The translations under genes were made by a program, and so were the position numbers. Under the pieces are notes generated by a model. It was not told the origin of the DNA. It ran no database searches and was given only the letters and a program-made list of their open reading frames with translations. A stretch of DNA of 64,000 nucleotides from Dongia sp. (GTDB taxonomy: Bacteria > Pseudomonadota > Alphaproteobacteria > Dongiales > Dongiaceae): the NCBI RefSeq assembly GCF_041918875.1, contig NZ_JAYRUV010000015.1, forward strand, positions 28,139 to 92,138, given 5' to 3'. Position 1 is the stretch's first letter. Every line of letters starts with the position of its first letter. Below, in pieces: positions 1 to 64,000 of this stretch.

Positions 1-1
1 G

Positions 2-274
2 AGCGGCGACAAGAACCAGTATGGGATCCAGGTCGGCGCCTATTCGAAGTTCAAGCCGGCGCAAAAAGCCGCCGAACGCGCCACCAAGGCCGTTCCGACG
101 CTTCTTGCCGATACGCGTATCGTCATCGATCGCGGCAACAGCAGCATCTACCGCGCCCGCGTTTTCGGCCTCAGCAAGGCCGATGCGGATACCGCCTGCA
201 AGAAGCTGAAGGCCAAGCAGACCGACTGTCTGGTCGTGAAGGCCGATAGCAGCATCGCCCAGACTGCTCAGTAA
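2..274 (+). CDS. 3' end of a SPOR-domain protein (likely D-alanyl-D-alanine carboxypeptidase or septal protein C-terminus), truncated by the window edge
   Basis: Frame 2 reads SGDKNQYGIQVGAYSKFKPAQKAAERATKAVPTLL...IYRARVFGLSKADADTACKKLKAKQTDCLVV, stop TAA at 272-274. IQVGAY and YRAR..G....A..AC..L....DC are SPOR hallmarks. Absent from the ORF track because it has no start in the window. Confidence 0.8.
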   Translation, partial: SGDKNQYGIQVGAYSKFKPAQKAAERATKAVPTLLADTRIVIDRGNSSIYRARVFGLSKADADTACKKLKAKQTDCLVVKADSSIAQTAQ

Positions 275-299
275 GATAGGCGGCTCAGTAAGATTGGCG
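266..299. repeat. 17-bp tandem direct repeat (1 mismatch) overlapping the SPOR gene stop
   Basis: gctcagtaagataggcg (266-282) followed by gctcagtaagattggcg (283-299). Confidence 0.85.
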
Positions 300-302
300 G
301 CC

Positions 303-1649
303 TCAGCCGCGCTGGAGCGATTCCAGCCGGTCCAACAGGCTGTAATATTTGCTGAGCGCGAAGACGCCTGCCTTGCGCAATCCGTGCAGGCGGAAATGAT
401 CCGGCGCGGTTATGGGGAAGGGTACCTCCGCGGCGGCGGCGCCACTGGCCAGGTCCGCCAGTATGCGTCCCATCATCGTGCAAACCGCGACACCACGCCC
501 ATTGCAGCCCATGAAAGAGATCAAGCCGACCTCCGGCATGTGAATGTGCGGCAGCTTGTCTTTCGAGATCGCGACCTTGCCGCTCCAGACGAAGTCGACC
601 TCCCCCACCTCGATCTGCGGGAAGATTCGGGTCACCGCCCGCCTCAGCGAGACGGCATCTGCCTTGTCTGGACGATCGTCGACGGGCGAACGGCCGCCCA
701 TGACGAGCCGACCGGTATGGTCGCGGCGGAAATAGAGCAGCAGGCGCCGCGAATCCGTGACGCCAAGTCCCTCGGGAAGGATCCCATCATATTTAGCGGG
801 AAGCGGGGGCGTCGCCATCTGAAAGCTGGCAACGGGCACGATGCTGCGCTCGATTCCAGGAATCAGCTTGTCGCCATGCATTCCGGTGTAGGCATTGGTC
901 GCCAACACCAGGCGCCTCGCGCTTATCTTGTATGGATCGGCCTGAAGCTCCCACCCCTTCTCGTCGCGGCGCAATCGGTGGACCGGAGTCCTGGCAAGGA
1001 TCGTGGCACCCTCGCGCATCGCCGCCGCCGCGAGGCCCCGCGCATAGCTGAGCGGCTGCAGCGTGCCGCCGCGCCGGTCGAGCCAGCCGCCGACATAGGC
1101 CGTCGGCGCTGAACCGATCAAGGCGCCGATTTCGGCTGCACTCAGCAGGTCGCAATCGACGCCCAAATCCCGCCACTGCCGATAACGCGGCTGAATCAGA
1201 TCCCGGTAGGGCTTCGGCCCATGCGCCGCCTGCAGCCAGCCGCCTCGCCGCGCATGACAATCCATGCCATATCCCTGGATGAGATCGAATACGAGATCCG
1301 CCGCTTTTCCCATGGTCCCGGCCATGCGCGCGCCAAGATCGGCGCCAAAAAGGCCGATCAATGCCAGCGGATCGGTCTTGAGGCCGGCGATGACCTGGCC
1401 GCCATTCCGTCCGGCAGCACCCCAGCCCGGTTCGGCGGCCTCGGCAACGATCACGCGCTGCCCACGCAAAGCGAGATGCAAGGCCGTGCTGAGCCCCGTG
1501 AATCCGCCACCCACGATCGCCGTATCACAGATCATGTCTTCGCGCAGACGGGCATAGTCCGGCGCCGGACATGCCGTTGCCGCCCACAGACTGGCGGGCA
1601 GCCGCGTATCGGCACTGCGGGAAGAGACGCTCTGCCGCGACATATTCAT
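303..1649 (-). CDS. FAD-dependent oxidoreductase, DAO/PuuB-like family
   Basis: IVGGGFTGLSTALHLA dinucleotide motif, GWGAAGRNGGQ, LQPLSYARGLA, GCNGRGVA. Confidence 0.85.
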   Translation of the reverse strand: MNMSRQSVSSRSADTRLPASLWAATACPAPDYARLREDMICDTAIVGGGFTGLSTALHLALRGQRVIVAEAAEPGWGAAGRNGGQVIAGLKTDPLALIGLFGADLGARMAGTMGKAADLVFDLIQGYGMDCHARRGGWLQAAHGPKPYRDLIQPRYRQWRDLGVDCDLLSAAEIGALIGSAPTAYVGGWLDRRGGTLQPLSYARGLAAAAMREGATILARTPVHRLRRDEKGWELQADPYKISARRLVLATNAYTGMHGDKLIPGIERSIVPVASFQMATPPLPAKYDGILPEGLGVTDSRRLLLYFRRDHTGRLVMGGRSPVDDRPDKADAVSLRRAVTRIFPQIEVGEVDFVWSGKVAISKDKLPHIHMPEVGLISFMGCNGRGVAVCTMMGRILADLASGAAAAEVPFPITAPDHFRLHGLRKAGVFALSKYYSLLDRLESLQRG

Positions 1650-1664
1650 GCGGGCGGCGAGCTA

Positions 1665-2834
1665 TCAGTGCCAACCGGTATAGACGTTGAATCCGCGTTT
1701 CCGTATTTGCCCGCCGACCACGACGCGCTGGATTTCCGAGGTGCCCTCCCAGATACGGTCGACGCGAATGTCCCGATAGAGGCGTTCCACCGGATTCTCG
1801 CGCATGTAGCCGCGGCCGCCCAAGACCTGCAGGGCCTTGTCGATCACCCGGCCGGCGACCTCGGAACAGAACAGTTTCAGCGCGCTGGCATGCGCGTGGA
1901 TGCGGCTGCGGTCGGCGCCGCTGTCGATCTCCCATGCCACGCGATAGAGCATGGTCTTGGCGGCAAAGAGTTCGACGGCCATATCGGCCAGCATGAACTC
2001 GACGCCCTGGAAATCGCGGATGGGCCGATCGAACTGATGGCGCGTCGTGGCATAGTCATTGGCTATTTCGGCGGCGCGCGTCGCTGCACCGAAAGCATGC
2101 GCAGCAATCTGCAGCCGGGCCTCGACGAACCAGTCTTTCGTCATTTCGAGCCCCTGCCCGATCTGCCCCAGCAATTTGTCCTCGGCGATCTCCGTTCCCT
2201 CGAAACGCAGTTCGGCATGGTCGAAGGCGAAGTTGTGCATGAACTTGGGCGAGCGGATATGCGTCATGTTGTTGACCGGCTTGTCGACCAGGAACAGGCT
2301 GGGCTTGTTCGGATCGCCGTCGACATGCGCATGAACGATGATGAAATCGGATGCATTGTAGGACGTCACAAACCACTTCTCGCCGCTGAGATGCCACTTG
2401 CCGTTCTTCAGGGTGGCAATCGTCTGCACCCGGCGCGGGTCGGATCCGGCTTCGGGCTCGGTAATGGCGAAACAACCCCGGCGCTCGCCATGGATCGACG
2501 GTCTCAGATATTCCTGCTTTTGCGCATCGGTGCCGAATTTGAGGCTGACCGGCGGCCGCCAGACGCAACTCCACAGACCGTTGGTGACTCGCCCCAATTG
2601 CTCCTCGATGACGATCTGCTCGACCATCGTAAGGCCAAGCCCGCCATGCTCCTTGCTGTGGTTGATACCGGCAAGACCCCAATCTCGGACGGCCTGCCGC
2701 ACGGCGGGGCGCTTCTCCATCGGCAACTCGCCATGCTCGTCCGTGACTTGCTCAAGGGGGATAAGTACCTCGTCGCAGAAGGCCCGCCCCTTGGCTGCAA
2801 GTTCCTTCTCCTTCGGCGTCAGCTGCAGGTCCAT
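1665..2834 (-). CDS. Acyl-CoA dehydrogenase family protein
   Basis: FAITEPEAGSD, LSGEKWFVT, QFDRPIRDFQGV, LQVLGGRGY, RIWEGTSEIQR. Confidence 0.92.
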   Translation of the reverse strand: MDLQLTPKEKELAAKGRAFCDEVLIPLEQVTDEHGELPMEKRPAVRQAVRDWGLAGINHSKEHGGLGLTMVEQIVIEEQLGRVTNGLWSCVWRPPVSLKFGTDAQKQEYLRPSIHGERRGCFAITEPEAGSDPRRVQTIATLKNGKWHLSGEKWFVTSYNASDFIIVHAHVDGDPNKPSLFLVDKPVNNMTHIRSPKFMHNFAFDHAELRFEGTEIAEDKLLGQIGQGLEMTKDWFVEARLQIAAHAFGAATRAAEIANDYATTRHQFDRPIRDFQGVEFMLADMAVELFAAKTMLYRVAWEIDSGADRSRIHAHASALKLFCSEVAGRVIDKALQVLGGRGYMRENPVERLYRDIRVDRIWEGTSEIQRVVVGGQIRKRGFNVYTGWH

Positions 2835-2951
2835 GTCTCGATCTCCCCCTTTTTCCGGTCAGGAGGCCCCGCTGAGGCTCAAGCCCACGCCCCCCTCGCC
2901 TCCCTGTGTCCATCGGCCAAGGTAGCAGTCTCCGAAGGGATCGCTATCTCC

Positions 2952-3896
2952 TCAATTATCAGACACCGCATGATCTGAAGTCATGAGCGCGTGCCTCAGT
3001 TCCTGCATCTCGGAAAGGAGCCAATCTCTTACGAGAATGGCGGGGTCGCGCAGAGGCCGGCGCGCCGTGGCAACCAGGAAATAGCCGTTCCCCGTCTTGA
3101 GAACGAAGGGTGCCGCCTGCACCAGTTCCTTTTGCTGCAGCTCGTGGGCGACGACATGCCCCCAGCCCAGGGCAATTCCGCGCCCGCCGAGCGCCGCCTG
3201 CACCACCAGCGAATAGTCCGAAAAAGTGAGGTTCCGCCCCGCGAACTGCGCCGGATAATTCGCCTCCGCCAGGAAACGCTGCCACGGAATGCGGGTGCTG
3301 CCGGACAGATGGACCAGGGTGTGCCGCGACAGATCGGCGTCGCTGCCCAGCGCGCCATGCGATGCCAGATAGGCCGCGCTGCAAACGGCCATCACCGTCT
3401 CCTCCATCAGCAGCCAGCTGTGATGATTGGCATCCTCGGGCAGATTGTAGCGGACCGCGAAATCGACATCCTCGAACGGGCCGGTCGGCTCGCCGCGCAC
3501 CAGCTGAAAGCGCAGGTCGATCGATGGGAACTCCGCCTGGAAGCGCTCGAGGCGCGGCATGAACCAATGCATGGCAAAGGCGGCGGAGAGCGAGATCGTG
3601 ACCGTGCCACCGGCGCCGTGCCGCGCACGGATACTTTCGATCGCCATCTCGATATGCTGAAAGCTGCCGGTTACGGCATGATAGAGTTCCCGCCCGTCCT
3701 CGCTGAGTTCGATACCGGTCGGCGTCCGAATGAACAGCTTCGACTCGATATGCGCCTCCAGGCGCCCGATCATCCGGCTGACGGCCGATTGCGTCACATT
3801 CAGTTCGAGCGCCGCGCGCGTGAAGCTCATGAGGCGCGCCGCCGCCTCGAAGACGAACAGGGCATTGGCCGACGGCAGAGAGCGCCTGAGTGTCAT
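2952..3896 (-). CDS. LysR-type regulator (GcvA-like)
   Basis: LPSANALFVFEAAARLMSFTRAALELNVTQSAVSRMI HTH followed by a substrate-binding domain. Confidence 0.92.
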   Translation of the reverse strand: MTLRRSLPSANALFVFEAAARLMSFTRAALELNVTQSAVSRMIGRLEAHIESKLFIRTPTGIELSEDGRELYHAVTGSFQHIEMAIESIRARHGAGGTVTISLSAAFAMHWFMPRLERFQAEFPSIDLRFQLVRGEPTGPFEDVDFAVRYNLPEDANHHSWLLMEETVMAVCSAAYLASHGALGSDADLSRHTLVHLSGSTRIPWQRFLAEANYPAQFAGRNLTFSDYSLVVQAALGGRGIALGWGHVVAHELQQKELVQAAPFVLKTGNGYFLVATARRPLRDPAILVRDWLLSEMQELRHALMTSDHAVSDN

Positions 3897-3925
3897 TCAG
3901 TATATCCCCTGCTGTCCCCCACGCC

Positions 3926-5452
3926 TCAATCTCCGAGAAACAGGCGATAGACCGGATTGAGCGTCTCATCCTCGTAGGGATAGCCGAGCTGGGTCAACTG
4001 CGCCGCAAAGCGGGCACGTTCGGTCGGCTGCACCTGCAATCCGGCAAGCACGCGGCCGTAATCGGCGCCATGATTGCGGTAATGAAACAGGGTGATGTTC
4101 CATTCCGTGCCTACGCCGTTGAGGAACTTCATCAGTGCACCGGGCCGTTCCGGAAACTCGAAACGCAGCACGACCTCGTCCTTCAGACCCGGTACGCGGC
4201 CGCCGACCATATAACGGATATGCAGTTTGGCCGTTTCGTTGGCACTGATATCGAGCACCTGATAGCCCAACCCCCGCAGTTCAGCGAGAAGCGCTGCCTT
4301 CTCCACGCCTTCGCCGCGCAGCTTCAGGCCGACGAAAACATGCGCCTCACCGCCCGCGGCGAAGCGATAGTTGAATTCGGTGATGTTGCGATTCCCGAGG
4401 ACCTCGACGAAACGGCGATAGCTGCCTTGCCGCTCGGGGATCGTAACCGCCAGCAGAATTTCACGCGCCTCGCCCACCTCCGCGCGTTCGGCAACGTGGC
4501 GCAGCCGGTCGAAATTCATATTGGCACCGCTGTTGATGGCGATGAGCGCGCCGGTGCGCACGGGATTGGCCACGGTATAAGCCTTCAGCCCGGCCAGCGA
4601 CAAGGCGCCGGCCGGTTCGGCGATAACACGCATATCCTCGAAGATGTCCTTTACCGCCGCGCACATCTCGTCGGTATCTGCCAGGAGCACATCGTCGAGC
4701 AAGGTACGGCAAATCCGGAAAGTCTCCGCGCCGGCCTGCCGCACCGCAACGCCGTCCGCAAAAAGCCCGACGCGGTCCAGCACGATCCGTTCGCCAGCGT
4801 CGATTGCCGTCTTCATCGACGCGGCATCGACGGGCTCCACCCCAATGACCTTGATTTCCGGACGCAGGAACTTGACATACGACGCGATGCCGGAAGCCAG
4901 TCCGCCGCCGCCAATGGGCACAAAGATCGCTTCGATCGGGTCGGCATGCTGTTGCAGGATCTCGACACCGATCGTCCCCTGCCCCGCGATTACATCCGGA
5001 TCGTCGAACGGATGAATGAAGGCAAAGCCTTGCTCTGCCTCCAGCGCCTTGGCGTGGGCGTAGGCATCGTCGAACGTGTCGCCCTTCAGCACGACCGCAC
5101 CGCCCCAATGGCGCACCGCATCGATCTTGATCTGCGGCGTCGTCACCGGCATCACAATCGTGGCCGCGATACCGAGTTTCTGTGCAGACAGCGCCACGCC
5201 CTGGGCATGATTGCCGGCAGAGGCGCAAATGACGCCGCGCGCCCGGGCCTCCGCCGGCAGGCGCGCGATACGATTGTAGGCGCCCCGAATCTTGAACGAA
5301 AAGATCGGCTGCAGATCCTCCCGCTTCAGAAGGATATCGCTTTTGAGGCGGCCGCTGAGGCGCGGCATGGCATCGAGCGGTGTCCGCGACGCCACATCAT
5401 AGACGCGGGCATCGAGAATGCGGCGGACGTAATCGGTCACGACGCCGCCCAC
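3926..5452 (-). CDS. ilvA: Biosynthetic threonine ammonia-lyase (start may be the GTG at 5440)
   Basis: KREDLQPIFSFKIRGAYN PLP-lysine motif, SAGNHAQGVA, C-terminal ACT-like regulatory domains (FPERPGAL, FHYRNHG). Confidence 0.96.
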   Translation of the reverse strand: MGGVVTDYVRRILDARVYDVASRTPLDAMPRLSGRLKSDILLKREDLQPIFSFKIRGAYNRIARLPAEARARGVICASAGNHAQGVALSAQKLGIAATIVMPVTTPQIKIDAVRHWGGAVVLKGDTFDDAYAHAKALEAEQGFAFIHPFDDPDVIAGQGTIGVEILQQHADPIEAIFVPIGGGGLASGIASYVKFLRPEIKVIGVEPVDAASMKTAIDAGERIVLDRVGLFADGVAVRQAGAETFRICRTLLDDVLLADTDEMCAAVKDIFEDMRVIAEPAGALSLAGLKAYTVANPVRTGALIAINSGANMNFDRLRHVAERAEVGEAREILLAVTIPERQGSYRRFVEVLGNRNITEFNYRFAAGGEAHVFVGLKLRGEGVEKAALLAELRGLGYQVLDISANETAKLHIRYMVGGRVPGLKDEVVLRFEFPERPGALMKFLNGVGTEWNITLFHYRNHGADYGRVLAGLQVQPTERARFAAQLTQLGYPYEDETLNPVYRLFLGD

Positions 5453-5525
5453 TTCCTAGCGCACATGGCAAGCCTCTCTCGCAGCATGATTTGCCGGAGA
5501 GAATAGTGTGCGATTTCGAGCGCCG

Positions 5526-6545
<1,020 letters not shown>

Positions 6546-6751
6546 CCGACTGCTGCTCCTCCAGGCTCAAACGCCGCCTGCCCGGCAGGATAGCAAGCCG
6601 CAAGTGCCCGCCAGCACGTTCAATTGGCCGGGGGCGCATGTCCGGGACGCAAATCCGTCGTTGGATCGGGGACATATGCGATTTCGGATGATAAACTGCC
6701 TCGACTCGAAAAAGACCAAGCTCGAAAAATGCCATCCAGGTGTCGGGGGAT

Positions 6752-9070
6752 ATGAAGCAGATCGAGATCCGCTTGGCCGTGGTGCTCTATGGCGGCGTAT
6801 CCTTGGCCGTCTATATCCATGGCGTCACGCGGGAGCTTCTCAATCTCATCCGGGCCTCCAAATTGCTGCACGCCGAAACCGAGGAGGCGGCGGAGGCGCC
6901 GGACAGCACCGCGGTCTATCTCGACCTGCTGAAATCGTTGGCGCCGGAGATCGATCTACGGATCGTCATCGACCTTATATCCGGCGCGTCGGCCGGTGGA
7001 ATCAATGGCGTGATGCTGGCCCGCGCGCTGGCCCATGACCTGCCGCTCGATTCGCATCGGGAACTCTGGCTGCAGAATGCCGATGTGACCCAGCTGTCCG
7101 CCCCGGCCAGCCTGGTGAGCCGGACCCTCAAATCCGCCATGGGTCCGATGATCGACAACGTGCTCACCCACCGTTTCGGAACGCAAGTGGCCGATCCCGA
7201 GACTCTCTCCAAGGTGCGCCGCTTTGTACAGGCCCGCTGGTTCACGCCGCCTTTTTCCGGCCCCCGCTTTGCGGGATGGATGCTGGACGCCTGCGACAAT
7301 ATGGATGCCGGCGCCGGTACCGGGACCAGCCTCCTACCGCCCGGCCATCGGCTCGATCTTTTTGTCACGGTGACCGACTATCGCGGGCACCATCATCTCA
7401 TCGCGCTGCACGACCCGCCGGTGGTCGAGGAGACGGAGCATCGCCGCATTCTCGCTTTCTCCTGTCGCCGCGCCCTGTCGGGTGAATTGCAGAGCGAGTT
7501 CGGCCCCGGGCACGTGCCCTCCCTCGTCTTCGCCTCGCGCGCGACGGCCTGTTTCCCCGGTGCTTTCGTACCGGCAACGGTAGCGGAAATGGATGGGATC
7601 CTTGCCGAGCGCGGGCGCGCCTGGCCAGCGCGAACGGCCTTGCTGGTCGACAAGCTGGGCGTCGACGGCGATCTCGACCAGGCTGCGGCCAACCGCTTCT
7701 TCATCGACGGCAGCGTCGTCATGAACAAGCCTTTCTCGCCCGTCATTCATGCTCTGGGCGACCGGCCGGCGAGCCGCGAAGTCGTGCGCCGCATCATTTA
7801 TGTCGACCCCAATCCACGCAATGGCGGGCGCCAGCGCTCCGGCGAGGGCGCGCCGGGTTTCTTCCGCACCATCCTAGCTTCCCTCGCCGTCATCCCACGC
7901 AACGAACCCATCGCCGACGATCTCCTTGGCATCGAGGCCTGGAATGGCCGGGCGCGGCGCATGGCCGAAATCCTTGCCGCCGCCGATCCGGAAGTGGAAC
8001 GGCTGGTCGACGACATCGTCCAGGCCGACCCCAACAATCCGCCCACGATCGCCGAGGTCGGCCGCTACCGATCCGCCGCCAATGAAGCCGCGCATCGGGG
8101 AGCCGGCTATGCCTATCTCAGTTATCAGAAGCTGAAACTACGCGGCGTCTGCGACCGTCTGTCGAAACTGGTGGCGGAACTGGCCACCGCCCCGGAAGCA
8201 CCTGTGAGCCGCGAAGTCGTCAGCGCCGCCTTCGACCGCTGGCTGGCTGGCGATACCGAGCCGCCTGCCCGGACGATCCGCTTTCTGCGCGGCTTCGACA
8301 TCGAATTCCGCCTGCGCCGCATTCGTTTCGTTATCCGGCGGCTGAACGAACTCTACCGCTCCGCCGACGAGACCGGCGTCGATGTCGGCTCCGCCGCAAT
8401 CGATGACCTCAAGGGCGCGCTCTACGAGGCGATCGAGCGTGCCGCGCCCAGATGGGACCCGACCAGATATACCGGAACGCCAGTCGCGGCGGCAAAACGG
8501 CTGGCCGCCGCGGCAAAGGCCGGCCGGGAGCTGGACAGCGCCGATCTCGCCGCGATGGAGGAAGCCTTCGGCCTGATCCCCATCGATCATTCGCTCGACG
8601 AGATTATTTCGGTCATGGGTTTTGCCTTTCTGCCGCCGGTTGCGCGGCGGGCTGTGGCGAAAGCCTATGTCGGCTTCGCCTTCTTCGACTTGATCACCTT
8701 CCCCATCCTGCAATGGACGGATATGGATGAGATCAACGAGGTGCTGGTCGACCGCATCAGCCCGGACGACGCGCGGAGCCTGGGCGACGTCACCCTGCGC
8801 GGCACGGCCTTGATGAGCTTTGGCGCCTTTTTCAACCGCTCATGGCGCGAGCATGATTTTCTCTGGGGGCGCCTCAATGCCGCGGAACGCTGCCTCGACG
8901 TCGTTACGTCGGCCATCGGCAGCCGTGCCATGGCCACACTCGATATGGAGCGGCTGCGCGGCCGCTTGTTCCTGGCCATTCTGGACTCAGAGGAAGCACA
9001 CCTCAACGCCGATCCGGCACTAATTCCGCGCCTGCGGCGCGAAGTCATGGCGCGATACGGATTCGAGTAA
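6752..9070 (+). CDS. Patatin-like protein with DUF3376-type C-terminus
   Basis: [26 protein letters not shown] nucleophile elbow, [22 protein letters not shown]-terminal [19 protein letters not shown]; GGGGA RBS before ATG 6752. Confidence 0.85.
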
Positions 9071-9072
9071 TC

Positions 9073-10005
9073 CTATGAAGGCCGTTCAGCCGCCCATAGG
9101 GCGACGGTAAGCGAGTCGCCGGCGAGGTGCCGTGGCGGCAAGGGAAGCAATCCCGCCGCGCGGCACCATGCAGTGACCTGCGCATCGTCGAAGCCCAGCC
9201 AGCGATGCGCCTGCTCCTCGCGCAGCTGCTCCAGCCGATGCGTGACGAAATCGACGATGACCATCCGCCCGCCTTGCGCCAGCACACGCGCCGCTTCGGC
9301 GATGGCGGCGTCCGGCCGGTCGGCGAAATGCAGCACCATGTTCATCGTGATGGCGGCAAAGCTCGCATCCTCGAACGGCAGCGCGAACATGTCGGCCTGG
9401 CGCACCTGGCAATGCCTGAGGCCGGCGCGGAAGAGGTTGGAACGCGCGACATTGAGCATCTCGCGCGAGCGGTCGACGCCGACCGCCGATAGAGCGCGCT
9501 TGCCGACCAGCGACAGCACGTGGCCGGCACCGGTGCCGATATCGAGCAGGCTCTCGATCGGTGCTGCCGGCAGGGCTGCCAGCAATGCCGCATCGACCGC
9601 CGCCTGATCGGCGTGCAATGAGCGGATTTGTTCCCAATCGCCGGCATGCTGGCGGAAGAAATCGGCGACACGCGACGTCCAGCCTTCCGATATGGCCTGC
9701 AGCCGCTTCAGATCCTGCGCGTGCTGCCGGTCATCGGACGGCAACAGGTCGACGATGAGACGCGCCAATTCACCGCCCACACCCTCTTCGGGCAGGCGAT
9801 ACCAGGCCCAGGGGCCCTCCTGATTGCGCACCAGGACACCCGCCTCGACCAGCAGTTTGAGGTGCCGGGAAATGCGCGGCTGCGACTGGCCGAGAATTTC
9901 GACCAGATCGCTCACCGTCAGCTCGGCATGGGCGCAAAGGCCCAGGATACGCAACCGCGTTGCCTCGGCCGAGGCCCGCAAGCCCTTGAGAATCTCTTCC
10001 ATCAC
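9073..10005 (-). CDS. ArsR-family HTH fused to a SAM-methyltransferase-like domain (SahR-type methionine/SAM-cycle regulator)
   Basis: ELTVSDLVEILGQSQPRISRHLKLL (ArsR) plus LLDIGTGAG, LREEQAHRWLGF. Confidence 0.85.
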   Translation of the reverse strand: MMEEILKGLRASAEATRLRILGLCAHAELTVSDLVEILGQSQPRISRHLKLLVEAGVLVRNQEGPWAWYRLPEEGVGGELARLIVDLLPSDDRQHAQDLKRLQAISEGWTSRVADFFRQHAGDWEQIRSLHADQAAVDAALLAALPAAPIESLLDIGTGAGHVLSLVGKRALSAVGVDRSREMLNVARSNLFRAGLRHCQVRQADMFALPFEDASFAAITMNMVLHFADRPDAAIAEAARVLAQGGRMVIVDFVTHRLEQLREEQAHRWLGFDDAQVTAWCRAAGLLPLPPRHLAGDSLTVALWAAERPS

Positions 10006-10025
10006 TTCCCCGCTACATGGCGGGG

Positions 10026-10041
10026 ATAATGATATTTTTAT
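10026..10041. promoter_or_regulatory. Putative SahR-type autoregulatory operator
   Basis: Imperfect palindrome ATAATGATATTTTTAT 20 bp upstream of the ArsR-methyltransferase gene, resembling the ATAAAGATATCTTTAT-like box recalled for this family. Confidence 0.5.
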
Positions 10042-10089
10042 GCGCTTATCCTTAGCAAGCCCGAAACGATCAGAGCTTTCCCGAACTGA

Positions 10090-10974
10090 TTATTGCTTCA
10101 GCGTGCGGGCGATCTCCGCGACGACCTGGCTGACGGCCTTGCCCAGGATCGGATGCGCCACGCCGAGGGCGATATTGGCCTCGATGAAGCCCGCTTTGTC
10201 GCCGCAATCGTAGCGCTTGCCTTCGAAGCGGAAGCCGTGGAACGGCACCTCGCCGATCATCCGCGCCATGGAATCGGTGAGCTGTATCTCGCCACCCGCT
10301 CCCGGCTTCTGCGCTTCAAGGTGATGGAAGATTTCCGGCTGCAGGATGTAGCGGCCGATGACGGCGAGGCGCGAGGGTGCGATGTCGGGCGCGGGCTTCT
10401 CGACCAGCCCCTTGACCTCGACCAGACCGTCCTTGTCGGTGCCCGGCTTCAGGATGCCGTAGCGGCTGGTATGCTCCTGCGCCACCTCCATGACGGCCAT
10501 GAGGTTGCCGCCGACCTTGCGATAGACGTCGGCCATCTGCTTGAGGCACGCGACCTCGCCATGAACCAGATCGTCGGGCAGCAGCACCGCCACCGCCTCG
10601 TCCTTGATGAAGTGGCGGGCGCACCAAACCGCGTGGCCCAGGCCCTGCGGCTCCTGCTGGCGGACATAGGCGATGTTGCCGGCCAGCGGCAGCATCTTTT
10701 TCAAGAGTTCCAGCTCCGCCTTCTTGCCGCGGCGGTTCAGTGTGTCTTCGAGCTCATAGGAATGATCGAAATGGTCTTCCATCGCCGACTTGCCCCGGCC
10801 GGTGACGAAGATCATTTCCTCGATCCCGGCTGCCTGGGCCTCTTCCACGGCATATTGGATAAGCGGCTTGTCGATGACGGTCAGCATCTCCTTCGGCATG
10901 GATTTGGTGGCCGGCAGAAAGCGCGTGCCGAGACCGGCCACTGGAAAGATTGCCTTCTTGAGGGGTTTGATCAT
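10090..10974 (-). CDS. galU: UTP--glucose-1-phosphate uridylyltransferase
   Basis: KAIFPVAGLGTRFLPATKSMPKEML, RQQEPQGLGHAV, VEKP, GEIQLTD. Confidence 0.96.
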   Translation of the reverse strand: MIKPLKKAIFPVAGLGTRFLPATKSMPKEMLTVIDKPLIQYAVEEAQAAGIEEMIFVTGRGKSAMEDHFDHSYELEDTLNRRGKKAELELLKKMLPLAGNIAYVRQQEPQGLGHAVWCARHFIKDEAVAVLLPDDLVHGEVACLKQMADVYRKVGGNLMAVMEVAQEHTSRYGILKPGTDKDGLVEVKGLVEKPAPDIAPSRLAVIGRYILQPEIFHHLEAQKPGAGGEIQLTDSMARMIGEVPFHGFRFEGKRYDCGDKAGFIEANIALGVAHPILGKAVSQVVAEIARTLKQ

Positions 10975-11132
10975 CCCGTTTCCCTTTGCTTGATGCATTG
11001 CAGCATTTCTGCCATGGCGCCCGAGCGGACATCAAGCCGGGGGCGCCGAAAAGTCGCGGATATTACCTAAACATCACGAGACGAACACAGAAGGCGGCGA
11101 TTCGTGCCCCGGTGGTGTGACTTTCACGAAAA

Positions 11133-11966
11133 CTAAACGGACGAGGAAGCATCGGCCTCGACCGGCAACAGATTGAGGGCTTCCAGCAGTTCGCGCACTT
11201 CCTGCCGCGCCGCCACATGGGACATGCGCCACTGCACCCCGGCATCCTTGCGCGATAGATCGAGCAAGGTGAGACCGCGCGGAAACAGTTCGCGGAAGAT
11301 GACGCGCTCGGTGAAACCCGGCGCGATGCGGAAGCCAATGCGCTTGGCCAACTGTTCCAGCAATTTGCCGATGTCGCGTTTGTTGCGCGCGTCGAGACTG
11401 GAGAGGCGATTGCGCATCACGACCCAGTCGATCGGCTTGCCGCCGGCCATCGCCCGGCGTTTCCTCTGCTCCCATACCGTCTCGGCATAGACGCTGGGAC
11501 GGCGGATGCTCGCCCCCTCATCCTCGATGCGGCCGAAAAGATCGAGGTCGAGGAAACTGTCATTCAAGGGCGAGATCAGCGTGTCGGCCCGGATATGCGC
11601 CGCCCGCGAGAGCGCGCTGTCGCTGCCCGGCGTGTCGATGACGATGAAGTCGTTGCCGGCAAGCTGCGCAATCGCTGCCGTCAGATTGGCCTCATCCTCG
11701 CGCGTCGCCGCGTCGCGGCTGTCGGCCTTGCTCTGATTGATCGGGATATGCTCCGGCATCGGCAATGGCGTCAGCATCGCTTCGGCCGTCTTGCGCCGGT
11801 TTTCCACATAGCGCGAGAGCGAGCCCTGGCGCGCGTCAAGGTCGATTGACCCCACGCGTTTGCCGGCCGCCAGCAACGCCACGATGAGGTGCATCGCCGT
11901 GGTCGACTTGCCCGATCCGCCCTTTTCATTGCCAAGGACGATGATATGCGGTCCCGATCTAGCCAT
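11133..11966 (-). CDS. mipZ: Division-plane positioning ATPase MipZ
   Basis: HIIVLGNEKGGSGKSTTAMH, PLNDSFLDLD, WVVMRNRL, ERVIFRELFPRGLTLLD, SHVAARQEVR. Confidence 0.92.
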   Translation of the reverse strand: MARSGPHIIVLGNEKGGSGKSTTAMHLIVALLAAGKRVGSIDLDARQGSLSRYVENRRKTAEAMLTPLPMPEHIPINQSKADSRDAATREDEANLTAAIAQLAGNDFIVIDTPGSDSALSRAAHIRADTLISPLNDSFLDLDLFGRIEDEGASIRRPSVYAETVWEQRKRRAMAGGKPIDWVVMRNRLSSLDARNKRDIGKLLEQLAKRIGFRIAPGFTERVIFRELFPRGLTLLDLSRKDAGVQWRMSHVAARQEVRELLEALNLLPVEADASSSV

Positions 11967-11967
11967 T

Positions 11968-14034
11968 TCAGACTACCGGCCTGACCCAGACAGTCGTGTC
12001 GTGGAACACGGCACCGCCGTCGGGCTTGCCGGGCTCGTCGGAGACGAGCGCATTGACACCCAATCCGCCGTGGAAATCGGCATTCCCCCACAGGCTCTCG
12101 ATCACCACGGTCCCCGGCAGCAGGCCATCGAAGAATTTCGCATGCAATCCGATGACGGCCTGCTTGTTGCCGACATCGACCGCGCCGCCATCGGCGATGC
12201 GGTGGCGCGACGCGTCCTGCGGATGGATCAGCAAGGTCGGCCGCCCTTCCCTGGCCCGCGACGTCGGGGTCGGGGTGAAGGTCGAGTTGAGGAATTGCCG
12301 CGCCGGCGCCGTCACCAGGCGCAATGGCTGTTCGTCCGTAACCCTATCGTTGAGCGGGGCATAATCCGGCAGGGGCGGTAGGCCCTCGATATCGGGCCCG
12401 ATCGCGGCCCAATCCGGCTTGAAGCGGAACTTCTTGTCGGGGTGACCGAAACCGTTGAGGAAATGCGTCGTTTCGAAATCGAGCACGCAATCCTTCCAAT
12501 GCGCATCATAAAGGCTCTGTGCATCCGGATGGCCCGACAGTCTCAACGTTTCGTCGATGATCTCCCATTCGGTCATAGAGAAGCCCGGATGATGGCAGCC
12601 CAGGCGCTTGGCGAGTTCCGAAAGGACATAATGGTTCGACCGCGCCTCGCCCCATGGCTCGACCACCTTGCGCGTCGCCTGCAAATGGGTGTGGCCGCTC
12701 GCCCGGTAGATATCGTCATGCTCCAGGAATGTCGTGGCCGGCAGCACGATATCGGCCATCGCCGCCGTTTCGGTCATGAACTGCTCATGCACCGCCACGA
12801 ACAGATCGTCCCGCATGAAGCCCTGGCGCACGAGTTTCGAATTGGGGCAGACGTTCATGGGATTGGTATTCTGGATGATCATGGCCGTAACCGGCGGCCC
12901 GTCGCCGAGGTCCCGCTTGTCGCCAGTCAGCACGGCGCCAAGACGCGACTGATCGAGCTCACGGACGCGCGTATCCTTGAGATCGAGGCCCATGATGAGG
13001 CGGTTGTCGATATGATAGATTGCGCGGTTGGAATAATGGGCACCGCCGCCCTTCTCGGCCCAGGCGCCGGTGACGGTCGGCAGGCAGGAAACGGCATGAA
13101 GGCCGACCGCCCCGTTCCGGGTCCGGGAAAAGCCGTAACCGACCCGAATGAAGCTCTTTTTCGTACGGCCATATGCCCGCGCGAAGTCGCGAATGGTCTC
13201 CGCCGGGACGCCGGTGATGCCCTCCGCCCATTCAGGTGACCGATCGGCCACGTGGCGCTCCAACGCATCCGGTGCGTCGGCATGGCGGGCGAGATAATCG
13301 CGGTCGGCATGGCCTTCGGCGAACAGCACATGCATCACCGCGACGGCGAGCGCCGCATCGGTGCCCGGGCGCAGCATGAGGTGCTGATCCGCCACCTCCG
13401 CCGTGCCGGTGCGATAGGGGTCGACCACGATCAGCTTGGCGCCGCGCGCCTTCCTGGCGCGGGCGATATGGGTCATCACATTGACCTGCGTCGCCACCGG
13501 ATTGCCGCCCCAGACGATGATGAGGTCGCTCTGGGCCAGTTCGCGCGTGTCGACGCCGCGCATGACACCGACGCCCGCCTGCCAGCCGGCATCGGCCAGC
13601 GACACGCAGATCGTGCTCTTCTGCCGCGAATATTTCTTTTCGTGCGTCAGGCGATAGATGCCGTCGCGCTGCACCAGGCCCATCGTGCCGGCATAGTAAT
13701 AGGGAAAGACGGCTTCCGCGCCGTAGCGCTGCTCGGCGCGCTGGAACCGTTCGGCGATCTCGTCGAGCGCCTGCTCCCAGGTGATGGGCTGGAAGGCCGC
13801 GCGGCCAACACCCTTGGCCCCGACCCGGCGCAGCGGCACGTCGAGCCGGTCCGGGTGATGCTGCCGCTCGGCATAGCGCGCGACCTTGGCGCAGATGACA
13901 CCGGCCGTATAGCTATTGTCCTTGGCGCCATGAATGCGCCCGATCCGGGTCGATGAAATGCGCTCGACTTCCAGCGCGCAGGTCGAAGGACAATCATGCG
14001 GGCAGGCCGAGTGTACGATGTCAAAAGGCGCCAT
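11968..14034 (-). CDS. Molybdopterin oxidoreductase family protein (DMSO-reductase superfamily, uncharacterised clade)
   Basis: N-terminal CPHDCPSTC...C Fe-S motif, ADIVLPATTFLE, C-terminal FLNSTF molybdopterin-dinucleotide domain. Confidence 0.88.
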   Translation of the reverse strand: MAPFDIVHSACPHDCPSTCALEVERISSTRIGRIHGAKDNSYTAGVICAKVARYAERQHHPDRLDVPLRRVGAKGVGRAAFQPITWEQALDEIAERFQRAEQRYGAEAVFPYYYAGTMGLVQRDGIYRLTHEKKYSRQKSTICVSLADAGWQAGVGVMRGVDTRELAQSDLIIVWGGNPVATQVNVMTHIARARKARGAKLIVVDPYRTGTAEVADQHLMLRPGTDAALAVAVMHVLFAEGHADRDYLARHADAPDALERHVADRSPEWAEGITGVPAETIRDFARAYGRTKKSFIRVGYGFSRTRNGAVGLHAVSCLPTVTGAWAEKGGGAHYSNRAIYHIDNRLIMGLDLKDTRVRELDQSRLGAVLTGDKRDLGDGPPVTAMIIQNTNPMNVCPNSKLVRQGFMRDDLFVAVHEQFMTETAAMADIVLPATTFLEHDDIYRASGHTHLQATRKVVEPWGEARSNHYVLSELAKRLGCHHPGFSMTEWEIIDETLRLSGHPDAQSLYDAHWKDCVLDFETTHFLNGFGHPDKKFRFKPDWAAIGPDIEGLPPLPDYAPLNDRVTDEQPLRLVTAPARQFLNSTFTPTPTSRAREGRPTLLIHPQDASRHRIADGGAVDVGNKQAVIGLHAKFFDGLLPGTVVIESLWGNADFHGGLGVNALVSDEPGKPDGGAVFHDTTVWVRPVV

Positions 14035-14150
14035 AATTCAATGCCATGGAATGCGTGCGGCGCAGCCGCCGCGGTCGGTCGGCACTCTAGCGCTTGCGGC
14101 CAGGGCGGGCAATGTCGCCAGCGTCCCGGTTCAGCCTGCTTCGGCGGCCC

Positions 14151-14840
14151 CTATTTCTCGTCGCCCATGTCGCCGGGCACGCCATAGGAGGGCGCTGCAT
14201 TGGGATCGAGGGCGCGGGTGATATAGGCGTCCATCTGCGGCTGGTAATCCTCCCACAGGCGTTTCAGGCGCACGATGGGGTTGTCATCGCTCCAATCGAT
14301 GCGGAGATCCACCAATGGCCAGCTCTGTTCATGGACAACGAGGAGCCCTGCCGAATGGACCGGACCCATTTCGCCGCCGGCGACGATGCCGGCTTCCAAG
14401 CCGAGCAGCAGGCGGTCGGCCAGATGCCGGCCTTTCGATTGCGCGAAGACCTTGGCCATTACGGCGGGAACGTCCGGGTTTTGCAGCAGGTTGCCGGCGC
14501 CGACGCAATCCTCGCCCGGCGCCACATTGTTGGTGCCCAGCGTCTTGGCGCCGGACCAGAAGGCGGTACGCCCCTTGGCATCGATCATCGTGACCTGGCG
14601 ATGCTCCGGCGAATGGGCCTTGGCCATCAGCGCGTTCATCGCCTCGGGCGCGCTCATGCCTTTTTCCAGGAGGTCGAGTCCCTGATTGCCGAGCCGCGGG
14701 TCGGTCACGTTCTGCGTCGCCACCGCGCCCACGCCGGCCCTGGCCCAGGGACAGCGCGACGCCACGGCGATCGAGGAGGTGGTGATCGCCACACCGAACA
14801 TACCGGTTTCGGCGCAGCGGCCGACAAGCGAGAAGGTCAT
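14151..14840 (-). CDS. DUF1028 domain protein (Ntn-hydrolase-like)
   Basis: True start MTFSLVGRC; GVGAVATQN, AGNLL, AGGE, SAGLLV, VDLRID. Confidence 0.85.
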   Translation of the reverse strand: MTFSLVGRCAETGMFGVAITTSSIAVASRCPWARAGVGAVATQNVTDPRLGNQGLDLLEKGMSAPEAMNALMAKAHSPEHRQVTMIDAKGRTAFWSGAKTLGTNNVAPGEDCVGAGNLLQNPDVPAVMAKVFAQSKGRHLADRLLLGLEAGIVAGGEMGPVHSAGLLVVHEQSWPLVDLRIDWSDDNPIVRLKRLWEDYQPQMDAYITRALDPNAAPSYGVPGDMGDEK

Positions 14841-14854
14841 GGAAGGCCCGATCC

Positions 14855-15379
14855 TTATTTCTTGCGGGCCGCCCTCTTCTTTGCCGTCTTCTTGGCGCGG
14901 TCCGCCTTGTCGGCGGTGTCCTTCCATTGCAAGGCAGCGGGCGGCTCCGGAATATTCTTCATACGACTTTCCGGGATCACCGCATAGGCGTCGATTTCCA
15001 TGACCCATTCCGGGCGCGCCAACCCTTGCACGACCAACCCGGTCGAAACCGGATAGACACCCTTCAGCCACTTGCCGACGACCTTATAGACCGCCTCGCG
15101 GTAGCGCGGGTCGGTGATATAGATGACGATCTTGCAGATGTCGGCGAGCTTGCCGCCCTGCTCTTCCAGGAGTTGGCGAACATTGCGCATGGCCTGTTCG
15201 GACTGGGCCGCCGCATCGCCGACGCCCACCGTCGATCCGTCCAGCGCCTGGCCGACCTGGCCACGCAGGAAGATGGTATTGCCGGCGCGGACCGACATCG
15301 AGAGGTCGTTGTCGAGGCTTTGTTCCGGGTAAGTCTTCTTGGTGTTGAACTTGCGCAAACGCACATGGCTGTAGGTCAT
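14855..15379 (-). CDS. Rid (YjgF/YER057c/UK114) family protein with a basic C-terminal tail
   Basis: FLRGQVG, AQSEQAMRNV, DICKIVIY, YPVSTGLVV, EIDAYAV. Confidence 0.85.
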   Translation of the reverse strand: MTYSHVRLRKFNTKKTYPEQSLDNDLSMSVRAGNTIFLRGQVGQALDGSTVGVGDAAAQSEQAMRNVRQLLEEQGGKLADICKIVIYITDPRYREAVYKVVGKWLKGVYPVSTGLVVQGLARPEWVMEIDAYAVIPESRMKNIPEPPAALQWKDTADKADRAKKTAKKRAARKK

Positions 15380-15382
15380 GAC

Positions 15383-16849
15383 TTATTTCTTCTTCCACTG
15401 GTCGAGGACACGGTCTGAGAGACCCGCGCAATCCTTTACATAAGAGAGCGCGTTGCTCATATCGAAATTCATATAGACGGCATTGAGATGCGCAAAGGGC
15501 GGCGACTGAGCGAAAAGCTCGAACGTCACCATATGCCCGGCACGGTCGGAATTGAGCAGATCGCGCGCAAAGGCCAGCAGCTTGCGCCTGTCCTCGGCCT
15601 GCCAGAACTCATTGACGGAATAGTATTTCTCCATCCAATCCTTGATTTCCGGATGGTCGAAGGTGGCCTTGTCCGGGGTGACGCAGATCTGGCCGCCGCA
15701 GAGTTCGCGTGCCAGGTGCATCATCGCCGGCAATTGCGAGATCGCGACATAGCGCCCCGTATAAAGCAGCGACTGGTTCGGCATGAGGAGACCGCCCGGG
15801 CTCTTCTGCGCCGTGGCGATCGCCGCTGTGAGATGCGCGTTTATGGTCTCGCGGTACTGCATCAAAAGCGCCAGCTTCTCGCGCACCGCCTGCTGGGCAT
15901 CGAGGCCGGTCTGCTTGGCGTTGAACGCCGCGGCCCCCAGCAGCATGTCGGCGATATAGAGAACCCGCAGAACGAAGGGATAGGCGCTGTAGCGGTGCAG
16001 CGTGCCGCGAATGAAGGCCGCCGCCCGCGTGTGGCGATAGAACAGCACGTTTTCCCACGGAATCAGCACATCGTCGAAGACCAGCAAGGTATCCACCTCG
16101 TCGGCGCGGTTGGAAAGCGGATAGTCGTCCGCCGCGGCACGGCCGGTAAAGCCCGTGCGGCAGATATGCTTGAGGCCCGGCGAACCCATATCGCAGATGA
16201 AGCCCAGGGCGTAATCGCTGAGCTTGTCGTCGCCCCAGTTGGCGATCGTCGGCTTCACAAATGCCTGGTTGGCATAGGCCGCAGCCGTCTCGTATTTGGC
16301 GCCGCGCACGATGATGCCCTTGTCGGTTTCCTTGACCAGGTGCAGCAGCATGTCCGGATCCTGGTCCTGCGGCCGCTTCGAGCGATCGCCCTTGGGATCG
16401 GTATTGGCCGAGACATGGAAAGTGTCGGAGGTCAGCACGTGCTGGATATGATTCTCGATATTCTTCGAGAATTGCGGATCGACCTCGTTGAGAATGTCGC
16501 GCCCGTCATAGAGCGACCACATCTCGCCCACCGTCTCGTCGCCGATGCGGACTGCATAACCCTTGATGTCGCGCATTACCGTGTCGATCGCCTGGCGCTT
16601 GGCATGCCAGTCTTCCTGGTTGTGCGGCAGCTTGTAGCCGATGCAGTTCTCCTGCCCCGTCTTCTCGTCGCGATAGGCCATGACAGGCTTGGTCCTGGCC
16701 TCGTGCGCCATGTCGTAGATGCGGGCCCGGATATCGACGATCGGCTTGAAGGCGGGATGCGCGGTGACATCCTTCACCTTTTCGCCGTTGATCCAGATCT
16801 GGCGGCCGTCTTTCAGGCTGTCGCGGTATTGGGCACCGGTCCGCAGCAT
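15383..16849 (-). CDS. 4-hydroxyphenylacetate 3-hydroxylase family (HpaB/PvcC-like) two-component monooxygenase, oxygenase subunit
   Basis: MLRTGAQYRDSLKDGRQIWINGEKVKDVTAHPAF N-terminus, DPKGDRS, GIIVRGAK, DEVDTLLVFDDVLIPWENV. Confidence 0.88.
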   Translation of the reverse strand: MLRTGAQYRDSLKDGRQIWINGEKVKDVTAHPAFKPIVDIRARIYDMAHEARTKPVMAYRDEKTGQENCIGYKLPHNQEDWHAKRQAIDTVMRDIKGYAVRIGDETVGEMWSLYDGRDILNEVDPQFSKNIENHIQHVLTSDTFHVSANTDPKGDRSKRPQDQDPDMLLHLVKETDKGIIVRGAKYETAAAYANQAFVKPTIANWGDDKLSDYALGFICDMGSPGLKHICRTGFTGRAAADDYPLSNRADEVDTLLVFDDVLIPWENVLFYRHTRAAAFIRGTLHRYSAYPFVLRVLYIADMLLGAAAFNAKQTGLDAQQAVREKLALLMQYRETINAHLTAAIATAQKSPGGLLMPNQSLLYTGRYVAISQLPAMMHLARELCGGQICVTPDKATFDHPEIKDWMEKYYSVNEFWQAEDRRKLLAFARDLLNSDRAGHMVTFELFAQSPPFAHLNAVYMNFDMSNALSYVKDCAGLSDRVLDQWKKK

Positions 16850-16963
16850 CGGTAGGTCACTCCCCGTTTTTATTATTGGCATGCGTTCAATTCGCAACAT
16901 CTTGCTCGCAACACCCGGCAATGAGAAAATATTTTTATCTTTCGAATTGGATCGGATTTATCA

Positions 16964-17863
16964 ATGCCGTTTACCCTGAAGCAATTGCGTTATTTCGTGG
17001 CGACCGCCGAAACCGGCTCGGTTACGCTGGCGGCGCAGCGGGTCAACATCTCGCAGCCATCGGTCTCCGCCGCCATTGCCGAACTTGAGTCGCGCTTCGG
17101 TGTCGACCTTTTCGTCCGGCACCACGCCCAAGGTCTTACCCTCACCGCGGCCGGCCGCGAACTTCTGACCGATGCGAAAAGCCTGCTCGACCATGCCGAC
17201 GATGTCCGATTGGGGGCCATGGGCCTGGGCCAGGAGGTGGCGGGCGAGCTGCATATCGGCTGCTTCCAGACCGTGGCGCCCCTGGTGCTGCCGCGCCTCA
17301 TCGGTGCGCTGGCCGCAAGCCATCCGGAAATCGGCGTGAAACTGCACGAACATCACGTGCAGGGCGTCCTCGACGGCTTGCGCGCCGGTGAGTTCGAATT
17401 CGCCCTTACCTACGATCTCGGCCTCGACGACGATATCGAGTTCGACGCGCTGACAGAGGTGCCGCTCCATAGCATTCTCGCCAAGGATCATCCGCTTGCC
17501 AGACGCCGCAGCGCCGCCATCGCCGACCTCATCGCCTATCCGATGATATTGCTGGGCCTGCCCCACAGCCGCGACTATTTCCTCTCGATCATCTATGGTC
17601 TGGGCCTGCAGCCGCGCGTGGCTTACGAAACGCCGAGCTTCGAGATGGTGCGCGGCCTCGTCGCCAATTCCGACGCCTTCTCGATCATGCATTCCCGGCC
17701 CTTGAGCGACTGGTCGCTCGATGGACGGCGCCTCGTCTTCCTGCCGATCGAGGAAAAGCTGCGTCCGACCCGCCTCGGCCTTGCACGACTGAAAAAGCTG
17801 CGTCCGACCAAACGAGCCCTCGCCTTCACGGAACTCTGCCGACGGCACTTCGCGGCGCATTAG
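16964..17863 (+). CDS. LysR-type regulator, divergent from the monooxygenase operon
   Basis: FTLKQLRYFVATAETGSVTLAAQRVNISQPSVSAAI; LFVRHHAQG. Confidence 0.92.
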   Translation: MPFTLKQLRYFVATAETGSVTLAAQRVNISQPSVSAAIAELESRFGVDLFVRHHAQGLTLTAAGRELLTDAKSLLDHADDVRLGAMGLGQEVAGELHIGCFQTVAPLVLPRLIGALAASHPEIGVKLHEHHVQGVLDGLRAGEFEFALTYDLGLDDDIEFDALTEVPLHSILAKDHPLARRRSAAIADLIAYPMILLGLPHSRDYFLSIIYGLGLQPRVAYETPSFEMVRGLVANSDAFSIMHSRPLSDWSLDGRRLVFLPIEEKLRPTRLGLARLKKLRPTKRALAFTELCRRHFAAH

Positions 17864-18193
17864 CGATCGTCGCACCCGGTTTGCCCCGGTTCGCTCCCGG
17901 GGCGCCGGCGAGGGCCAGAACTGGTAGCCGCGCGCAGCCCGAACGCATCATTTTGCGCAATCGGTCAACTTCGCAGATGCAAAACGCGTATCGCATCACA
18001 TTGAATCCCCAGCAAAAGTTAACGCCATCTTTACTTTTTTTTAATGCCGCGCATACTTTCGCCCATCCGATTGGCGGGAAATCGACCGACTGAGTCGAAA
18101 GGGGTCTCATTCATTCGAGTGGGGTCGGGTCCGTGCAGAGCCAACGGCGGGGATTTGCCGCTGCACTGGGCCGCAAACTGAGGGGGTTTCTAA

Positions 18194-19744
18194 ATGTCTG
18201 TACCGAGTCATCATGACGAGGACGTAAAAGTCCTCCATAGCATGGGGTATTCCCAGGAGTTGTCCCGCCGCATGGGCGGGTTCCAGAACTTCGCCATCTC
18301 GTTCTCGATCATCTGCATTCTCGCCGGCGGTATCGGCGCTTACGGCGTCGCGTTCGGCGCCGGCGGCGGCGGCTCGGTCGGTATCGGCTGGCTGGTCGGT
18401 TCTTTCTTTGCACTCGTCGTTGCTGCGGCGATGGGCCAGATTGCTTCCGCCTATCCGACCGCGGGCGGCCTCTATCACTGGGGTTCGATCCTCGGCGGCA
18501 AGGGCTGGGGCTGGGCCACGGCATGGATCAATCTCCTTGGCCTGCTCTTCGTCGTCTCCTCGGTGAACTATGGTGTCTATCTGCTGCTGCGCGACCTCGT
18601 TCTGGTCGGCATCTTCGGTATGGATCCCGAGAGCTTCACCGGCACCCATTTGGTCATCGCGGTGGTTCTCATCACGCTGACGCAGGCTTATCTGAACTAC
18701 GCCGGCATCAAGGTGACCACGATCCTCACCGATTTCTCAGGCTATCTCATCCTGGGTACGGCGGTGATCCTGATCGCGGGCTTCCTGTTCGGCTCGTCAG
18801 TGCCGCTCGACTTCTCGCGCATCGTCACCTTCACCAACAATACCGGTGAGCCTGGCGCCAACATGTGGCCACAGACGGGCAGCCTGTTCTTTGCCTTCGT
18901 CCTCGGCCTGCTGCACGTCTGCTACACCATCACCGGTTTCGACGCTTCCGCACATACCTCGGAAGAGACCCGTGATGCGCAGCGCGCCGTGCCGCGCGGC
19001 ATGCTGACGTCGGTGTTCTGGTCGGCGGTGTTCGGTTGGCTCCTCGTTGTCGCCGTGCTGCTCGCCATGCCCGACACCGCGGAAGCTGCCAAGCAGGGTT
19101 GGTCGGTGTTCTACTGGACGCTCGATTCGACCAGCCTGCCGTCCTGGCTGAAGAGCCTTCTCGGCGTCGCGATCGTTATTGCGAACTACCTGTGCGCTCT
19201 GGCCGGCATGACCTCGCTTTCGCGCATGATCTACGCGTTCGCGCGCGACGGCGGCATTCCGGGCGCATCGAAGTTCCTGCGCCAGGTCAGCCCGAAACAC
19301 CGCACTCCCGGTGCGGCGATCTGGGTTGGTGCCGCGCTCTGCATCGTACTCGGCTTGCTCGCCGGCAACAACGAAAAGGCCTACATCATCCTGGCATCTG
19401 GCTGCGCGGTGTTCCTTTACGTCTCCTACATCATGCCGATCGGCGCGGGCCTCTTCGCCGAAGGTAAGAGCTGGACGAAGAAGGGTCCCTTCAGCCTCGG
19501 CGTCTGGTCGAAGCCGATTGCCGTCGTCGCCATTATTGGCGGCGCCATCCTCGCCTTCGTCGGCTTCCAGGAGCCATATCAGCTCGTCGGCTACTTCCTT
19601 GCAGGAACCGTCGCCGCGCTGATCGTGATCTGGTTTACCTTTGAGAAGAGCCGGTTTCCTGGCCCGCCGCTCACCGAAGCGGACGTCAAGGCCCGTCAGG
19701 CCGAGATTGCTCGGGAAGAAGCGGCGCTGGGTGGCGCTGGCTGA
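18194..19744 (+). CDS. APC-family amino acid/amine permease
   Basis: MGYSQELSRRMGGFQNFAISFSII, SAYPTAGGLYHW, GFDASAHTSEE, SRMIYAFARDGG; many hydrophobic segments. Confidence 0.92.
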   Translation: MSVPSHHDEDVKVLHSMGYSQELSRRMGGFQNFAISFSIICILAGGIGAYGVAFGAGGGGSVGIGWLVGSFFALVVAAAMGQIASAYPTAGGLYHWGSILGGKGWGWATAWINLLGLLFVVSSVNYGVYLLLRDLVLVGIFGMDPESFTGTHLVIAVVLITLTQAYLNYAGIKVTTILTDFSGYLILGTAVILIAGFLFGSSVPLDFSRIVTFTNNTGEPGANMWPQTGSLFFAFVLGLLHVCYTITGFDASAHTSEETRDAQRAVPRGMLTSVFWSAVFGWLLVVAVLLAMPDTAEAAKQGWSVFYWTLDSTSLPSWLKSLLGVAIVIANYLCALAGMTSLSRMIYAFARDGGIPGASKFLRQVSPKHRTPGAAIWVGAALCIVLGLLAGNNEKAYIILASGCAVFLYVSYIMPIGAGLFAEGKSWTKKGPFSLGVWSKPIAVVAIIGGAILAFVGFQEPYQLVGYFLAGTVAALIVIWFTFEKSRFPGPPLTEADVKARQAEIAREEAALGGAG

Positions 19745-19771
19745 TCCCACAGCAAATCAACAAATCACCTG

Positions 19772-19806
19772 GGGAGGCAGTGCAAACTGCCTCCCTTTTT
19801 CTTTTT
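19772..19806 (+). terminator. Intrinsic terminator of the permease gene
   Basis: GGGAGGCAG-TGCAAA-CTGCCTCCC followed by TTTTTCTTTTT. Confidence 0.85.
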
Positions 19807-19811
19807 ATGGC

Positions 19812-19840
19812 TTGACCTTTCCGAGGCTCAATCACACACT
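19812..19840 (+). promoter_or_regulatory. sigma70-type promoter for the riboswitch/GS-like transcript
   Basis: TTGACC-17 nt-CACACT, 15 bp upstream of aptamer 1. Confidence 0.6.
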
Positions 19841-19855
19841 CCGCCCGCAAAATCC

Positions 19856-20048
19856 TCCGACCTCGGGAGAGATCGGTATGTTCGCGCGTACCGGCGCCGA
19901 AGGAGCAACCGCCCCCGGAAACTCTCAGGCAAAAGGACCAGGTCGGAACCGACATCTCTGGAAAGCAGGCGGCGGACGTCGTCGCCTCACCGACGGAGTA
20001 AACTGGAAACCTTCCAGTGAATCTCTCAGGTCTCAAGGACAGAGGGGG
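19856..20048 (+). ncRNA. Tandem glycine riboswitch (two aptamers)
   Basis: Aptamer 1: TCCGACCT..GGAGAGA..CGCCGAAGGAGCAA..GAAACTCTCAGGCAAAAGGAC..AGGTCGGA (P1 closes). Aptamer 2: CTCTGGAAAG..CACCGACGGAG..AATCTCTCAGG..GGACAGAG. Confidence 0.92.
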
Positions 20049-20182
20049 GCTCGCCGGCGACTGTGAGGCCGGCCGCACCAAGCCGACGTCGGGGAGCCGC
20101 TGACCTCAGCCAAGACATCGTTGCCGCCTCATCACGCGCGGCCTAAATTCCAATTCATCGATCGAACAGGGGGTTCACAAAA

Positions 20183-21556
20183 ATGCCGTTGAAACCGGAA
20201 CAGGTTAAAACCATCGCTCAGGCCAAGAAGATCGTCGAGGAACGCGGTCTCACGCATATCAAGGTCGGCGTCTTCGATGGCGACGCCATCCTGCGCGGCA
20301 AATACATGTCGAAGGCCAAGTTCTTTTCGGCGCTCGAAGGTGGCTTCGGCTTCTGCGACGTGGTGCTCGGCTGGGACAATCAGGACCAGCTCATCGACGG
20401 CCTCGACTATACCGGCTGGCACACGGCCTATCCCGACGCCTGGGCGCGCATCATCCCCGAGACCTGCCGCGACCTGCCCATGGAAGATAACGGCCTCTTC
20501 TTCCTCTCCGAATTCGTCAACAAGGCCGAAGAGATCTGCGCGCGCGGTACGTTGCGCCGCGTCCTCGACAGGGCCGCCAAGATGGGCTTCGACGTCTATT
20601 CGGCGCTCGAGTTCGAATTCTTCATGTTCGACGAAACGCCGGAAAGCATCCGCGAGAAGAACTACAAGAACCTGACGCCGATGACCCCCGGCTGGTTCGG
20701 CTATTCGGTCATCCGCAACTCGGTCTGGTCCGAACTCTATCAGGACATTCTCGACATGTGCGAAAAGATGCGCATGCCGATCGAGGGCCTGCACACCGAA
20801 ACCGGCCCCGGCGTGCTCGAAGCAGCGCTCGGCGTCACCTCGGCGCTTGAAGCCGCCGATCGCGGCGCCCTCTTCAAGACCTTCATGAAGGTGCTGGCGC
20901 AGCGCCGTGGCCTGATGGCGACCTTCATGGCGAAATGGTCGAACTCCTATCCCGGCCAGTCCGGCCACATCCACATTTCCTTGAAGGGCAAGGATGGCAA
21001 GGCGGTCTTCCACGACCCGAAGAAGCCGCACAACATTTCCGACAAGATGCGCTGGTTCATCGGCGGTCAGCAGACCTTGATGCCGGAAGTTCTGGGCATG
21101 GTCTCGCCGACCGTGAACTCCTATTCGCGCCTCATCCCCGGTTTCTGGGCGCCGACCAACGCCACCTGGGGCGTCGAGAACCGCACTTGCGCGCTCCGCG
21201 TCATTCCGGGCTCGGAGAAATCGCAGCGCGTCGAATACCGCATCGCCGCCGCCGATTGTAACCCCTATCTGGCGCTGGCCGCCGCGATCGGTTCCGGCCT
21301 CTACGGCATCGAAAACAAGATTGAGCCGCAACCCGCCATCGTCGGCAATTCCTACGAGATGAAGCACCCGGCCAAGCTCGATCTGCCGCAGACCCTGTGG
21401 GAAGCCGCCCAGCGCCTGCGCAAGTCGAAGGCCGCGCGCGAATTGTTCGGCGATGCCTTCGTCGAACATCATGCCGGCACGCGTGAGCATGAGGAGCGCG
21501 AGTTCCGCAAGCACATCACCGATTGGGAACTCGCCCGCTACTTCGAAATCATCTGA
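20183..21556 (+). CDS. Glutamine-synthetase-like gamma-glutamyl-amine ligase (PuuA/PauA/ethanolamine glutamylase type)
   Basis: LRGK, ALEFEFF, GLHTETGPGVLE, ATFMAK, GQSGHIHISL, WGVENRTCALR, RVEYR; flap reads GFWAP where true GS has GYEAP. Confidence 0.9.
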   Translation: MPLKPEQVKTIAQAKKIVEERGLTHIKVGVFDGDAILRGKYMSKAKFFSALEGGFGFCDVVLGWDNQDQLIDGLDYTGWHTAYPDAWARIIPETCRDLPMEDNGLFFLSEFVNKAEEICARGTLRRVLDRAAKMGFDVYSALEFEFFMFDETPESIREKNYKNLTPMTPGWFGYSVIRNSVWSELYQDILDMCEKMRMPIEGLHTETGPGVLEAALGVTSALEAADRGALFKTFMKVLAQRRGLMATFMAKWSNSYPGQSGHIHISLKGKDGKAVFHDPKKPHNISDKMRWFIGGQQTLMPEVLGMVSPTVNSYSRLIPGFWAPTNATWGVENRTCALRVIPGSEKSQRVEYRIAAADCNPYLALAAAIGSGLYGIENKIEPQPAIVGNSYEMKHPAKLDLPQTLWEAAQRLRKSKAARELFGDAFVEHHAGTREHEEREFRKHITDWELARYFEII

Positions 21557-21569
21557 TCGACCAAACAAT

Positions 21570-21604
21570 GCCTGCCTCGTTCACCGAGGCAGGCGCTTTT
21601 CTTT
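21570..21604 (+). terminator. Terminator-like hairpin between the GS-like gene and the ALDH
   Basis: GCCTGCCTCG-TTCAC-CGAGGCAGGC then GCTTTTCTTT. Confidence 0.7.
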
Positions 21605-21627
21605 CGTTCAACACCCTGAGGTTACCC

Positions 21628-23019
21628 ATGGCCGCCATGCAGAAGACCATCACGCCGATCGACAGCACCGTTTATGTCGAACGCCCCTACAACAGTCCGG
21701 CGGAAATCGCGGCCACGTTGCAGAATGCCGCCAAGGCGCAGAAGGAATGGCGCAAGGTTTCGATTGCCGAGCGCGCCAGGATCCTCAATAAGGCCGTCGA
21801 CGAATTCCTCAAAGGCAAGGATAAACACGCCGAGGAGATCACCCGCCAGATGGGCCGGCCAATCTCGCAAAGCCCGTTCGAAATGCGCGGCTTCGAAGAG
21901 CGCGCCCGCTTCATGATCAACCTGGCGCCCGAAGCGCTGGCCGATGTCAGCTTCACCGACAAGCCGGGCTTCACCCGCGTCCTCCATCGCGAGCCGCTGG
22001 GCGTCGTCTTCATCGTGGCGCCCTGGAACTACCCCTATCTCACCTCGGTCAACGGCGTCGTCCCGGCGCTGATGGCTGGCAATGCCGTGATCCTCAAGCA
22101 CTCCGCCCAGACACCGCTTTGCGCCGAGGATTTCCAGGCCGCCTTCGACGCCGCCGGCCTGCCCAAGGGTCTGTTCCAGCATCTCGTTCTCACCCATGAC
22201 GACACCGCCAAGGTCATCGCCGCACCCGAAGTCGCCTATTGCAACTTCACCGGCTCGGTCGCCGGCGGGCATGCCGTGCAGCAGGCGGCGCTCGGCAAGT
22301 TCATGGGCCTGGGACTTGAGCTCGGCGGCAAGGACCCGGCCTATGTCCGCGCCGATGCCAACCTCCAGCATGCCGTCGAGAACCTGGTCGATGGCGCCAT
22401 GTTCAATTCCGGCCAGTGCTGCTGCGCCATCGAGCGCATCTATGTGCATGAAAGCCTTTACGACAAGTTCGTCGACGGCTTTGTCGACCTCACCAAGAAG
22501 TACAAGCTCGGCAACCCGCTGGACACGGCCACCAATCTCGGGCCGATGGTCCGCACCTCGGCCGCCGAATTCGTACGCGGCCAGGTGGCCGATGCGGTGA
22601 AACATGGTGCCAAGGCTCTCATCGACACCAAGCTGTTTGCTGCCGACAAGCCGGGGACGCCCTATGTGGCCCCGCAGGTTCTGGTCGATGTCGACCATTC
22701 CATGTCGGTGATGTCGGAAGAAAGCTTCGGCCCGGTCATCGGCATCATGAAGGTGAAGAACGACGACGAAGCCGTGAAGCTGATGAACGACAGCCAGTAC
22801 GGCCTCACGGCGGCCCTCTGGACCATGGACGAGAAGGCGGCCCGGCAGATCGGCAACGAGCTCGAGACCGGCACGGTCTACATGAACCGTTGCGATTATC
22901 TCGATCCGGCCCTGGCCTGGGTCGGTGTCAAGAATTCCGGCCGCGGCGCTACCCTGTCGCGCGTCGGCTACGAAATGTTGACCCGGCCGAAGTCGTTCCA
23001 CTTCCGCACTCAGCTCTGA
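21628..23019 (+). CDS. Aldehyde dehydrogenase
   Basis: APWNYPY, FTGSVAGG, LELGGKDP, FNSGQCCCAIER, EESFGP. Confidence 0.93.
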   Translation: MAAMQKTITPIDSTVYVERPYNSPAEIAATLQNAAKAQKEWRKVSIAERARILNKAVDEFLKGKDKHAEEITRQMGRPISQSPFEMRGFEERARFMINLAPEALADVSFTDKPGFTRVLHREPLGVVFIVAPWNYPYLTSVNGVVPALMAGNAVILKHSAQTPLCAEDFQAAFDAAGLPKGLFQHLVLTHDDTAKVIAAPEVAYCNFTGSVAGGHAVQQAALGKFMGLGLELGGKDPAYVRADANLQHAVENLVDGAMFNSGQCCCAIERIYVHESLYDKFVDGFVDLTKKYKLGNPLDTATNLGPMVRTSAAEFVRGQVADAVKHGAKALIDTKLFAADKPGTPYVAPQVLVDVDHSMSVMSEESFGPVIGIMKVKNDDEAVKLMNDSQYGLTAALWTMDEKAARQIGNELETGTVYMNRCDYLDPALAWVGVKNSGRGATLSRVGYEMLTRPKSFHFRTQL

Positions 23020-23026
23020 GGCAAGG

Positions 23027-23134
23027 GCCCCCACCCAACCCTCCCCCTGAAGGGAGAGGGCTTTCCGATCGAGTTCGCACCGTCACCTCGCTCCACCTCC
23101 CTCTCCCTTCAGAGGGAGGGTCGGGGTGGGGGGC
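23027..23134. repeat. REP-like element, family A: two inverted ~34-bp palindromic units
   Basis: CCCCCACCCAACCCTCCCCCTGAAGGGAGAGGG ... CCCTCTCCCTTCAGAGGGAGGGTCGGGGTGGGGG; near-identical units at 31330-31436. Confidence 0.85.
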
Positions 23135-23249
23135 ATTGGGTGACGGGCCGCCGCGCGAAGAGCTAGACGCAGCGCCAACTCACCTCAGCATTTAAGGCAA
23201 TTTGATTCACAAATCTCCCACCCGGAGCGCGTGATTTCTTTTCCTATCC

Positions 23250-24638
23250 GTGGCAAACTCCGCCCCAACAGGGGACGAGATTTTGACCGATACCAATCAT
23301 GCCCAAGTGGTGATCGTTGGCGGTGGGGTGGTGGGTTGCGCCATTTTCCGCCGCCTGGCCATGGGCGGGCTGCGGCCCGTCCTGCTGGAGGCTGGCCGCG
23401 ACATCCTGTCGGGCGCCTCCAAGGGCAATAGCGCCCTGCTCCATACGGGCTTCGACGCCCCGCACGGCTCGCTGGAGCTGTCCTGCATGCAGAAGGGCTA
23501 CCGCGAATATCTCGAGATCCGCGAGAAGCTCAATCTGCCGCTGGTGAAGTCCGGTGCCGTGGTCGTTGCCTGGACCGAGGAAGAGCTGGCCAGACTGGAC
23601 GGCATCGTCGCCAAGGCTCATGAAAACGCGGTCGGCGACGCCGTGCGCATCGATCGCGATCAGCTGCGTCGCCTGGAACCGCTCCTCTCGCCCAAGGCCC
23701 TGGGCGGCGTGCATGTACCGGGCGAACATATCGTCGATCCCTGGTCCGCCCCGCTCGCCTACATCCACCAGGGTCTCGCCCATGGCGGCATCGTGCTGCG
23801 CGATTGCCGCGTGACTGGCGGCCATTTCGACGGCGTCTGGCATCTCGAGACCAACCAGGGCGAAGTGACCGCCGATGCCGTCATCAATGCCGCCGGCAAT
23901 CAGGGCGACATCGTCGAGGCGATCAACCGGCCGGCACCGTTCAAGATCACACCGCGCAAGGGCCAGTTCGTCGTTTTCGACAAACCTGCGGCCCGGCTCC
24001 TCAAGGCGATTATCCTGCCGGTGCCCACGGAACGGACCAAAGGCGTCGTCATCTGCCGCACCGCTTTCGGCAATGTGCTGGTCGGCCCCACAGCCGAGGA
24101 TCAGGAAGACCGCGCCACGGCCGCCGTCGACCAGGCGGCGCTGCGCCAGCTCGTGCAGCGCGGCACCGAGATGCTGCCAGGTCTTGCCAATGTCGATGTG
24201 AGTGCTGTCTATGCGGGCCTCCGCCCGGCCACCGAGTTCAAGGATTACCAGATCACCGCCCAGCCCGACCGGCGCTGGATTACCGTGGCCGGCATCCGCT
24301 CCACCGGCCTCACCGGCGCTCTCGGCATTGCGCGGCATGTTGCCGGCCTTTATGGCGCGAGCTTCGGCCGCCTGGGCCAGGCCGAGCCGATCTGGACGCC
24401 GGTCCCCAATCTCTGCGAAGAAAATCCGCGCCCCTATCAGAATCCGCTGGGCCCCGAGATCGTCTGCCATTGCGAACTGGTGACGAAGGACGAAATTGAA
24501 ACTGCCCTCGACGGCACCTTCCCGGCAGGCGATGTTGGCGGCCTCAAACGGCGCACCCGCGCCATGATGGGCCGCTGCCAGGGCTTCTATTGCTGCGCCC
24601 ATGTCATGGCTCTTGCCGAAGGTAAGCTCATCCCATGA
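23250..24638 (+). CDS. GlpA/LhgO-like FAD-dependent oxidoreductase with C-terminal BFD-like [2Fe-2S] domain (start may be TTG 23283)
   Basis: IVGGGVVG, GASKGNSALLHTGFD, PRKGQF, GIRSTGLT, VCHCELVT...KRRTRAMMGRCQGFYC. Confidence 0.85.
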   Translation: MANSAPTGDEILTDTNHAQVVIVGGGVVGCAIFRRLAMGGLRPVLLEAGRDILSGASKGNSALLHTGFDAPHGSLELSCMQKGYREYLEIREKLNLPLVKSGAVVVAWTEEELARLDGIVAKAHENAVGDAVRIDRDQLRRLEPLLSPKALGGVHVPGEHIVDPWSAPLAYIHQGLAHGGIVLRDCRVTGGHFDGVWHLETNQGEVTADAVINAAGNQGDIVEAINRPAPFKITPRKGQFVVFDKPAARLLKAIILPVPTERTKGVVICRTAFGNVLVGPTAEDQEDRATAAVDQAALRQLVQRGTEMLPGLANVDVSAVYAGLRPATEFKDYQITAQPDRRWITVAGIRSTGLTGALGIARHVAGLYGASFGRLGQAEPIWTPVPNLCEENPRPYQNPLGPEIVCHCELVTKDEIETALDGTFPAGDVGGLKRRTRAMMGRCQGFYCCAHVMALAEGKLIP

Positions 24639-25852
24639 GAACGCACGAAGTCGTCATTCTCGGCGCCGGGCCAGCGGGCCTTTCCGCCGCCGCGGAGTTG
24701 AAACGCCTGGGCCACCGCGACATCGTCATCCTCGACCGCGAGCAACAAGGCGGCGGCATCCCCCGCCATTGCGGGCATACGGGCTATGGCCTGCTGCAAT
24801 TCGGGCGGCTGATGACGGGTCCGGATTTTGCCAGGCGCCTGGTCGATACCGTCAGCGACCTCGATTTGCGGCTTGGCCACACGGCGCTGAAGCTGGAACC
24901 CAATGGCCGCATCCAGGTCACCGGTCCGAACGGACCCGAGACCTTGCAGGCCCAGAAGGTCCTGCTGGCCATGGGTGCCCGCGAGACACCGCGCAGTGCC
25001 CGCCTCGTTTCCGGCACCAGGCCTTGGGGCGTCATGAATACCGGCACCCTCCAGCAATTCGCCTATCTCCATGGCAAGGCCCCGTTCCAGCGGCCGATCG
25101 TTATCGGTTCCGAACTGGTGGCCTTCTCCACGCTGCTCACCCTCGGCCATGTCGGCGTCAAGGCCGTGGCGATGATCGAGGAACGCGAACGCATCACGGC
25201 CTGGCGCCCCGGCGATTGGGTGGCGCGCGTTGCCTTCGGCGTGCCGGTCATGACTGGGTGCAGCGAACTCACGATTCTCGGACAGGACCGGGTCGAAGGC
25301 CTGTCCTTCAAGCGCCACGGCAAGATGCGCGTGCTTGAGGGCGACGGCATCGTCCTCACCGGCCAGTTCCGCCCCGAGACGGCCCTGCTCACCCAGAGCC
25401 ATCTCGAACTCGACCCCGGCACGCGCGGGCCCGTGATCGATCAGCTCTATCGCTGCACCGATCCAAGTTATTTTGCCGGCGGCAACCTGTTGCGCGGTGT
25501 CGAAACGGCGGGCCAATGCTACCGCGAAGGCAAGTCGGCGGCGCATGTGATTCACGCAGCCCTTGCCGACAAATTGCCGCCGCCGGTCCCCCCGATCCGG
25601 CTCGAAGCCGCCGGCACGCTCAGTTATGTCTATCCGCAGCGCCTTACCGGCCGCGGCCCTTACGATCCGCTCCTCTTCAAGGCCCGCGCCAGTGTCGCCA
25701 CGAAGGGCACATTGCGCGTCCTTGCCGATGGCAGGGAAATCTGGTCGCGCCCGATCCGCGTCCTCCCCGAACGGCGCATCGCCTGGCGCGTGCCGGCGGT
25801 CGATCTCACGGGCGTACACCACCTCACCATCGACCTTTCCCCGCGCGAGTAA
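24635..25852 (+). CDS. Pyridine nucleotide-disulfide-type FAD oxidoreductase, partner of the GlpA-like subunit
   Basis: ILGAGPAGLSAA, GGIPRHCGHTGYG, LAMGARE, FAGGNLL; ATGA overlap with the upstream gene. Confidence 0.85.
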   Translation: MRTHEVVILGAGPAGLSAAAELKRLGHRDIVILDREQQGGGIPRHCGHTGYGLLQFGRLMTGPDFARRLVDTVSDLDLRLGHTALKLEPNGRIQVTGPNGPETLQAQKVLLAMGARETPRSARLVSGTRPWGVMNTGTLQQFAYLHGKAPFQRPIVIGSELVAFSTLLTLGHVGVKAVAMIEERERITAWRPGDWVARVAFGVPVMTGCSELTILGQDRVEGLSFKRHGKMRVLEGDGIVLTGQFRPETALLTQSHLELDPGTRGPVIDQLYRCTDPSYFAGGNLLRGVETAGQCYREGKSAAHVIHAALADKLPPPVPPIRLEAAGTLSYVYPQRLTGRGPYDPLLFKARASVATKGTLRVLADGREIWSRPIRVLPERRIAWRVPAVDLTGVHHLTIDLSPRE

Positions 25853-25861
25853 TCGATCTCA

Positions 25862-27292
25862 ATGTCCGATTTCGTCTTAGCCATCGATCAGGGCACGACC
25901 GGCACCAAGCTGCATCGCCTCCACACCGACGGACGCTTCCAGACGCTCGATGGGTTCGAACATCGCCAGATCCTGCCGGCGCCGGGGTGGGTCGAACACG
26001 ATCCCGAGGAACTGATCGGCCATCTCAACGGCTGCATCGGCAATGTCGGCAATGCCAAGGCAATCGGTATCGCCAACCAGGGGGAAACGGTTGTCGCCTG
26101 GGACGCCAAGACGAAGCGCGCCATCCATAACGCCATCGTGTGGCAGGATGCCCGCACCAACGATGCCATCGCCGCGTTGAAGCAAGCTGGCCACGAAGAG
26201 ACCACCCTGGCACGCGCCGGCCTGCCGCTCGATCCCTATTTCTCCGCCAGCAAACTGCGCTGGCTGCTGGATCATGTGGATACTGCCAGGCAGCTGCACA
26301 AGCAGGGCCGCCTGCGCCTGGGCACCAGCGACGCTTTCTTCCTGGACCGACTGACGGGAACCTTCGCCACCGACGTCAGCACCGCCTCCCGCACCAGCCT
26401 GATGAACCTCGAAACCCTGGCCTGGGATCCGATGCTGTGCGAACTCTTCGGCGTGCCGATGGAATGCCTGCCGGACATCCGCTCGACGGCCGATGATTTC
26501 GGCGCGGTGGGTAAAGTGCCGGTGACCGCCAATGTGGTGGACCAGCAGGCGGCCCTGTTCGGCCATGGCTGCCGACATGCGGGCGATGCCAAGATCACCT
26601 TCGGAACGGGCGCCTTCGCGCTGTGCGTGGTCGGCGCCAAGCCCCTGCGCGATGTCGGCAGCGGCCTGTTGCCAACCATCGCCTGGCGCCTGCGCGATGC
26701 CGCCCCTGCCTACGCCTTGGACGGCGGCGTCTACAACGCCGCTTCCGCGGTCAATTGGGCGCGCGGCCTGGGGCTCTTTGGCGACTATGCCGAGATCGAC
26801 AGCTTCGCCGCCGCCAGCGCCATTTCGCGCGATATCGCTTTTGTGCCGGCCCTGAGCGGCCTGGGATGTCCCTATTGGGACCGTTCCGCCGCCGGCATGT
26901 GGCTGGGGCTCGGCCTGGACACAAGCAAGTCCGACATGATGCAGGCACTGCTCGAAGGCGTTGCCTTGCGTGCAGGCGAAGTGATTGCCGCCATGTCGCG
27001 CCTGCTGCCGATTGGCAACCGCATCTCGATCGACGGCGGCCTCGCCAAGAACAGCTATTTCGGCACCTTCGCGGCCGACGTGCTGAAGCGCAACATCATC
27101 ATTCCGGCCAGCACCGAACTGACCGGCCTCGGCACGGCGCAATTGGCACTGATTGGCGCCGGCCTCGCCACCGTCGATACCCTGCCGCCTCCACCGGCTC
27201 CCAAGGCGCAACTCAATCCGCAGGGCAGAATCGCCGACGAACATCGCATGAAATTCCACACGGCCGTGGGCCGCAGCAGGAACTGGCGCTGA
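25862..27292 (+). CDS. FGGY-family carbohydrate kinase (glycerol-kinase-like)
   Basis: LAIDQGTTGT, PGWVEHDP, GIANQGET, IVWQDART, DQQAALFG, KITFGTGAF, VPALSGLGCPYW. Confidence 0.9.
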   Translation: MSDFVLAIDQGTTGTKLHRLHTDGRFQTLDGFEHRQILPAPGWVEHDPEELIGHLNGCIGNVGNAKAIGIANQGETVVAWDAKTKRAIHNAIVWQDARTNDAIAALKQAGHEETTLARAGLPLDPYFSASKLRWLLDHVDTARQLHKQGRLRLGTSDAFFLDRLTGTFATDVSTASRTSLMNLETLAWDPMLCELFGVPMECLPDIRSTADDFGAVGKVPVTANVVDQQAALFGHGCRHAGDAKITFGTGAFALCVVGAKPLRDVGSGLLPTIAWRLRDAAPAYALDGGVYNAASAVNWARGLGLFGDYAEIDSFAAASAISRDIAFVPALSGLGCPYWDRSAAGMWLGLGLDTSKSDMMQALLEGVALRAGEVIAAMSRLLPIGNRISIDGGLAKNSYFGTFAADVLKRNIIIPASTELTGLGTAQLALIGAGLATVDTLPPPPAPKAQLNPQGRIADEHRMKFHTAVGRSRNWR

Positions 27293-27478
27293 ACAGGGTC
27301 TGCTTCGGGATCTCTCTCACTTCGCCGCAATCCAGTCCTGCTTTCGCCCTTCTCGCCGCCGTGGCGGCCTTGAACGGGACGGCAGCCAAGAATTAGGAGT
27401 GGACAAGGCAATCCGTTTTGGATCAAATAGCGAACAATTGCGCCTATAAAGAGCATTTACTGAAGGATTGAAACGGCG

Positions 27479-28171
27479 ATGGAGCGTAACAGCTGGCCCA
27501 TTTGGGCGTTGATCGTCCTTGGTGGCGTGGTCGCCTTGGCGCTCATCGGCAACAGTCTTTCCAGCCTCGACGAGGTCGATGGCACCCGGCAGTTGATCTA
27601 TCTCCTCATGCTGCTCTGCCTGATGGGCGGCGGCGTTCTCTATCGCTTCAAGACCGAAACGCGCACCGCCCTCTCCCAACTTGCCATCTGGGTGGTATTG
27701 CTGGCCGGGCTTACCCTTGCCTATTCATACAAGGACGATTTTGCCACCATCGGCCAGCGCTTTGCCGGGTCGCTCGGTCCGCGCGCTGGCGTTACCACCG
27801 GCGAGCATAGTGTCAGTTTCACCCGCGCCAGTTCGGGTCACTATGAGGTGACGGCCCGTCTGGATGGCGTGCCGACCAGCTTCTATGTCGATACCGGGGC
27901 AACCGCCATCGTGCTGACACCGCAGGCGGCGGAGCGCCTGGGCTACAACCTCGACAAGCTCGCCTACAATATGATGACCGAGACCGCCAACGGTTATGGC
28001 CGCTCGGCACCGATTCGCATTGACGAACTGGTGATGGGCCCGATTGTCATGCACGATGTACGCGCCCATGTGAACATGGCGGAAATGTCCCACTCGCTGC
28101 TCGGCATGGAGTTCCTCTCGCACCTCAAATCATTGCATATCGAGGGCGATACGCTCACCTTCGAGCAGTGA
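27479..28171 (+). CDS. Membrane-anchored clan AA (retropepsin-like) aspartic protease, TIGR02281-type
   Basis: Three N-terminal TM segments, GHY, FYVDTGAT, TANG, SLLGMEFL. Confidence 0.88.
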   Translation: MERNSWPIWALIVLGGVVALALIGNSLSSLDEVDGTRQLIYLLMLLCLMGGGVLYRFKTETRTALSQLAIWVVLLAGLTLAYSYKDDFATIGQRFAGSLGPRAGVTTGEHSVSFTRASSGHYEVTARLDGVPTSFYVDTGATAIVLTPQAAERLGYNLDKLAYNMMTETANGYGRSAPIRIDELVMGPIVMHDVRAHVNMAEMSHSLLGMEFLSHLKSLHIEGDTLTFEQ

Positions 28172-28810
28172 TCAACGCTGCAATACCTGGCGGCAGGCAC
28201 TTTCGCGCGCCTGCCAGCCTCTGCGCTGCAGTTCCGGCTCCACATGATCCTCGGCGGGGTAGCCAAGGCAAAGATAGGCGACGAAGGACCATCCTTTGGG
28301 CACATCGAGCGTTTCCGTGGCCGCGGCCGGATCGATGATGGAGACCCAGCCCAGCCCCAGCCCATGGGCGCGCGCCGCCAGCCATAAGGTATGGATGGCG
28401 AGCACGGTCGAATAGCGCAGGGTTTCCGGCATGGTCAGGCGGCCGAGGCCCGCCCCTTGCGGCGTCGTCTCGTCGCAGAAAATGGCAAGATGGCGCGGCG
28501 CTTCGCGAAGTCCGGCGAGCTTCAGGCGCGCATAGAGTTCGGCGCGTTCGCCCTCATAATTCGAGAGCGCCGCTTCGTTGGCCCCCTGGAAATTGGCGAC
28601 GATGGCGGCACGCCGCTCCGGCGCATCGACACTGACGAAGCGCCAGGGCTGGGCGTTGCCGACCGACGGCGAGAGCGACGTCAGGTCCAGGAGATGCTCG
28701 ACCAGTTCCGCCGGCACGGGATCGGTCCGGAAGTGCCGCACATCGCGGCGCCAGGCCAGAAGCTCCTCGAATTCCTGCCGGAATGCGTCGCCGAATATCC
28801 GTTGATTCAT
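28172..28810 (-). CDS. bluB: 5,6-dimethylbenzimidazole synthase
   Basis: WRRDVRHF, SPSVGNAQPWRFV, LKLAGLREAP, LGRLTMPET, LWLAARAHGLGLGWVSI. Confidence 0.93.
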   Translation of the reverse strand: MNQRIFGDAFRQEFEELLAWRRDVRHFRTDPVPAELVEHLLDLTSLSPSVGNAQPWRFVSVDAPERRAAIVANFQGANEAALSNYEGERAELYARLKLAGLREAPRHLAIFCDETTPQGAGLGRLTMPETLRYSTVLAIHTLWLAARAHGLGLGWVSIIDPAAATETLDVPKGWSFVAYLCLGYPAEDHVEPELQRRGWQARESACRQVLQR

Positions 28811-30804
28811 GCCGCCTGCGAGTGCTGGTCCACCAGGGTGACGATCCCCGCCATGATGGCGTTGAGATCGTAATCCTTGGGCGTATAGACCCGCGCCACG
28901 CCGAATTCCAGCAGCCTTTTCGCGTCGTCGGGCGGAATGATGCCGCCGACCACCACCGGCACGTCGGCCATGCCCGCCGCGCGCATGCGGCTCATCACCT
29001 CGCCCACCAGGGCGATATGCGAGCCGGAGAGGATCGAGAGGCCCACCACATGCACGCTTTCCTCCAGCGCCGCATTGACGATCTGCGCCGGCGTCAGGCG
29101 AATACCTTCATAGACTACCTCCATGCCGGCATCCCGCGCCCTGACCGCGATCTGCTCGGCGCCGTTGGAATGACCGTCGAGGCCGGGCTTCCCAACCAGG
29201 ATCTTGATGCGCCGCCCCAACCGCTTCGAGGCGGCATCCACCTGATTGCGCACAGTCTCGATGGCGACGCTACCCTGTTCGATGCTGGCCCGGGCGACAC
29301 CCGTTGGCGCACGGAACTCGCCGAAGACGCGGCGCAGCGTTTCGCCCCATTCGCCAGTGGTAACGCCCGCATGGGCGCAGGCGATCGAGGCATCCATGAC
29401 ATTGCGCCCGGCGCGGGCATCGGCTTCCAGTGTCGCCAGCGCCTTCGCCGCCACCGCACTGTCACGCGATGCACGCCAGGCCTTGAGGGCCGCGACCTGC
29501 TCGGTTTCCGCCTTGTCGTCGATGGCGAGGAACCCGCCATCGCCGGCGCTGAGCAAAGGCGACGGGGCGCTTTCGGTATATCTGTTAACGCCGACCACGG
29601 TCTGCGCGCCGCTTTCGATCGCAGCCAGGCGGCGTGCATTCGATTCCACCAGGCGCTGCTTCATATAACTTGATTCAACCGCCGCCACCGCGCCGCCCAT
29701 CGCATCGATGCGCGCCAGTTCCTCGCGCGCTTCGGCTTTGAGCGCTTCGACCTTCTGCGTGATCTCGACCGAGCCGTCGAAGATGTCGCCGAATTCGAGG
29801 AGGTCCGTCTCATAGGCCACGATCTGCTGCAGCCGCAGCGACCATTGCTGGTCCCAGGGCCGCGGCAGGCCCAGTGCCTCGTTCCAGGCCGGCAGCTGCA
29901 CGGCGCGGGCGCGCGCATTCTTCGACAAGGTCACGGCCAGCATCTCGAGCAGGATGCGATAGACATTGTTCTCCGGCTGCTGCTCGGTGAGGCCCAGGCT
30001 GTTCACCTGCACACCGTAGCGGAAGCGGCGCAGCTTCGCGTCCTCGACGCCGTAGCGTTCGCGGCAGATCTCGTCCCAGAGCTCGGTGAAGGCGCGCATC
30101 TTGCAGATCTCGGTGATGAACCGGAGCCCCGCATTGACGAAGAAGCTGATGCGCCCCACCACTTGCGGAAAATCCTCCGCCGGCACCTGGCCGCTCGCTT
30201 TTACATGATCGAGGACGGCCACCGCCGTCGCCAGCGCATAAGCGAGCTCCTGCACCGGCGTCGCCCCCGCTTCCTGCAGGTGATAGGAGCAGACATTGGT
30301 CGGGTTCCATTTCGGTACCTCGCGATAAGTGAAACTGATCACGTCGGTGATCAGTTTCAGCGACGGTTCCGGCGGGAAGATATAGGTGCCGCGCGAGAGA
30401 TATTCCTTGATGATGTCGTTCTGCACCGTGCCCTGCAGTGCCGAGCGGGCCGCGCCTTGGCGTTCGGCGGCGGCGATATAGAGCGCCAGCAGCCACGGCG
30501 CCGTCGCGTTGATGGTCATGGAGGTGTTCATCTCAGCGAGCGGCAGGCCGTCGAATAAAGCCATCATGTCGCCGAGATGGCTGATGGGCACCCCCACCTT
30601 GCCCACTTCGCCTCTGGCCAGCGCATGGTCTGAATCGTAGCCGGTCTGCGTGGGCAGGTCGAAGGCGACGCTGAGGCCCGTCTGCCCGCGCTGCAGATTG
30701 GTGCGATAGAGCTCGTTCGACGCCTTGGCCGAGCTATGGCCGGAATAGGTCCGGAACAGCCAGGGCTGCTCCTTCTTCGACTGAGTTTTCGGCGCCGCAC
30801 TCAT
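28807..30804 (-). CDS. ecm: Ethylmalonyl-CoA mutase (MeaA), B12-dependent
   Basis: PWLFRTYSGHS, GQTGLSVAFDLPTQTGYD, GKPGLDGHSNGAEQIA (Ecm-type HSNG motif). Confidence 0.95.
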   Translation of the reverse strand: MSAAPKTQSKKEQPWLFRTYSGHSSAKASNELYRTNLQRGQTGLSVAFDLPTQTGYDSDHALARGEVGKVGVPISHLGDMMALFDGLPLAEMNTSMTINATAPWLLALYIAAAERQGAARSALQGTVQNDIIKEYLSRGTYIFPPEPSLKLITDVISFTYREVPKWNPTNVCSYHLQEAGATPVQELAYALATAVAVLDHVKASGQVPAEDFPQVVGRISFFVNAGLRFITEICKMRAFTELWDEICRERYGVEDAKLRRFRYGVQVNSLGLTEQQPENNVYRILLEMLAVTLSKNARARAVQLPAWNEALGLPRPWDQQWSLRLQQIVAYETDLLEFGDIFDGSVEITQKVEALKAEAREELARIDAMGGAVAAVESSYMKQRLVESNARRLAAIESGAQTVVGVNRYTESAPSPLLSAGDGGFLAIDDKAETEQVAALKAWRASRDSAVAAKALATLEADARAGRNVMDASIACAHAGVTTGEWGETLRRVFGEFRAPTGVARASIEQGSVAIETVRNQVDAASKRLGRRIKILVGKPGLDGHSNGAEQIAVRARDAGMEVVYEGIRLTPAQIVNAALEESVHVVGLSILSGSHIALVGEVMSRMRAAGMADVPVVVGGIIPPDDAKRLLEFGVARVYTPKDYDLNAIMAGIVTLVDQHSQAA

Positions 30805-30905
30805 GGTCACTCCCACCCGAACTTGTTTTTGTGCGACGCAATATAGAGGGGAATTGCCGCAGGGCGCAAGATCAGGCCGAATGCGGCCACAGATTTATAA
30901 TATTA

Positions 30906-31313
30906 TTAGCCATCATAAGGTGCATCTTCATCCCAGCGCGGCAATCGATCGTCGATTTTGAGCCAAGGCATCTGGTCGGCCGTCCAACCATGCCCCCGCG
31001 GCACCAGGCTTGAGGCATCGTCCACCGTCCCCAGCATGATGCCGATCGTTTCACCGCCGCTCATATAAACCGGCGATCCGCATTCACCGCAGAAATGCCG
31101 CTTGTAGAGGGGCGAGGATTGGAATGCCTTCGCCTCTCCCGCGACAATCTCGAACTGCGCCGGCCTCACCTGCGCCCAGGCCGTGACCGGCGCCCCGCTC
31201 CAGCGTTGGCACGTCTTGCAATGGCAGTAATCGACCACGGCCGAGGCAGGATCGAAGCGATAGCGCAAGGCCCCGCAGGCGCAATGGCCGGTGAGGGATG
31301 TCGAGCTTGTCAT
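30906..31313 (-). CDS. GFA family (Zn-binding Mss4-like) protein
   Basis: GHCACG, YCHCKTCQRWSGAP, FCGECGSP. Confidence 0.9.
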   Translation of the reverse strand: MTSSTSLTGHCACGALRYRFDPASAVVDYCHCKTCQRWSGAPVTAWAQVRPAQFEIVAGEAKAFQSSPLYKRHFCGECGSPVYMSGGETIGIMLGTVDDASSLVPRGHGWTADQMPWLKIDDRLPRWDEDAPYDG

Positions 31314-31329
31314 TGCATCTCCGTCCGAT

Positions 31330-31436
31330 CCCCTCTCCCTTCAGGGGGAGGGTTAGGGTGGGGCATGGGCGATGAATCTGCGAGAGTGGAGACTGACCCC
31401 ACCCCCACCCCGGCCCTCCCCCTGAAGGGAGAGGGA
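31330..31436. repeat. REP-like element, family A, with units in the opposite relative orientation to 23027-23134
   Basis: CCCTCTCCCTTCAGGGGGAGGGTTAGGGTGGGG ... CCCCCACCCCGGCCCTCCCCCTGAAGGGAGAGGG. Confidence 0.85.
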
Positions 31437-31441
31437 GACGT

Positions 31442-32638
31442 TCAAACCGCCTTCAGCGCACCCAGCAGATCATCGGTCAGATCCGCCGCGTCCTCAAGCC
31501 CCACTGACAGGCGGATGAGCCCGTCGCCGATGCCTTGCTTGGCTTTCTGTTCGGCCGTCAGGCGCTGATGCGTCGTCGTCGCGGGATGCGTGGCGAGCGA
31601 TTTGGAATCGCCCAGATTGTTGGAGATCAGCACCAGTTCCAGCGCGTTGAGGAATCTGAACGCCGCCGCCTTGCCGCCGGCCAGGGACAGCGACAGCATG
31701 GTGCCGCCGCCACTCATCTGCCGCCGCGCCAGTTCCACCTGCGGGAAGCCGTCCAGCGTCGGGTAGTTCACTTCCGACAGCTTGGCATGGCCCTTGAGCG
31801 CCTGCGCGATCTTGAGCGACGTGTCGCATTGCTTCGCGACGCGCAAATCCAGCGTCTCCAGCCCCTTGAGGAGGATCCACGCATTCATCGGGCTGAGGCT
31901 CGGCCCCGTGTGGCGGATGAAGGGTTGCAGCGTCTCGTTGATATACTTCTCGGTCCCCAGGATCACACCGCCCAGGCACCGCCCCTGCCCGTCAATATGC
32001 TTGGTGGCGGAATAGACGACGACGTCGGCACCAAGTCGCAGCGGCTGCTGCAGCAAGGGCGTGGCGAACACATTGTCCACCACCACCGTGGCGCCGGCCT
32101 TGTGCGCAAGATCGCAGACGGCTTTGAGATCGACCAGCCGCAGGCCCGGATTGCTGGGGCTTTCCAGGAACACCGCCTTGGTCGGCTTGGCCAGTGCCGC
32201 CTGCCATTGGTTGAGATCGCGCCCGTCGACGAAGACCGTCTCGACGCCCCATTTCGGCAGGATCTCGGCCAGGATGAACTGGCACGACCCGAACAGGGCA
32301 TCGGAGGCGACAATCCGGTCGCCGGATTTCACCAGGCTGGCCAGGGCCGCGAACACCGCCGCCATGCCGGAAGATGTGGCGCGCGCGGCCTCGGCGCCCT
32401 CAAGCGCCGCCATGCGGCTCTCGAACATCGAAACCGTGGGATTGCCGAAGCGCGAATAGACGAAGCGCGGCTGGCTGTTGTCGAAGGCGGATTCGGCCTC
32501 TTCGGCCGAGGAATAGACATAGCCGGACGACATGTAGATCGTCTCCGACGTTTCCTTGAACTGGCTGCGGAGTTGCCCCGCATGCACCAGCTTCGTTGCC
32601 GCCTTCCAATTCGCTTTGATATCGCGCTTTACCGTCAT
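31442..32638 (-). CDS. metZ: O-succinylhomoserine sulfhydrylase
   Basis: RSQFKETSE, YSRFGNPT, SGMAAV, VVDNVFATP, YSATKHIDGQGR, SNNLGDSKS, RLSVGLE. Confidence 0.93.
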   Translation of the reverse strand: MTVKRDIKANWKAATKLVHAGQLRSQFKETSETIYMSSGYVYSSAEEAESAFDNSQPRFVYSRFGNPTVSMFESRMAALEGAEAARATSSGMAAVFAALASLVKSGDRIVASDALFGSCQFILAEILPKWGVETVFVDGRDLNQWQAALAKPTKAVFLESPSNPGLRLVDLKAVCDLAHKAGATVVVDNVFATPLLQQPLRLGADVVVYSATKHIDGQGRCLGGVILGTEKYINETLQPFIRHTGPSLSPMNAWILLKGLETLDLRVAKQCDTSLKIAQALKGHAKLSEVNYPTLDGFPQVELARRQMSGGGTMLSLSLAGGKAAAFRFLNALELVLISNNLGDSKSLATHPATTTHQRLTAEQKAKQGIGDGLIRLSVGLEDAADLTDDLLGALKAV

Positions 32639-32668
32639 GATCGCCTCGCATAGCCCGGAATCCGGGCA

Positions 32669-32700
32669 CAAAAAAACCCCGACCGATTAAGGCCGAGGTT
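32669..32700 (-). terminator. Intrinsic terminator in the metZ leader (riboswitch expression platform)
   Basis: Minus strand AACCTCGGCC-TTAATC-GGTCGGGGTT-TTTTT between aptamer and metZ start. Confidence 0.8.
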
Positions 32701-32721
32701 GCGCGAAAGATCGCCTTCCTG

Positions 32722-32776
32722 GACCTTTTAGCGTTTGATTTTACGTGGCCGCAATCCGGCACAAATCACCACGGAC
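32722..32776 (-). ncRNA. SAM-II (SAM-alpha) riboswitch
   Basis: Minus strand CCGTGGTGATTTGTGCCGGATTGCGGCCACGTAAAATCAAACGCTAAAAGG matches the SAM-alpha consensus; upstream of metZ. Confidence 0.92.
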
Positions 32777-32921
32777 CCCGGAAACCGGGTATCGGCGCCT
32801 GTTAAGCCATGATTGCCCCCGGCCTGTCAAGCGCTTGGGTCACATAAGAGCGTCTTGTTCAAGCATAGCGCCTCCACTATCAATAAGCGTGGCAAATGAC
32901 AGCGATTGATGGGGGAAATCA

Positions 32922-34079
32922 ATGAGCGAGATCAGTCCGGATCACAGCGGCGCCGTGGCGCAAGGCGGCTTCGGCAGCCGAGCCGGCGCGCCCACCCGCG
33001 CCCATTTCGTCTATGACGGGCGCCTCGGCGAACTCTACTGGATCTTCATCAAGAACACCCTGCTGATGCTGGTCACCTTCAGCATCTGGCGGTTCTGGGG
33101 CAAGACGCGCATCCGCCGTTACCTGTGGTCGCACACCAGCCTTGCCGGCGACCGCTTCGAATATACCGGCACGGGTGGCGAGCTTTTCGTCGGCTTCATC
33201 ATCGTCATGATCGCCTATGTCCTAGGCTCGATCGGCATCCAGGCACTCGGCATAGCCTTGGAGCCGGACTCACCCATTCTCCTGGTGCTGCAGCTGGGTG
33301 TCTCCTTCCTCATTCTCTATCTGGTGTTTGTCGCGCAGTATGCGGCCCAGCGCTATCGCCTGACCCGCACGCTATGGCGCGGCATCAATGGCGGCATGAC
33401 CGGCTCGGCCTGGAAATGGGGAATGAAGGGGATGTGGTTCTCCATCCTCTCCCTCCTGTCGCTCACCCTCGCCTGGCCCTGGGCGCAGATGCGCTTGCTG
33501 AGCGACCGCGTCAATCATTCTTATTTCGGCGACGCGAAGGCCAGCGCGACATTGAAATCCGCAAATGTGTATAAAGCTTACTTTGTGTCGCTCGCGGTAT
33601 TTCTCGTTACCTTTCTTTTCGTGGGGGGCTTTGCCAGTTTAGTCTATGGTTTAATGAACCTAGGCGGCATCGCGAGTGGACAAATGCAGGGTCCGGCTTC
33701 CAACTCGGAGATGGTCGCCGCCTCCCTACCCATACTGGTGATCTTGATCGCCTACGTCTTTATTGCGCCCATAGCCTATAGTTTCTACGTGGTCGCAGTG
33801 GCTCGGGAAGTAGCTTCAACGCTGGAGCTGGGCGGTCTTCGCTTCGCAACGCCGATCACCACGGGCCGCTTGGTCAGCCGCTACTTCTGGAACATCGTCA
33901 TCATCGTGTTCACGTTCGGCCTGGGCTTGCCGATCGCGATTCACCGCACCATGTTGTTCCTCAGTCGCAATATCGAGATCATCGGCGAAATCGACGGTTC
34001 AGCCATCACCCGCGCCGAACTGCCGCGGCCCAAATTCGGCGAAGGCCTGCTGGAGGCGTTCGATCCTGGGATATTGTGA
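32922..34079 (+). CDS. DUF898/YjgN family membrane protein
   Basis: NTLLMLVTFSIWRFWGKTRIRRYLWSHT, DRFEYTGTGGELFVG, RYRLTRTLWRGI. Confidence 0.88.
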   Translation: MSEISPDHSGAVAQGGFGSRAGAPTRAHFVYDGRLGELYWIFIKNTLLMLVTFSIWRFWGKTRIRRYLWSHTSLAGDRFEYTGTGGELFVGFIIVMIAYVLGSIGIQALGIALEPDSPILLVLQLGVSFLILYLVFVAQYAAQRYRLTRTLWRGINGGMTGSAWKWGMKGMWFSILSLLSLTLAWPWAQMRLLSDRVNHSYFGDAKASATLKSANVYKAYFVSLAVFLVTFLFVGGFASLVYGLMNLGGIASGQMQGPASNSEMVAASLPILVILIAYVFIAPIAYSFYVVAVAREVASTLELGGLRFATPITTGRLVSRYFWNIVIIVFTFGLGLPIAIHRTMLFLSRNIEIIGEIDGSAITRAELPRPKFGEGLLEAFDPGIL

Positions 34080-34094
34080 GTGGTATTCCTTTTC

Positions 34095-34186
34095 CTGTCA
34101 TGGCCCGCGCAGGCGGGCCATCCACGAGTTTGTGTGCGGCTAATGAAAGAACTCGTGGATGCCCCGGCCAAGCCGGGACATGACAG
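34095..34186. repeat. REP-like element, family B (GTCAT...ATGAC), composite inverted repeat
   Basis: CTGTCATGGCCCGCGCAGGCGGGCCATCCACGAGTT ... AACTCGTGGATGCCCCGGCCAAGCCGGGACATGACAG. Confidence 0.85.
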
Positions 34187-34211
34187 CGTAGTATAACGAA
34201 CGAGGACCATC

Positions 34212-35291
34212 TTGCCCGACGACCGCTTTTACGACGGCCACACCGCCACCGCGCATCGCATCGCCATTACGTTGATGGGCTCAACCATCATCATCGGCTC
34301 GGCCGAGAACCCGAACCTCGCCCGCTGGCCGGCCGGCGACATGCGCGTCATCGATGCCAACAAGGTGACCGGTGCCATCAATTTCGGCCGCCTCAGCGAT
34401 CCGGCGCCGCGCCTCGTCCTGCATGAATCGCCCTCCCGGCAAGACCTGCTCGACACCTATCCGCACCTCAAGCATTGGAAGGCGCGCGCGATGAAGCGCG
34501 GCTGGTCGGTGGGCCTCGCCTGGACGCTGGCTGGCATCCTCATCGCCACCGGCTGCTATTTCGCCTGGCGCGATGGCAGCGCCTATCTCGCCCGCTTTGT
34601 CCCGAAGACCTGGGAACAGCGCCTGGGCGCCCATATCTACAAGGCGATTACCAAGAACCTCACCGTCTGCGAAGGTACGGCAGGCAAGGCCGCCATGCGC
34701 AAGCTGGTCGATCGCCTGGCACCGCCGCAGCTCCTGAAGGACACCGCCAAGAAGCAGGACGGCATCACCATCGATGTAGTCGACCTCAAACTGCCCAATG
34801 CCTTCGCCCTGCCCGGCGATCATGTCATGGTGACCAGCGGCCTCATCGAGCTTGCCGGCTCGCCCGACATGGTTTCCGGCGTCGTGGCGCATGAAATCGC
34901 CCATCTCGACCTGCGCCATCCGACGCAAAGCGCCATCAGCAATCTGGGCATAAGCGCCACGGTGAGTATCATCCTGGGCGGCTCCGGCGTCGGCGACGTG
35001 GCGACCCTCCTCACCGTGATGTCCTATTCCAGGAAGATGGAGCAGGAAGCCGATTATCGCGGGCTGGAACTCCTCAAGAATGCGAACCTCCGCGCCGATG
35101 GCATGGCGGAGTTCTTCAAGGTGATGAAGGACAAGTTCGAAAAGGACGGCGACAGCATCATCCCCGATTGGCTGGCGAGCCACCCCGGCCTCACTGAACG
35201 CGCCGAATACACCAAGGCCGACAGCACCGGCACCACCGCCATGACCGACGCCGAATGGCAAAGCGTCAAGGGTATCTGCAAGGTGAAGTAG
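34212..35291 (+). CDS. M48 family metallopeptidase, usual partner of DUF898
   Basis: PNAFALPG, VAHEIAH (HExxH), YSRKMEQEAD, WLASHP; TTG start with GAGGA RBS. Confidence 0.9.
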   Translation: MPDDRFYDGHTATAHRIAITLMGSTIIIGSAENPNLARWPAGDMRVIDANKVTGAINFGRLSDPAPRLVLHESPSRQDLLDTYPHLKHWKARAMKRGWSVGLAWTLAGILIATGCYFAWRDGSAYLARFVPKTWEQRLGAHIYKAITKNLTVCEGTAGKAAMRKLVDRLAPPQLLKDTAKKQDGITIDVVDLKLPNAFALPGDHVMVTSGLIELAGSPDMVSGVVAHEIAHLDLRHPTQSAISNLGISATVSIILGGSGVGDVATLLTVMSYSRKMEQEADYRGLELLKNANLRADGMAEFFKVMKDKFEKDGDSIIPDWLASHPGLTERAEYTKADSTGTTAMTDAEWQSVKGICKVK

Positions 35292-35295
35292 ACGG

Positions 35296-36864
35296 CTACC
35301 GCCTCGTCATGGTCCGCGAAGGCGGGCCATCCACGAACTCACCAATTAATGACTCTAACACGGGCTGTTCGGATGACAGCCGATCCAATCCGAAACGCTC
35401 CAGCCTTGCTGCGACCGCTGCGGGCAAGGGCGGCACCTGGTGCGTGTTCATGATGGTCTTGAGATCGGCATCGATCCGCTCGAACAACTCCTCATCCGCC
35501 CGGTCGCTGTTGCTCAACGGAATGTTGGGGCCGAAATAGCGCGAATTCCAGACCTGCGACCGGCAATGCCGCGCGGTATGGATCTGGCCCAGGAAATTGC
35601 CGCGCGGACCCACGTCGCGGGCGATATCGAGCGCCAGTTGTTCGTCATCGACCGCAATCCCCTGCCACATTTTTCGCAGCAGCATGGCAAGATCGTTGGA
35701 GAGCAGCAGCGCCTGCAGCGAATAGGTGAGGCCCTGGTCGAGCGAACCCAGATAGTGGCAGGTGGCCGGGCGGCTGAAGAAGGCCTGCATCAGGCTCGAT
35801 GAAATTTCCCACACCGCATCCTGGTTGAAACGCCGCGCCACCGACGAGCCGGCGATGCTGGTGAGCGACGGCAGGCAGAGATGCCGGCGGATTTGCGCCG
35901 CCGCCAGATCGCCGAGCGATGCCTGCGCGAAACTGCCGATCGCCCCCGTGGCCGGTTCCATGAAATTGACGTCGGAACTGCCGATACAGAACGCTCCCGG
36001 CCGCACGGCCTGCGCCAGCACCATGCCGGCGAAATCCGTCGCCAGGCAATGGACGAGGCATCCGGCCAGCGTGATCGGCGATGATGCGCCGCCGATGGCG
36101 ACCGTGCCGGTCGAAACGGGCACGCCGGTTCGCGCCGCCAGGATGATCTGCTCGATATGGCTGGCGGCGTAGCTCAGCGGCAGGGGTGTCACGATCTGCA
36201 GGAAATAGGGCTTCGCGCGCAATGCCTCCGCACCGCCGCGGACAATGCGCGCCATCTCGATCGCCGTGGCCAATGAGGACGCATTCTCGCACAGATAGAA
36301 TAGCGGCTTCTCCGTGTTCTCCACGAGGCACAGGAACTCGTCGACCTCCCCCGCCGCATCGGACCGCGCGACGTTCTTGCAGGCGACGCAGACGCCGTCG
36401 ATATGGCTCAGCGCGTCGGCCACCCGCGCGATCGTCGCCAGATCCGCCCGCATGCTCTCGCGCGGGGCACCCGTCACCGGGTCGAAGACCTTGATGCAAG
36501 TCATGCCGGGAATGAACCAGCTATGTTCGCAATCGATATCGATCGCCGCGGCGCCGGACCGGTTCCACAATGCGACGCTGCGCGCCGTGGTCGCCAGGGC
36601 GCGGCGCGTCACCTCCACCGGAATGCGCACGATGCCGTCGCCGCTCACCTCGCAGCCGGCCCGTCGCAGCAATGCATCCGCTTCCGTCCCCGGCTCGAAA
36701 CAGGCGCCGCTGTCCGCCAGCAGATGCAGCGCCGCCTCCAATATCCGGGCGACGCCGTCCTGGTCCAGGGGGCTGTAAGGAATGCTGGCCGCCGAATGCA
36801 GGCCGGACATCTTGGCCGGCGCCATGTCGCCACCGTTGAATCCACGCGCCAATTTCCGCCGCAT
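35296..36864 (-). CDS. Trimethylamine:corrinoid methyltransferase family (MttB), non-pyrrolysine
   Basis: ILEAALHLLADSG, PLPLSY, GGASSPITLAG, QAVRPGA, LGSLDQGLTYS, VGPRGNFLG..HT; no in-frame TAG. Confidence 0.85.
   Translation of the reverse strand: MRRKLARGFNGGDMAPAKMSGLHSAASIPYSPLDQDGVARILEAALHLLADSGACFEPGTEADALLRRAGCEVSGDGIVRIPVEVTRRALATTARSVALWNRSGAAAIDIDCEHSWFIPGMTCIKVFDPVTGAPRESMRADLATIARVADALSHIDGVCVACKNVARSDAAGEVDEFLCLVENTEKPLFYLCENASSLATAIEMARIVRGGAEALRAKPYFLQIVTPLPLSYAASHIEQIILAARTGVPVSTGTVAIGGASSPITLAGCLVHCLATDFAGMVLAQAVRPGAFCIGSSDVNFMEPATGAIGSFAQASLGDLAAAQIRRHLCLPSLTSIAGSSVARRFNQDAVWEISSSLMQAFFSRPATCHYLGSLDQGLTYSLQALLLSNDLAMLLRKMWQGIAVDDEQLALDIARDVGPRGNFLGQIHTARHCRSQVWNSRYFGPNIPLSNSDRADEELFERIDADLKTIMNTHQVPPLPAAVAARLERFGLDRLSSEQPVLESLIGEFVDGPPSRTMTRR
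35305..35340. repeat. REP-like family B half element inside the 3' end of the mttB-like gene
   Basis: CGTCATGGTCCGCGAAGGCGGGCCATCCACGAA versus TGTCATGGCCCGCGCAGGCGGGCCATCCACGAG at 34096. Confidence 0.8.
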
Positions 36865-36884
36865 GCGTTTCCCCCATTTCTGAT

Positions 36885-36902
36885 ATTGAATGAATGTTCA
36901 AT
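36885..36902. promoter_or_regulatory. Palindromic operator (TTGAAY-N4-RTTCAA) upstream of the mttB-like gene
   Basis: ATTGAATGAATGTTCAAT, 20 bp upstream of the start; same motif twice at 40281-40315. Confidence 0.65.
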
Positions 36903-37258
36903 CAAAATCATGCCAAAGGAAAGGGGAAATTCGGGCTGGCGACGATTCGGCGCGGCCTGTAGGCTTCCTTGCGGGGTGCCGATGCGCGCCCTTCGCGAAA
37001 TGAACCCGACCCGAAGATCCGGGTTTTCCAATGGCTTTCGTTTAGCGTCGCGCCGATGAGATTAGTAATATAATTTCATGATCTTTCAGTGGATTGGCCA
37101 TTTATTTGCCGCCGGAACATGATTAACGTATTTTTGTAACACGCCCTACTTGACGATGCTGCAAGCGCGAAGGCAGGATATTGTTCATGCTGCAACGGCT
37201 AAGTCACCCGCGAAGAGGTGGCCGCCGCAGCGCCAGCCAAGGATGGGAAGACGACATC

Positions 37259-38581
37259 ATGAGTGAGACGGCCAAGATCGTAGCGATCGAAAGCAAACCC
37301 GGCGATGCCAAGGCGCCCCCCCCGAAGGCGGCGCCCGTCACCGGGAAGAACATCTACGAAATCGGCGAAATTCCGCCCCTGGGGTATCTGCCGCCGCAGA
37401 TGTATGCCTGGGCCATCCGCCGCGACCGCCACGGCCCGCCCGAGACCGCGATGCTGGTTGAAGCTGTCGCCACACCGCAACCCGACCAGGACGAAGTCAT
37501 CGTCATGGTGATGGCGGCCGGCGTGAACTATAACGGCGTCTGGGCGGCGCTCGGTAAGCCCATCTCCACCTTCGACGTGCACAAGGCCGCATATCACATC
37601 GCCGGATCGGATGCCGCCGGCATCGTCTGGGCGGTGGGCTCCAAGGTGAAACGCTGGAAGGTCGGCGATGAAGTCGTCGTGCATTGCAATCAGGACGATG
37701 GCGATGACGAGGAATGCAATGGCGGCGACCCGATGTTCTCGCCTAGTCAGCGGATCTGGGGCTATGAAACGCCGGACGGATCCTTTGCCCAGTTCTGCAA
37801 GGTGCAGGGCCGCCAGCTCATGCAGCGCCCCAAGCATCTCACCTGGGAGGAAAGCGCGTGCTATACGCTGACGCTCGCCACCGCCTATCGCATGCTGTTC
37901 GGCCATCGCCCGCATATCCTGCGCCCGGGCCATAACGTTCTCATCTGGGGCGCCTCGGGCGGCCTCGGCTCCATGGCGGTGCAGCTCTGCGCCACCGCCG
38001 GCGCCAATCCGATCGGCATCATTTCGGATGAATCGAAGCGTGAATTCGTCATGTCCCTGGGTGCCAAGGGCGTCATCAACCGCAATGATTTCGATTGCTG
38101 GGGACAATTGCCCGACGTCGACGATACCGACGGCTATAACGATTACATGAAGAAGTGCCGCGCCTTCGGCAAGGCGATCTGGGACATCACCGGCAAGGGC
38201 ATCGATGTCGATTTCGTCTTCGAGCATCCGGGCGAACAGACTTTCCCCGTCTCCTGCTTCGTCGTGAAGCGCGGCGGCATGGTCGTCTTCTGCGCCGGCA
38301 CCACCGGCTACAATCTCACCTTCGACGCGCGCTTCGTCTGGATGCGCCAGAAGCGTATCCAAGGCAGCCATTTCGCCAACCTGCTGCAGGCAAGCCAGGC
38401 CAATCACCTGGTCGTCGAGCGGCGCATCGACCCTTGCATGTCGGAAGTGTTCGGCTGGGACGACATCCCCGCTGCCCATACCAAAATGTGGAAGAACCAG
38501 CACAAACCCGGCAACATGGCCGTGCTGATTCAGGCCAAGCGTCCGGGTCGGCGCACCCTCGAAGACTGCGTGGAGGAGTAA
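37259..38581 (+). CDS. ccr: Crotonyl-CoA carboxylase/reductase
   Basis: VMAAGVNYNGVWA, HIAGSD, VHCNQDDGDDEECNGGDPM, IWGYETPDGSFAQF, WMRQKRIQGSHFA. Confidence 0.97.
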   Translation: MSETAKIVAIESKPGDAKAPPPKAAPVTGKNIYEIGEIPPLGYLPPQMYAWAIRRDRHGPPETAMLVEAVATPQPDQDEVIVMVMAAGVNYNGVWAALGKPISTFDVHKAAYHIAGSDAAGIVWAVGSKVKRWKVGDEVVVHCNQDDGDDEECNGGDPMFSPSQRIWGYETPDGSFAQFCKVQGRQLMQRPKHLTWEESACYTLTLATAYRMLFGHRPHILRPGHNVLIWGASGGLGSMAVQLCATAGANPIGIISDESKREFVMSLGAKGVINRNDFDCWGQLPDVDDTDGYNDYMKKCRAFGKAIWDITGKGIDVDFVFEHPGEQTFPVSCFVVKRGGMVVFCAGTTGYNLTFDARFVWMRQKRIQGSHFANLLQASQANHLVVERRIDPCMSEVFGWDDIPAAHTKMWKNQHKPGNMAVLIQAKRPGRRTLEDCVEE

Positions 38582-40248
38582 TGTCCGCCATCTTGCGCGA
38601 GGAAGGAGCGGCGGCTTCGCCGCTCCTCTCAGATCTGCTTGTCCGTGCCCGGAAGAGTCTCACAGCCGCGCAAGCCATTCTCGACGATGTGCGGGGCCGC
38701 CTGATCGGCCGAGTTACCGCCGGCGGCCGCGTCGATGCCAAGGCGCTCGATGCGCAGCAATTCGTCGCCCACGGGCTTTCCTGGCTGGCCACCTATGTGA
38801 CGGGCCTCGAACAGATGCTGGGCTGGGCCGGGCGCCTGGATGGCAGCGGCCGCTTCGGCGAACGCGAACAGCTCATCCTGCAGATCGCCTTTGGCGAATA
38901 TCTCTCGCAGATCAAAGGCGGCTGGCCGATGGCCCAAGGCGAAATCGTGCGCCTTGGCGATTACGGCCTCGATGCCAGTGCCGCGAAATTCGATGAGGCC
39001 CTGCAGAATGACGGCAACAGTTCCGCCGCGCGATCACGCCTTGCCGATCTCATCGTCGAAGGCGAGTTCGGCGAAGCGGCGCTCGACGACGAAGCGCTCG
39101 CCATCGTCCGCGACCAGTTCCATGCCTTTGCCGCCGACCATGTCGAAGCGGCGCATCAATGGCATTTGAAGGACGAACTCATTCCGCTCGATGTCATCGG
39201 TGAGCTTGCAGAGATGGGCGTCTTCGGCCTCACCGTGCCGGAGGAATTCGGCGGTTCCGGCATGGGCAAGCTCGCCATGTGCGTGGTGACCGAGGAACTC
39301 TCGCGCGGCTATATCGGGCTGGGCTCGCTGGGCACACGCTCGGAAATCGCCGCCGAACTCATCCGCCTGGGCGGCACCGAAGAACAGCGGCGGCAATGGC
39401 TGCCCAGGATCGCCAGCGGCGAGATCCTGCCGACCGCCGTCTTCACCGAGCCCAATACCGGCTCGGACCTCGGATCCTTGCGCACGCGCGCGGTGAAGGA
39501 CGGCGATGTCTATCGCGTCACCGGCAACAAGACCTGGATCACCCATGCGGCCCGTACCGATGTGATGACTCTGCTGGCTCGCACCGATCCCAATTCCAGC
39601 GACTATCGCGGGCTTTCCATGTTCCTCGCCGAAAAGCCGCGCGGCACGGCGAACGAACCCTTCCCGGCCAAAGGCATGAGCGGTGGCGAGATTGGCGTGC
39701 TCGGCTATCGCGGCATGAAGGAATATGAGCTGGGTTTCGATGGTTTCGAGGTCAAGGCCGCGAACCTGCTGGGCGGCGTCGAAGGCCAGGGCTTCAAGCA
39801 GCTGATGGCGACATTCGAGTCAGCGCGCATCCAGACCGCCGCACGCGCGGTCGGCGTCGCGCAGTGCGCCATGGAACTCGGCCTCAAATACGCGAAAGAG
39901 CGCGTGCAATTCGGCGCGCCGATCTACAGCTTCCCGCGCATCCACGGCAAGCTCGCCTGGATGGCGGTCGAAACCATGATCGCACGCCAGCTCACTTATT
40001 TCGCCGCGCGCGAAAAGGACAGCGAGCGGCGCTGCGATATTCCGGCCGGCATGGCGAAGCTCCTCGGCGCCCGCGTCGCCTGGTCGAACGCCGACAACGC
40101 CTTGCAGATCCATGGCGGCAACGGCTACGCCCAGGAATACAAGATCAGCCGCGTGCTATGTGACGCGCGAATCCTGAACATCTTCGAGGGCGCGGCGGAG
40201 ATCCAGGCCCAGGTCGTGGCGCGTGGGTTGCTGAGCGGACGGAACTGA
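38581..40248 (+). CDS. mcd: (2S)-methylsuccinyl-CoA dehydrogenase
   Basis: Extended acyl-CoA dehydrogenase with QFVAHGLSWLATY N-domain, AVFTEPNTGSDL, VLGYRGMKEY, DARILNIFEGAAEIQA; TAATG coupling to ccr. Confidence 0.9.
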   Translation: MSAILREEGAAASPLLSDLLVRARKSLTAAQAILDDVRGRLIGRVTAGGRVDAKALDAQQFVAHGLSWLATYVTGLEQMLGWAGRLDGSGRFGEREQLILQIAFGEYLSQIKGGWPMAQGEIVRLGDYGLDASAAKFDEALQNDGNSSAARSRLADLIVEGEFGEAALDDEALAIVRDQFHAFAADHVEAAHQWHLKDELIPLDVIGELAEMGVFGLTVPEEFGGSGMGKLAMCVVTEELSRGYIGLGSLGTRSEIAAELIRLGGTEEQRRQWLPRIASGEILPTAVFTEPNTGSDLGSLRTRAVKDGDVYRVTGNKTWITHAARTDVMTLLARTDPNSSDYRGLSMFLAEKPRGTANEPFPAKGMSGGEIGVLGYRGMKEYELGFDGFEVKAANLLGGVEGQGFKQLMATFESARIQTAARAVGVAQCAMELGLKYAKERVQFGAPIYSFPRIHGKLAWMAVETMIARQLTYFAAREKDSERRCDIPAGMAKLLGARVAWSNADNALQIHGGNGYAQEYKISRVLCDARILNIFEGAAEIQAQVVARGLLSGRN

Positions 40249-40277
40249 GTCCCCAAGGGCGATTGACATCGGCCTTG

Positions 40278-40315
40278 GAATTGAACGATCATTCAATTCT
40301 TGAATGCTCATTCAG
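40278..40315. promoter_or_regulatory. Two tandem palindromic operators just downstream of a TTGACA -35 element (40263-40268)
   Basis: GAATTGAACGATCATTCAATTC and TTGAATGCTCATTCAG. Confidence 0.7.
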
Positions 40316-40332
40316 TTCCAAGGCCGGTTTCC

Positions 40333-42366
40333 ATGCCCCGTGACCCACGTTTCGATCCTCTTTTCACCCCACTCCGGATCGGTCCGGTCACTGCACCCAA
40401 CCGCTTCTACCAGGTGCCCCATTGTTCGGGCATGGGACATGAGCGGCCGCACATCCTGGCTGCCATGCGCGGGGTGAAGGCGGAGGGCGGCTGGGGTGTG
40501 GTCAACACCGAATACTGCACGATCCACCCGACCTCCGACGACGCGCCCTACCCCATCCAGACTTTGTGGGACGATGACGACATCCGCCAGCATGCTCTGA
40601 TGACCGAGGCTGTCCACAAACACGGATCGCTGGCCGGCGTCGAACTGTTCCTGGGCGGACAGCGCATGGCCAACATGGCCTCGCGCCTGCCGCCGATGGG
40701 CATGGCAAGCCAGCCTGTGCTGACTGGCGATCCGCTGCAGACCAGGGCGCTCGACCGGCAGGATATCGCCGACATCCGCAGATGGCATGTGGAGGCGGCA
40801 AGGCGCGCCGTCAAGGCCGGGTTCGACATCGTCTATGTCTATGCCTGCCATCATTACCTGCTGCATTCCTTCCTCACCAAGGAGAACCGGCGCGGCGACG
40901 CATATGGCGGATCGCCCCTCAACCGCGTGCGCATCGTGCGCGAACTGCTGGAAGCGGTAAAGGAGGCGGTCGGCCACGAATGCGCGGTGGCGCTGCGCTG
41001 GTCGTCGAACAGCGAGTTGCCCGAGGACCAGGACGAGTGGCTGGAGATGACCGGGAGCCTCGACGGGCTGCCGGATCTCTGGGACGTCACCGTCAACGAC
41101 TACAGTCTGGAGATGGGGCCGTCGCGCTTCGTCAAGGAAGGTGCGCTGGAGTCGAACGTGGCGCGGATCCGCCAACTGGTGAGCGGCGCCATCGTCACGG
41201 TCGGGCGCTACACATCGCCGGAATCGATGCTGCGCCTCGTCAAATCCGGCACCGCCGATTTCGTCGGCGCGGCGCGGCCCTCGATCGCCGATCCCTTTCT
41301 GCCCAACAAGATCCGCGACGGGCGTTTCGACGATATCCGCGAATGCATCGGCTGCAATATCTGCTATGCGCATAATTCGCGCTCCGTCCCCATCCGCTGC
41401 ACGCAGAACCCGACCATGGGCGAGGAATGGCGGAGCAACTGGCACCCCGAAATCATCACGCGCGACGCGACACGGGAACGCGTGCTGATCATCGGCGCGG
41501 GGCCGGCGGGCCTTGAGGCGGCGCGGACGCTGGGCGCGCGCGGCTACGAAGTGGCGCTCGCCGAAAGATCGCGCGAGCCCGGCGGCCGCGTGAACCTGGA
41601 ATCGAAACTGCCGGGCCTTGCCGAATGGGCGCGCGTGCGCGACTGGCGGCTTGGGCAGATTTCGAAAATGCCCAATATCGAACTGTTCCTGGAAAGCGAG
41701 ATGAGCGCCACCGACGTGCGCGACTTCGACGCCGCCCATGTGATCTGCGCCACGGGCAGCACGTGGCGCAAGGACGGGACGGGAAGAGCGACGCAGGCGC
41801 CGACGCTGGACCCGCGCGATCCCGCCATCATCGCTCCTGAAGACATCATGCGCGGCCATGTGCCTGCGGGTCCGGTCGCAGTCTACGACGATGACGGCTT
41901 CTACCTGGGCCCGAGCCTTGCAGACAAGCTGCGCAACGCCGGTTGCGCGGTGCATCTGGTCACCAGTGCCGGCGTGGTCGCACCCTGGGCCAGCTATACA
42001 GGCGACCAGGCCGCGATCCACGCGCATGTGCTGGCGCAGGGCATCGCCTGCCATTTCAACAAATCGCTGCTGGCCTTCTCGTCCGGCAAGCTCGACCTCG
42101 GCTGCGTCTATGGCGGCGCACTGGCGAGCCTCGCCGTGGCGGCGCTGGTTCCGGTGACATCGCGCGAGCCCAACACCACCCTGTTCGACGCCCTAAAGAA
42201 TGATGCGGCCTTCAAAAGCATCACCCGCATCGGCGACGCTGAAGCGCCGGGCCTCATCGCCCATGCCATCCATGCCGGCCACCGCGCCGGCCGGCGGCTG
42301 GGGCGTCATGAAGGTATGGAACGAGCGGCGCGCGACCGGGGAATGGGATTGATGGCACCGCAATAA
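40333..42366 (+). CDS. Trimethylamine/histamine dehydrogenase-like Fe-S flavoprotein (OYE + 4Fe-4S + nucleotide-binding domains)
   Basis: NRFYQVPHC (Cys for 6-S-cysteinyl-FMN), KAEGGWGVVNTEYC, FDIVYVY, ARPSIADPFLP, IRECIGCNIC, CTQNPTMGEEWR, IIGAGPAGLEAA. Confidence 0.88.
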   Translation: MPRDPRFDPLFTPLRIGPVTAPNRFYQVPHCSGMGHERPHILAAMRGVKAEGGWGVVNTEYCTIHPTSDDAPYPIQTLWDDDDIRQHALMTEAVHKHGSLAGVELFLGGQRMANMASRLPPMGMASQPVLTGDPLQTRALDRQDIADIRRWHVEAARRAVKAGFDIVYVYACHHYLLHSFLTKENRRGDAYGGSPLNRVRIVRELLEAVKEAVGHECAVALRWSSNSELPEDQDEWLEMTGSLDGLPDLWDVTVNDYSLEMGPSRFVKEGALESNVARIRQLVSGAIVTVGRYTSPESMLRLVKSGTADFVGAARPSIADPFLPNKIRDGRFDDIRECIGCNICYAHNSRSVPIRCTQNPTMGEEWRSNWHPEIITRDATRERVLIIGAGPAGLEAARTLGARGYEVALAERSREPGGRVNLESKLPGLAEWARVRDWRLGQISKMPNIELFLESEMSATDVRDFDAAHVICATGSTWRKDGTGRATQAPTLDPRDPAIIAPEDIMRGHVPAGPVAVYDDDGFYLGPSLADKLRNAGCAVHLVTSAGVVAPWASYTGDQAAIHAHVLAQGIACHFNKSLLAFSSGKLDLGCVYGGALASLAVAALVPVTSREPNTTLFDALKNDAAFKSITRIGDAEAPGLIAHAIHAGHRAGRRLGRHEGMERAARDRGMGLMAPQ

Positions 42367-42432
42367 AAGCGAAAATCCTTATTGCCGCCTACGCCCAAAG
42401 ATTGTAGTATATCGTCGAATTCCGACTGACAA

Positions 42433-44493
42433 TTGATCCGGCATCGCTCTGCTTATTGGAGGGCTGGAATGCTATTCGACGGGCCGACATCTTCGTCGCG
42501 CACTCAGCGTGGCTTTTCCCGGACAAAGCGAGCGACCGGCTTGGCCGCAGGATTCTTCGCGGCACTTACCGGCTTGCCCAGCTTCGCTCATGCCGACGCG
42601 CCGGCCATCGAATGGTCCATCCCGCAGCCGCTGCGCCTGTTCAGGACGCAGGAGGGCGCCGACCGCTACATGGATTTGGCGCGCACGGTCATGGCGATGA
42701 CGCGGCGCAAGGATTTCGACAGCTTCGTCTCGACAATCTTCAGTAAGCGCTATTTCGTTTATGGCAGCGAGTCGGCACAAACGCGCGGCGAATTGGGAAA
42801 TTATCTGACCCAAACCTACTACCGGCCTGAAACCCACGACTACGACCCGACCTGGCTCCAACAGCCCACATTCGCGGTGGATCTCTATTTGACCGGTGCC
42901 GTACCGGCAGGGGCAACGTGTACCTGGCACACCCCCATCGGCACGACGCTCAAAGCAGCCGGCCAGCCGGACTCGCAACCGCCTGCCGGCAACATGCCCT
43001 GCCCGCGCGCCGCCGATGGCAGCCTGAGGCTGGACACCGCGCTGTCCAAGAACGAGATTTCGGTCGACATCCGCACCGGCAGCACAACGCAGACAATCAG
43101 CGCCATCATTGAGCCGCGCGATTACCTGATCGTGACATTGGGCGACTCATTCGGTGCCGGTGAAGGTGCACCGGACGAGCCACGCGCTGCGCGCACTCAT
43201 TTCGGCGAGGCCGCGCAATGGGAATATAGTCTGAGAAACTATTTCGCCCAAAAACGCGTCTTGCCGGCACATTGGTGGGATCAGCGTTGCCATCGATCTC
43301 TCTTCTCAGGCTCGGCGTTGGCGGTTGCGGCATTGGTCGATGCCCAGCATGCGGCGAAGAGGCCGCAGCACGCCAGCTACAGCTTCATCAGCTATGCCTG
43401 TTCGGGCGCGGCCGTCTTCGACGGAATTCTCACCGGCTATATCGGGCGTGAGGTACCGAGCCAGATCAAGAAAGCCAATGACAAAGGCCCGGTCCCGCAA
43501 GCCGCGCGCCTGGATGAAAAAGTGCTGGCTACTCCGCTGCCGCCACAGGTCGAGAATCTCGCCCGCAACCTTTGCAGCGATTGGGATGCCGCGGCCCGCC
43601 GATGCCGCGGCAATTACGCGCGCCAACCGGATGCACTGATCTTGTCGACCGGAGGCAACGATATCGGCTTCGGCGGTGTCATCCGCAACATGGAGAATGA
43701 CAATCGCAACGTGGAAGAAGCAATCGCCGCCGTGCGTAAGGCCGTCGACACCGCTATCGAGGTTCTGCCTTTCCTCAACGATCTCGTTGCCAACAGGGTG
43801 AAGGCGCTCGGCATCAAAGCCAAGACCTTGGTAATCATGGAATATCCCGACGTCATGTCGAGTGGGTTTTCCGCCGGCGATAAGGAGGATATCTGCTTCG
43901 ACGAGCATAGCCTGCTGCGCAAGACCATTCGTTCCTTGCTGGGACAGGGACAGCGGCGATCGATACCGATGCTGGCCATGGTCAAAGGCATGGACGGCAT
44001 TCGTCGGGCAGAAGCCGCATTCGCTCACGACCATGTCTTCGATGCGCTCATCAAGGCGGTGCATCGCGCAGCCAAGCAGCATGGCTGGCTGACCTTGGGA
44101 AATAGTGACGCCCATACCGTGCGCACTGGCTTTATCGGCGCTTCCCTCGGCAATGGCTATTGCGCGCGCTTGACACCTTTCACATTGAATTTCAGCGATA
44201 CGAATGCCTTCCAGGGGACCATCCCTGAAGTCACGCTCACTGCCGCCGATGTCGGCGGGCTCGACCGCAAGACCGGCAGCGATGCCATGGTAAGCGACCC
44301 TGCCGTCAAGCGGCTGTTCGATGCCGCCGAGACGGCGAAGATCGAACCACGACTGGATGCGGTCTCGAAGACCAAGGCCTTCGGCGGCATCCCGTCCGGC
44401 ATCTTCCATCCCAACTATCTCGGCTATCGCAACTACGCCGTCTTCATTGCAAAGCGGCTGGATACGAGCCTGGGTCTCGGTCTGGGACTGTAG
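42433..44493 (+). CDS. Large, probably secreted SGNH/GDSL-type hydrolase (start uncertain)
   Basis: Signal-like AGFFAALTGLPSFAHA-DA, LGDSFGAGEG (block I), CHRS, ACSGA, STGGNDIGF (block III), FHPNYLGY (block V). Confidence 0.75.
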   Translation: MIRHRSAYWRAGMLFDGPTSSSRTQRGFSRTKRATGLAAGFFAALTGLPSFAHADAPAIEWSIPQPLRLFRTQEGADRYMDLARTVMAMTRRKDFDSFVSTIFSKRYFVYGSESAQTRGELGNYLTQTYYRPETHDYDPTWLQQPTFAVDLYLTGAVPAGATCTWHTPIGTTLKAAGQPDSQPPAGNMPCPRAADGSLRLDTALSKNEISVDIRTGSTTQTISAIIEPRDYLIVTLGDSFGAGEGAPDEPRAARTHFGEAAQWEYSLRNYFAQKRVLPAHWWDQRCHRSLFSGSALAVAALVDAQHAAKRPQHASYSFISYACSGAAVFDGILTGYIGREVPSQIKKANDKGPVPQAARLDEKVLATPLPPQVENLARNLCSDWDAAARRCRGNYARQPDALILSTGGNDIGFGGVIRNMENDNRNVEEAIAAVRKAVDTAIEVLPFLNDLVANRVKALGIKAKTLVIMEYPDVMSSGFSAGDKEDICFDEHSLLRKTIRSLLGQGQRRSIPMLAMVKGMDGIRRAEAAFAHDHVFDALIKAVHRAAKQHGWLTLGNSDAHTVRTGFIGASLGNGYCARLTPFTLNFSDTNAFQGTIPEVTLTAADVGGLDRKTGSDAMVSDPAVKRLFDAAETAKIEPRLDAVSKTKAFGGIPSGIFHPNYLGYRNYAVFIAKRLDTSLGLGLGL

Positions 44494-44513
44494 GGGCGGC
44501 AGATGGGCGACCA

Positions 44514-44594
44514 TTCCACGCCGTCTTCGCCTCGTGCCGCAGCCAGCTGCCGGCAGTGCGGGCGTTCCTCGATTTCCTCGACGCGGAGATTCTA
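44514..44594 (+). pseudogene. Remnant of a LysR (CrgA/DmlR-like) C-terminus
   Basis: Translates FHAVFASCRSQLPAVRAFLDFLDAEIL, matching the HAVxxsrRxlxPaVRAFxDFL terminus; no upstream part. Confidence 0.6.
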
Positions 44595-44972
44595 GTCCTG
44601 GCGCGGCAATGTGTCGGCGGTGTCGAACCAGGGCAGGCGGCTGCGGCACCAGACATGCTCGCGCGGCGGAAAGGCTGAAGGGTCGTCGAGCGTCGGCGTG
44701 TTGAAGGCGACATCGAAAGGCCCCTGCCGCCCCCGATAGAGCAACTGGCTGCCACACACGGCACAGAATTCGCGCTGGCCATGCTCGCTGGAATTGAAGA
44801 CGACGGGCTCGCCCTTGGTGTAGGCGAACTGGTCGGCATGTATGCGCGCAAAGGCCTGCGCGGGGGCACCGCTGGTACGCTGGCAGATGCGGCAATGACA
44901 ATAGCCGGTGCCGAACGCCTCCCCCGTCACGCGGTAACGCAAAGCCCCGCATTCGCAGCCACCTTCATGCAT
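44592..44972 (-). CDS. GFA family protein
   Basis: EGGCECG, YCHCRICQRTSGAP, FCAVCGSQL. Confidence 0.9.
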   Translation of the reverse strand: MHEGGCECGALRYRVTGEAFGTGYCHCRICQRTSGAPAQAFARIHADQFAYTKGEPVVFNSSEHGQREFCAVCGSQLLYRGRQGPFDVAFNTPTLDDPSAFPPREHVWCRSRLPWFDTADTLPRQD

Positions 44973-45051
44973 TGAAGCCTCCCTTCCCGCTTCTTTCGAA
45001 CCAATGTCAGGAAGATAGCACGGAACACCCAGCTTGAAAGCGACGGCAACA

Positions 45052-45075
45052 ATATTGACAATATATTGTCAATAT
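45052..45075. promoter_or_regulatory. Perfect 24-bp palindrome, likely MarR operator containing TTGACA on both strands
   Basis: ATATTGACAATATATTGTCAATAT is its own reverse complement; lies between the divergent GFA and marR genes. Confidence 0.8.
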
Positions 45076-45089
45076 GGCAGTTTATTGCC

Positions 45090-45551
45090 ATGAGACATAC
45101 AGCCCTCGACGCCATCACCGAGCTGATGCTGGAGACGTTCCGCCTGAACGGCCGACTGCTGGCGGCCGGCGACGTTCTGGTGGCGGGGATCGGCCTCACC
45201 TCCGCGCGCTGGCAGGTGCTGGGTGCCATCGCCTTGAACGCTCCGGCGCTGCCGGTCGCACACATCGCGCGCAATATGGGCCTGACGCGCCAGGCGGTGC
45301 AGCGGACCGTCAACGAGATGGCGGCGGAGGGGCTGGTGCGCTTTGCGCCCAACCCGCATCACCGGCGTGCCAAGCTGGTGGAACTGACGCCGCAGGGCGA
45401 GGCGGCCTATGCCGGCGCCATCAGGCGGCACCGGCCCTGGGCCACGAATCTGGCGCGGGGCTTGAGCGTCAGGCAACTGGATGCAGCCCATGCCGTGCTG
45501 CGCCGCATCCGCGAACAGTTGGAAGCGGCAGCGGAGACGGACGATGCTTAA
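45090..45551 (+). CDS. MarR family regulator
   Basis: GLTSARWQVLGAI, IARNMGLTRQAVQR, NPHHRRAKLVELT. Confidence 0.9.
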   Translation: MRHTALDAITELMLETFRLNGRLLAAGDVLVAGIGLTSARWQVLGAIALNAPALPVAHIARNMGLTRQAVQRTVNEMAAEGLVRFAPNPHHRRAKLVELTPQGEAAYAGAIRRHRPWATNLARGLSVRQLDAAHAVLRRIREQLEAAAETDDA

Positions 45552-45975
45552 GCGCATGCACCCCATTGCCGGCTGTCTCGGCTTTGCCATCATCCTGACA
45601 TTCTGGCTGTCCACGCTGGGAACGGAACTGTTTGGGACGGTGGCCGCCATCGTCGCGGTCAAGATCACGATTCCCTGGGGCTTCATCCTGCTGGTCCCTG
45701 CCCTCGCCTTCACTGGGGCCTCGGGCGCCAGAATGGCCGGCAAGTCCGGCGATGCGCGGATTGCGGCCAAACAATCACGCATGAAGATCATCGCCGCCAA
45801 CGGCCTGCTCGTCCTGATGCCAGCCGCCTTCTATCTGGCCCATCTGGCAGCGCAATTGCAGTTCGGCGGTGTTTTCTATGCCGTGCAGGCGGTGGAACTG
45901 CTGGCCGGCGCCGTCAATCTCAGCCTCATGGCGCTCAACATGCGCGACGGATTACGCCTCGCCGGGCGCGTGTAA
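45544..45975 (+). CDS. Conserved-looking 4-TM membrane protein, coupled to marR
   Basis: MLKRMHPIAG..FWLST..ELFG..RMKIIAANGLLVLMP..QAVELLAGAVNL..LNMRDG; overlaps the marR stop. Confidence 0.75.
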   Translation: MLKRMHPIAGCLGFAIILTFWLSTLGTELFGTVAAIVAVKITIPWGFILLVPALAFTGASGARMAGKSGDARIAAKQSRMKIIAANGLLVLMPAAFYLAHLAAQLQFGGVFYAVQAVELLAGAVNLSLMALNMRDGLRLAGRV

Positions 45976-46072
45976 CCAGTCACCGCGTCAACGTGCATCG
46001 CCGCCATGTGAGCCGTGCATGTCCGGCGGCCTCGACAAGGGACGCGGCGGCGGGCCATCCTGGACGGGCCCA

Positions 46073-46984
46073 ATGCATACGAGTTCCATCTTGACCCTCG
46101 CCACCAACACCAAGATTACCGAGAACACGCAATGGGGCGTGGCGCTGGCCATCCTGGGCTATGGCATCTTTTCCGGCCAGGACGCCATCGTCAAATGGCT
46201 GGTGATGCATGATTACGCGATCTTCCAGATCCTGTTCGTGCGTTCGCTCACCATCTCGATCATCAGTTTCAGCGTCGGCGGCAGAAGCGGCTTGCTGGCG
46301 GTGGCGCGCAGCCGCAACAAAGGCGGGCTCACCTTGCGCGCGGCGCTGCTGCTGGCGGCATGGCTCTGCTATTTCACAGCGGCCAAACACCTGGCGCTCC
46401 CCGATCTGGTGACGCTCTATTATGCCGCCCCCGTCATCGTCACGGTGATGTCGATCCTGTTCCTGCGGGAGAAGGTCAATGTCTGGCGCTGGGCCTCGGT
46501 CATCGTCGGGTTCATCGGCGTCGCCATTGCCGCCAACCCCGGCGGCCGGCCGGAATTGTGGCCGGCGCTGCTGGTGCTGGTGGCCGCCACTTTCTGGGCC
46601 TTCGCCACGATCCTCGTGCGCAAGATCATGCATGTGGAGCCGACCATCAATCAGATGATCTTCACCAATGGCGGTTTTGCCCTGCTGTGCGGCGCCGCCA
46701 TGCCCTGGCTGTGGCACAGCCCGGATCTATTCGACCTCGGCCTGATGGTGGGCCTGGGCCTGCTCAGCGGATCGGGCCAGTACCTGCTTTACGAAAGCTT
46801 CCGCCATGCGCCGGCCTCCGTGATCGCACCCACGGAATATACCGCCCTCGTCTGGTCGGTGATCCTCGGCTATCTCGTCTGGCGGGACCTGCCGACCCAT
46901 ACCGGCATCGTCGGCGCGGTCCTCATCGTGGCATCGAGTGCCATCGTGATGCTGGGGGAGCGCAACAAGGTGGCAGGCGAATAA
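46073..46984 (+). CDS. DMT/EamA family transporter
   Basis: About 10 TM segments, QILFVRS, LFLREKV..WRW, APASVIAPTEY. Confidence 0.88.
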   Translation: MHTSSILTLATNTKITENTQWGVALAILGYGIFSGQDAIVKWLVMHDYAIFQILFVRSLTISIISFSVGGRSGLLAVARSRNKGGLTLRAALLLAAWLCYFTAAKHLALPDLVTLYYAAPVIVTVMSILFLREKVNVWRWASVIVGFIGVAIAANPGGRPELWPALLVLVAATFWAFATILVRKIMHVEPTINQMIFTNGGFALLCGAAMPWLWHSPDLFDLGLMVGLGLLSGSGQYLLYESFRHAPASVIAPTEYTALVWSVILGYLVWRDLPTHTGIVGAVLIVASSAIVMLGERNKVAGE

Positions 46985-47184
46985 CGGGTTGGGATTGGCA
47001 TGGATGAATGGAAGCGACGGCAACCGCTTCGCAGATAGGCGTTTTTTGCGTCTGCGAAGCCATCGCCGGGAAGCATGGCCGTTCCCCCATTCGCGGCTGC
47101 TATTCCCCCTTTTCCTGCAGGGAAACAAGGCTAGAATGCCGCCCGATTCAATGTCGCCAACACCAGCCAAGGATCGCACAGGCC

Positions 47185-48366
47185 ATGAGCCAGGACGCTG
47201 CCGCTCTTCGGGGCAATTGGAACTATCCCACCTCGGTCAAATTCGGCTGCGGCCGTATCAAGGAATTGCCCGACCATTGCAAGGCGGTCGGCCTGAAACG
47301 GCCCCTGCTGGTGACCGATCCGGGCCTTGCCAATTTGCCGATGATCAAGGAAGCGATCGCCGGTAACGAGGCCGCCGGCATTCCCACCGGCCTGTTCTCG
47401 GAAATCCAGGGCAACCCGATTGCCAAGAATGTCGAGGACGGCCTCAAGGTCTATCGCGCCGGCCGCCACGACGGCGTCATCGCCTTCGGCGGCGGCTCGG
47501 CCCTGGACGCCGCCAAGGTCATCGCCTTCATGACCGGCCAGACCCGCCCGATCTGGGATTTCGAGGATATCGGCGATTGGTGGACCCGCGCCAATCCGGA
47601 CGGCATCGCGCCGATCATCGCCGTGCCGACCACCTCGGGCACGGGCTCCGAAGTGGGCCGCGCCGGCGTCATCACCGACGAGACCACGCACACCAAGAAG
47701 ATCATCTTCCACCCGAAGATGATGCCGACCGTCGTCATCGACGATCCGGAACTGACCGTGGGCCTGCCGCCGCATGTCACCGCCGCCACCGGCATGGACG
47801 CGCTGTCGCATTGCCTCGAAGCCTATTGCGCCCCGGGCTTTCACCCGATGGCCGACGGCATCGCGCTCGAGGGCATGCGCCTGGTGCAGGAGAACCTGCC
47901 GGCCGCGGTGAAGGACGGCAAGAACCTCGCCGCACGCGCCAACATGATGATCGCCGCGACCATGGGCGCCACCGCCTTCCAGAAGGGCCTTGGCGGCATG
48001 CATGCCATCAGCCATCCGCTGGGTGCGTTGTACAACACGCATCACGGCCTCACCAATGCCGTGGTGATGCCCTATGTGCTGGAGTTCAACCGCAAGGCCA
48101 TCGACGAACGCATGACGCGCCTCGCCCGTTTCCTCGACCTGGCCAATCCGGGCTTCGATGCCGTGCAGAAATGGATCCTCGCTTTGCGCAAGGATATCGG
48201 CATTCCGCATACGCTGAAGGAGATCGGCGTCGACGACAAGCGCGTCGACGAAGTAGCCAAGATGGCGGCCGAAGACCCCTCCGCCGGCGGCAACCCGATC
48301 AAGGTCGGCGCCAGCGAGCTGGGGTCGATCTTCGTGAAGGGCCTCAACGGCACCTTGGCGGCGTAA
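47185..48366 (+). CDS. Iron-containing alcohol dehydrogenase
   Basis: NWNYPTSVKFG, LLVTDPG, FGGGSALD, PTTSGTGSE, GMDALSHCLEAY, HAISH, HHG. Confidence 0.93.
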   Translation: MSQDAAALRGNWNYPTSVKFGCGRIKELPDHCKAVGLKRPLLVTDPGLANLPMIKEAIAGNEAAGIPTGLFSEIQGNPIAKNVEDGLKVYRAGRHDGVIAFGGGSALDAAKVIAFMTGQTRPIWDFEDIGDWWTRANPDGIAPIIAVPTTSGTGSEVGRAGVITDETTHTKKIIFHPKMMPTVVIDDPELTVGLPPHVTAATGMDALSHCLEAYCAPGFHPMADGIALEGMRLVQENLPAAVKDGKNLAARANMMIAATMGATAFQKGLGGMHAISHPLGALYNTHHGLTNAVVMPYVLEFNRKAIDERMTRLARFLDLANPGFDAVQKWILALRKDIGIPHTLKEIGVDDKRVDEVAKMAAEDPSAGGNPIKVGASELGSIFVKGLNGTLAA

Positions 48367-48387
48367 GATCCTTTCGACTGAATGCGG

Positions 48388-48421
48388 AAAGGCCGGGCAG
48401 TGATGCCCGGCCTTTTTGTTT
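48388..48421 (+). terminator. Intrinsic terminator after the Fe-ADH gene
   Basis: AAAGGCCGGGCA-GTGA-TGCCCGGCCTTTTTGTTT. Confidence 0.85.
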
Positions 48422-48431
48422 CCGCGAAGCG

Positions 48432-48471
48432 CCCCCTCTTCCTAACCCTCTCCCACGTTGGGGAGCGGGGG
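48432..48471. repeat. Degenerate single REP-like family A unit
   Basis: CCCCCTCTTCCTAACCCTCTCCCACGTTGGGGAGCGGGGG. Confidence 0.55.
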
Positions 48472-48479
48472 CTGTCGGT

Positions 48480-49424
48480 TCAGAGGCCGCCCCGCGCCCT
48501 CCGTGCTTCATAGGCCTGCAGATGGCAATAGACCATGCGCAGGACATTGGCGTCGTGGCCGAATTCGTGGGCGCGGCGGTACATGTCGCCGATGATATGG
48601 TCGGCCTCGATGGCGCCGCCCTTCTCGATGTCGCGCAGCATCGAGGCCATGAAGGTGGAGCCGGGCGCCATCAGGAGCTTCCTGGCATTGACGAGATAGT
48701 CGGCGCTGGGCGGATAGCCGTTTTCGGTGGCGACCGAGATCGCTTCCTGCAGCAGTTCCTCGATGAGCTCGCGCCCCTCCTTCGCCGCCATCACATCGCC
48801 GGTGGCGCCGCGCATCAGGCAGGTGATGCCGCCCAAAGTGCCGATCATGACCCACTTATCCCACAGGGCCTGGTCGACGGGATCGAGCAGCCTGGCGGAG
48901 AAATTGGCGCTGCCGCAGAGCGTGGCGAGGTCGCTGACGACGGCTTGCGCGCGCGGGGTCGGCGGATATTCCTCGAACGGACCGAAGACCATCCGCGCGA
49001 ACTCGCTCTTGTGCAGAATCTCGCCTGCGGGCGACAGTGTCGTCTCGATCTGGCACATGCCGCCGATGGTCTGCTCGGCACCGAAGCGCGCGCGCAGATC
49101 GTCGTGATGGCGCATGCCGTTGAGAAGCGGCAGGACGATGGCGCCCGCCGCCACATGGGGGGCGATCGCTTCGATGGCGGGGGCGAGGTCATAGGCCTTG
49201 CAACTGACGATGACGAGGTCGAAGGGGCCGGCCCCTTGCGCATCCTCGATGGTCCTCACGGGGAGCTTGGCATCGCCGAGCGCGCTCTTGATGACGAGTC
49301 CATTGGCGGCAAGGTTGCGGGCCCGGGCCGGGCGCACCTGGAAGGTGACGTCGCCGCCGGCTTCGATAAGCCGCCCACCGAAATAGCCGCCAACGCCCCC
49401 GGCGCCCAGGATCAGAATTTTCAT
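48480..49424 (-). CDS. panE: 2-dehydropantoate 2-reductase
   Basis: ILGAGGVGGYFG, CKAYD, PLLNG, WDKW, SMLRDIEKG, EAD. Confidence 0.88.
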   Translation of the reverse strand: MKILILGAGGVGGYFGGRLIEAGGDVTFQVRPARARNLAANGLVIKSALGDAKLPVRTIEDAQGAGPFDLVIVSCKAYDLAPAIEAIAPHVAAGAIVLPLLNGMRHHDDLRARFGAEQTIGGMCQIETTLSPAGEILHKSEFARMVFGPFEEYPPTPRAQAVVSDLATLCGSANFSARLLDPVDQALWDKWVMIGTLGGITCLMRGATGDVMAAKEGRELIEELLQEAISVATENGYPPSADYLVNARKLLMAPGSTFMASMLRDIEKGGAIEADHIIGDMYRRAHEFGHDANVLRMVYCHLQAYEARRARGGL

Positions 49425-49490
49425 GCCGCTTTCCTCATGTTGGAAGGCGACAATAACCCGGGGCCGGGCGGAACGCCAACGCCGCGCGGG

Positions 49491-50921
49491 TCACGCCGCG
49501 CCGTAGCCGCAGATGCCCTTGATTTCGAGGAAATCGTGGATGCCGAAATCGGCGTATTCACGGCCGTTGCCGGACTGCTTGTAGCCGCCGAAGGGGGCGA
49601 AGGTGTCCCAGGCCGGATAGTTGATCTTGACCTGGCCGGCGCGCAATTGCCGCGCGACCTTGCGGGCATGAGCGAGATCCTTCGACTGGACGTAGGCTGC
49701 GAGCCCATAGACCGTGTCGTTGGCGATTTCGATCGCCTGTTCCTCATTGTCGTAGGACATGATGGCGATCACCGGTCCGAAGATTTCCTCGCGCGCGACG
49801 GTCATGTCGGGCGTCACATGGCCGAAGACAGTCGGGCGGATGTAATAGCCGCGGTTGAGGCCTTCCGGCCGGCCGGTGCCGCCGGCGACCAGCGTGGCAC
49901 CTTCCTTGATGCCGGTCTCGATGAGGCCCTGGATCTTGTTGAACTGCGCCTCGCTCACCACCGGGCCCAGCACCGTGTCGGCCGATTTCGGATCGCCGAC
50001 CTTGTGCGCCTCGGCGGCCTTCATGGCGACGGAGAGTGCTTCGTCATGGCGGGCGGCCGGCACCAGCATGCGCGTCGGCGCGTTGCAGGACTGGCCGCTA
50101 TTGCCGAAGCAGCCCTGGATGCCCTTATAAACGGCGGTCTCGAAATCGGCGTCGGGCAGGATGATGTTGGGCGACTTCCCGCCCAGTTCTTGGCTGACGC
50201 GCTTCACGGTGTCGGCCGCGGTCTTGGCGACGATGATGCCGGCGCGGGTCGAACCGGTGAAGGACACCATGTCGACATCCTTGTGCGCGGCGATGACCTG
50301 GCCGACCGACGGGCCGTCGCCATTCACCAGGTTGAAGACGCCGGCGGGAACGCCCGCCGCATGCATCACCTCGGCAAAGATGATGGCGTTGATCGGCGCC
50401 ACTTCGCTGGGCTTCAGCACCATGGTGCAGCCGGCGGCGATGGCGGGCGCCACCTTGCAGACGATCTGGTTCAAGGGCCAGTTCCACGGCGTGATGAGAC
50501 CCACGACGCCGATCCCTTCGCGCACCACGCGCGTGTCGCCGCGCTGTTCCTCGAACGCGAAATCCTCCAGAGCCTTGATGGTGGTCTCGAGATGGATCTT
50601 GCCCGTGGCGGCCTGCGAATCCCGCGCCATGGCGAGCGGTGCGCCCATTTCGGCGGAGACCGCCTGGGCGATGTCCTCATAGCGGTTATTGTATTCGGCG
50701 AGGATGCGCTTCAGGAGCGCCACGCGCTCGGCCTTGCTGGTCTGGGAGAATTTGGGAAAGGCTGCCTTGGCGGCGGCGACGGCCCGGTCGACATCGGCGG
50801 CACTGCCCATGGAGATCCTGGTGAAGGCCTCCTCGGTCGCGGGGTTGATGACGTCGATGGTCGCCGGCTTCACCGGATCGACCCAGATGCCGTTGATGTA
50901 GAACTTCAGATTGTTGGGCAT
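49491..50921 (-). CDS. Aldehyde dehydrogenase, paralog A
   Basis: ITPWNWPLNQ, SFTGSTRAG, QELGGKSP, NSGQSCNAP, EEIFGP, PFGGYKQSGNGRE. Confidence 0.94.
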   Translation of the reverse strand: MPNNLKFYINGIWVDPVKPATIDVINPATEEAFTRISMGSAADVDRAVAAAKAAFPKFSQTSKAERVALLKRILAEYNNRYEDIAQAVSAEMGAPLAMARDSQAATGKIHLETTIKALEDFAFEEQRGDTRVVREGIGVVGLITPWNWPLNQIVCKVAPAIAAGCTMVLKPSEVAPINAIIFAEVMHAAGVPAGVFNLVNGDGPSVGQVIAAHKDVDMVSFTGSTRAGIIVAKTAADTVKRVSQELGGKSPNIILPDADFETAVYKGIQGCFGNSGQSCNAPTRMLVPAARHDEALSVAMKAAEAHKVGDPKSADTVLGPVVSEAQFNKIQGLIETGIKEGATLVAGGTGRPEGLNRGYYIRPTVFGHVTPDMTVAREEIFGPVIAIMSYDNEEQAIEIANDTVYGLAAYVQSKDLAHARKVARQLRAGQVKINYPAWDTFAPFGGYKQSGNGREYADFGIHDFLEIKGICGYGAA

Positions 50922-50939
50922 GACAGCGCTTTCCTCAGA

Positions 50940-51014
50940 TCACTTTGGTGGTCACTTTGATGGTCACTTTGGCGAATGGCAGTGGAATACAGCATTCCAT
51001 GCCACCGCCAAAGT
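50940..51014. repeat. Three 12-bp tandem repeats merging into a long hairpin
   Basis: TCACTTTGGTGG/TCACTTTGATGG/TCACTTTGGCGA; stem ACTTTGGCG..TGGCA.TGGAAT with ATTCCA.TGCCA.CGCCAAAGT. Confidence 0.75.
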
Positions 51015-51069
51015 CCCGAAATATCATGACCGCCATGTGACGAACCGGGGATCGGCCCACGATCCAAAC

Positions 51070-51089
51070 CGTCATCCCCGGGCATGACG
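51070..51089. repeat. 20-bp REP-like family B palindrome
   Basis: CGTCATCCCCGGGCATGACG, identical copy at 56637-56656. Confidence 0.8.
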
Positions 51090-51108
51090 AAAGAGACAGA
51101 CAGACGTT

Positions 51109-52539
51109 TTAGGGTTTTCCGTAGCCGATGATGCCTTTCACTTCGAGGAAATCATGGATCGCCCAATCGGCATATTCGCGGCCGTTGCCGGACTGCTTGT
51201 AGCCGCCGAAGGGCGCAAACGTGTCCCAATCCGGATAGTTGATATTGACCTGACCCGCACGCAGCTGCCGCGCCACCGCGCGGGCATGGCTCAAATCCTT
51301 CGACTGAACGTAGGCGGCAAGGCCATAGACCGTGTCGTTGGCGATCGCGACCGCTTGCGCCTCGCTGTCATAGGACAGGATGGAAAGCACGGGGCCGAAG
51401 ATCTCCTCGCGCGCGATGGTCATCTCCGGCGTCACATGGCCGAACACGGTCGGGCGCACATAATAGCCGCGATTGAGGCCTTCCGGGCGACCAGTGCCGC
51501 CGGCAACCAGCGTGGCCCCTTCCTTGATGCCGGCTTCGATCAGGCGCTGCACCTTGTTGAACTGCAGCTCGCTGACCAAGGGACCCAGCACCGTGTCGGC
51601 GGCTTTCGGATCGCCGACCTTGTGGGCCTCGGCCGCGATCTTGGCGATGGCCAGCGCCTCCTCGTGGCGGGCGCGCGGGACCAGCATGCGGGTGGGCGCA
51701 TCGCAGGACTGGCCGGTATTGCCGAAGCAACCTTCGACTCCCTTCTTCACGGCAAGCTCGAAATCGGCATCGGGCAGGATGATGTTGGGCGACTTGCCGC
51801 CCAGTTCCTGCGCCACGCGCTTCACCGTGTCGGCCGCGGTCTTGGCGACGATGATGCCGGCGCAGGTCGAACCGGTGAAGGACACCATGTCGACATCCCT
51901 GTGCCCCGCCATCACCTGGCCGACCGAGGGACCGTCGCCATTGACCATGTTGTAGACGCCGGCCGGCGTGCCGGCGGCGTGCATGATCTCGGAAAAGACG
52001 ATGCCGCTGATGGGTGCTATCTCGCTGGGCTTCAGCACCATGGTGCAGCCGGCGGCGATGGCCGGCGCCACCTTGCAGACGATCTGATTGAGCGGCCAGT
52101 TCCACGGCGTGATGAGGGCCGCAACGCCAATCGGCTCCTTGACGATGCGCGTGGCGCCGCGCTGATGCTCGAACTCGAAATCCTCCAGCGATTTGATGGT
52201 GGCCTCGAGATGAACGCGGCCGGCCCAGGTCTGCGCATCGCGCGCCCAGGACATCGGCGCCCCCATCTCGTCGGAGACAGCGCGCGCGATATCCTCGGAA
52301 CGCTCGTTATAGATTCCCAGAATGCGTCTCAGCAGCTTGAGACGTTCGGCCTTGCTGGTTGCGGCGAATTTCGGGAACGCGGCCTTGGCGGCGGCGACGG
52401 CCCGGTCGACATCGGCGGCCGTGCCGACCGAAATTTTCACATAGGCTTCCTCGGTCGCCGGATTGATGACATCGAGTGTCGCCGGCTTCACCGGATTCAC
52501 CCATTCACCGTCGATGTAGAATTTGAGCGCGTTCGACAT
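51109..52539 (-). CDS. Aldehyde dehydrogenase, paralog B
   Basis: Same 476-aa length as paralog A and colinear with it; SFTGSTCAG, NTGQSCDAP. Confidence 0.94.
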   Translation of the reverse strand: MSNALKFYIDGEWVNPVKPATLDVINPATEEAYVKISVGTAADVDRAVAAAKAAFPKFAATSKAERLKLLRRILGIYNERSEDIARAVSDEMGAPMSWARDAQTWAGRVHLEATIKSLEDFEFEHQRGATRIVKEPIGVAALITPWNWPLNQIVCKVAPAIAAGCTMVLKPSEIAPISGIVFSEIMHAAGTPAGVYNMVNGDGPSVGQVMAGHRDVDMVSFTGSTCAGIIVAKTAADTVKRVAQELGGKSPNIILPDADFELAVKKGVEGCFGNTGQSCDAPTRMLVPRARHEEALAIAKIAAEAHKVGDPKAADTVLGPLVSELQFNKVQRLIEAGIKEGATLVAGGTGRPEGLNRGYYVRPTVFGHVTPEMTIAREEIFGPVLSILSYDSEAQAVAIANDTVYGLAAYVQSKDLSHARAVARQLRAGQVNINYPDWDTFAPFGGYKQSGNGREYADWAIHDFLEVKGIIGYGKP

Positions 52540-52589
52540 GGTCGATCTTTCATGTTGAGAGTGAGGAGAGATGGCAGGACGCGGCGCGG

Positions 52590-52880
52590 TCAGAAAGCCG
52601 CGTCGATCCTGGAGAGATCTACGCCGCGCGGGGCGGCGAGGAAGGAAGGAGGGCCGGAAGTGCGCAGCGGCCCATGGGGGTTGCCGGCTTGGCGGCTGAG
52701 ATGCTTGAGGAAATACATGGCGTCGTGGCTGATGCAGTCGAGCGGGCGGAAGACCAGGGTGGCCCGGCTGATGAAACCAGCCAGTCGAATATTAGTATCC
52801 TCCCGGCCGCCTTCGCGATGCAGCAATGTGGCGCCGGAGCGCGCGGCAATTCCGCGCAGGCCCGCGACACGGCCGGCTAT
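52590..52880 (-). pseudogene. Degenerate DUF2325-like gene fragment
   Basis: GATLLHREGGRED...LAGFISRATLVFRPLDCISHDA...KHLSRQAGNP..PLRTSG resembles the HHDGG..RAD.V.CPVDCVSH.A..K..C...GKP..LR.SG pattern with conserved positions altered; no convincing start. Confidence 0.55.
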
Positions 52881-52969
52881 GTCGCCGCCGCAAGGGACAC
52901 CCAGCCCGGCCCTCTCCCCACCCAGCCGAGGAAGGTCGGCAGGCAGAAGCCAAAAGCGCTGACGGCGCG

Positions 52970-54250
52970 TCAGAGCCGGTCCCGGAGCGCATACCACAGC
53001 ATCGCCGCAACCAGAAGCGGGTGGCGCAGCAGCGTGCCGCCGGGGAAGGTCTGGTGGCGGATGGCAGCGAAGACGTCGAAGCGTTCGGCGGTGCCGGCCA
53101 CGGCTTCGGCGATGAGCTTGCCGGCGAGACCCGTGGTGGCAACGCCCTGCCCCGAATAGCCATGGGCGAAGAAGAGATTGCCCATGCGCCCCAGCTGCGG
53201 CAGGCGCGAGGCCGTGATGGCCAGCATGCCGCCCCAGCCGTAATCGATGCGCTTATGCGCATATTGCGGATAGACGCGGGCGAGATAGGGTTGCACGAAA
53301 GCGCCGATATCGGCCGGCGGATGTGTGTTGTAGCGCTCGCCGCCGCCGAACAGGATGCGGCGGTCGGCGGAGAGGCGCCAATAGCTCACCACGAATTTTG
53401 TGTCGCAGACGCAGACATCGTGGGTGATCGCGTCGCGCGCCTCGTTATCCGACAGCGGCTCCGTGCCGACGATGAAATTGGCGATCGGCATGATCTTGCC
53501 GGCGATGCGCGGTTCGAGATCGCCAAGATAGGCATTGCAGCCGAGCACGACATAGGTGGCGTTCACTTCTCCGCCCGTGGTGACGACCCGGTTCGTCGCC
53601 CCCTTCTCGATGCGGACGACATGGCTTTGCTCATGCAGGATGGCGCCGGCGGCGATCGCCGCCTGGGCCAGGCCCTGCGCATAGTTCAATGGATGCAGAT
53701 GGCCGCCGCCCGTATCGCGCACGCCGGCATGGAAGATATCGGAACCGAGTTCCGCGCGGGTCTGCTGCTTGTCGAGGAACTTGGCACCCTTATAGCCATA
53801 GGCACGCTCAAGGCAGGCAACCTCGTCTTCCATCCACTTCCAGTCGCCGGGCTTGCTGGCGACATGGAGCGTGCCTGGTTTCAGGTCGCAGGCAATGTCG
53901 TGTTTGGCCACGCGATCGACGATGATCTGTCGTGCTTCCTCGCTCATGCTGAAGAGCTGCCTGGCGCGCGTCTCGCCGAAGGCGGCGATCAGCTCCTCCG
54001 GTCCCTTGCGCAGGCCGAGATTGATCTGGCCGCCATTGCGGCCCGATGCACCCCAGCCGATGCGCGCCTGTTCCAGCAGCACGACCTTGTAGCCGCGTTC
54101 GGCCAGATGCAGGGCCGCCGACAGGCCGGTAAAGCCGCCGCCGACGACGCAGACGTCCGCGGACACATTGCCAGACAGCGGTTCGAGACGCTGAAACGGA
54201 TTGGCTGTCGCGGCGTAATAGGAATTATCCGGATGTTCGAACGGCCCCAT
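52970..54250 (-). CDS. PuuB-like FAD oxidoreductase (gamma-glutamylputrescine oxidase family)
   Basis: HPDNSYYAATAN, VVGGGFTGLSAALHLAE, IGWGASGRNGGQ, HLHPLNY, AHGYSGQGV, FPGG. Confidence 0.88.
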   Translation of the reverse strand: MGPFEHPDNSYYAATANPFQRLEPLSGNVSADVCVVGGGFTGLSAALHLAERGYKVVLLEQARIGWGASGRNGGQINLGLRKGPEELIAAFGETRARQLFSMSEEARQIIVDRVAKHDIACDLKPGTLHVASKPGDWKWMEDEVACLERAYGYKGAKFLDKQQTRAELGSDIFHAGVRDTGGGHLHPLNYAQGLAQAAIAAGAILHEQSHVVRIEKGATNRVVTTGGEVNATYVVLGCNAYLGDLEPRIAGKIMPIANFIVGTEPLSDNEARDAITHDVCVCDTKFVVSYWRLSADRRILFGGGERYNTHPPADIGAFVQPYLARVYPQYAHKRIDYGWGGMLAITASRLPQLGRMGNLFFAHGYSGQGVATTGLAGKLIAEAVAGTAERFDVFAAIRHQTFPGGTLLRHPLLVAAMLWYALRDRL

Positions 54251-54280
54251 GATGACCCTGCATCGGTTTAGGATGGGCCT

Positions 54281-54862
54281 CTATGTAGCCGCTTTAGGTC
54301 CGTTGAGCATGCGTAAAATACTGTGCAGCGCACAATCGCCGATGCCCATTTCGTCGAGATGCTGCACCGTATTGCGCAGATATTCGACATTGGGACCGGC
54401 GATGCCGACGGCATCGCGGATTCGCGCGGCCACCTCTTCCGCCGAAAGCTTGCCGGCATATTGCGGATGCTTGCGGTCGGCCACATAAGACAGCGCTGTC
54501 ACATCGCTGTCGTCGGGCAGGCGCACCTTGAGCAAACGCGGAATGTAGACGCCGGTGATCATTTCACGCCGATGCAGATAATCGGCGGTCGCTTCGGCAT
54601 CTTCCGGTGCCACGCGATAGACGCGGCCCAGGCATTGCCCGCCGCGATCGAGCCCCAGCACCAGGCCGGGATGCGTATCGGAACCGCGATAATGCGTCGA
54701 GGTGATGCAGAAGGCACGGTGATAGCCATGGAGCGTCGCGGGCTGGATATCGATGAAGGGAAAATCCGGCCGCCACATCAGCGAGCCATAGGCGAAGACG
54801 CGCAGTTCCTGCCCCGGTTCGGGGCGATAGCGGCGCCGTTCGATCATCTCGCTTTCGGTCAT
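54281..54862 (-). CDS. chaC: ChaC-family gamma-glutamylcyclotransferase
   Basis: VFAYGSLMWRP, RGSDTHPGLVLGLDRGG, YLHRRE, GPNVEYL. Confidence 0.88.
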   Translation of the reverse strand: MTESEMIERRRYRPEPGQELRVFAYGSLMWRPDFPFIDIQPATLHGYHRAFCITSTHYRGSDTHPGLVLGLDRGGQCLGRVYRVAPEDAEATADYLHRREMITGVYIPRLLKVRLPDDSDVTALSYVADRKHPQYAGKLSAEEVAARIRDAVGIAGPNVEYLRNTVQHLDEMGIGDCALHSILRMLNGPKAAT

Positions 54863-55800
54863 TTGCGCCCGCGATCGTTGCGCCCACGATCGTTACGATT
54901 GACCAGAAAGACGCCCAGTGCCACCACACCCATGCCGCAGAAAGCCAGCGTATCCAACCGCTCATCGAACATGAAATAGCCGCCCAGAGCGGCGACCGGC
55001 GGCGTGAGATAGAAAAGGCTGGCAACCTTCGACGCGGCACCGCGCTGAATCATCCAGGTGAGGAGCGCGATCGAGATGCCGGACAGCACGACGACGATCC
55101 AGCCCATGGCGATGATGAACTGCGGCTGCCAGTCGATCTCGCCGACGCCGATGAACAGCATGACCGGCAGCAGCACGAGTGTCGCGGCGGCATATTGGAT
55201 GGCGGCACCCGCCTTCAGATCGGCATTGGGACTGAACCGTTTCTGATAGAGCGTCGCCGCGGTGATTCCCGCCAATTGCACGAAGGCAAAGAACAGCGCC
55301 CAGAGATGGCCGCCGTCGAAGACGAGCCGGTGCCAGATGACCATGGTGAGCCCGACGAAGCCGAGGCCGGCGCCCAGCCATTGCAGCGCACGCAATCTTT
55401 CGCCGAGCAAAGGCCCCGCCAGCGCCGCCGTCACGATCGGCTGCAGTCCGGCGATCAGCGCCACCATGCCGGAAGGAAGGCCCGCATAGATCGCCGCATA
55501 ACAGCCGCCGAGATAGACTGCCTGCAGCAGGATGCCGGTGACCGCGATATGGCCGATCTCGCGCAGCGTTCGCGGCCAGCGCGCGCCGAAGATGAGGCCG
55601 ATCACCGCCATCATGGTGCTCGCGAGCGCGAAGCGCATGGTGAGGATCGTGAAGGGTGCCGCATAGGGGATGGCGTATTTCGCCACCATGAAGCCCGTCG
55701 CCCAAAGCAGCACGAAGAGCGCAGGCACGCCGCGCAGCAGATTGCTGTCGGGCGATGCTGCTGGTCGGGAAGTCACGGGGCTCCGCGCCCCGTCAGCCAT
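54859..55800 (-). CDS. DMT/EamA family transporter
   Basis: FVLLWATGF, ALIAGLQP, LLGERL, TLYQKRF, VASLFYLTPP. Confidence 0.88.
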   Translation of the reverse strand: MADGARSPVTSRPAASPDSNLLRGVPALFVLLWATGFMVAKYAIPYAAPFTILTMRFALASTMMAVIGLIFGARWPRTLREIGHIAVTGILLQAVYLGGCYAAIYAGLPSGMVALIAGLQPIVTAALAGPLLGERLRALQWLGAGLGFVGLTMVIWHRLVFDGGHLWALFFAFVQLAGITAATLYQKRFSPNADLKAGAAIQYAAATLVLLPVMLFIGVGEIDWQPQFIIAMGWIVVVLSGISIALLTWMIQRGAASKVASLFYLTPPVAALGGYFMFDERLDTLAFCGMGVVALGVFLVNRNDRGRNDRGRK

Positions 55801-56596
55801 TGCCTTTTCCGAGCAGGAAGCTCAGCGCATGCTCGGTGAAGAGATGCGGGAATTCGACATTGCAGAGATGATAACCGCCCGGAATGACATAAGACTTGGC
55901 ACCCGGTATCGCCGCCGCGATCTCGGCGCCCATGGCGGGTGTCGCCCCCGGATCCTTTTCGCCGGCGATGACCAGGGTCGGGGTCTTGATGGTGGCGATC
56001 TTGTCGGCGGTCAGCTTCATGCCCTTGATCGCCTCGCCGCAGCCGGCATAGCCGTCGGCCGGCGTGGCTGCGATGAGGTCGCGGATCCATTGCGACGTCC
56101 GCGGCGCATGTTTCTGGAAATCGGCCGAGAGCCAGCGCGCCATGGTGCCGTCGATCTGGTTCGCGACCCCCTTCTCCTTCACCAGCGCATTGCGCTCGTC
56201 CCAGGCCTTGGCACCTTCGGCGCCGACCGAGCCCATGAGCGTGCTGGAGAGGATGAGTTTCTCGAGCCGCGCGCCATGACGGAAGCCGAGCGTCTGCCCG
56301 ATCATGCCGCCGATGGAAAGGCCGATGAAGCTGAACCGCTTCAACCCCAGGTGATCGGCGACACCGACGACATCGTCGGCCAGCTGGTCGAGCGTATAGG
56401 CGGCCTTGGGTGCCGCGCTGGCGCCGTGGCCGCGCATGTCGAAGGCGACGACACGGAAATGGCGCGCGAAGACCGGCAATTGCAGGCCCCACATCTCATG
56501 GCTGGTGGCCAGCGAGTGATTGAGGATGAGGGCCGGCTTATCTTCCGGGCCGGTCGCCGCGATGAAAAGCTCAGTCCCGTTGATCTTCGCGCGCAT
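55793..56596 (-). CDS. pcaD: 3-oxoadipate enol-lactonase-like alpha/beta hydrolase
   Basis: LNHSLAT..MW..Q, FDMRGHGAS, GLSIGG, MARWLS, AGEKD..TP, HLCNVE. Confidence 0.75.
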   Translation of the reverse strand: MRAKINGTELFIAATGPEDKPALILNHSLATSHEMWGLQLPVFARHFRVVAFDMRGHGASAAPKAAYTLDQLADDVVGVADHLGLKRFSFIGLSIGGMIGQTLGFRHGARLEKLILSSTLMGSVGAEGAKAWDERNALVKEKGVANQIDGTMARWLSADFQKHAPRTSQWIRDLIAATPADGYAGCGEAIKGMKLTADKIATIKTPTLVIAGEKDPGATPAMGAEIAAAIPGAKSYVIPGGYHLCNVEFPHLFTEHALSFLLGKGNG

Positions 56597-56636
56597 ATCT
56601 TCTTAAAGCCTTTTGCGATGGACTATTCACTCTTCT

Positions 56637-56656
56637 CGTCATCCCCGGGCATGACG
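56637..56656. repeat. 20-bp REP-like family B palindrome
   Basis: CGTCATCCCCGGGCATGACG, identical to 51070-51089. Confidence 0.8.
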
Positions 56657-56683
56657 ATACGAGTGTCGAAAACGACCTGGCTC

Positions 56684-57331
56684 TCAATCCGCCTTCTGCC
56701 CCGACTTGGTCAGCTGTTCCAGCTGGCGCTGCAGGGCCTGCATCTGGGCCTTGAGGTCGGAGAGTTCTTCGCCGCGCGCGGCCGGCGCTTCCGGCTTGGG
56801 TTCGGCGCCCGGGGCCGACGGACCGGTCGAGCCGACCTTGAAGGGGTTCCACATGCTCATTGCCTGCTGGAAGAAGGCCATGTTCTGCTTCGACATCTCT
56901 TCGAGCCGGTCGAGCGGCAGGACGTTGGCGAAGTTATCCTTCATGTACTGGCGGATCTGCTCCTGGTTGGTGGCGAAGCTCTCCATGCTCTTTTCCAGAT
57001 AGCCCGGCACCAGGAACTGGAGATTGTCGCCATAGAGGCTGATGAGCTGGCGCAGGAAATTGATGGGCAGCATGTTCTGCCCTTTCGATTCCTCTTCGAC
57101 GATGATCTGGGTCAGCACCGAGCGGGTGATGTCCTCGCCCGATTTGGCGTCCTCGACCGTGAAGTCCAGACCTTCGCGCACCATCTGGGCGAGATAGTCG
57201 AGCGTCACATAGGAACTGGTCGCCGTGTTGTAGAGACGGCGGTTGGCGTATTTCTTGATGCGGACGGGCGCCTGCTTGTCGCCGGACTTGGCTTGGTCGC
57301 CTTTGTTCTGGTCACCTGGCAAAGCCATCAT
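56684..57331 (-). CDS. phaR: Polyhydroxyalkanoate synthesis repressor
   Basis: IKKYANRRLYNTATSSYVTL, DAKSGEDITRSVLTQII, LPINFLRQLISLYG. Confidence 0.96.
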   Translation of the reverse strand: MMALPGDQNKGDQAKSGDKQAPVRIKKYANRRLYNTATSSYVTLDYLAQMVREGLDFTVEDAKSGEDITRSVLTQIIVEEESKGQNMLPINFLRQLISLYGDNLQFLVPGYLEKSMESFATNQEQIRQYMKDNFANVLPLDRLEEMSKQNMAFFQQAMSMWNPFKVGSTGPSAPGAEPKPEAPAARGEELSDLKAQMQALQRQLEQLTKSGQKAD

Positions 57332-57559
57332 CTACTCCCCTGCGGTAAAACCCTTTGCACTGACTTTTTGGCGCCGCGTCCGGCGCATTGCAGCAAGGTG
57401 ATCGGAAAGAATTCCCGCCGCCTGAACGCAGCATAGCACTAGAGCGGGGGCATATGGCAATGCGGTCGCTGCAACGCGAAACCGCCATGGATGCCGGTCT
57501 TGAGGCAGTGCAGCAAAGCCCGGGTTCCCTCCCCTTGCCCGCCGGGCTATAGTCGCTAA

Positions 57560-58150
57560 ATGACTGATGAAACGGGAAAGCAGGCGGGCGGGGGCGAGGC
57601 AGGCACTGGGGCGGGCGCCCCAGAACTGGAAGAGCTGGCGCGGCGCCTGCTGGATCTGTGGCAGGACCAGCTGACGGCCGTTGCCGCCAATCCGGACCTC
57701 GCCGCCCAGGCTGCCCGCCTGATGGCGGCGATGCCCCTTCCCGGCATGTGGCTGAGCCAATTGGGCCAGATGGGCGGCCAGGGCGGGACTTCGGGCGAGG
57801 ATCTGACCAGGGCCTGGGCCAGGATGACGCAAAGCTGGATGGCGCAGGATTGGTGGAAGGGAGAGACACGTGCAAACGGAGAGCCCGCACCCGAACGGCA
57901 AAAGGCCACACCGCCTGGGTCCGCGGCCGCTGCCGCAGCACCTGAGCCTCGCGGCGGCGACCTGGACGAACTCAGCCGCCGCCTTGCCGGCATTGAACGC
58001 CGCCTTGAACAGCTGGCGGAACAACCCGGCCCGAAATCAAGGCGAAAGCCCCCCGCCAAGCCTAAGGCAGCTGCAGCAAAGCCTCGCCGAACTCGGGCCC
58101 CGGATCGGCCGGGCGGATCCGGCGGCGCTGATGACGGCGCTGCAAGCTGA
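57560..58150 (+). CDS. Hypothetical protein upstream of the PHA-synthase-like gene (possibly PhaE-like)
   Basis: LEELARRLLDLWQDQLTAVAANP helix; C-terminal coiled coil LDELSRRLAGIERRLEQLA and a basic tail. Confidence 0.65.
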   Translation: MTDETGKQAGGGEAGTGAGAPELEELARRLLDLWQDQLTAVAANPDLAAQAARLMAAMPLPGMWLSQLGQMGGQGGTSGEDLTRAWARMTQSWMAQDWWKGETRANGEPAPERQKATPPGSAAAAAAPEPRGGDLDELSRRLAGIERRLEQLAEQPGPKSRRKPPAKPKAAAAKPRRTRAPDRPGGSGGADDGAAS

Positions 58151-59171
58151 AGGGCGCCGCCGCTTCGGCCAGCTGCTCACCGGCATCGAGGCCTATCGCA
58201 AGCATGCCTATACCCGGACGGCCGAACCGGCGCCGGTCCTGTGGGACGAAGGAACGACCAAGCTGCGCGACTACCGCATGGCCGAGCCGGCCGGAAAGGA
58301 TCCGCGCCGGCCGCGCGTGCTGGTCATCCCGTCGCTGGTGAACCGCTTTTATGTGCTCGATCTGGAGAAGGACGCGTCCTTCCTGCGCTGGCTCGATGCC
58401 CATGGCTTCGATCCCTTCGTCGTCGATTGGGACGGCCCGGGCTATCTGGAGCGCGGCTTCACCTTGACCGACTACATTGCCGGTCGCCTCGACAAGGCGC
58501 TGGACGCGGTGAAGCGCGAACCGGGCGGGCCGGTCTACCTGGTCGGCTACTGCATGGGCGGCAATCTGGCACTCGGCCTCGCTTTGCGCCGGCAGGCGGA
58601 CATCGCCGGCCTCGTCTGCCTCGCGACACCCTGGGATTTTCACGCCGAGAACGCCCCGCATGCGCAGATGATGGGGCAGATCGGGCGGCAGCTGGAACCG
58701 GTCCTGCAGATACTCGGCGAACTGCCGGTCGATATGCTGCAGGCCTTCTTCTCCGGCCTCGACCCGTTTCAGGTCCTCAAGAAGTTCCAGTATTTCGGCA
58801 CGCTCGACCCGGACAGCCCGGCCGCGCGGCGCTTCGTGGCGCTGGAAGACTGGCTCAATGACGGGATCAGCCTCGCTGCCCCTGTGGCGCGCGAATGCCT
58901 TATCGGCTGGTACGGCGAGAACGCGCCGCAGAATCTGAGCTGGAAGATCGCCGGCCAGGCGGTCGATCCGGCGGGCCTCGAGCGGCGGGTGCTCAATGTC
59001 ATTCCCAGCGCCGACCGCATCGTGCCGCCGGGCAGTTCGCGGGCACTCGGCAAGCGGTTGCGGCTTGTCGAGGAGATGGTTCCCAATGCCGGCCATATCG
59101 GCATGATGGTCGGCCGCCACGCCGCGCCGTCGGTGTGGGAGCCGGTTGCGGCCTGGATGCGGGCGCAATAG
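57870..59171 (+). CDS. PHA synthase-like alpha/beta hydrolase (class III PhaC-like); start uncertain
   Basis: VIPSLVNRFYVLDL, VVDWDGP, GYCMGG lipase box, ATPWDF, DRIVPP, GHIGMMVG. Confidence 0.85.
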   Translation: MQTESPHPNGKRPHRLGPRPLPQHLSLAAATWTNSAAALPALNAALNSWRNNPARNQGESPPPSLRQLQQSLAELGPRIGRADPAALMTALQAEGRRRFGQLLTGIEAYRKHAYTRTAEPAPVLWDEGTTKLRDYRMAEPAGKDPRRPRVLVIPSLVNRFYVLDLEKDASFLRWLDAHGFDPFVVDWDGPGYLERGFTLTDYIAGRLDKALDAVKREPGGPVYLVGYCMGGNLALGLALRRQADIAGLVCLATPWDFHAENAPHAQMMGQIGRQLEPVLQILGELPVDMLQAFFSGLDPFQVLKKFQYFGTLDPDSPAARRFVALEDWLNDGISLAAPVARECLIGWYGENAPQNLSWKIAGQAVDPAGLERRVLNVIPSADRIVPPGSSRALGKRLRLVEEMVPNAGHIGMMVGRHAAPSVWEPVAAWMRAQ

Positions 59172-59174
59172 GCG

Positions 59175-59215
59175 AAAAAAGCCCGCGCCCTGGGCTAGGC
59201 GCGGGTTCCTCTTTC
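59175..59215 (-). terminator. Intrinsic terminator between convergent genes (U-tract on the minus strand)
   Basis: AAAAAA-GCCCGCGCC-CTGGGCTA-GGCGCGGGT. Confidence 0.75.
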
Positions 59216-59232
59216 CCGGGATTCGAGACGGG

Positions 59233-59529
59233 TCAGCGTTTCTGATCCGGCTTGATCCCCGTGCCGTGGCTCTGGCCCGGCTTCTGGCCCGGCTGGACGA
59301 CCTTGCCGTCGCCATCCGTATCCTTGCCGACCATGTCGCGCTCGTCGCCGCCCTGGGATTGCTGACGCTGACGGTCGGCATCCGGGTTCTGGCCAGGCTG
59401 GCGCGGCTGGCCGGGCGTGCCTTGCTGCTGCTGGCCCTGTTTGCTCTTGTCCTGGCGCTCGCGTTCGCTGGGATTCTGCTGGTTCTGCTGCGCCGCGCGC
59501 GGATTTTCGGGGTTCTGCTGGTTCGCCAT
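59233..59529 (-). CDS. Small hydrophilic Gln/Gly/Pro-rich disordered protein
   Basis: MANQQNPENPRAAQQNQQ...DTDGDGKV...; GGAAAGGA RBS, own terminator and a candidate ECF promoter. Confidence 0.7.
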   Translation of the reverse strand: MANQQNPENPRAAQQNQQNPSERERQDKSKQGQQQQGTPGQPRQPGQNPDADRQRQQSQGGDERDMVGKDTDGDGKVVQPGQKPGQSHGTGIKPDQKR

Positions 59530-59598
59530 GACGTGATCCTTTCCTTGTTGGCAATCGTCGCTTCCGCAGCGATCGAGGTCGTCGCGCTGCACCGAACC

Positions 59599-59623
59599 AA
59601 CGGCAAGGTCTCAGAAATGTTTC
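59599..59623 (-). promoter_or_regulatory. sigma-EcfG (general stress response)-type promoter
   Basis: Minus strand GAAAC-16 nt-CGTT (consensus GGAAC-N16/17-CGTT). Confidence 0.55.
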
Positions 59624-59712
59624 TCCGATAATGCGGGTAAGAGCCGTGACAATGTGCCCCTAAGACATTAAGCCTGAGCCCAACCTTCGCAATCGCAGCA
59701 AGCCGGATATTC

Positions 59713-60525
59713 ATGGACATCATCAGCGTGGCGCAGGCCGCCCTCCTGGGGCTGGTCGAGGGCCTTACCGAATTCCTGCCCGTTTCCTCCACCGGCCATC
59801 TCATTCTGCTCATCGACCTGCTGGGGTTCGCGGGCCCCAGCGGCAAGCTGTTCGAAATCGTCATCCAGCTGGGCGCGATCCTGGCGGTGAGCTGGGTCTA
59901 TCGCGGCAAGCTCCTCGCCACGGCGGCGCATCTCCATGACAGCGCGCCGGCGCGGCATTTCACCGCCGTGATCCTGGCGGCTTTCCTCCCCTCCATGGTG
60001 GTCGGCGCGCTGGCTTACAGGGTCATCAAGAACGTCCTGTTCTCGCCGCTGGTCGTTTCGACGATGCTGGTGGTGGGCGGCGTCGCCATGCTGCTGATCG
60101 AGCGCTTCCGCCCCGTCCCGCGTTTTCATGCGGCCGAGGAAATCACGCTGCGGCGCGCGCTCGCCGTGGGTTTCTTCCAATGCGTCGCCATGATCCCCGG
60201 TGTGAGCCGTGCCGCCGCCACCATCATGGGCGGCATGCTGATGGGCATCGACCGCCGGACGGCGACCGAGTTCTCCTTCTTCCTCGCCATCCCCACCATG
60301 GTGGCCGCGACCGCCTACGATCTCTACAAGAACTGGCACGATCTCGACACGCAGGGTCTGGCGCTGATCGGCATCGGCTTTCTTTGCGCCTTTGTGACGG
60401 CGCTGATCGTGGTACGGACCGCGATCGGCTTCGTCGGCCGGCACGGCTTTGCCCCCTTCGCCTATTACCGGATCGCGCTCGGCCTCGTCATGCTGGGGAT
60501 TTTGCTTTACCGAACGGTCCATTGA
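59713..60525 (+). CDS. uppP: Undecaprenyl-diphosphate phosphatase
   Basis: GLVEGLTEFLPVSSTGH, IQLGAILA, AMIPGVSR, EFSFFLAIP. Confidence 0.95.
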   Translation: MDIISVAQAALLGLVEGLTEFLPVSSTGHLILLIDLLGFAGPSGKLFEIVIQLGAILAVSWVYRGKLLATAAHLHDSAPARHFTAVILAAFLPSMVVGALAYRVIKNVLFSPLVVSTMLVVGGVAMLLIERFRPVPRFHAAEEITLRRALAVGFFQCVAMIPGVSRAAATIMGGMLMGIDRRTATEFSFFLAIPTMVAATAYDLYKNWHDLDTQGLALIGIGFLCAFVTALIVVRTAIGFVGRHGFAPFAYYRIALGLVMLGILLYRTVH

Positions 60526-60720
60526 CGCAGCCGCCGAATATTGGAGCGGCGTCAGGAACAGCAGCGGGAATAAAGCCGGAGATACTTCACTTTATTTCCG
60601 CCACAGTATACCGTGCCGCCACGGTATAGCGTGCCGACTGTGTTGGGGGCAGCGTCTTCGCCGGCGAACGAACGGACCGGGAGACCGGCTGCACTGCGTA
60701 CGAGGGGGATTTATTCAGCG

Positions 60721-61044
60721 ATGATTTCCGAATGGCGGCGGCTGGTCTTCACCATGGACGAGTTGGCCACGGCGATTCTCCACTATCTGCTGTCGACCAA
60801 CAAGATCGGCGAGAAGGAGAGCCTGGGCCGCATCGCCATCGTCGGCGAGGAAGACCTGCAGGTGACCGTCACGATCAAGGGCGGCGAGAAGCCGGAAGGC
60901 CGCACGGTCGAACTGAAGAGCGAGATTCTCGGCGCCTTGCTGCTGACCCATTGCATCCGTTCGAAGATTCCAGTGGCCAAGCGGGCCAAGAAATCCATCC
61001 TCCGCCACGAGGACAAGCTGGCGCTTGTCCTCACCATCGATTAG
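60721..61044 (+). CDS. Hypothetical protein
   Basis: MISEWRRLVFT...ALLLTHCIRSKIPVAKRAKKSI; host-like codon usage; 6 bp upstream of the pentapeptide gene. Confidence 0.65.
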   Translation: MISEWRRLVFTMDELATAILHYLLSTNKIGEKESLGRIAIVGEEDLQVTVTIKGGEKPEGRTVELKSEILGALLLTHCIRSKIPVAKRAKKSILRHEDKLALVLTID

Positions 61045-61050
61045 GCGGCG

Positions 61051-62310
61051 ATGTCGACCGAGGGCGGCATGGAAATCGACGAGCTGTGGGGGGCGCTGGC
61101 CGCGCACAGGCTGTGGCTGGCCAATGAAAAAGGCGGCCGCCGGGTCGATCTGAGCAAGTTCAACCTCGAAGGCGCATCGCTGCGCGGCATCAATCTCGCC
61201 AAGGCCAAGATGGTGGGCGCGCGCCTCGTCAATTGCGACCTCACCGGCGCGCAGCTCGAAGGCGCCGATCTTTACGGCGCCGATCTTTCGGGCAGCGACC
61301 TCACCGGCGCCAATTGCGCGGACGCCAATCTGCGCGGCGCGCAGCTGACGGGCGCCAATTTCACCAAGGCGCATCTTTCCGGCGCCGACCTCCGCAGCGG
61401 CAATCTGCTGGTCGATGGCGGCGCCACGGCCCTGCGCGACAAATCGGAGATGAACCAGCTGACCCTGAGCGGCGCCAACCTCGAGCGCGCCAAGATCAAC
61501 GGCGCCGTCATCCGCAACGCCAATCTCTCCGGCGCCAATCTGCGCGGGGCGGAGATGATCGGCGCCGATCTTTCCGGGACCCAGCTCAGGGGCGCCGATC
61601 TCAGCGGCGCCAATCTTTCCAACAGCGATCTCACCGGCGCCAGGCTCGACCATGCCAAGGTGACCGGCGCCAAGCTCGACCATGTGACCTTGAAGGACGC
61701 CAACCTTTTCGGCGTCGATCTTTCGAGTGCGATGGAAGGCTATGTCGACACCTCGCACAGCCTGCAGGTCGACGATTCCCCCGACGCCATCGTGCGGCTG
61801 AAGGCGCTCATCGAATCCCACGGCGAATGGGTGGCGACCGGCGGCGAGAAGGGCCAGCGCGCCGATTTCTCCGGCGCCGATCTTTCCGGCCTCGACCTCG
61901 CCGGCAGCAAGCTTACCGGCGCCACCTTCACCAACGCCAAGCTGCGCGGCACCAACCTCCGAGGCGCCAAGAGCAACCTCGCCAATTTCACCGGCACGGA
62001 TCTCACCCGCGCCGACCTCACCTCGGCGGAATTGTGCGGCGCCAAATTCACCAACAGCATCCTCGACGGCGCCATCTTCCGCAACGCCGACCTCAGCCCC
62101 GAGATCATCAAGATCAAGGGCCACAAGGATACGGTCTATCCGACCGTCATCGTCGATTGCCGCCTCGCCAAGGCCGATTTCACCGAGGCGAACGCGGAAG
62201 GAATCGTGGTGGAGAATTTCAAGCTCAGCGACATCGTGGCCGATGCCGGCTTCCGCGAACGCATCGCCGAAGCCACCGCGCAGAGTGCCGAACCCAAGAA
62301 GGGCAGATAG
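61051..62310 (+). CDS. Pentapeptide-repeat protein with two modules
   Basis: Many A(D/N)L(S/R/T)G repeats; head motif HxxW...G.R.D.S occurs twice. Confidence 0.92.
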   Translation: MSTEGGMEIDELWGALAAHRLWLANEKGGRRVDLSKFNLEGASLRGINLAKAKMVGARLVNCDLTGAQLEGADLYGADLSGSDLTGANCADANLRGAQLTGANFTKAHLSGADLRSGNLLVDGGATALRDKSEMNQLTLSGANLERAKINGAVIRNANLSGANLRGAEMIGADLSGTQLRGADLSGANLSNSDLTGARLDHAKVTGAKLDHVTLKDANLFGVDLSSAMEGYVDTSHSLQVDDSPDAIVRLKALIESHGEWVATGGEKGQRADFSGADLSGLDLAGSKLTGATFTNAKLRGTNLRGAKSNLANFTGTDLTRADLTSAELCGAKFTNSILDGAIFRNADLSPEIIKIKGHKDTVYPTVIVDCRLAKADFTEANAEGIVVENFKLSDIVADAGFRERIAEATAQSAEPKKGR

Positions 62311-62431
62311 CGCGCCCAATCCCCTGCTACGCTCATGGTGGAACCGGAGCGGCCCATGGAGTTAGTCTCCTCGCCAGCGCCTAAATCCACCTACATATGA
62401 ACATATGAATCGATGTGAGGGAAAAGACATC

Positions 62432-63460
62432 ATGGAATATCGTCAGCTTGGCCGTTCCGGCCTGCACGTTCCCGTCCTGAGCTTCGGCACCGCCACCTTC
62501 GGCGGCGGCAATGAGTTCTTCGACAAATGGGGCGCGGTAGACAGCCAAGCGGGCAACCGTCAGGTCGATCTCTGTCTCGATCACGGCGTCAACTTCTTCG
62601 ACACGGCCGATGTCTATTCCGACGGGCTCGCCGAAACGATCCTGGGGGCGGCCCTGAAGGGCAAGCGCCATCAGGCCCTCATCTCGACCAAGGCGACCTT
62701 CGCCATGGGCGACGGGCCCAACGAGAAAGGCTCCTCGCGCTATCACCTCGTCCGCGCGGCGGAGGCAAGCCTCAAGCGCCTGCAGACCGATCATATCGAC
62801 ATCTATTTCATGCACGGCTTCGATGCACTGACACCTGTTGAAGAAACATTGTCCGCCTTGGACGACCTCGTCACGTCGGGCAAGGTGCGCTATATCGGCT
62901 GCTCGAACTTCAGCGGCTGGCACGCGATGAAGGCGCTCAGCGTTTCCGAGAAATACGGCCTCGCCCGCTATGTCGTCTATCAGGGCTATTATTCGCTGAT
63001 CGGCCGCGACTATGAGGAAGAGATCATGCCGCTGGCCCTCGACCAGGGCCTCGGCACCATGGTGTGGAGCCCCTTGGGCTGGGGCCGCCTCACCGGCAAG
63101 ATCCGCCGCGGCGCCCCCGACCAGTCCGGCCGCATCAGATCCGGCGGCGCCGAAGGCGGCCCAACGGTCGCCGACGAGTTCCTCTACGACGTGGTCGATG
63201 TGCTGGATGCAGTCGCCAAGGAAACGGAAAAGTCCGTGGCACAAGTGGCCCTCAACTGGCTCCTGCGGCGCCCGACCGTCTGCAACCTCGTCCTCGGCGC
63301 CCGGACCGAAGAACAGCTGAAACAGAATCTGGGTGCCACAGGCTGGAAACTCTCACCAGACCAGATCAAGCGCCTCGACGCCGTGAGCGAAAAAGTCCCG
63401 GTCTATCCCTACTGGCACCAGCGCGATTTCCCAGCGCTGAATCCGCGAGTGGTGGGTTAG
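62432..63460 (+). CDS. Aldo/keto reductase
   Basis: MEYRQLGRSGL, FFDTADVYS, SLKRLQTDHID, GKVRYIGCSN, WSPLGWG. Confidence 0.94.
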   Translation: MEYRQLGRSGLHVPVLSFGTATFGGGNEFFDKWGAVDSQAGNRQVDLCLDHGVNFFDTADVYSDGLAETILGAALKGKRHQALISTKATFAMGDGPNEKGSSRYHLVRAAEASLKRLQTDHIDIYFMHGFDALTPVEETLSALDDLVTSGKVRYIGCSNFSGWHAMKALSVSEKYGLARYVVYQGYYSLIGRDYEEEIMPLALDQGLGTMVWSPLGWGRLTGKIRRGAPDQSGRIRSGGAEGGPTVADEFLYDVVDVLDAVAKETEKSVAQVALNWLLRRPTVCNLVLGARTEEQLKQNLGATGWKLSPDQIKRLDAVSEKVPVYPYWHQRDFPALNPRVVG

Positions 63461-63586
63461 TATGCTTGCGAGACGCGCGATGGCTGCCGATTTCAACCGC
63501 CGGCCGGCCGCGTCGGTTAAATGAGCCACGATAGATCGAATGACTTACCGTGGTCGTCCAATAGACATCGCTAGAGCGGAAGATCG

Positions 63587-63994
63587 ATGACACGCAGGAT
63601 ACTATTGACGGTACTCATGCTCGCGGCCTGCATCGGCACGGCGGCGGCGGAAGATTTCTCCGTCATCGATCCAGCAAAGAACCCAGCCAAGGCGCGCTTC
63701 ATGGCGCTGGCGCAAGAGAAATTCAACAAGGATCCCGATGCGATGTTCAACACGTCGCGCGTGGCCGCCGGCAATCGGCAAGCTGTCTTTGAATGCGGCA
63801 TGAAGTCGGTTCTCGCCGACATCCCCGAAGCCGACGTGCAGCGCCTCGTCGATATGATCGAAGGCCGCGCCCCCTCGGACCCCGCGCTCGCCAAATGGTT
63901 CCAGTTCGACAAGACCGAAAACCCCGCAAGACACGGCCAGGTCAGCGCCCGCGCCAAGGCGATCTGCCCGCAGTTTGCGAACTTGATGAAGTGA
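63587..63994 (+). CDS. Hypothetical secreted protein
   Basis: Signal peptide MTRRILLTVLMLAACIGTAAA-E; two Cys in the mature region. Confidence 0.7.
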   Translation: MTRRILLTVLMLAACIGTAAAEDFSVIDPAKNPAKARFMALAQEKFNKDPDAMFNTSRVAAGNRQAVFECGMKSVLADIPEADVQRLVDMIEGRAPSDPALAKWFQFDKTENPARHGQVSARAKAICPQFANLMK

Positions 63995-64000
63995 GAGCTC

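Follow-up and report, generated by a model that had tools for sequence, protein, structure and literature searches.

A conserved tandem glycine riboswitch ahead of a putative gamma-glutamyl-amine ligase and an aldehyde dehydrogenase in Dongia and its relatives

The window analysed here, a stretch of 64,000 nucleotides of DNA from Dongia sp., carries a permease gene, followed by a riboswitch with its own predicted promoter and by a gene set headed by a glutamine synthetase (GS)-like ligase and an aldehyde dehydrogenase (ALDH). The relevant features are:

18194..19744, + strand: APC-family amine/amino-acid permease; precedes the riboswitch promoter
19771..19796, + strand: terminator-like hairpin with a U-tract, closing the permease transcript
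19812..19840, + strand: predicted sigma-70-type promoter TTGACC-N17-CACACT (TTGACC 19812-19817, CACACT 19835-19840)
19853..19950, + strand: glycine aptamer 1 (RF00504, 59.3 bits); pocket U 19925, preceded by C; polyC loop 19912-19916
19948..20052, + strand: glycine aptamer 2 (RF00504, 56.1 bits); pocket U 20026; P3 5' strand 19986-19995; polyG tail 20044-20049, the P5 pseudoknot partner
20083..20096, + strand: SD-like switch element, not followed by a start codon; its 10-nt core is invariant in 11/11 direct leaders
20097..20182, + strand: untranslated C-rich spacer, containing a small hairpin (20121-20146) and the ligase SD GGGGG (20169-20173)
20183..21556, + strand: GS-like gamma-glutamyl-amine ligase of the GFWAP branch (PF00120; W322 at the flap), likely an ethanolamine gamma-glutamylase
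21569..21595, + strand: terminator-like hairpin between ligase and ALDH
21628..23019, + strand: ALDH, likely oxidising a gamma-glutamyl-aminoaldehyde
23283..27292, + strand: FAD oxidoreductase (glycerol-3-phosphate-oxidase-like), pyridine nucleotide-disulfide oxidoreductase and glycerol-kinase-like FGGY kinase
47182..48366, + strand: Fe-alcohol dehydrogenase (Fe-ADH), sharing 59% identity with a ligase-operon Fe-ADH

The permease sits 5' of the riboswitch promoter and has its own terminator, and is therefore likely outside riboswitch control; in some relatives it gives way to a TRAP system. A consensus scan flagged no promoter at the TTGACC-N17-CACACT site. In all 27 ligase-type leaders, a [CG]A[CGA]ACT hexamer stands exactly 17 nt past TTGAC[CG], with variable sequence in the spacers; only the -10 is independent in this comparison, because the -35 served to cut the leaders. 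The riboswitch lies on the same strand in the 5' leader, behind this conserved predicted promoter and with no intervening gene, and no terminator-like site was found between aptamer 2 and the ligase ATG. Two public RNA runs (word share 0.07), apparently one data set, yielded short contig pieces derived from a relative, none of which spans riboswitch and ligase. The original prediction had named the permease terminator, the promoter, two complete glycine-type aptamers, a GFWAP flap in the GS-like gene, the ALDH behind it and the lack of a terminator before the start codon, and all of these are borne out here.

In a search with the RF00504 model, both adjacent aptamers exceed the gathering cut-off of 32 bits; aptamer 2 surfaced once aptamer 1 was excluded, one overlapping match of the same clan having been left out of the scan before. 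By the definition taken from PMC7161355 and PMC13104608, both pockets are canonical (P3a pairs and a bulged U), and their strings are those of the gcvT copies. A variant aptamer sensing ethanolamine or gamma-Glu-Gly was rejected because of this identity of the pockets. The canonical pocket nucleotides are retained by both aptamers in 10 of the 11 direct leaders, the remaining one (G023), whose aptamers carry several changes, having a single change there. Between nine relatives and the window, the aptamer core columns show 1/918 differences, as against 543/1926 at four-fold sites of the ligase and 222/640 in the spacer; neutral sites diverge by 19-40%, while the aptamer core and the switch element are essentially invariant. 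The unconstrained fold of the leader is uninformative (z = -0.17). A riboswitch that is real and under selection is supported. Probably neither the class of RNA nor the ligand is new; what we have is a known riboswitch in a new regulatory context.

The polyC loop and polyG tail are present in 48/48 leaders tabulated, with run lengths of 5/6 or 4/5 in 47 of them; the window has a C-run of 5 and a G-run of 6, and the Rfam alignment displays no P4 helix. The polyC/polyG pseudoknot occurs in groups of the ON type, and none of the OFF symporter switches has it (Torgerson 2020, PMC7161355). By this correlation of architecture with direction (PMC7161355), an element with the P5 pseudoknot and without P4 would be of the ON type.

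The pairing of riboswitch and ligase is conserved across many species of one family, where it recurs in three layouts at 27 of 58 mapped ligase loci: 1) the riboswitch directly before the ligase (10 loci); 2) the riboswitch followed by a GbdR-like AraC gene and then the ligase (16 loci); and 3) a riboswitch before an EtoX-type TRAP operon (1 locus), probably an independent gain. The riboswitch copy of G005 groups with gcvT-type copies (UFBoot 94). At 26 mapped loci, including that of G022 inside the riboswitch clade, the ligase has neither riboswitch nor regulator (the ligase tree was a quick tree), and no riboswitch was found at 50 more distant ligase loci. A tandem glycine riboswitch also precedes gcvT in the same genome (contig C14); the ligase riboswitch is therefore an additional copy, and does not stand where it does instead of one at gcvT, as had been supposed. 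The literature searched yielded no pairing of a riboswitch with a glutamylation ligase, in line with the expectation that it was undescribed.

In the ligase, the PGFWAP motif aligns to PGYEAP of true GS structures, and W322 therefore replaces the flap Glu. The enzyme keeps E143, E145, E206, E213, H262, R316, R339 and E351, which by their usual roles in GS would be metal and phosphate residues. It thus combines a GS fold and metal, ATP and glutamate residues with a hydrophobic flap, as expected of gamma-glutamyl-amine ligases of the GlnA4/PauA/IpuC kind, and it scores below every NCBIfam GS cut-off (GlnA, 223 vs 429 bits). It is 36% identical to the isopropylamine ligase IpuC and distant from the TFAP-type structures 5DM3 and 11ZS (199 and 225 bits); five of seven ligases beside EtoX-like genes belong to that TFAP-type branch (27-33% identity). 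Known amine ligases bear W296 (PauA7) or F331 (GlnA4) at the flap (PMC6529630). GlnA4 of Streptomyces coelicolor, a GS-like enzyme without the flap Glu, glutamylates ethanolamine on a predicted route to glycine (PMC6529630); the window ligase is likened to it by description, but has Trp where GlnA4 has Phe, and GlnA4 is under a protein repressor, EpuRI, and is ethanolamine-induced (PMC6529630).

The window encodes the pathway set of ligase, Fe-ADH and ALDH; ligase and ALDH are adjacent, and Fe-ADH, which adjoins the cluster in many relatives, lies about 20 kb beyond. The oxidoreductase-kinase trio (23283-27292) is usually inside the ligase cluster in the family; it scores below the glycerol kinase and G3P oxidase cut-offs, and the genome has a second FGGY kinase. 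Among 80 ligase loci, ALDH occurs at 69, Fe-ADH at 64, an Eat-like permease (TIGR00908, 350 bits vs a cut-off of 382) at 21 and an EtoX-like gene at 6. The TRAP protein adjoining the G036 ligase matches PDB 4UAB (E 2.5e-133), 4UAB and 5DM3 being presumably Csal_0678/0679, and EutB was found in 0/83 family genomes. These neighbours, with the lack of EutB, point to ethanolamine glutamylation. The window has no EtoX match, its transporter being the uncharacterised APC permease, and the TRAP protein of the lineage reads FTEA where EtoX has ITED; the transporter of the window's lineage differs from EtoX. The window's cluster contains no gamma-glutamylglycine hydrolase; two FGase homologues (45%, 50%) are encoded elsewhere in other contexts in this 87% complete genome.

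One of the closest known systems is the ethanolamine gamma-glutamylation operon of Chromohalobacter salexigens, Agrobacterium and Phaeobacter MED193 (PMC10132767), whose order of ligase, ALDH, Fe-ADH and EtoX-like TRAP is shared by the relatives G005 and G343; in G343 the genes follow the MED193 arrangement (RpiR, hydrolase, TRAP, ligase, ALDH), and the ligase there is of the GFWAP type (63%). The known operon has an RpiR gene and the hydrolase adjoining (PMC10132767), and the main text of that paper does not mention a riboswitch. In the window, by contrast, the transporter is the APC permease, Fe-ADH is displaced, no hydrolase gene adjoins and the ligase belongs to a branch far from PDB 5DM3.

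The reading that we favour, with slightly better than even confidence, is that the ligase-ALDH genes stand behind a conserved and canonical tandem glycine riboswitch, which likely turns them on with rising glycine, the likely end product of ethanolamine gamma-glutamylation. The ligase would form gamma-Glu-ethanolamide, which Fe-ADH and ALDH would convert to gamma-Glu-glycine, and a hydrolase, not located here, would release glycine and glutamate; the second riboswitch would induce gcvT, disposing of the glycine. The logic would be one of product induction, a positive feedback starting from basal flux. A riboswitch-controlled amine glutamylation pathway gated by its end product, as first proposed, fits the data, the context pointing to ethanolamine, but the gating is most likely induction, given the ON architecture, rather than feedback repression. 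Counting against the proposal are the terminator-like hairpin between ligase and ALDH, with its like at 7/10 direct-type loci, the distance of the ligase from the TFAP-type structures, the FTEA motif of the TRAP protein, the lack of a hydrolase in the cluster and the 26 loci whose ligase has neither riboswitch nor regulator.

The alternative that survives best, though we think it unlikely, retains the glycine-ON switch and makes a C3 amino alcohol (serinol, alaninol or aminopropanediol) the main ligase substrate, giving serine or alanine, and glycine indirectly. The kinase/oxidase trio would then belong to the same catabolism, which accords with its low scores and the second FGGY kinase, as does the identity to IpuC with the substrate. 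Furthermore, the TRAP proteins beside the lineage's ligase form a subgroup with FTEAYEVG rather than ITEDYTVG, and in two other families the neighbours of this subgroup are a DeoR-like gene and these FAD/pyr_redox genes, the 14 kb fetched containing no ligase match. However, in G343, G005 and L042 it is a GFWAP ligase that stands in the place of the ethanolamine ligase next to ITED-type EtoX, the commonest transporter over the 80 loci is the Eat-like permease, and release of glycerol from phosphatidylethanolamine would explain the trio equally well. A literature search on serinol returned no match.

Turning to the favoured glycine-ON switch, the switch element and aptamer-2 P3 are predicted to form a duplex (-14.9 to -17.3 kcal/mol). 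In the absence of glycine, the element would be held by this P3 strand, whereas glycine would let both aptamers and the polyC/polyG pseudoknot form, freeing it. In gcvT leaders and in the sister genera, the equivalent element serves as the RBS for the following gene, which in the sister genera encodes an AraC-family transcription factor. The Neisseria gcvT riboswitch is a translational ON switch in which aptamer 2 pairs with the RBS region (PMC13104608). With ON-type tandem riboswitches before gcvT/gcvP (PMC7161355, PMC13104608), the window element shares two aptamers with canonical pockets, the pseudoknot, the lack of an intrinsic terminator and a purine-rich downstream element predicted to pair with aptamer 2; it differs in that its SD-like element has no start codon and that it heads genes likely making glycine, not consuming or transporting it.

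It is improbable that the riboswitch was rewired to OFF after the platform lost its start codon, with glycine repressing its own production. Product feedback is a common regulatory logic, the platform has lost its link to a start codon and accessibility of the ligase SD falls slightly in 6/11 constrained folds, but the ON-type pseudoknot is kept without a P4 helix, the aptamer cores match the gcvT copies, and the sister-genus RBS shows complementarity (-14.5 to -19.1 kcal/mol) to the polyC loop, from which the pseudoknot would free it.

How the ON switch would reach the ligase is a separate matter. The element ends the platform 86 nt 5' of the ligase ATG and has no conserved frame to the ligase. 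A conserved uORF or translational coupling behind it was rejected, as the 11 leaders share no start codon and use all three frames. Across these leaders, constrained folding gave no consistent shift at the ligase SD (-0.17 to +0.09); the test failed its own gcvT control, where accessibility fell by >0.1 in 8/16, and was not used as support. Since the element has no start codon and precedes the ligase's own by 86 nt, simple RBS occlusion at the ligase, the plainest form of the translational control once suggested, is not supported. As the element lacks a start codon, the likeliest output, at not quite an even chance, is at the transcript level, the C-rich 86-nt spacer being either read through or the site of Rho-dependent termination or of decay; ribosome standby is a rather less likely route, and long-range occlusion an unlikely one. 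A role for the palindromic element as a DNA operator is less likely, given its location about 240 nt from the start of the transcript.

The AraC regulator was found in 0/23 genomes of the window's genus and in 18/20 of two sister genera, which might suggest that the riboswitch is a leftover of a lost regulator gene and the ligase no longer controlled; the aptamer changes in G023 and the absence of the RNA in G022 lean the same way. We consider this very unlikely: the core and switch element are essentially invariant against the 19-40% neutral divergence, and as the spacer has only short, chance-level matches to the regulator and no protein-level remnant, its deletion is itself unproven. Least credible by far is that the enzyme is an ordinary GS, as the database name of all its relatives ('glutamine synthetase') and its metal/phosphate residues would have it, or that it glutamylates glycine or sarcosine directly (the original prediction had offered glycine-like substrates as an alternative), for the Trp at the flap and the scores below all GS cut-offs argue against it, and the fixed ALDH and Fe-ADH partners, which would have no role for ammonia or glycine, point to an amino alcohol.

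A broader proposal, which we regard as doubtful, is that glycine riboswitches were recruited at least two times as inducers of a glycine-producing catabolic route, with an AraC cascade in one lineage and a start-codon-less platform in the window's, the substrate perhaps being an uncharacterised C3 amino alcohol. If so, the former would be a cascade running from riboswitch to regulator and possibly an AND gate for glycine and substrate, and the latter a platform without a start codon that acts on a gene 86 nt away, a mechanism of which we found no description for the glycine riboswitch class. An AdoCbl riboswitch controls the eut locus in Enterococcus/Listeria via a regulator, sensing the cofactor B12 for the EutBC route. 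There too a riboswitch gates ethanolamine use, through a regulator, whereas the molecule sensed here is likely the end product of a B12-independent route.

In two surveys, the genes that follow glycine riboswitches serve glycine/serine metabolism or encode transporters or membrane proteins. In the window, the pathway behind the riboswitch is likely a source of glycine, in step with the second copy at gcvT, and scavenging of phospholipid-derived ethanolamine would be tied to one-carbon metabolism via RNA alone. The context also lends support to a function for a large, uncharacterised branch of GS-like proteins that goes under the annotation 'glutamine synthetase', and the family provides a natural series (no switch, switch with regulator, switch alone, switch with TRAP) for studying how regulation may be rewired when the first gene changes.

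The features named in the original prediction, namely two complete glycine-type aptamers, a permease terminator, a promoter, a glutamine synthetase (GS)-like gene with Trp at the flap and an aldehyde dehydrogenase (ALDH) gene, are all present in the window. The RNA comprises the following elements:

19853–19950: glycine aptamer 1 (Rfam 59.3 bits, cut-off 32)
19948–20052: glycine aptamer 2 (Rfam 56.1 bits, cut-off 32)
20083–20096: downstream element, CCGACGUCGG(G/A)GAG, 3' of a variable hairpin

The four aptamer matches in the genome are this tandem and a second one ahead of gcvT. The permease gene ends in a terminator-like hairpin; the proposed promoter was not flagged by a strict consensus scan, although its -10 hexamer keeps the same 17-nt spacing in 27 of 27 related leaders. 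The ligase (20183–21556, +) belongs to PF00120, scores under every curated GS cut-off, and carries Trp322 in place of the flap Glu of true GS. Elsewhere in the window, an ordinary SAM-alpha riboswitch (32708–32782, -; 59.1 bits) lies upstream of a gene (31442–32671) which we take to resemble O-succinylhomoserine sulfhydrylase. A long, GC-rich palindromic repeat, probably REP/MITE-like, separates the ALDH and FAD oxidoreductase genes (23029–23131), with similar elements 3' of other window genes. Upstream of the permease-ligase cluster, genes for an HpaB-like flavin monooxygenase, a Rid-family protein and a DUF1028 protein with a divergent LysR gene (14151–17863) keep their place in many family members, including G005, a Dongiaceae genome.

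The ligase is present in 62 of 83 family genomes, and 58 loci were mapped, four at contig ends being excluded. For the 57 whose reading frame is intact (the frameshifted G014 copy was also kept out of the tree), the survey of upstream regions placed the riboswitch directly ahead of the ligase in 10, before a GbdR-like AraC gene preceding the ligase in 16, and before a TRAP operon preceding it in one (G005). One locus has the regulator without the riboswitch and another is cut off within the regulator region; the remaining 28 lack both, two of them being short-flanked. An eleventh direct leader (G044) lies at a contig end, and that of G023 (L120), altered in P1, P3b and the pocket of aptamer 2, may be decaying. 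No glycine riboswitch was found at 50 more distant ligase loci (39 by genome-wide Rfam coordinates, 11 by direct scan). When nine relatives were each compared with the window, differences affected 1 of 918 positions in the aptamer core and 0 of 90 in the downstream element, vs 222 of 640 in the spacer (20097–20182) and 543 of 1926 four-fold sites. Such figures give strong evidence of constraint on core and element, which we leave unquantified because the element was picked after viewing the alignment and the relatives are not independent.

The AraC protein is closest to GbdR but far under its cut-off (143 vs 480); its gene was detected in 18 of the 20 genomes from two sister genera and in none of the 23 from the genus of the window. 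In a leader tree from a short alignment, the direct leaders join one of the regulator-type groups in a clade (UFBoot 100). The second regulator-type group is placed beside its own genomes' gcvT leaders (84), and the G005 copy beside those of outer genera (94). This short-alignment tree suggests at least two recruitments. The tandem directly 5' of the regulator was seen in 16 mapped genomes (L009–L012, about 4530–5950; G045–G064 loci). At L136 (G055:C2, about 32000–35000) and L011 (1977–2300), another, nearly identical riboswitch lies about 2.6 kb 5' of the first and has a fragment of the regulator gene behind it; either the region was duplicated locally or the assembly is at fault.

As the aptamer pockets are the same as in the gcvT copies, glycine is most likely the ligand. 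The P5 pseudoknot parts (polyC loop, polyG tail) are present, with run lengths matched in 47 of 48 leaders; Torgerson 2020 (PMC7161355) gives the frequency of P5 as 87% and over 99% in two ON groups, with no example among the OFF symporter switches. In gcvT and regulator-type leaders the next gene's RBS occupies the position of the 20083–20096 element. In direct leaders no start codon stands behind it, and the ligase ATG lies 84–151 nt downstream with its own SD. The proposal of translational control, in the simple form acting at the ligase RBS, gains no support here, given the SD-like element without a start codon and a ligase SD unmoved in constrained folding, a method that failed on gcvT leaders; the same method, with the same failure, raised accessibility of the regulator RBS in 10 of 16 leaders. 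In every one of the 11 direct leaders the element is predicted to pair with the P3 strand of aptamer 2 (-14.9 to -17.3 kcal/mol), and in one sister genus the RBS is predicted to pair with the aptamer-1 polyC loop instead; this helix ranks only as a prediction because such G-rich strings have several possible partners. The Neisseria switch is a translational ON switch with aptamer-2 pairing, Rho being excluded there (PMC13104608). The window riboswitch would follow ON logic and be read out indirectly. The transcript level is the most likely place for this, as the spacer is not translated and contains more C than G in each of the 11 direct leaders; of all the steps, this one is the weakest. The aptamer-2 P2 loop (19974–19981) and the element (20083–20092) also both carry a self-complementary ACGU/GACGUC that never varies among the 11 direct leaders. 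The two could form a loop-loop contact, for which there is no covariation to draw on.

With regard to substrate, we favour ethanolamine, with a C3 amino alcohol as the next candidate. ALDH accompanies the ligase at 69 of 80 loci, Fe-ADH at 64, an ethanolamine-permease-like gene at 21 and an EtoX-like binding protein at 6. The binding protein adjoining the G036 ligase matches PDB 4UAB (E 2.5e-133), presumably ethanolamine-bound Csal_0678. EutB was not detected in any of the 83 family genomes. The G343 genome has a GFWAP ligase within the Phaeobacter MED193 gene order (as given in PMC10132767), and GlnA4 chemistry with a predicted route to glycine is described in PMC6529630. Several points speak against a firm ethanolamine call: the ligases of known structure (5DM3, 11ZS) belong to the TFAP branch, unlike the GFWAP ligase of the window, as do 5 of 7 ligases adjoining EtoX-like genes; the window's cluster has no gamma-glutamyl hydrolase; and its lineage's binding protein has FTEA where the EtoX type has ITED, and outside this family accompanies FAD-oxidase genes instead of the ligase. 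In genus g9 (L139, L138, L140, L141, L150) an amidohydrolase gene between the pyr_redox and kinase genes is a candidate for the missing hydrolase. The FTEAYEVG (vs ITEDYTVG) subgroup of EtoX-like TRAP proteins (L121:9877–10926, -; L191–L199, L226, L227) recurs in two other families, divergent from DeoR-like, FAD oxidoreductase and pyr_redox genes and with no ligase nearby; speculatively, these loci could encode an undescribed amino-alcohol (e.g. serinol) route with a kinase and a deaminating oxidase.

The impression that this pairing had not been described held in open full-text searches and the surveyed parts of two compilations. Titles and abstract openings matching glycine riboswitch searches mentioned no pairing with glutamine synthetase or ethanolamine genes, and a full-text search gave no match for a riboswitch in Dongia. 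The Torgerson genetic-context table (supplement 3, PMC7161355) has 0 matches for 'GlnA' and 'Gln-synt'. Both of its 'glutamine synthetase' matches describe unrelated third genes, its sole GlxA row concerns an opposite-strand second gene and its sole 'AraC family' row a third gene; for the words 'glutamine' and 'glutamyl', coverage was 7 of 16 and 9 of 21 occurrences. The part of Sun 2013 (PMC3766115) consulted holds glycine, serine and transport genes only. The literature covered, all of it openly accessible, also took in passages of Crum 2019 (PMC6944388). This is a known riboswitch in a real, conserved regulatory context, one apparently unreported and of probable repeated origin, in which a platform detached from the ligase start is unusual.
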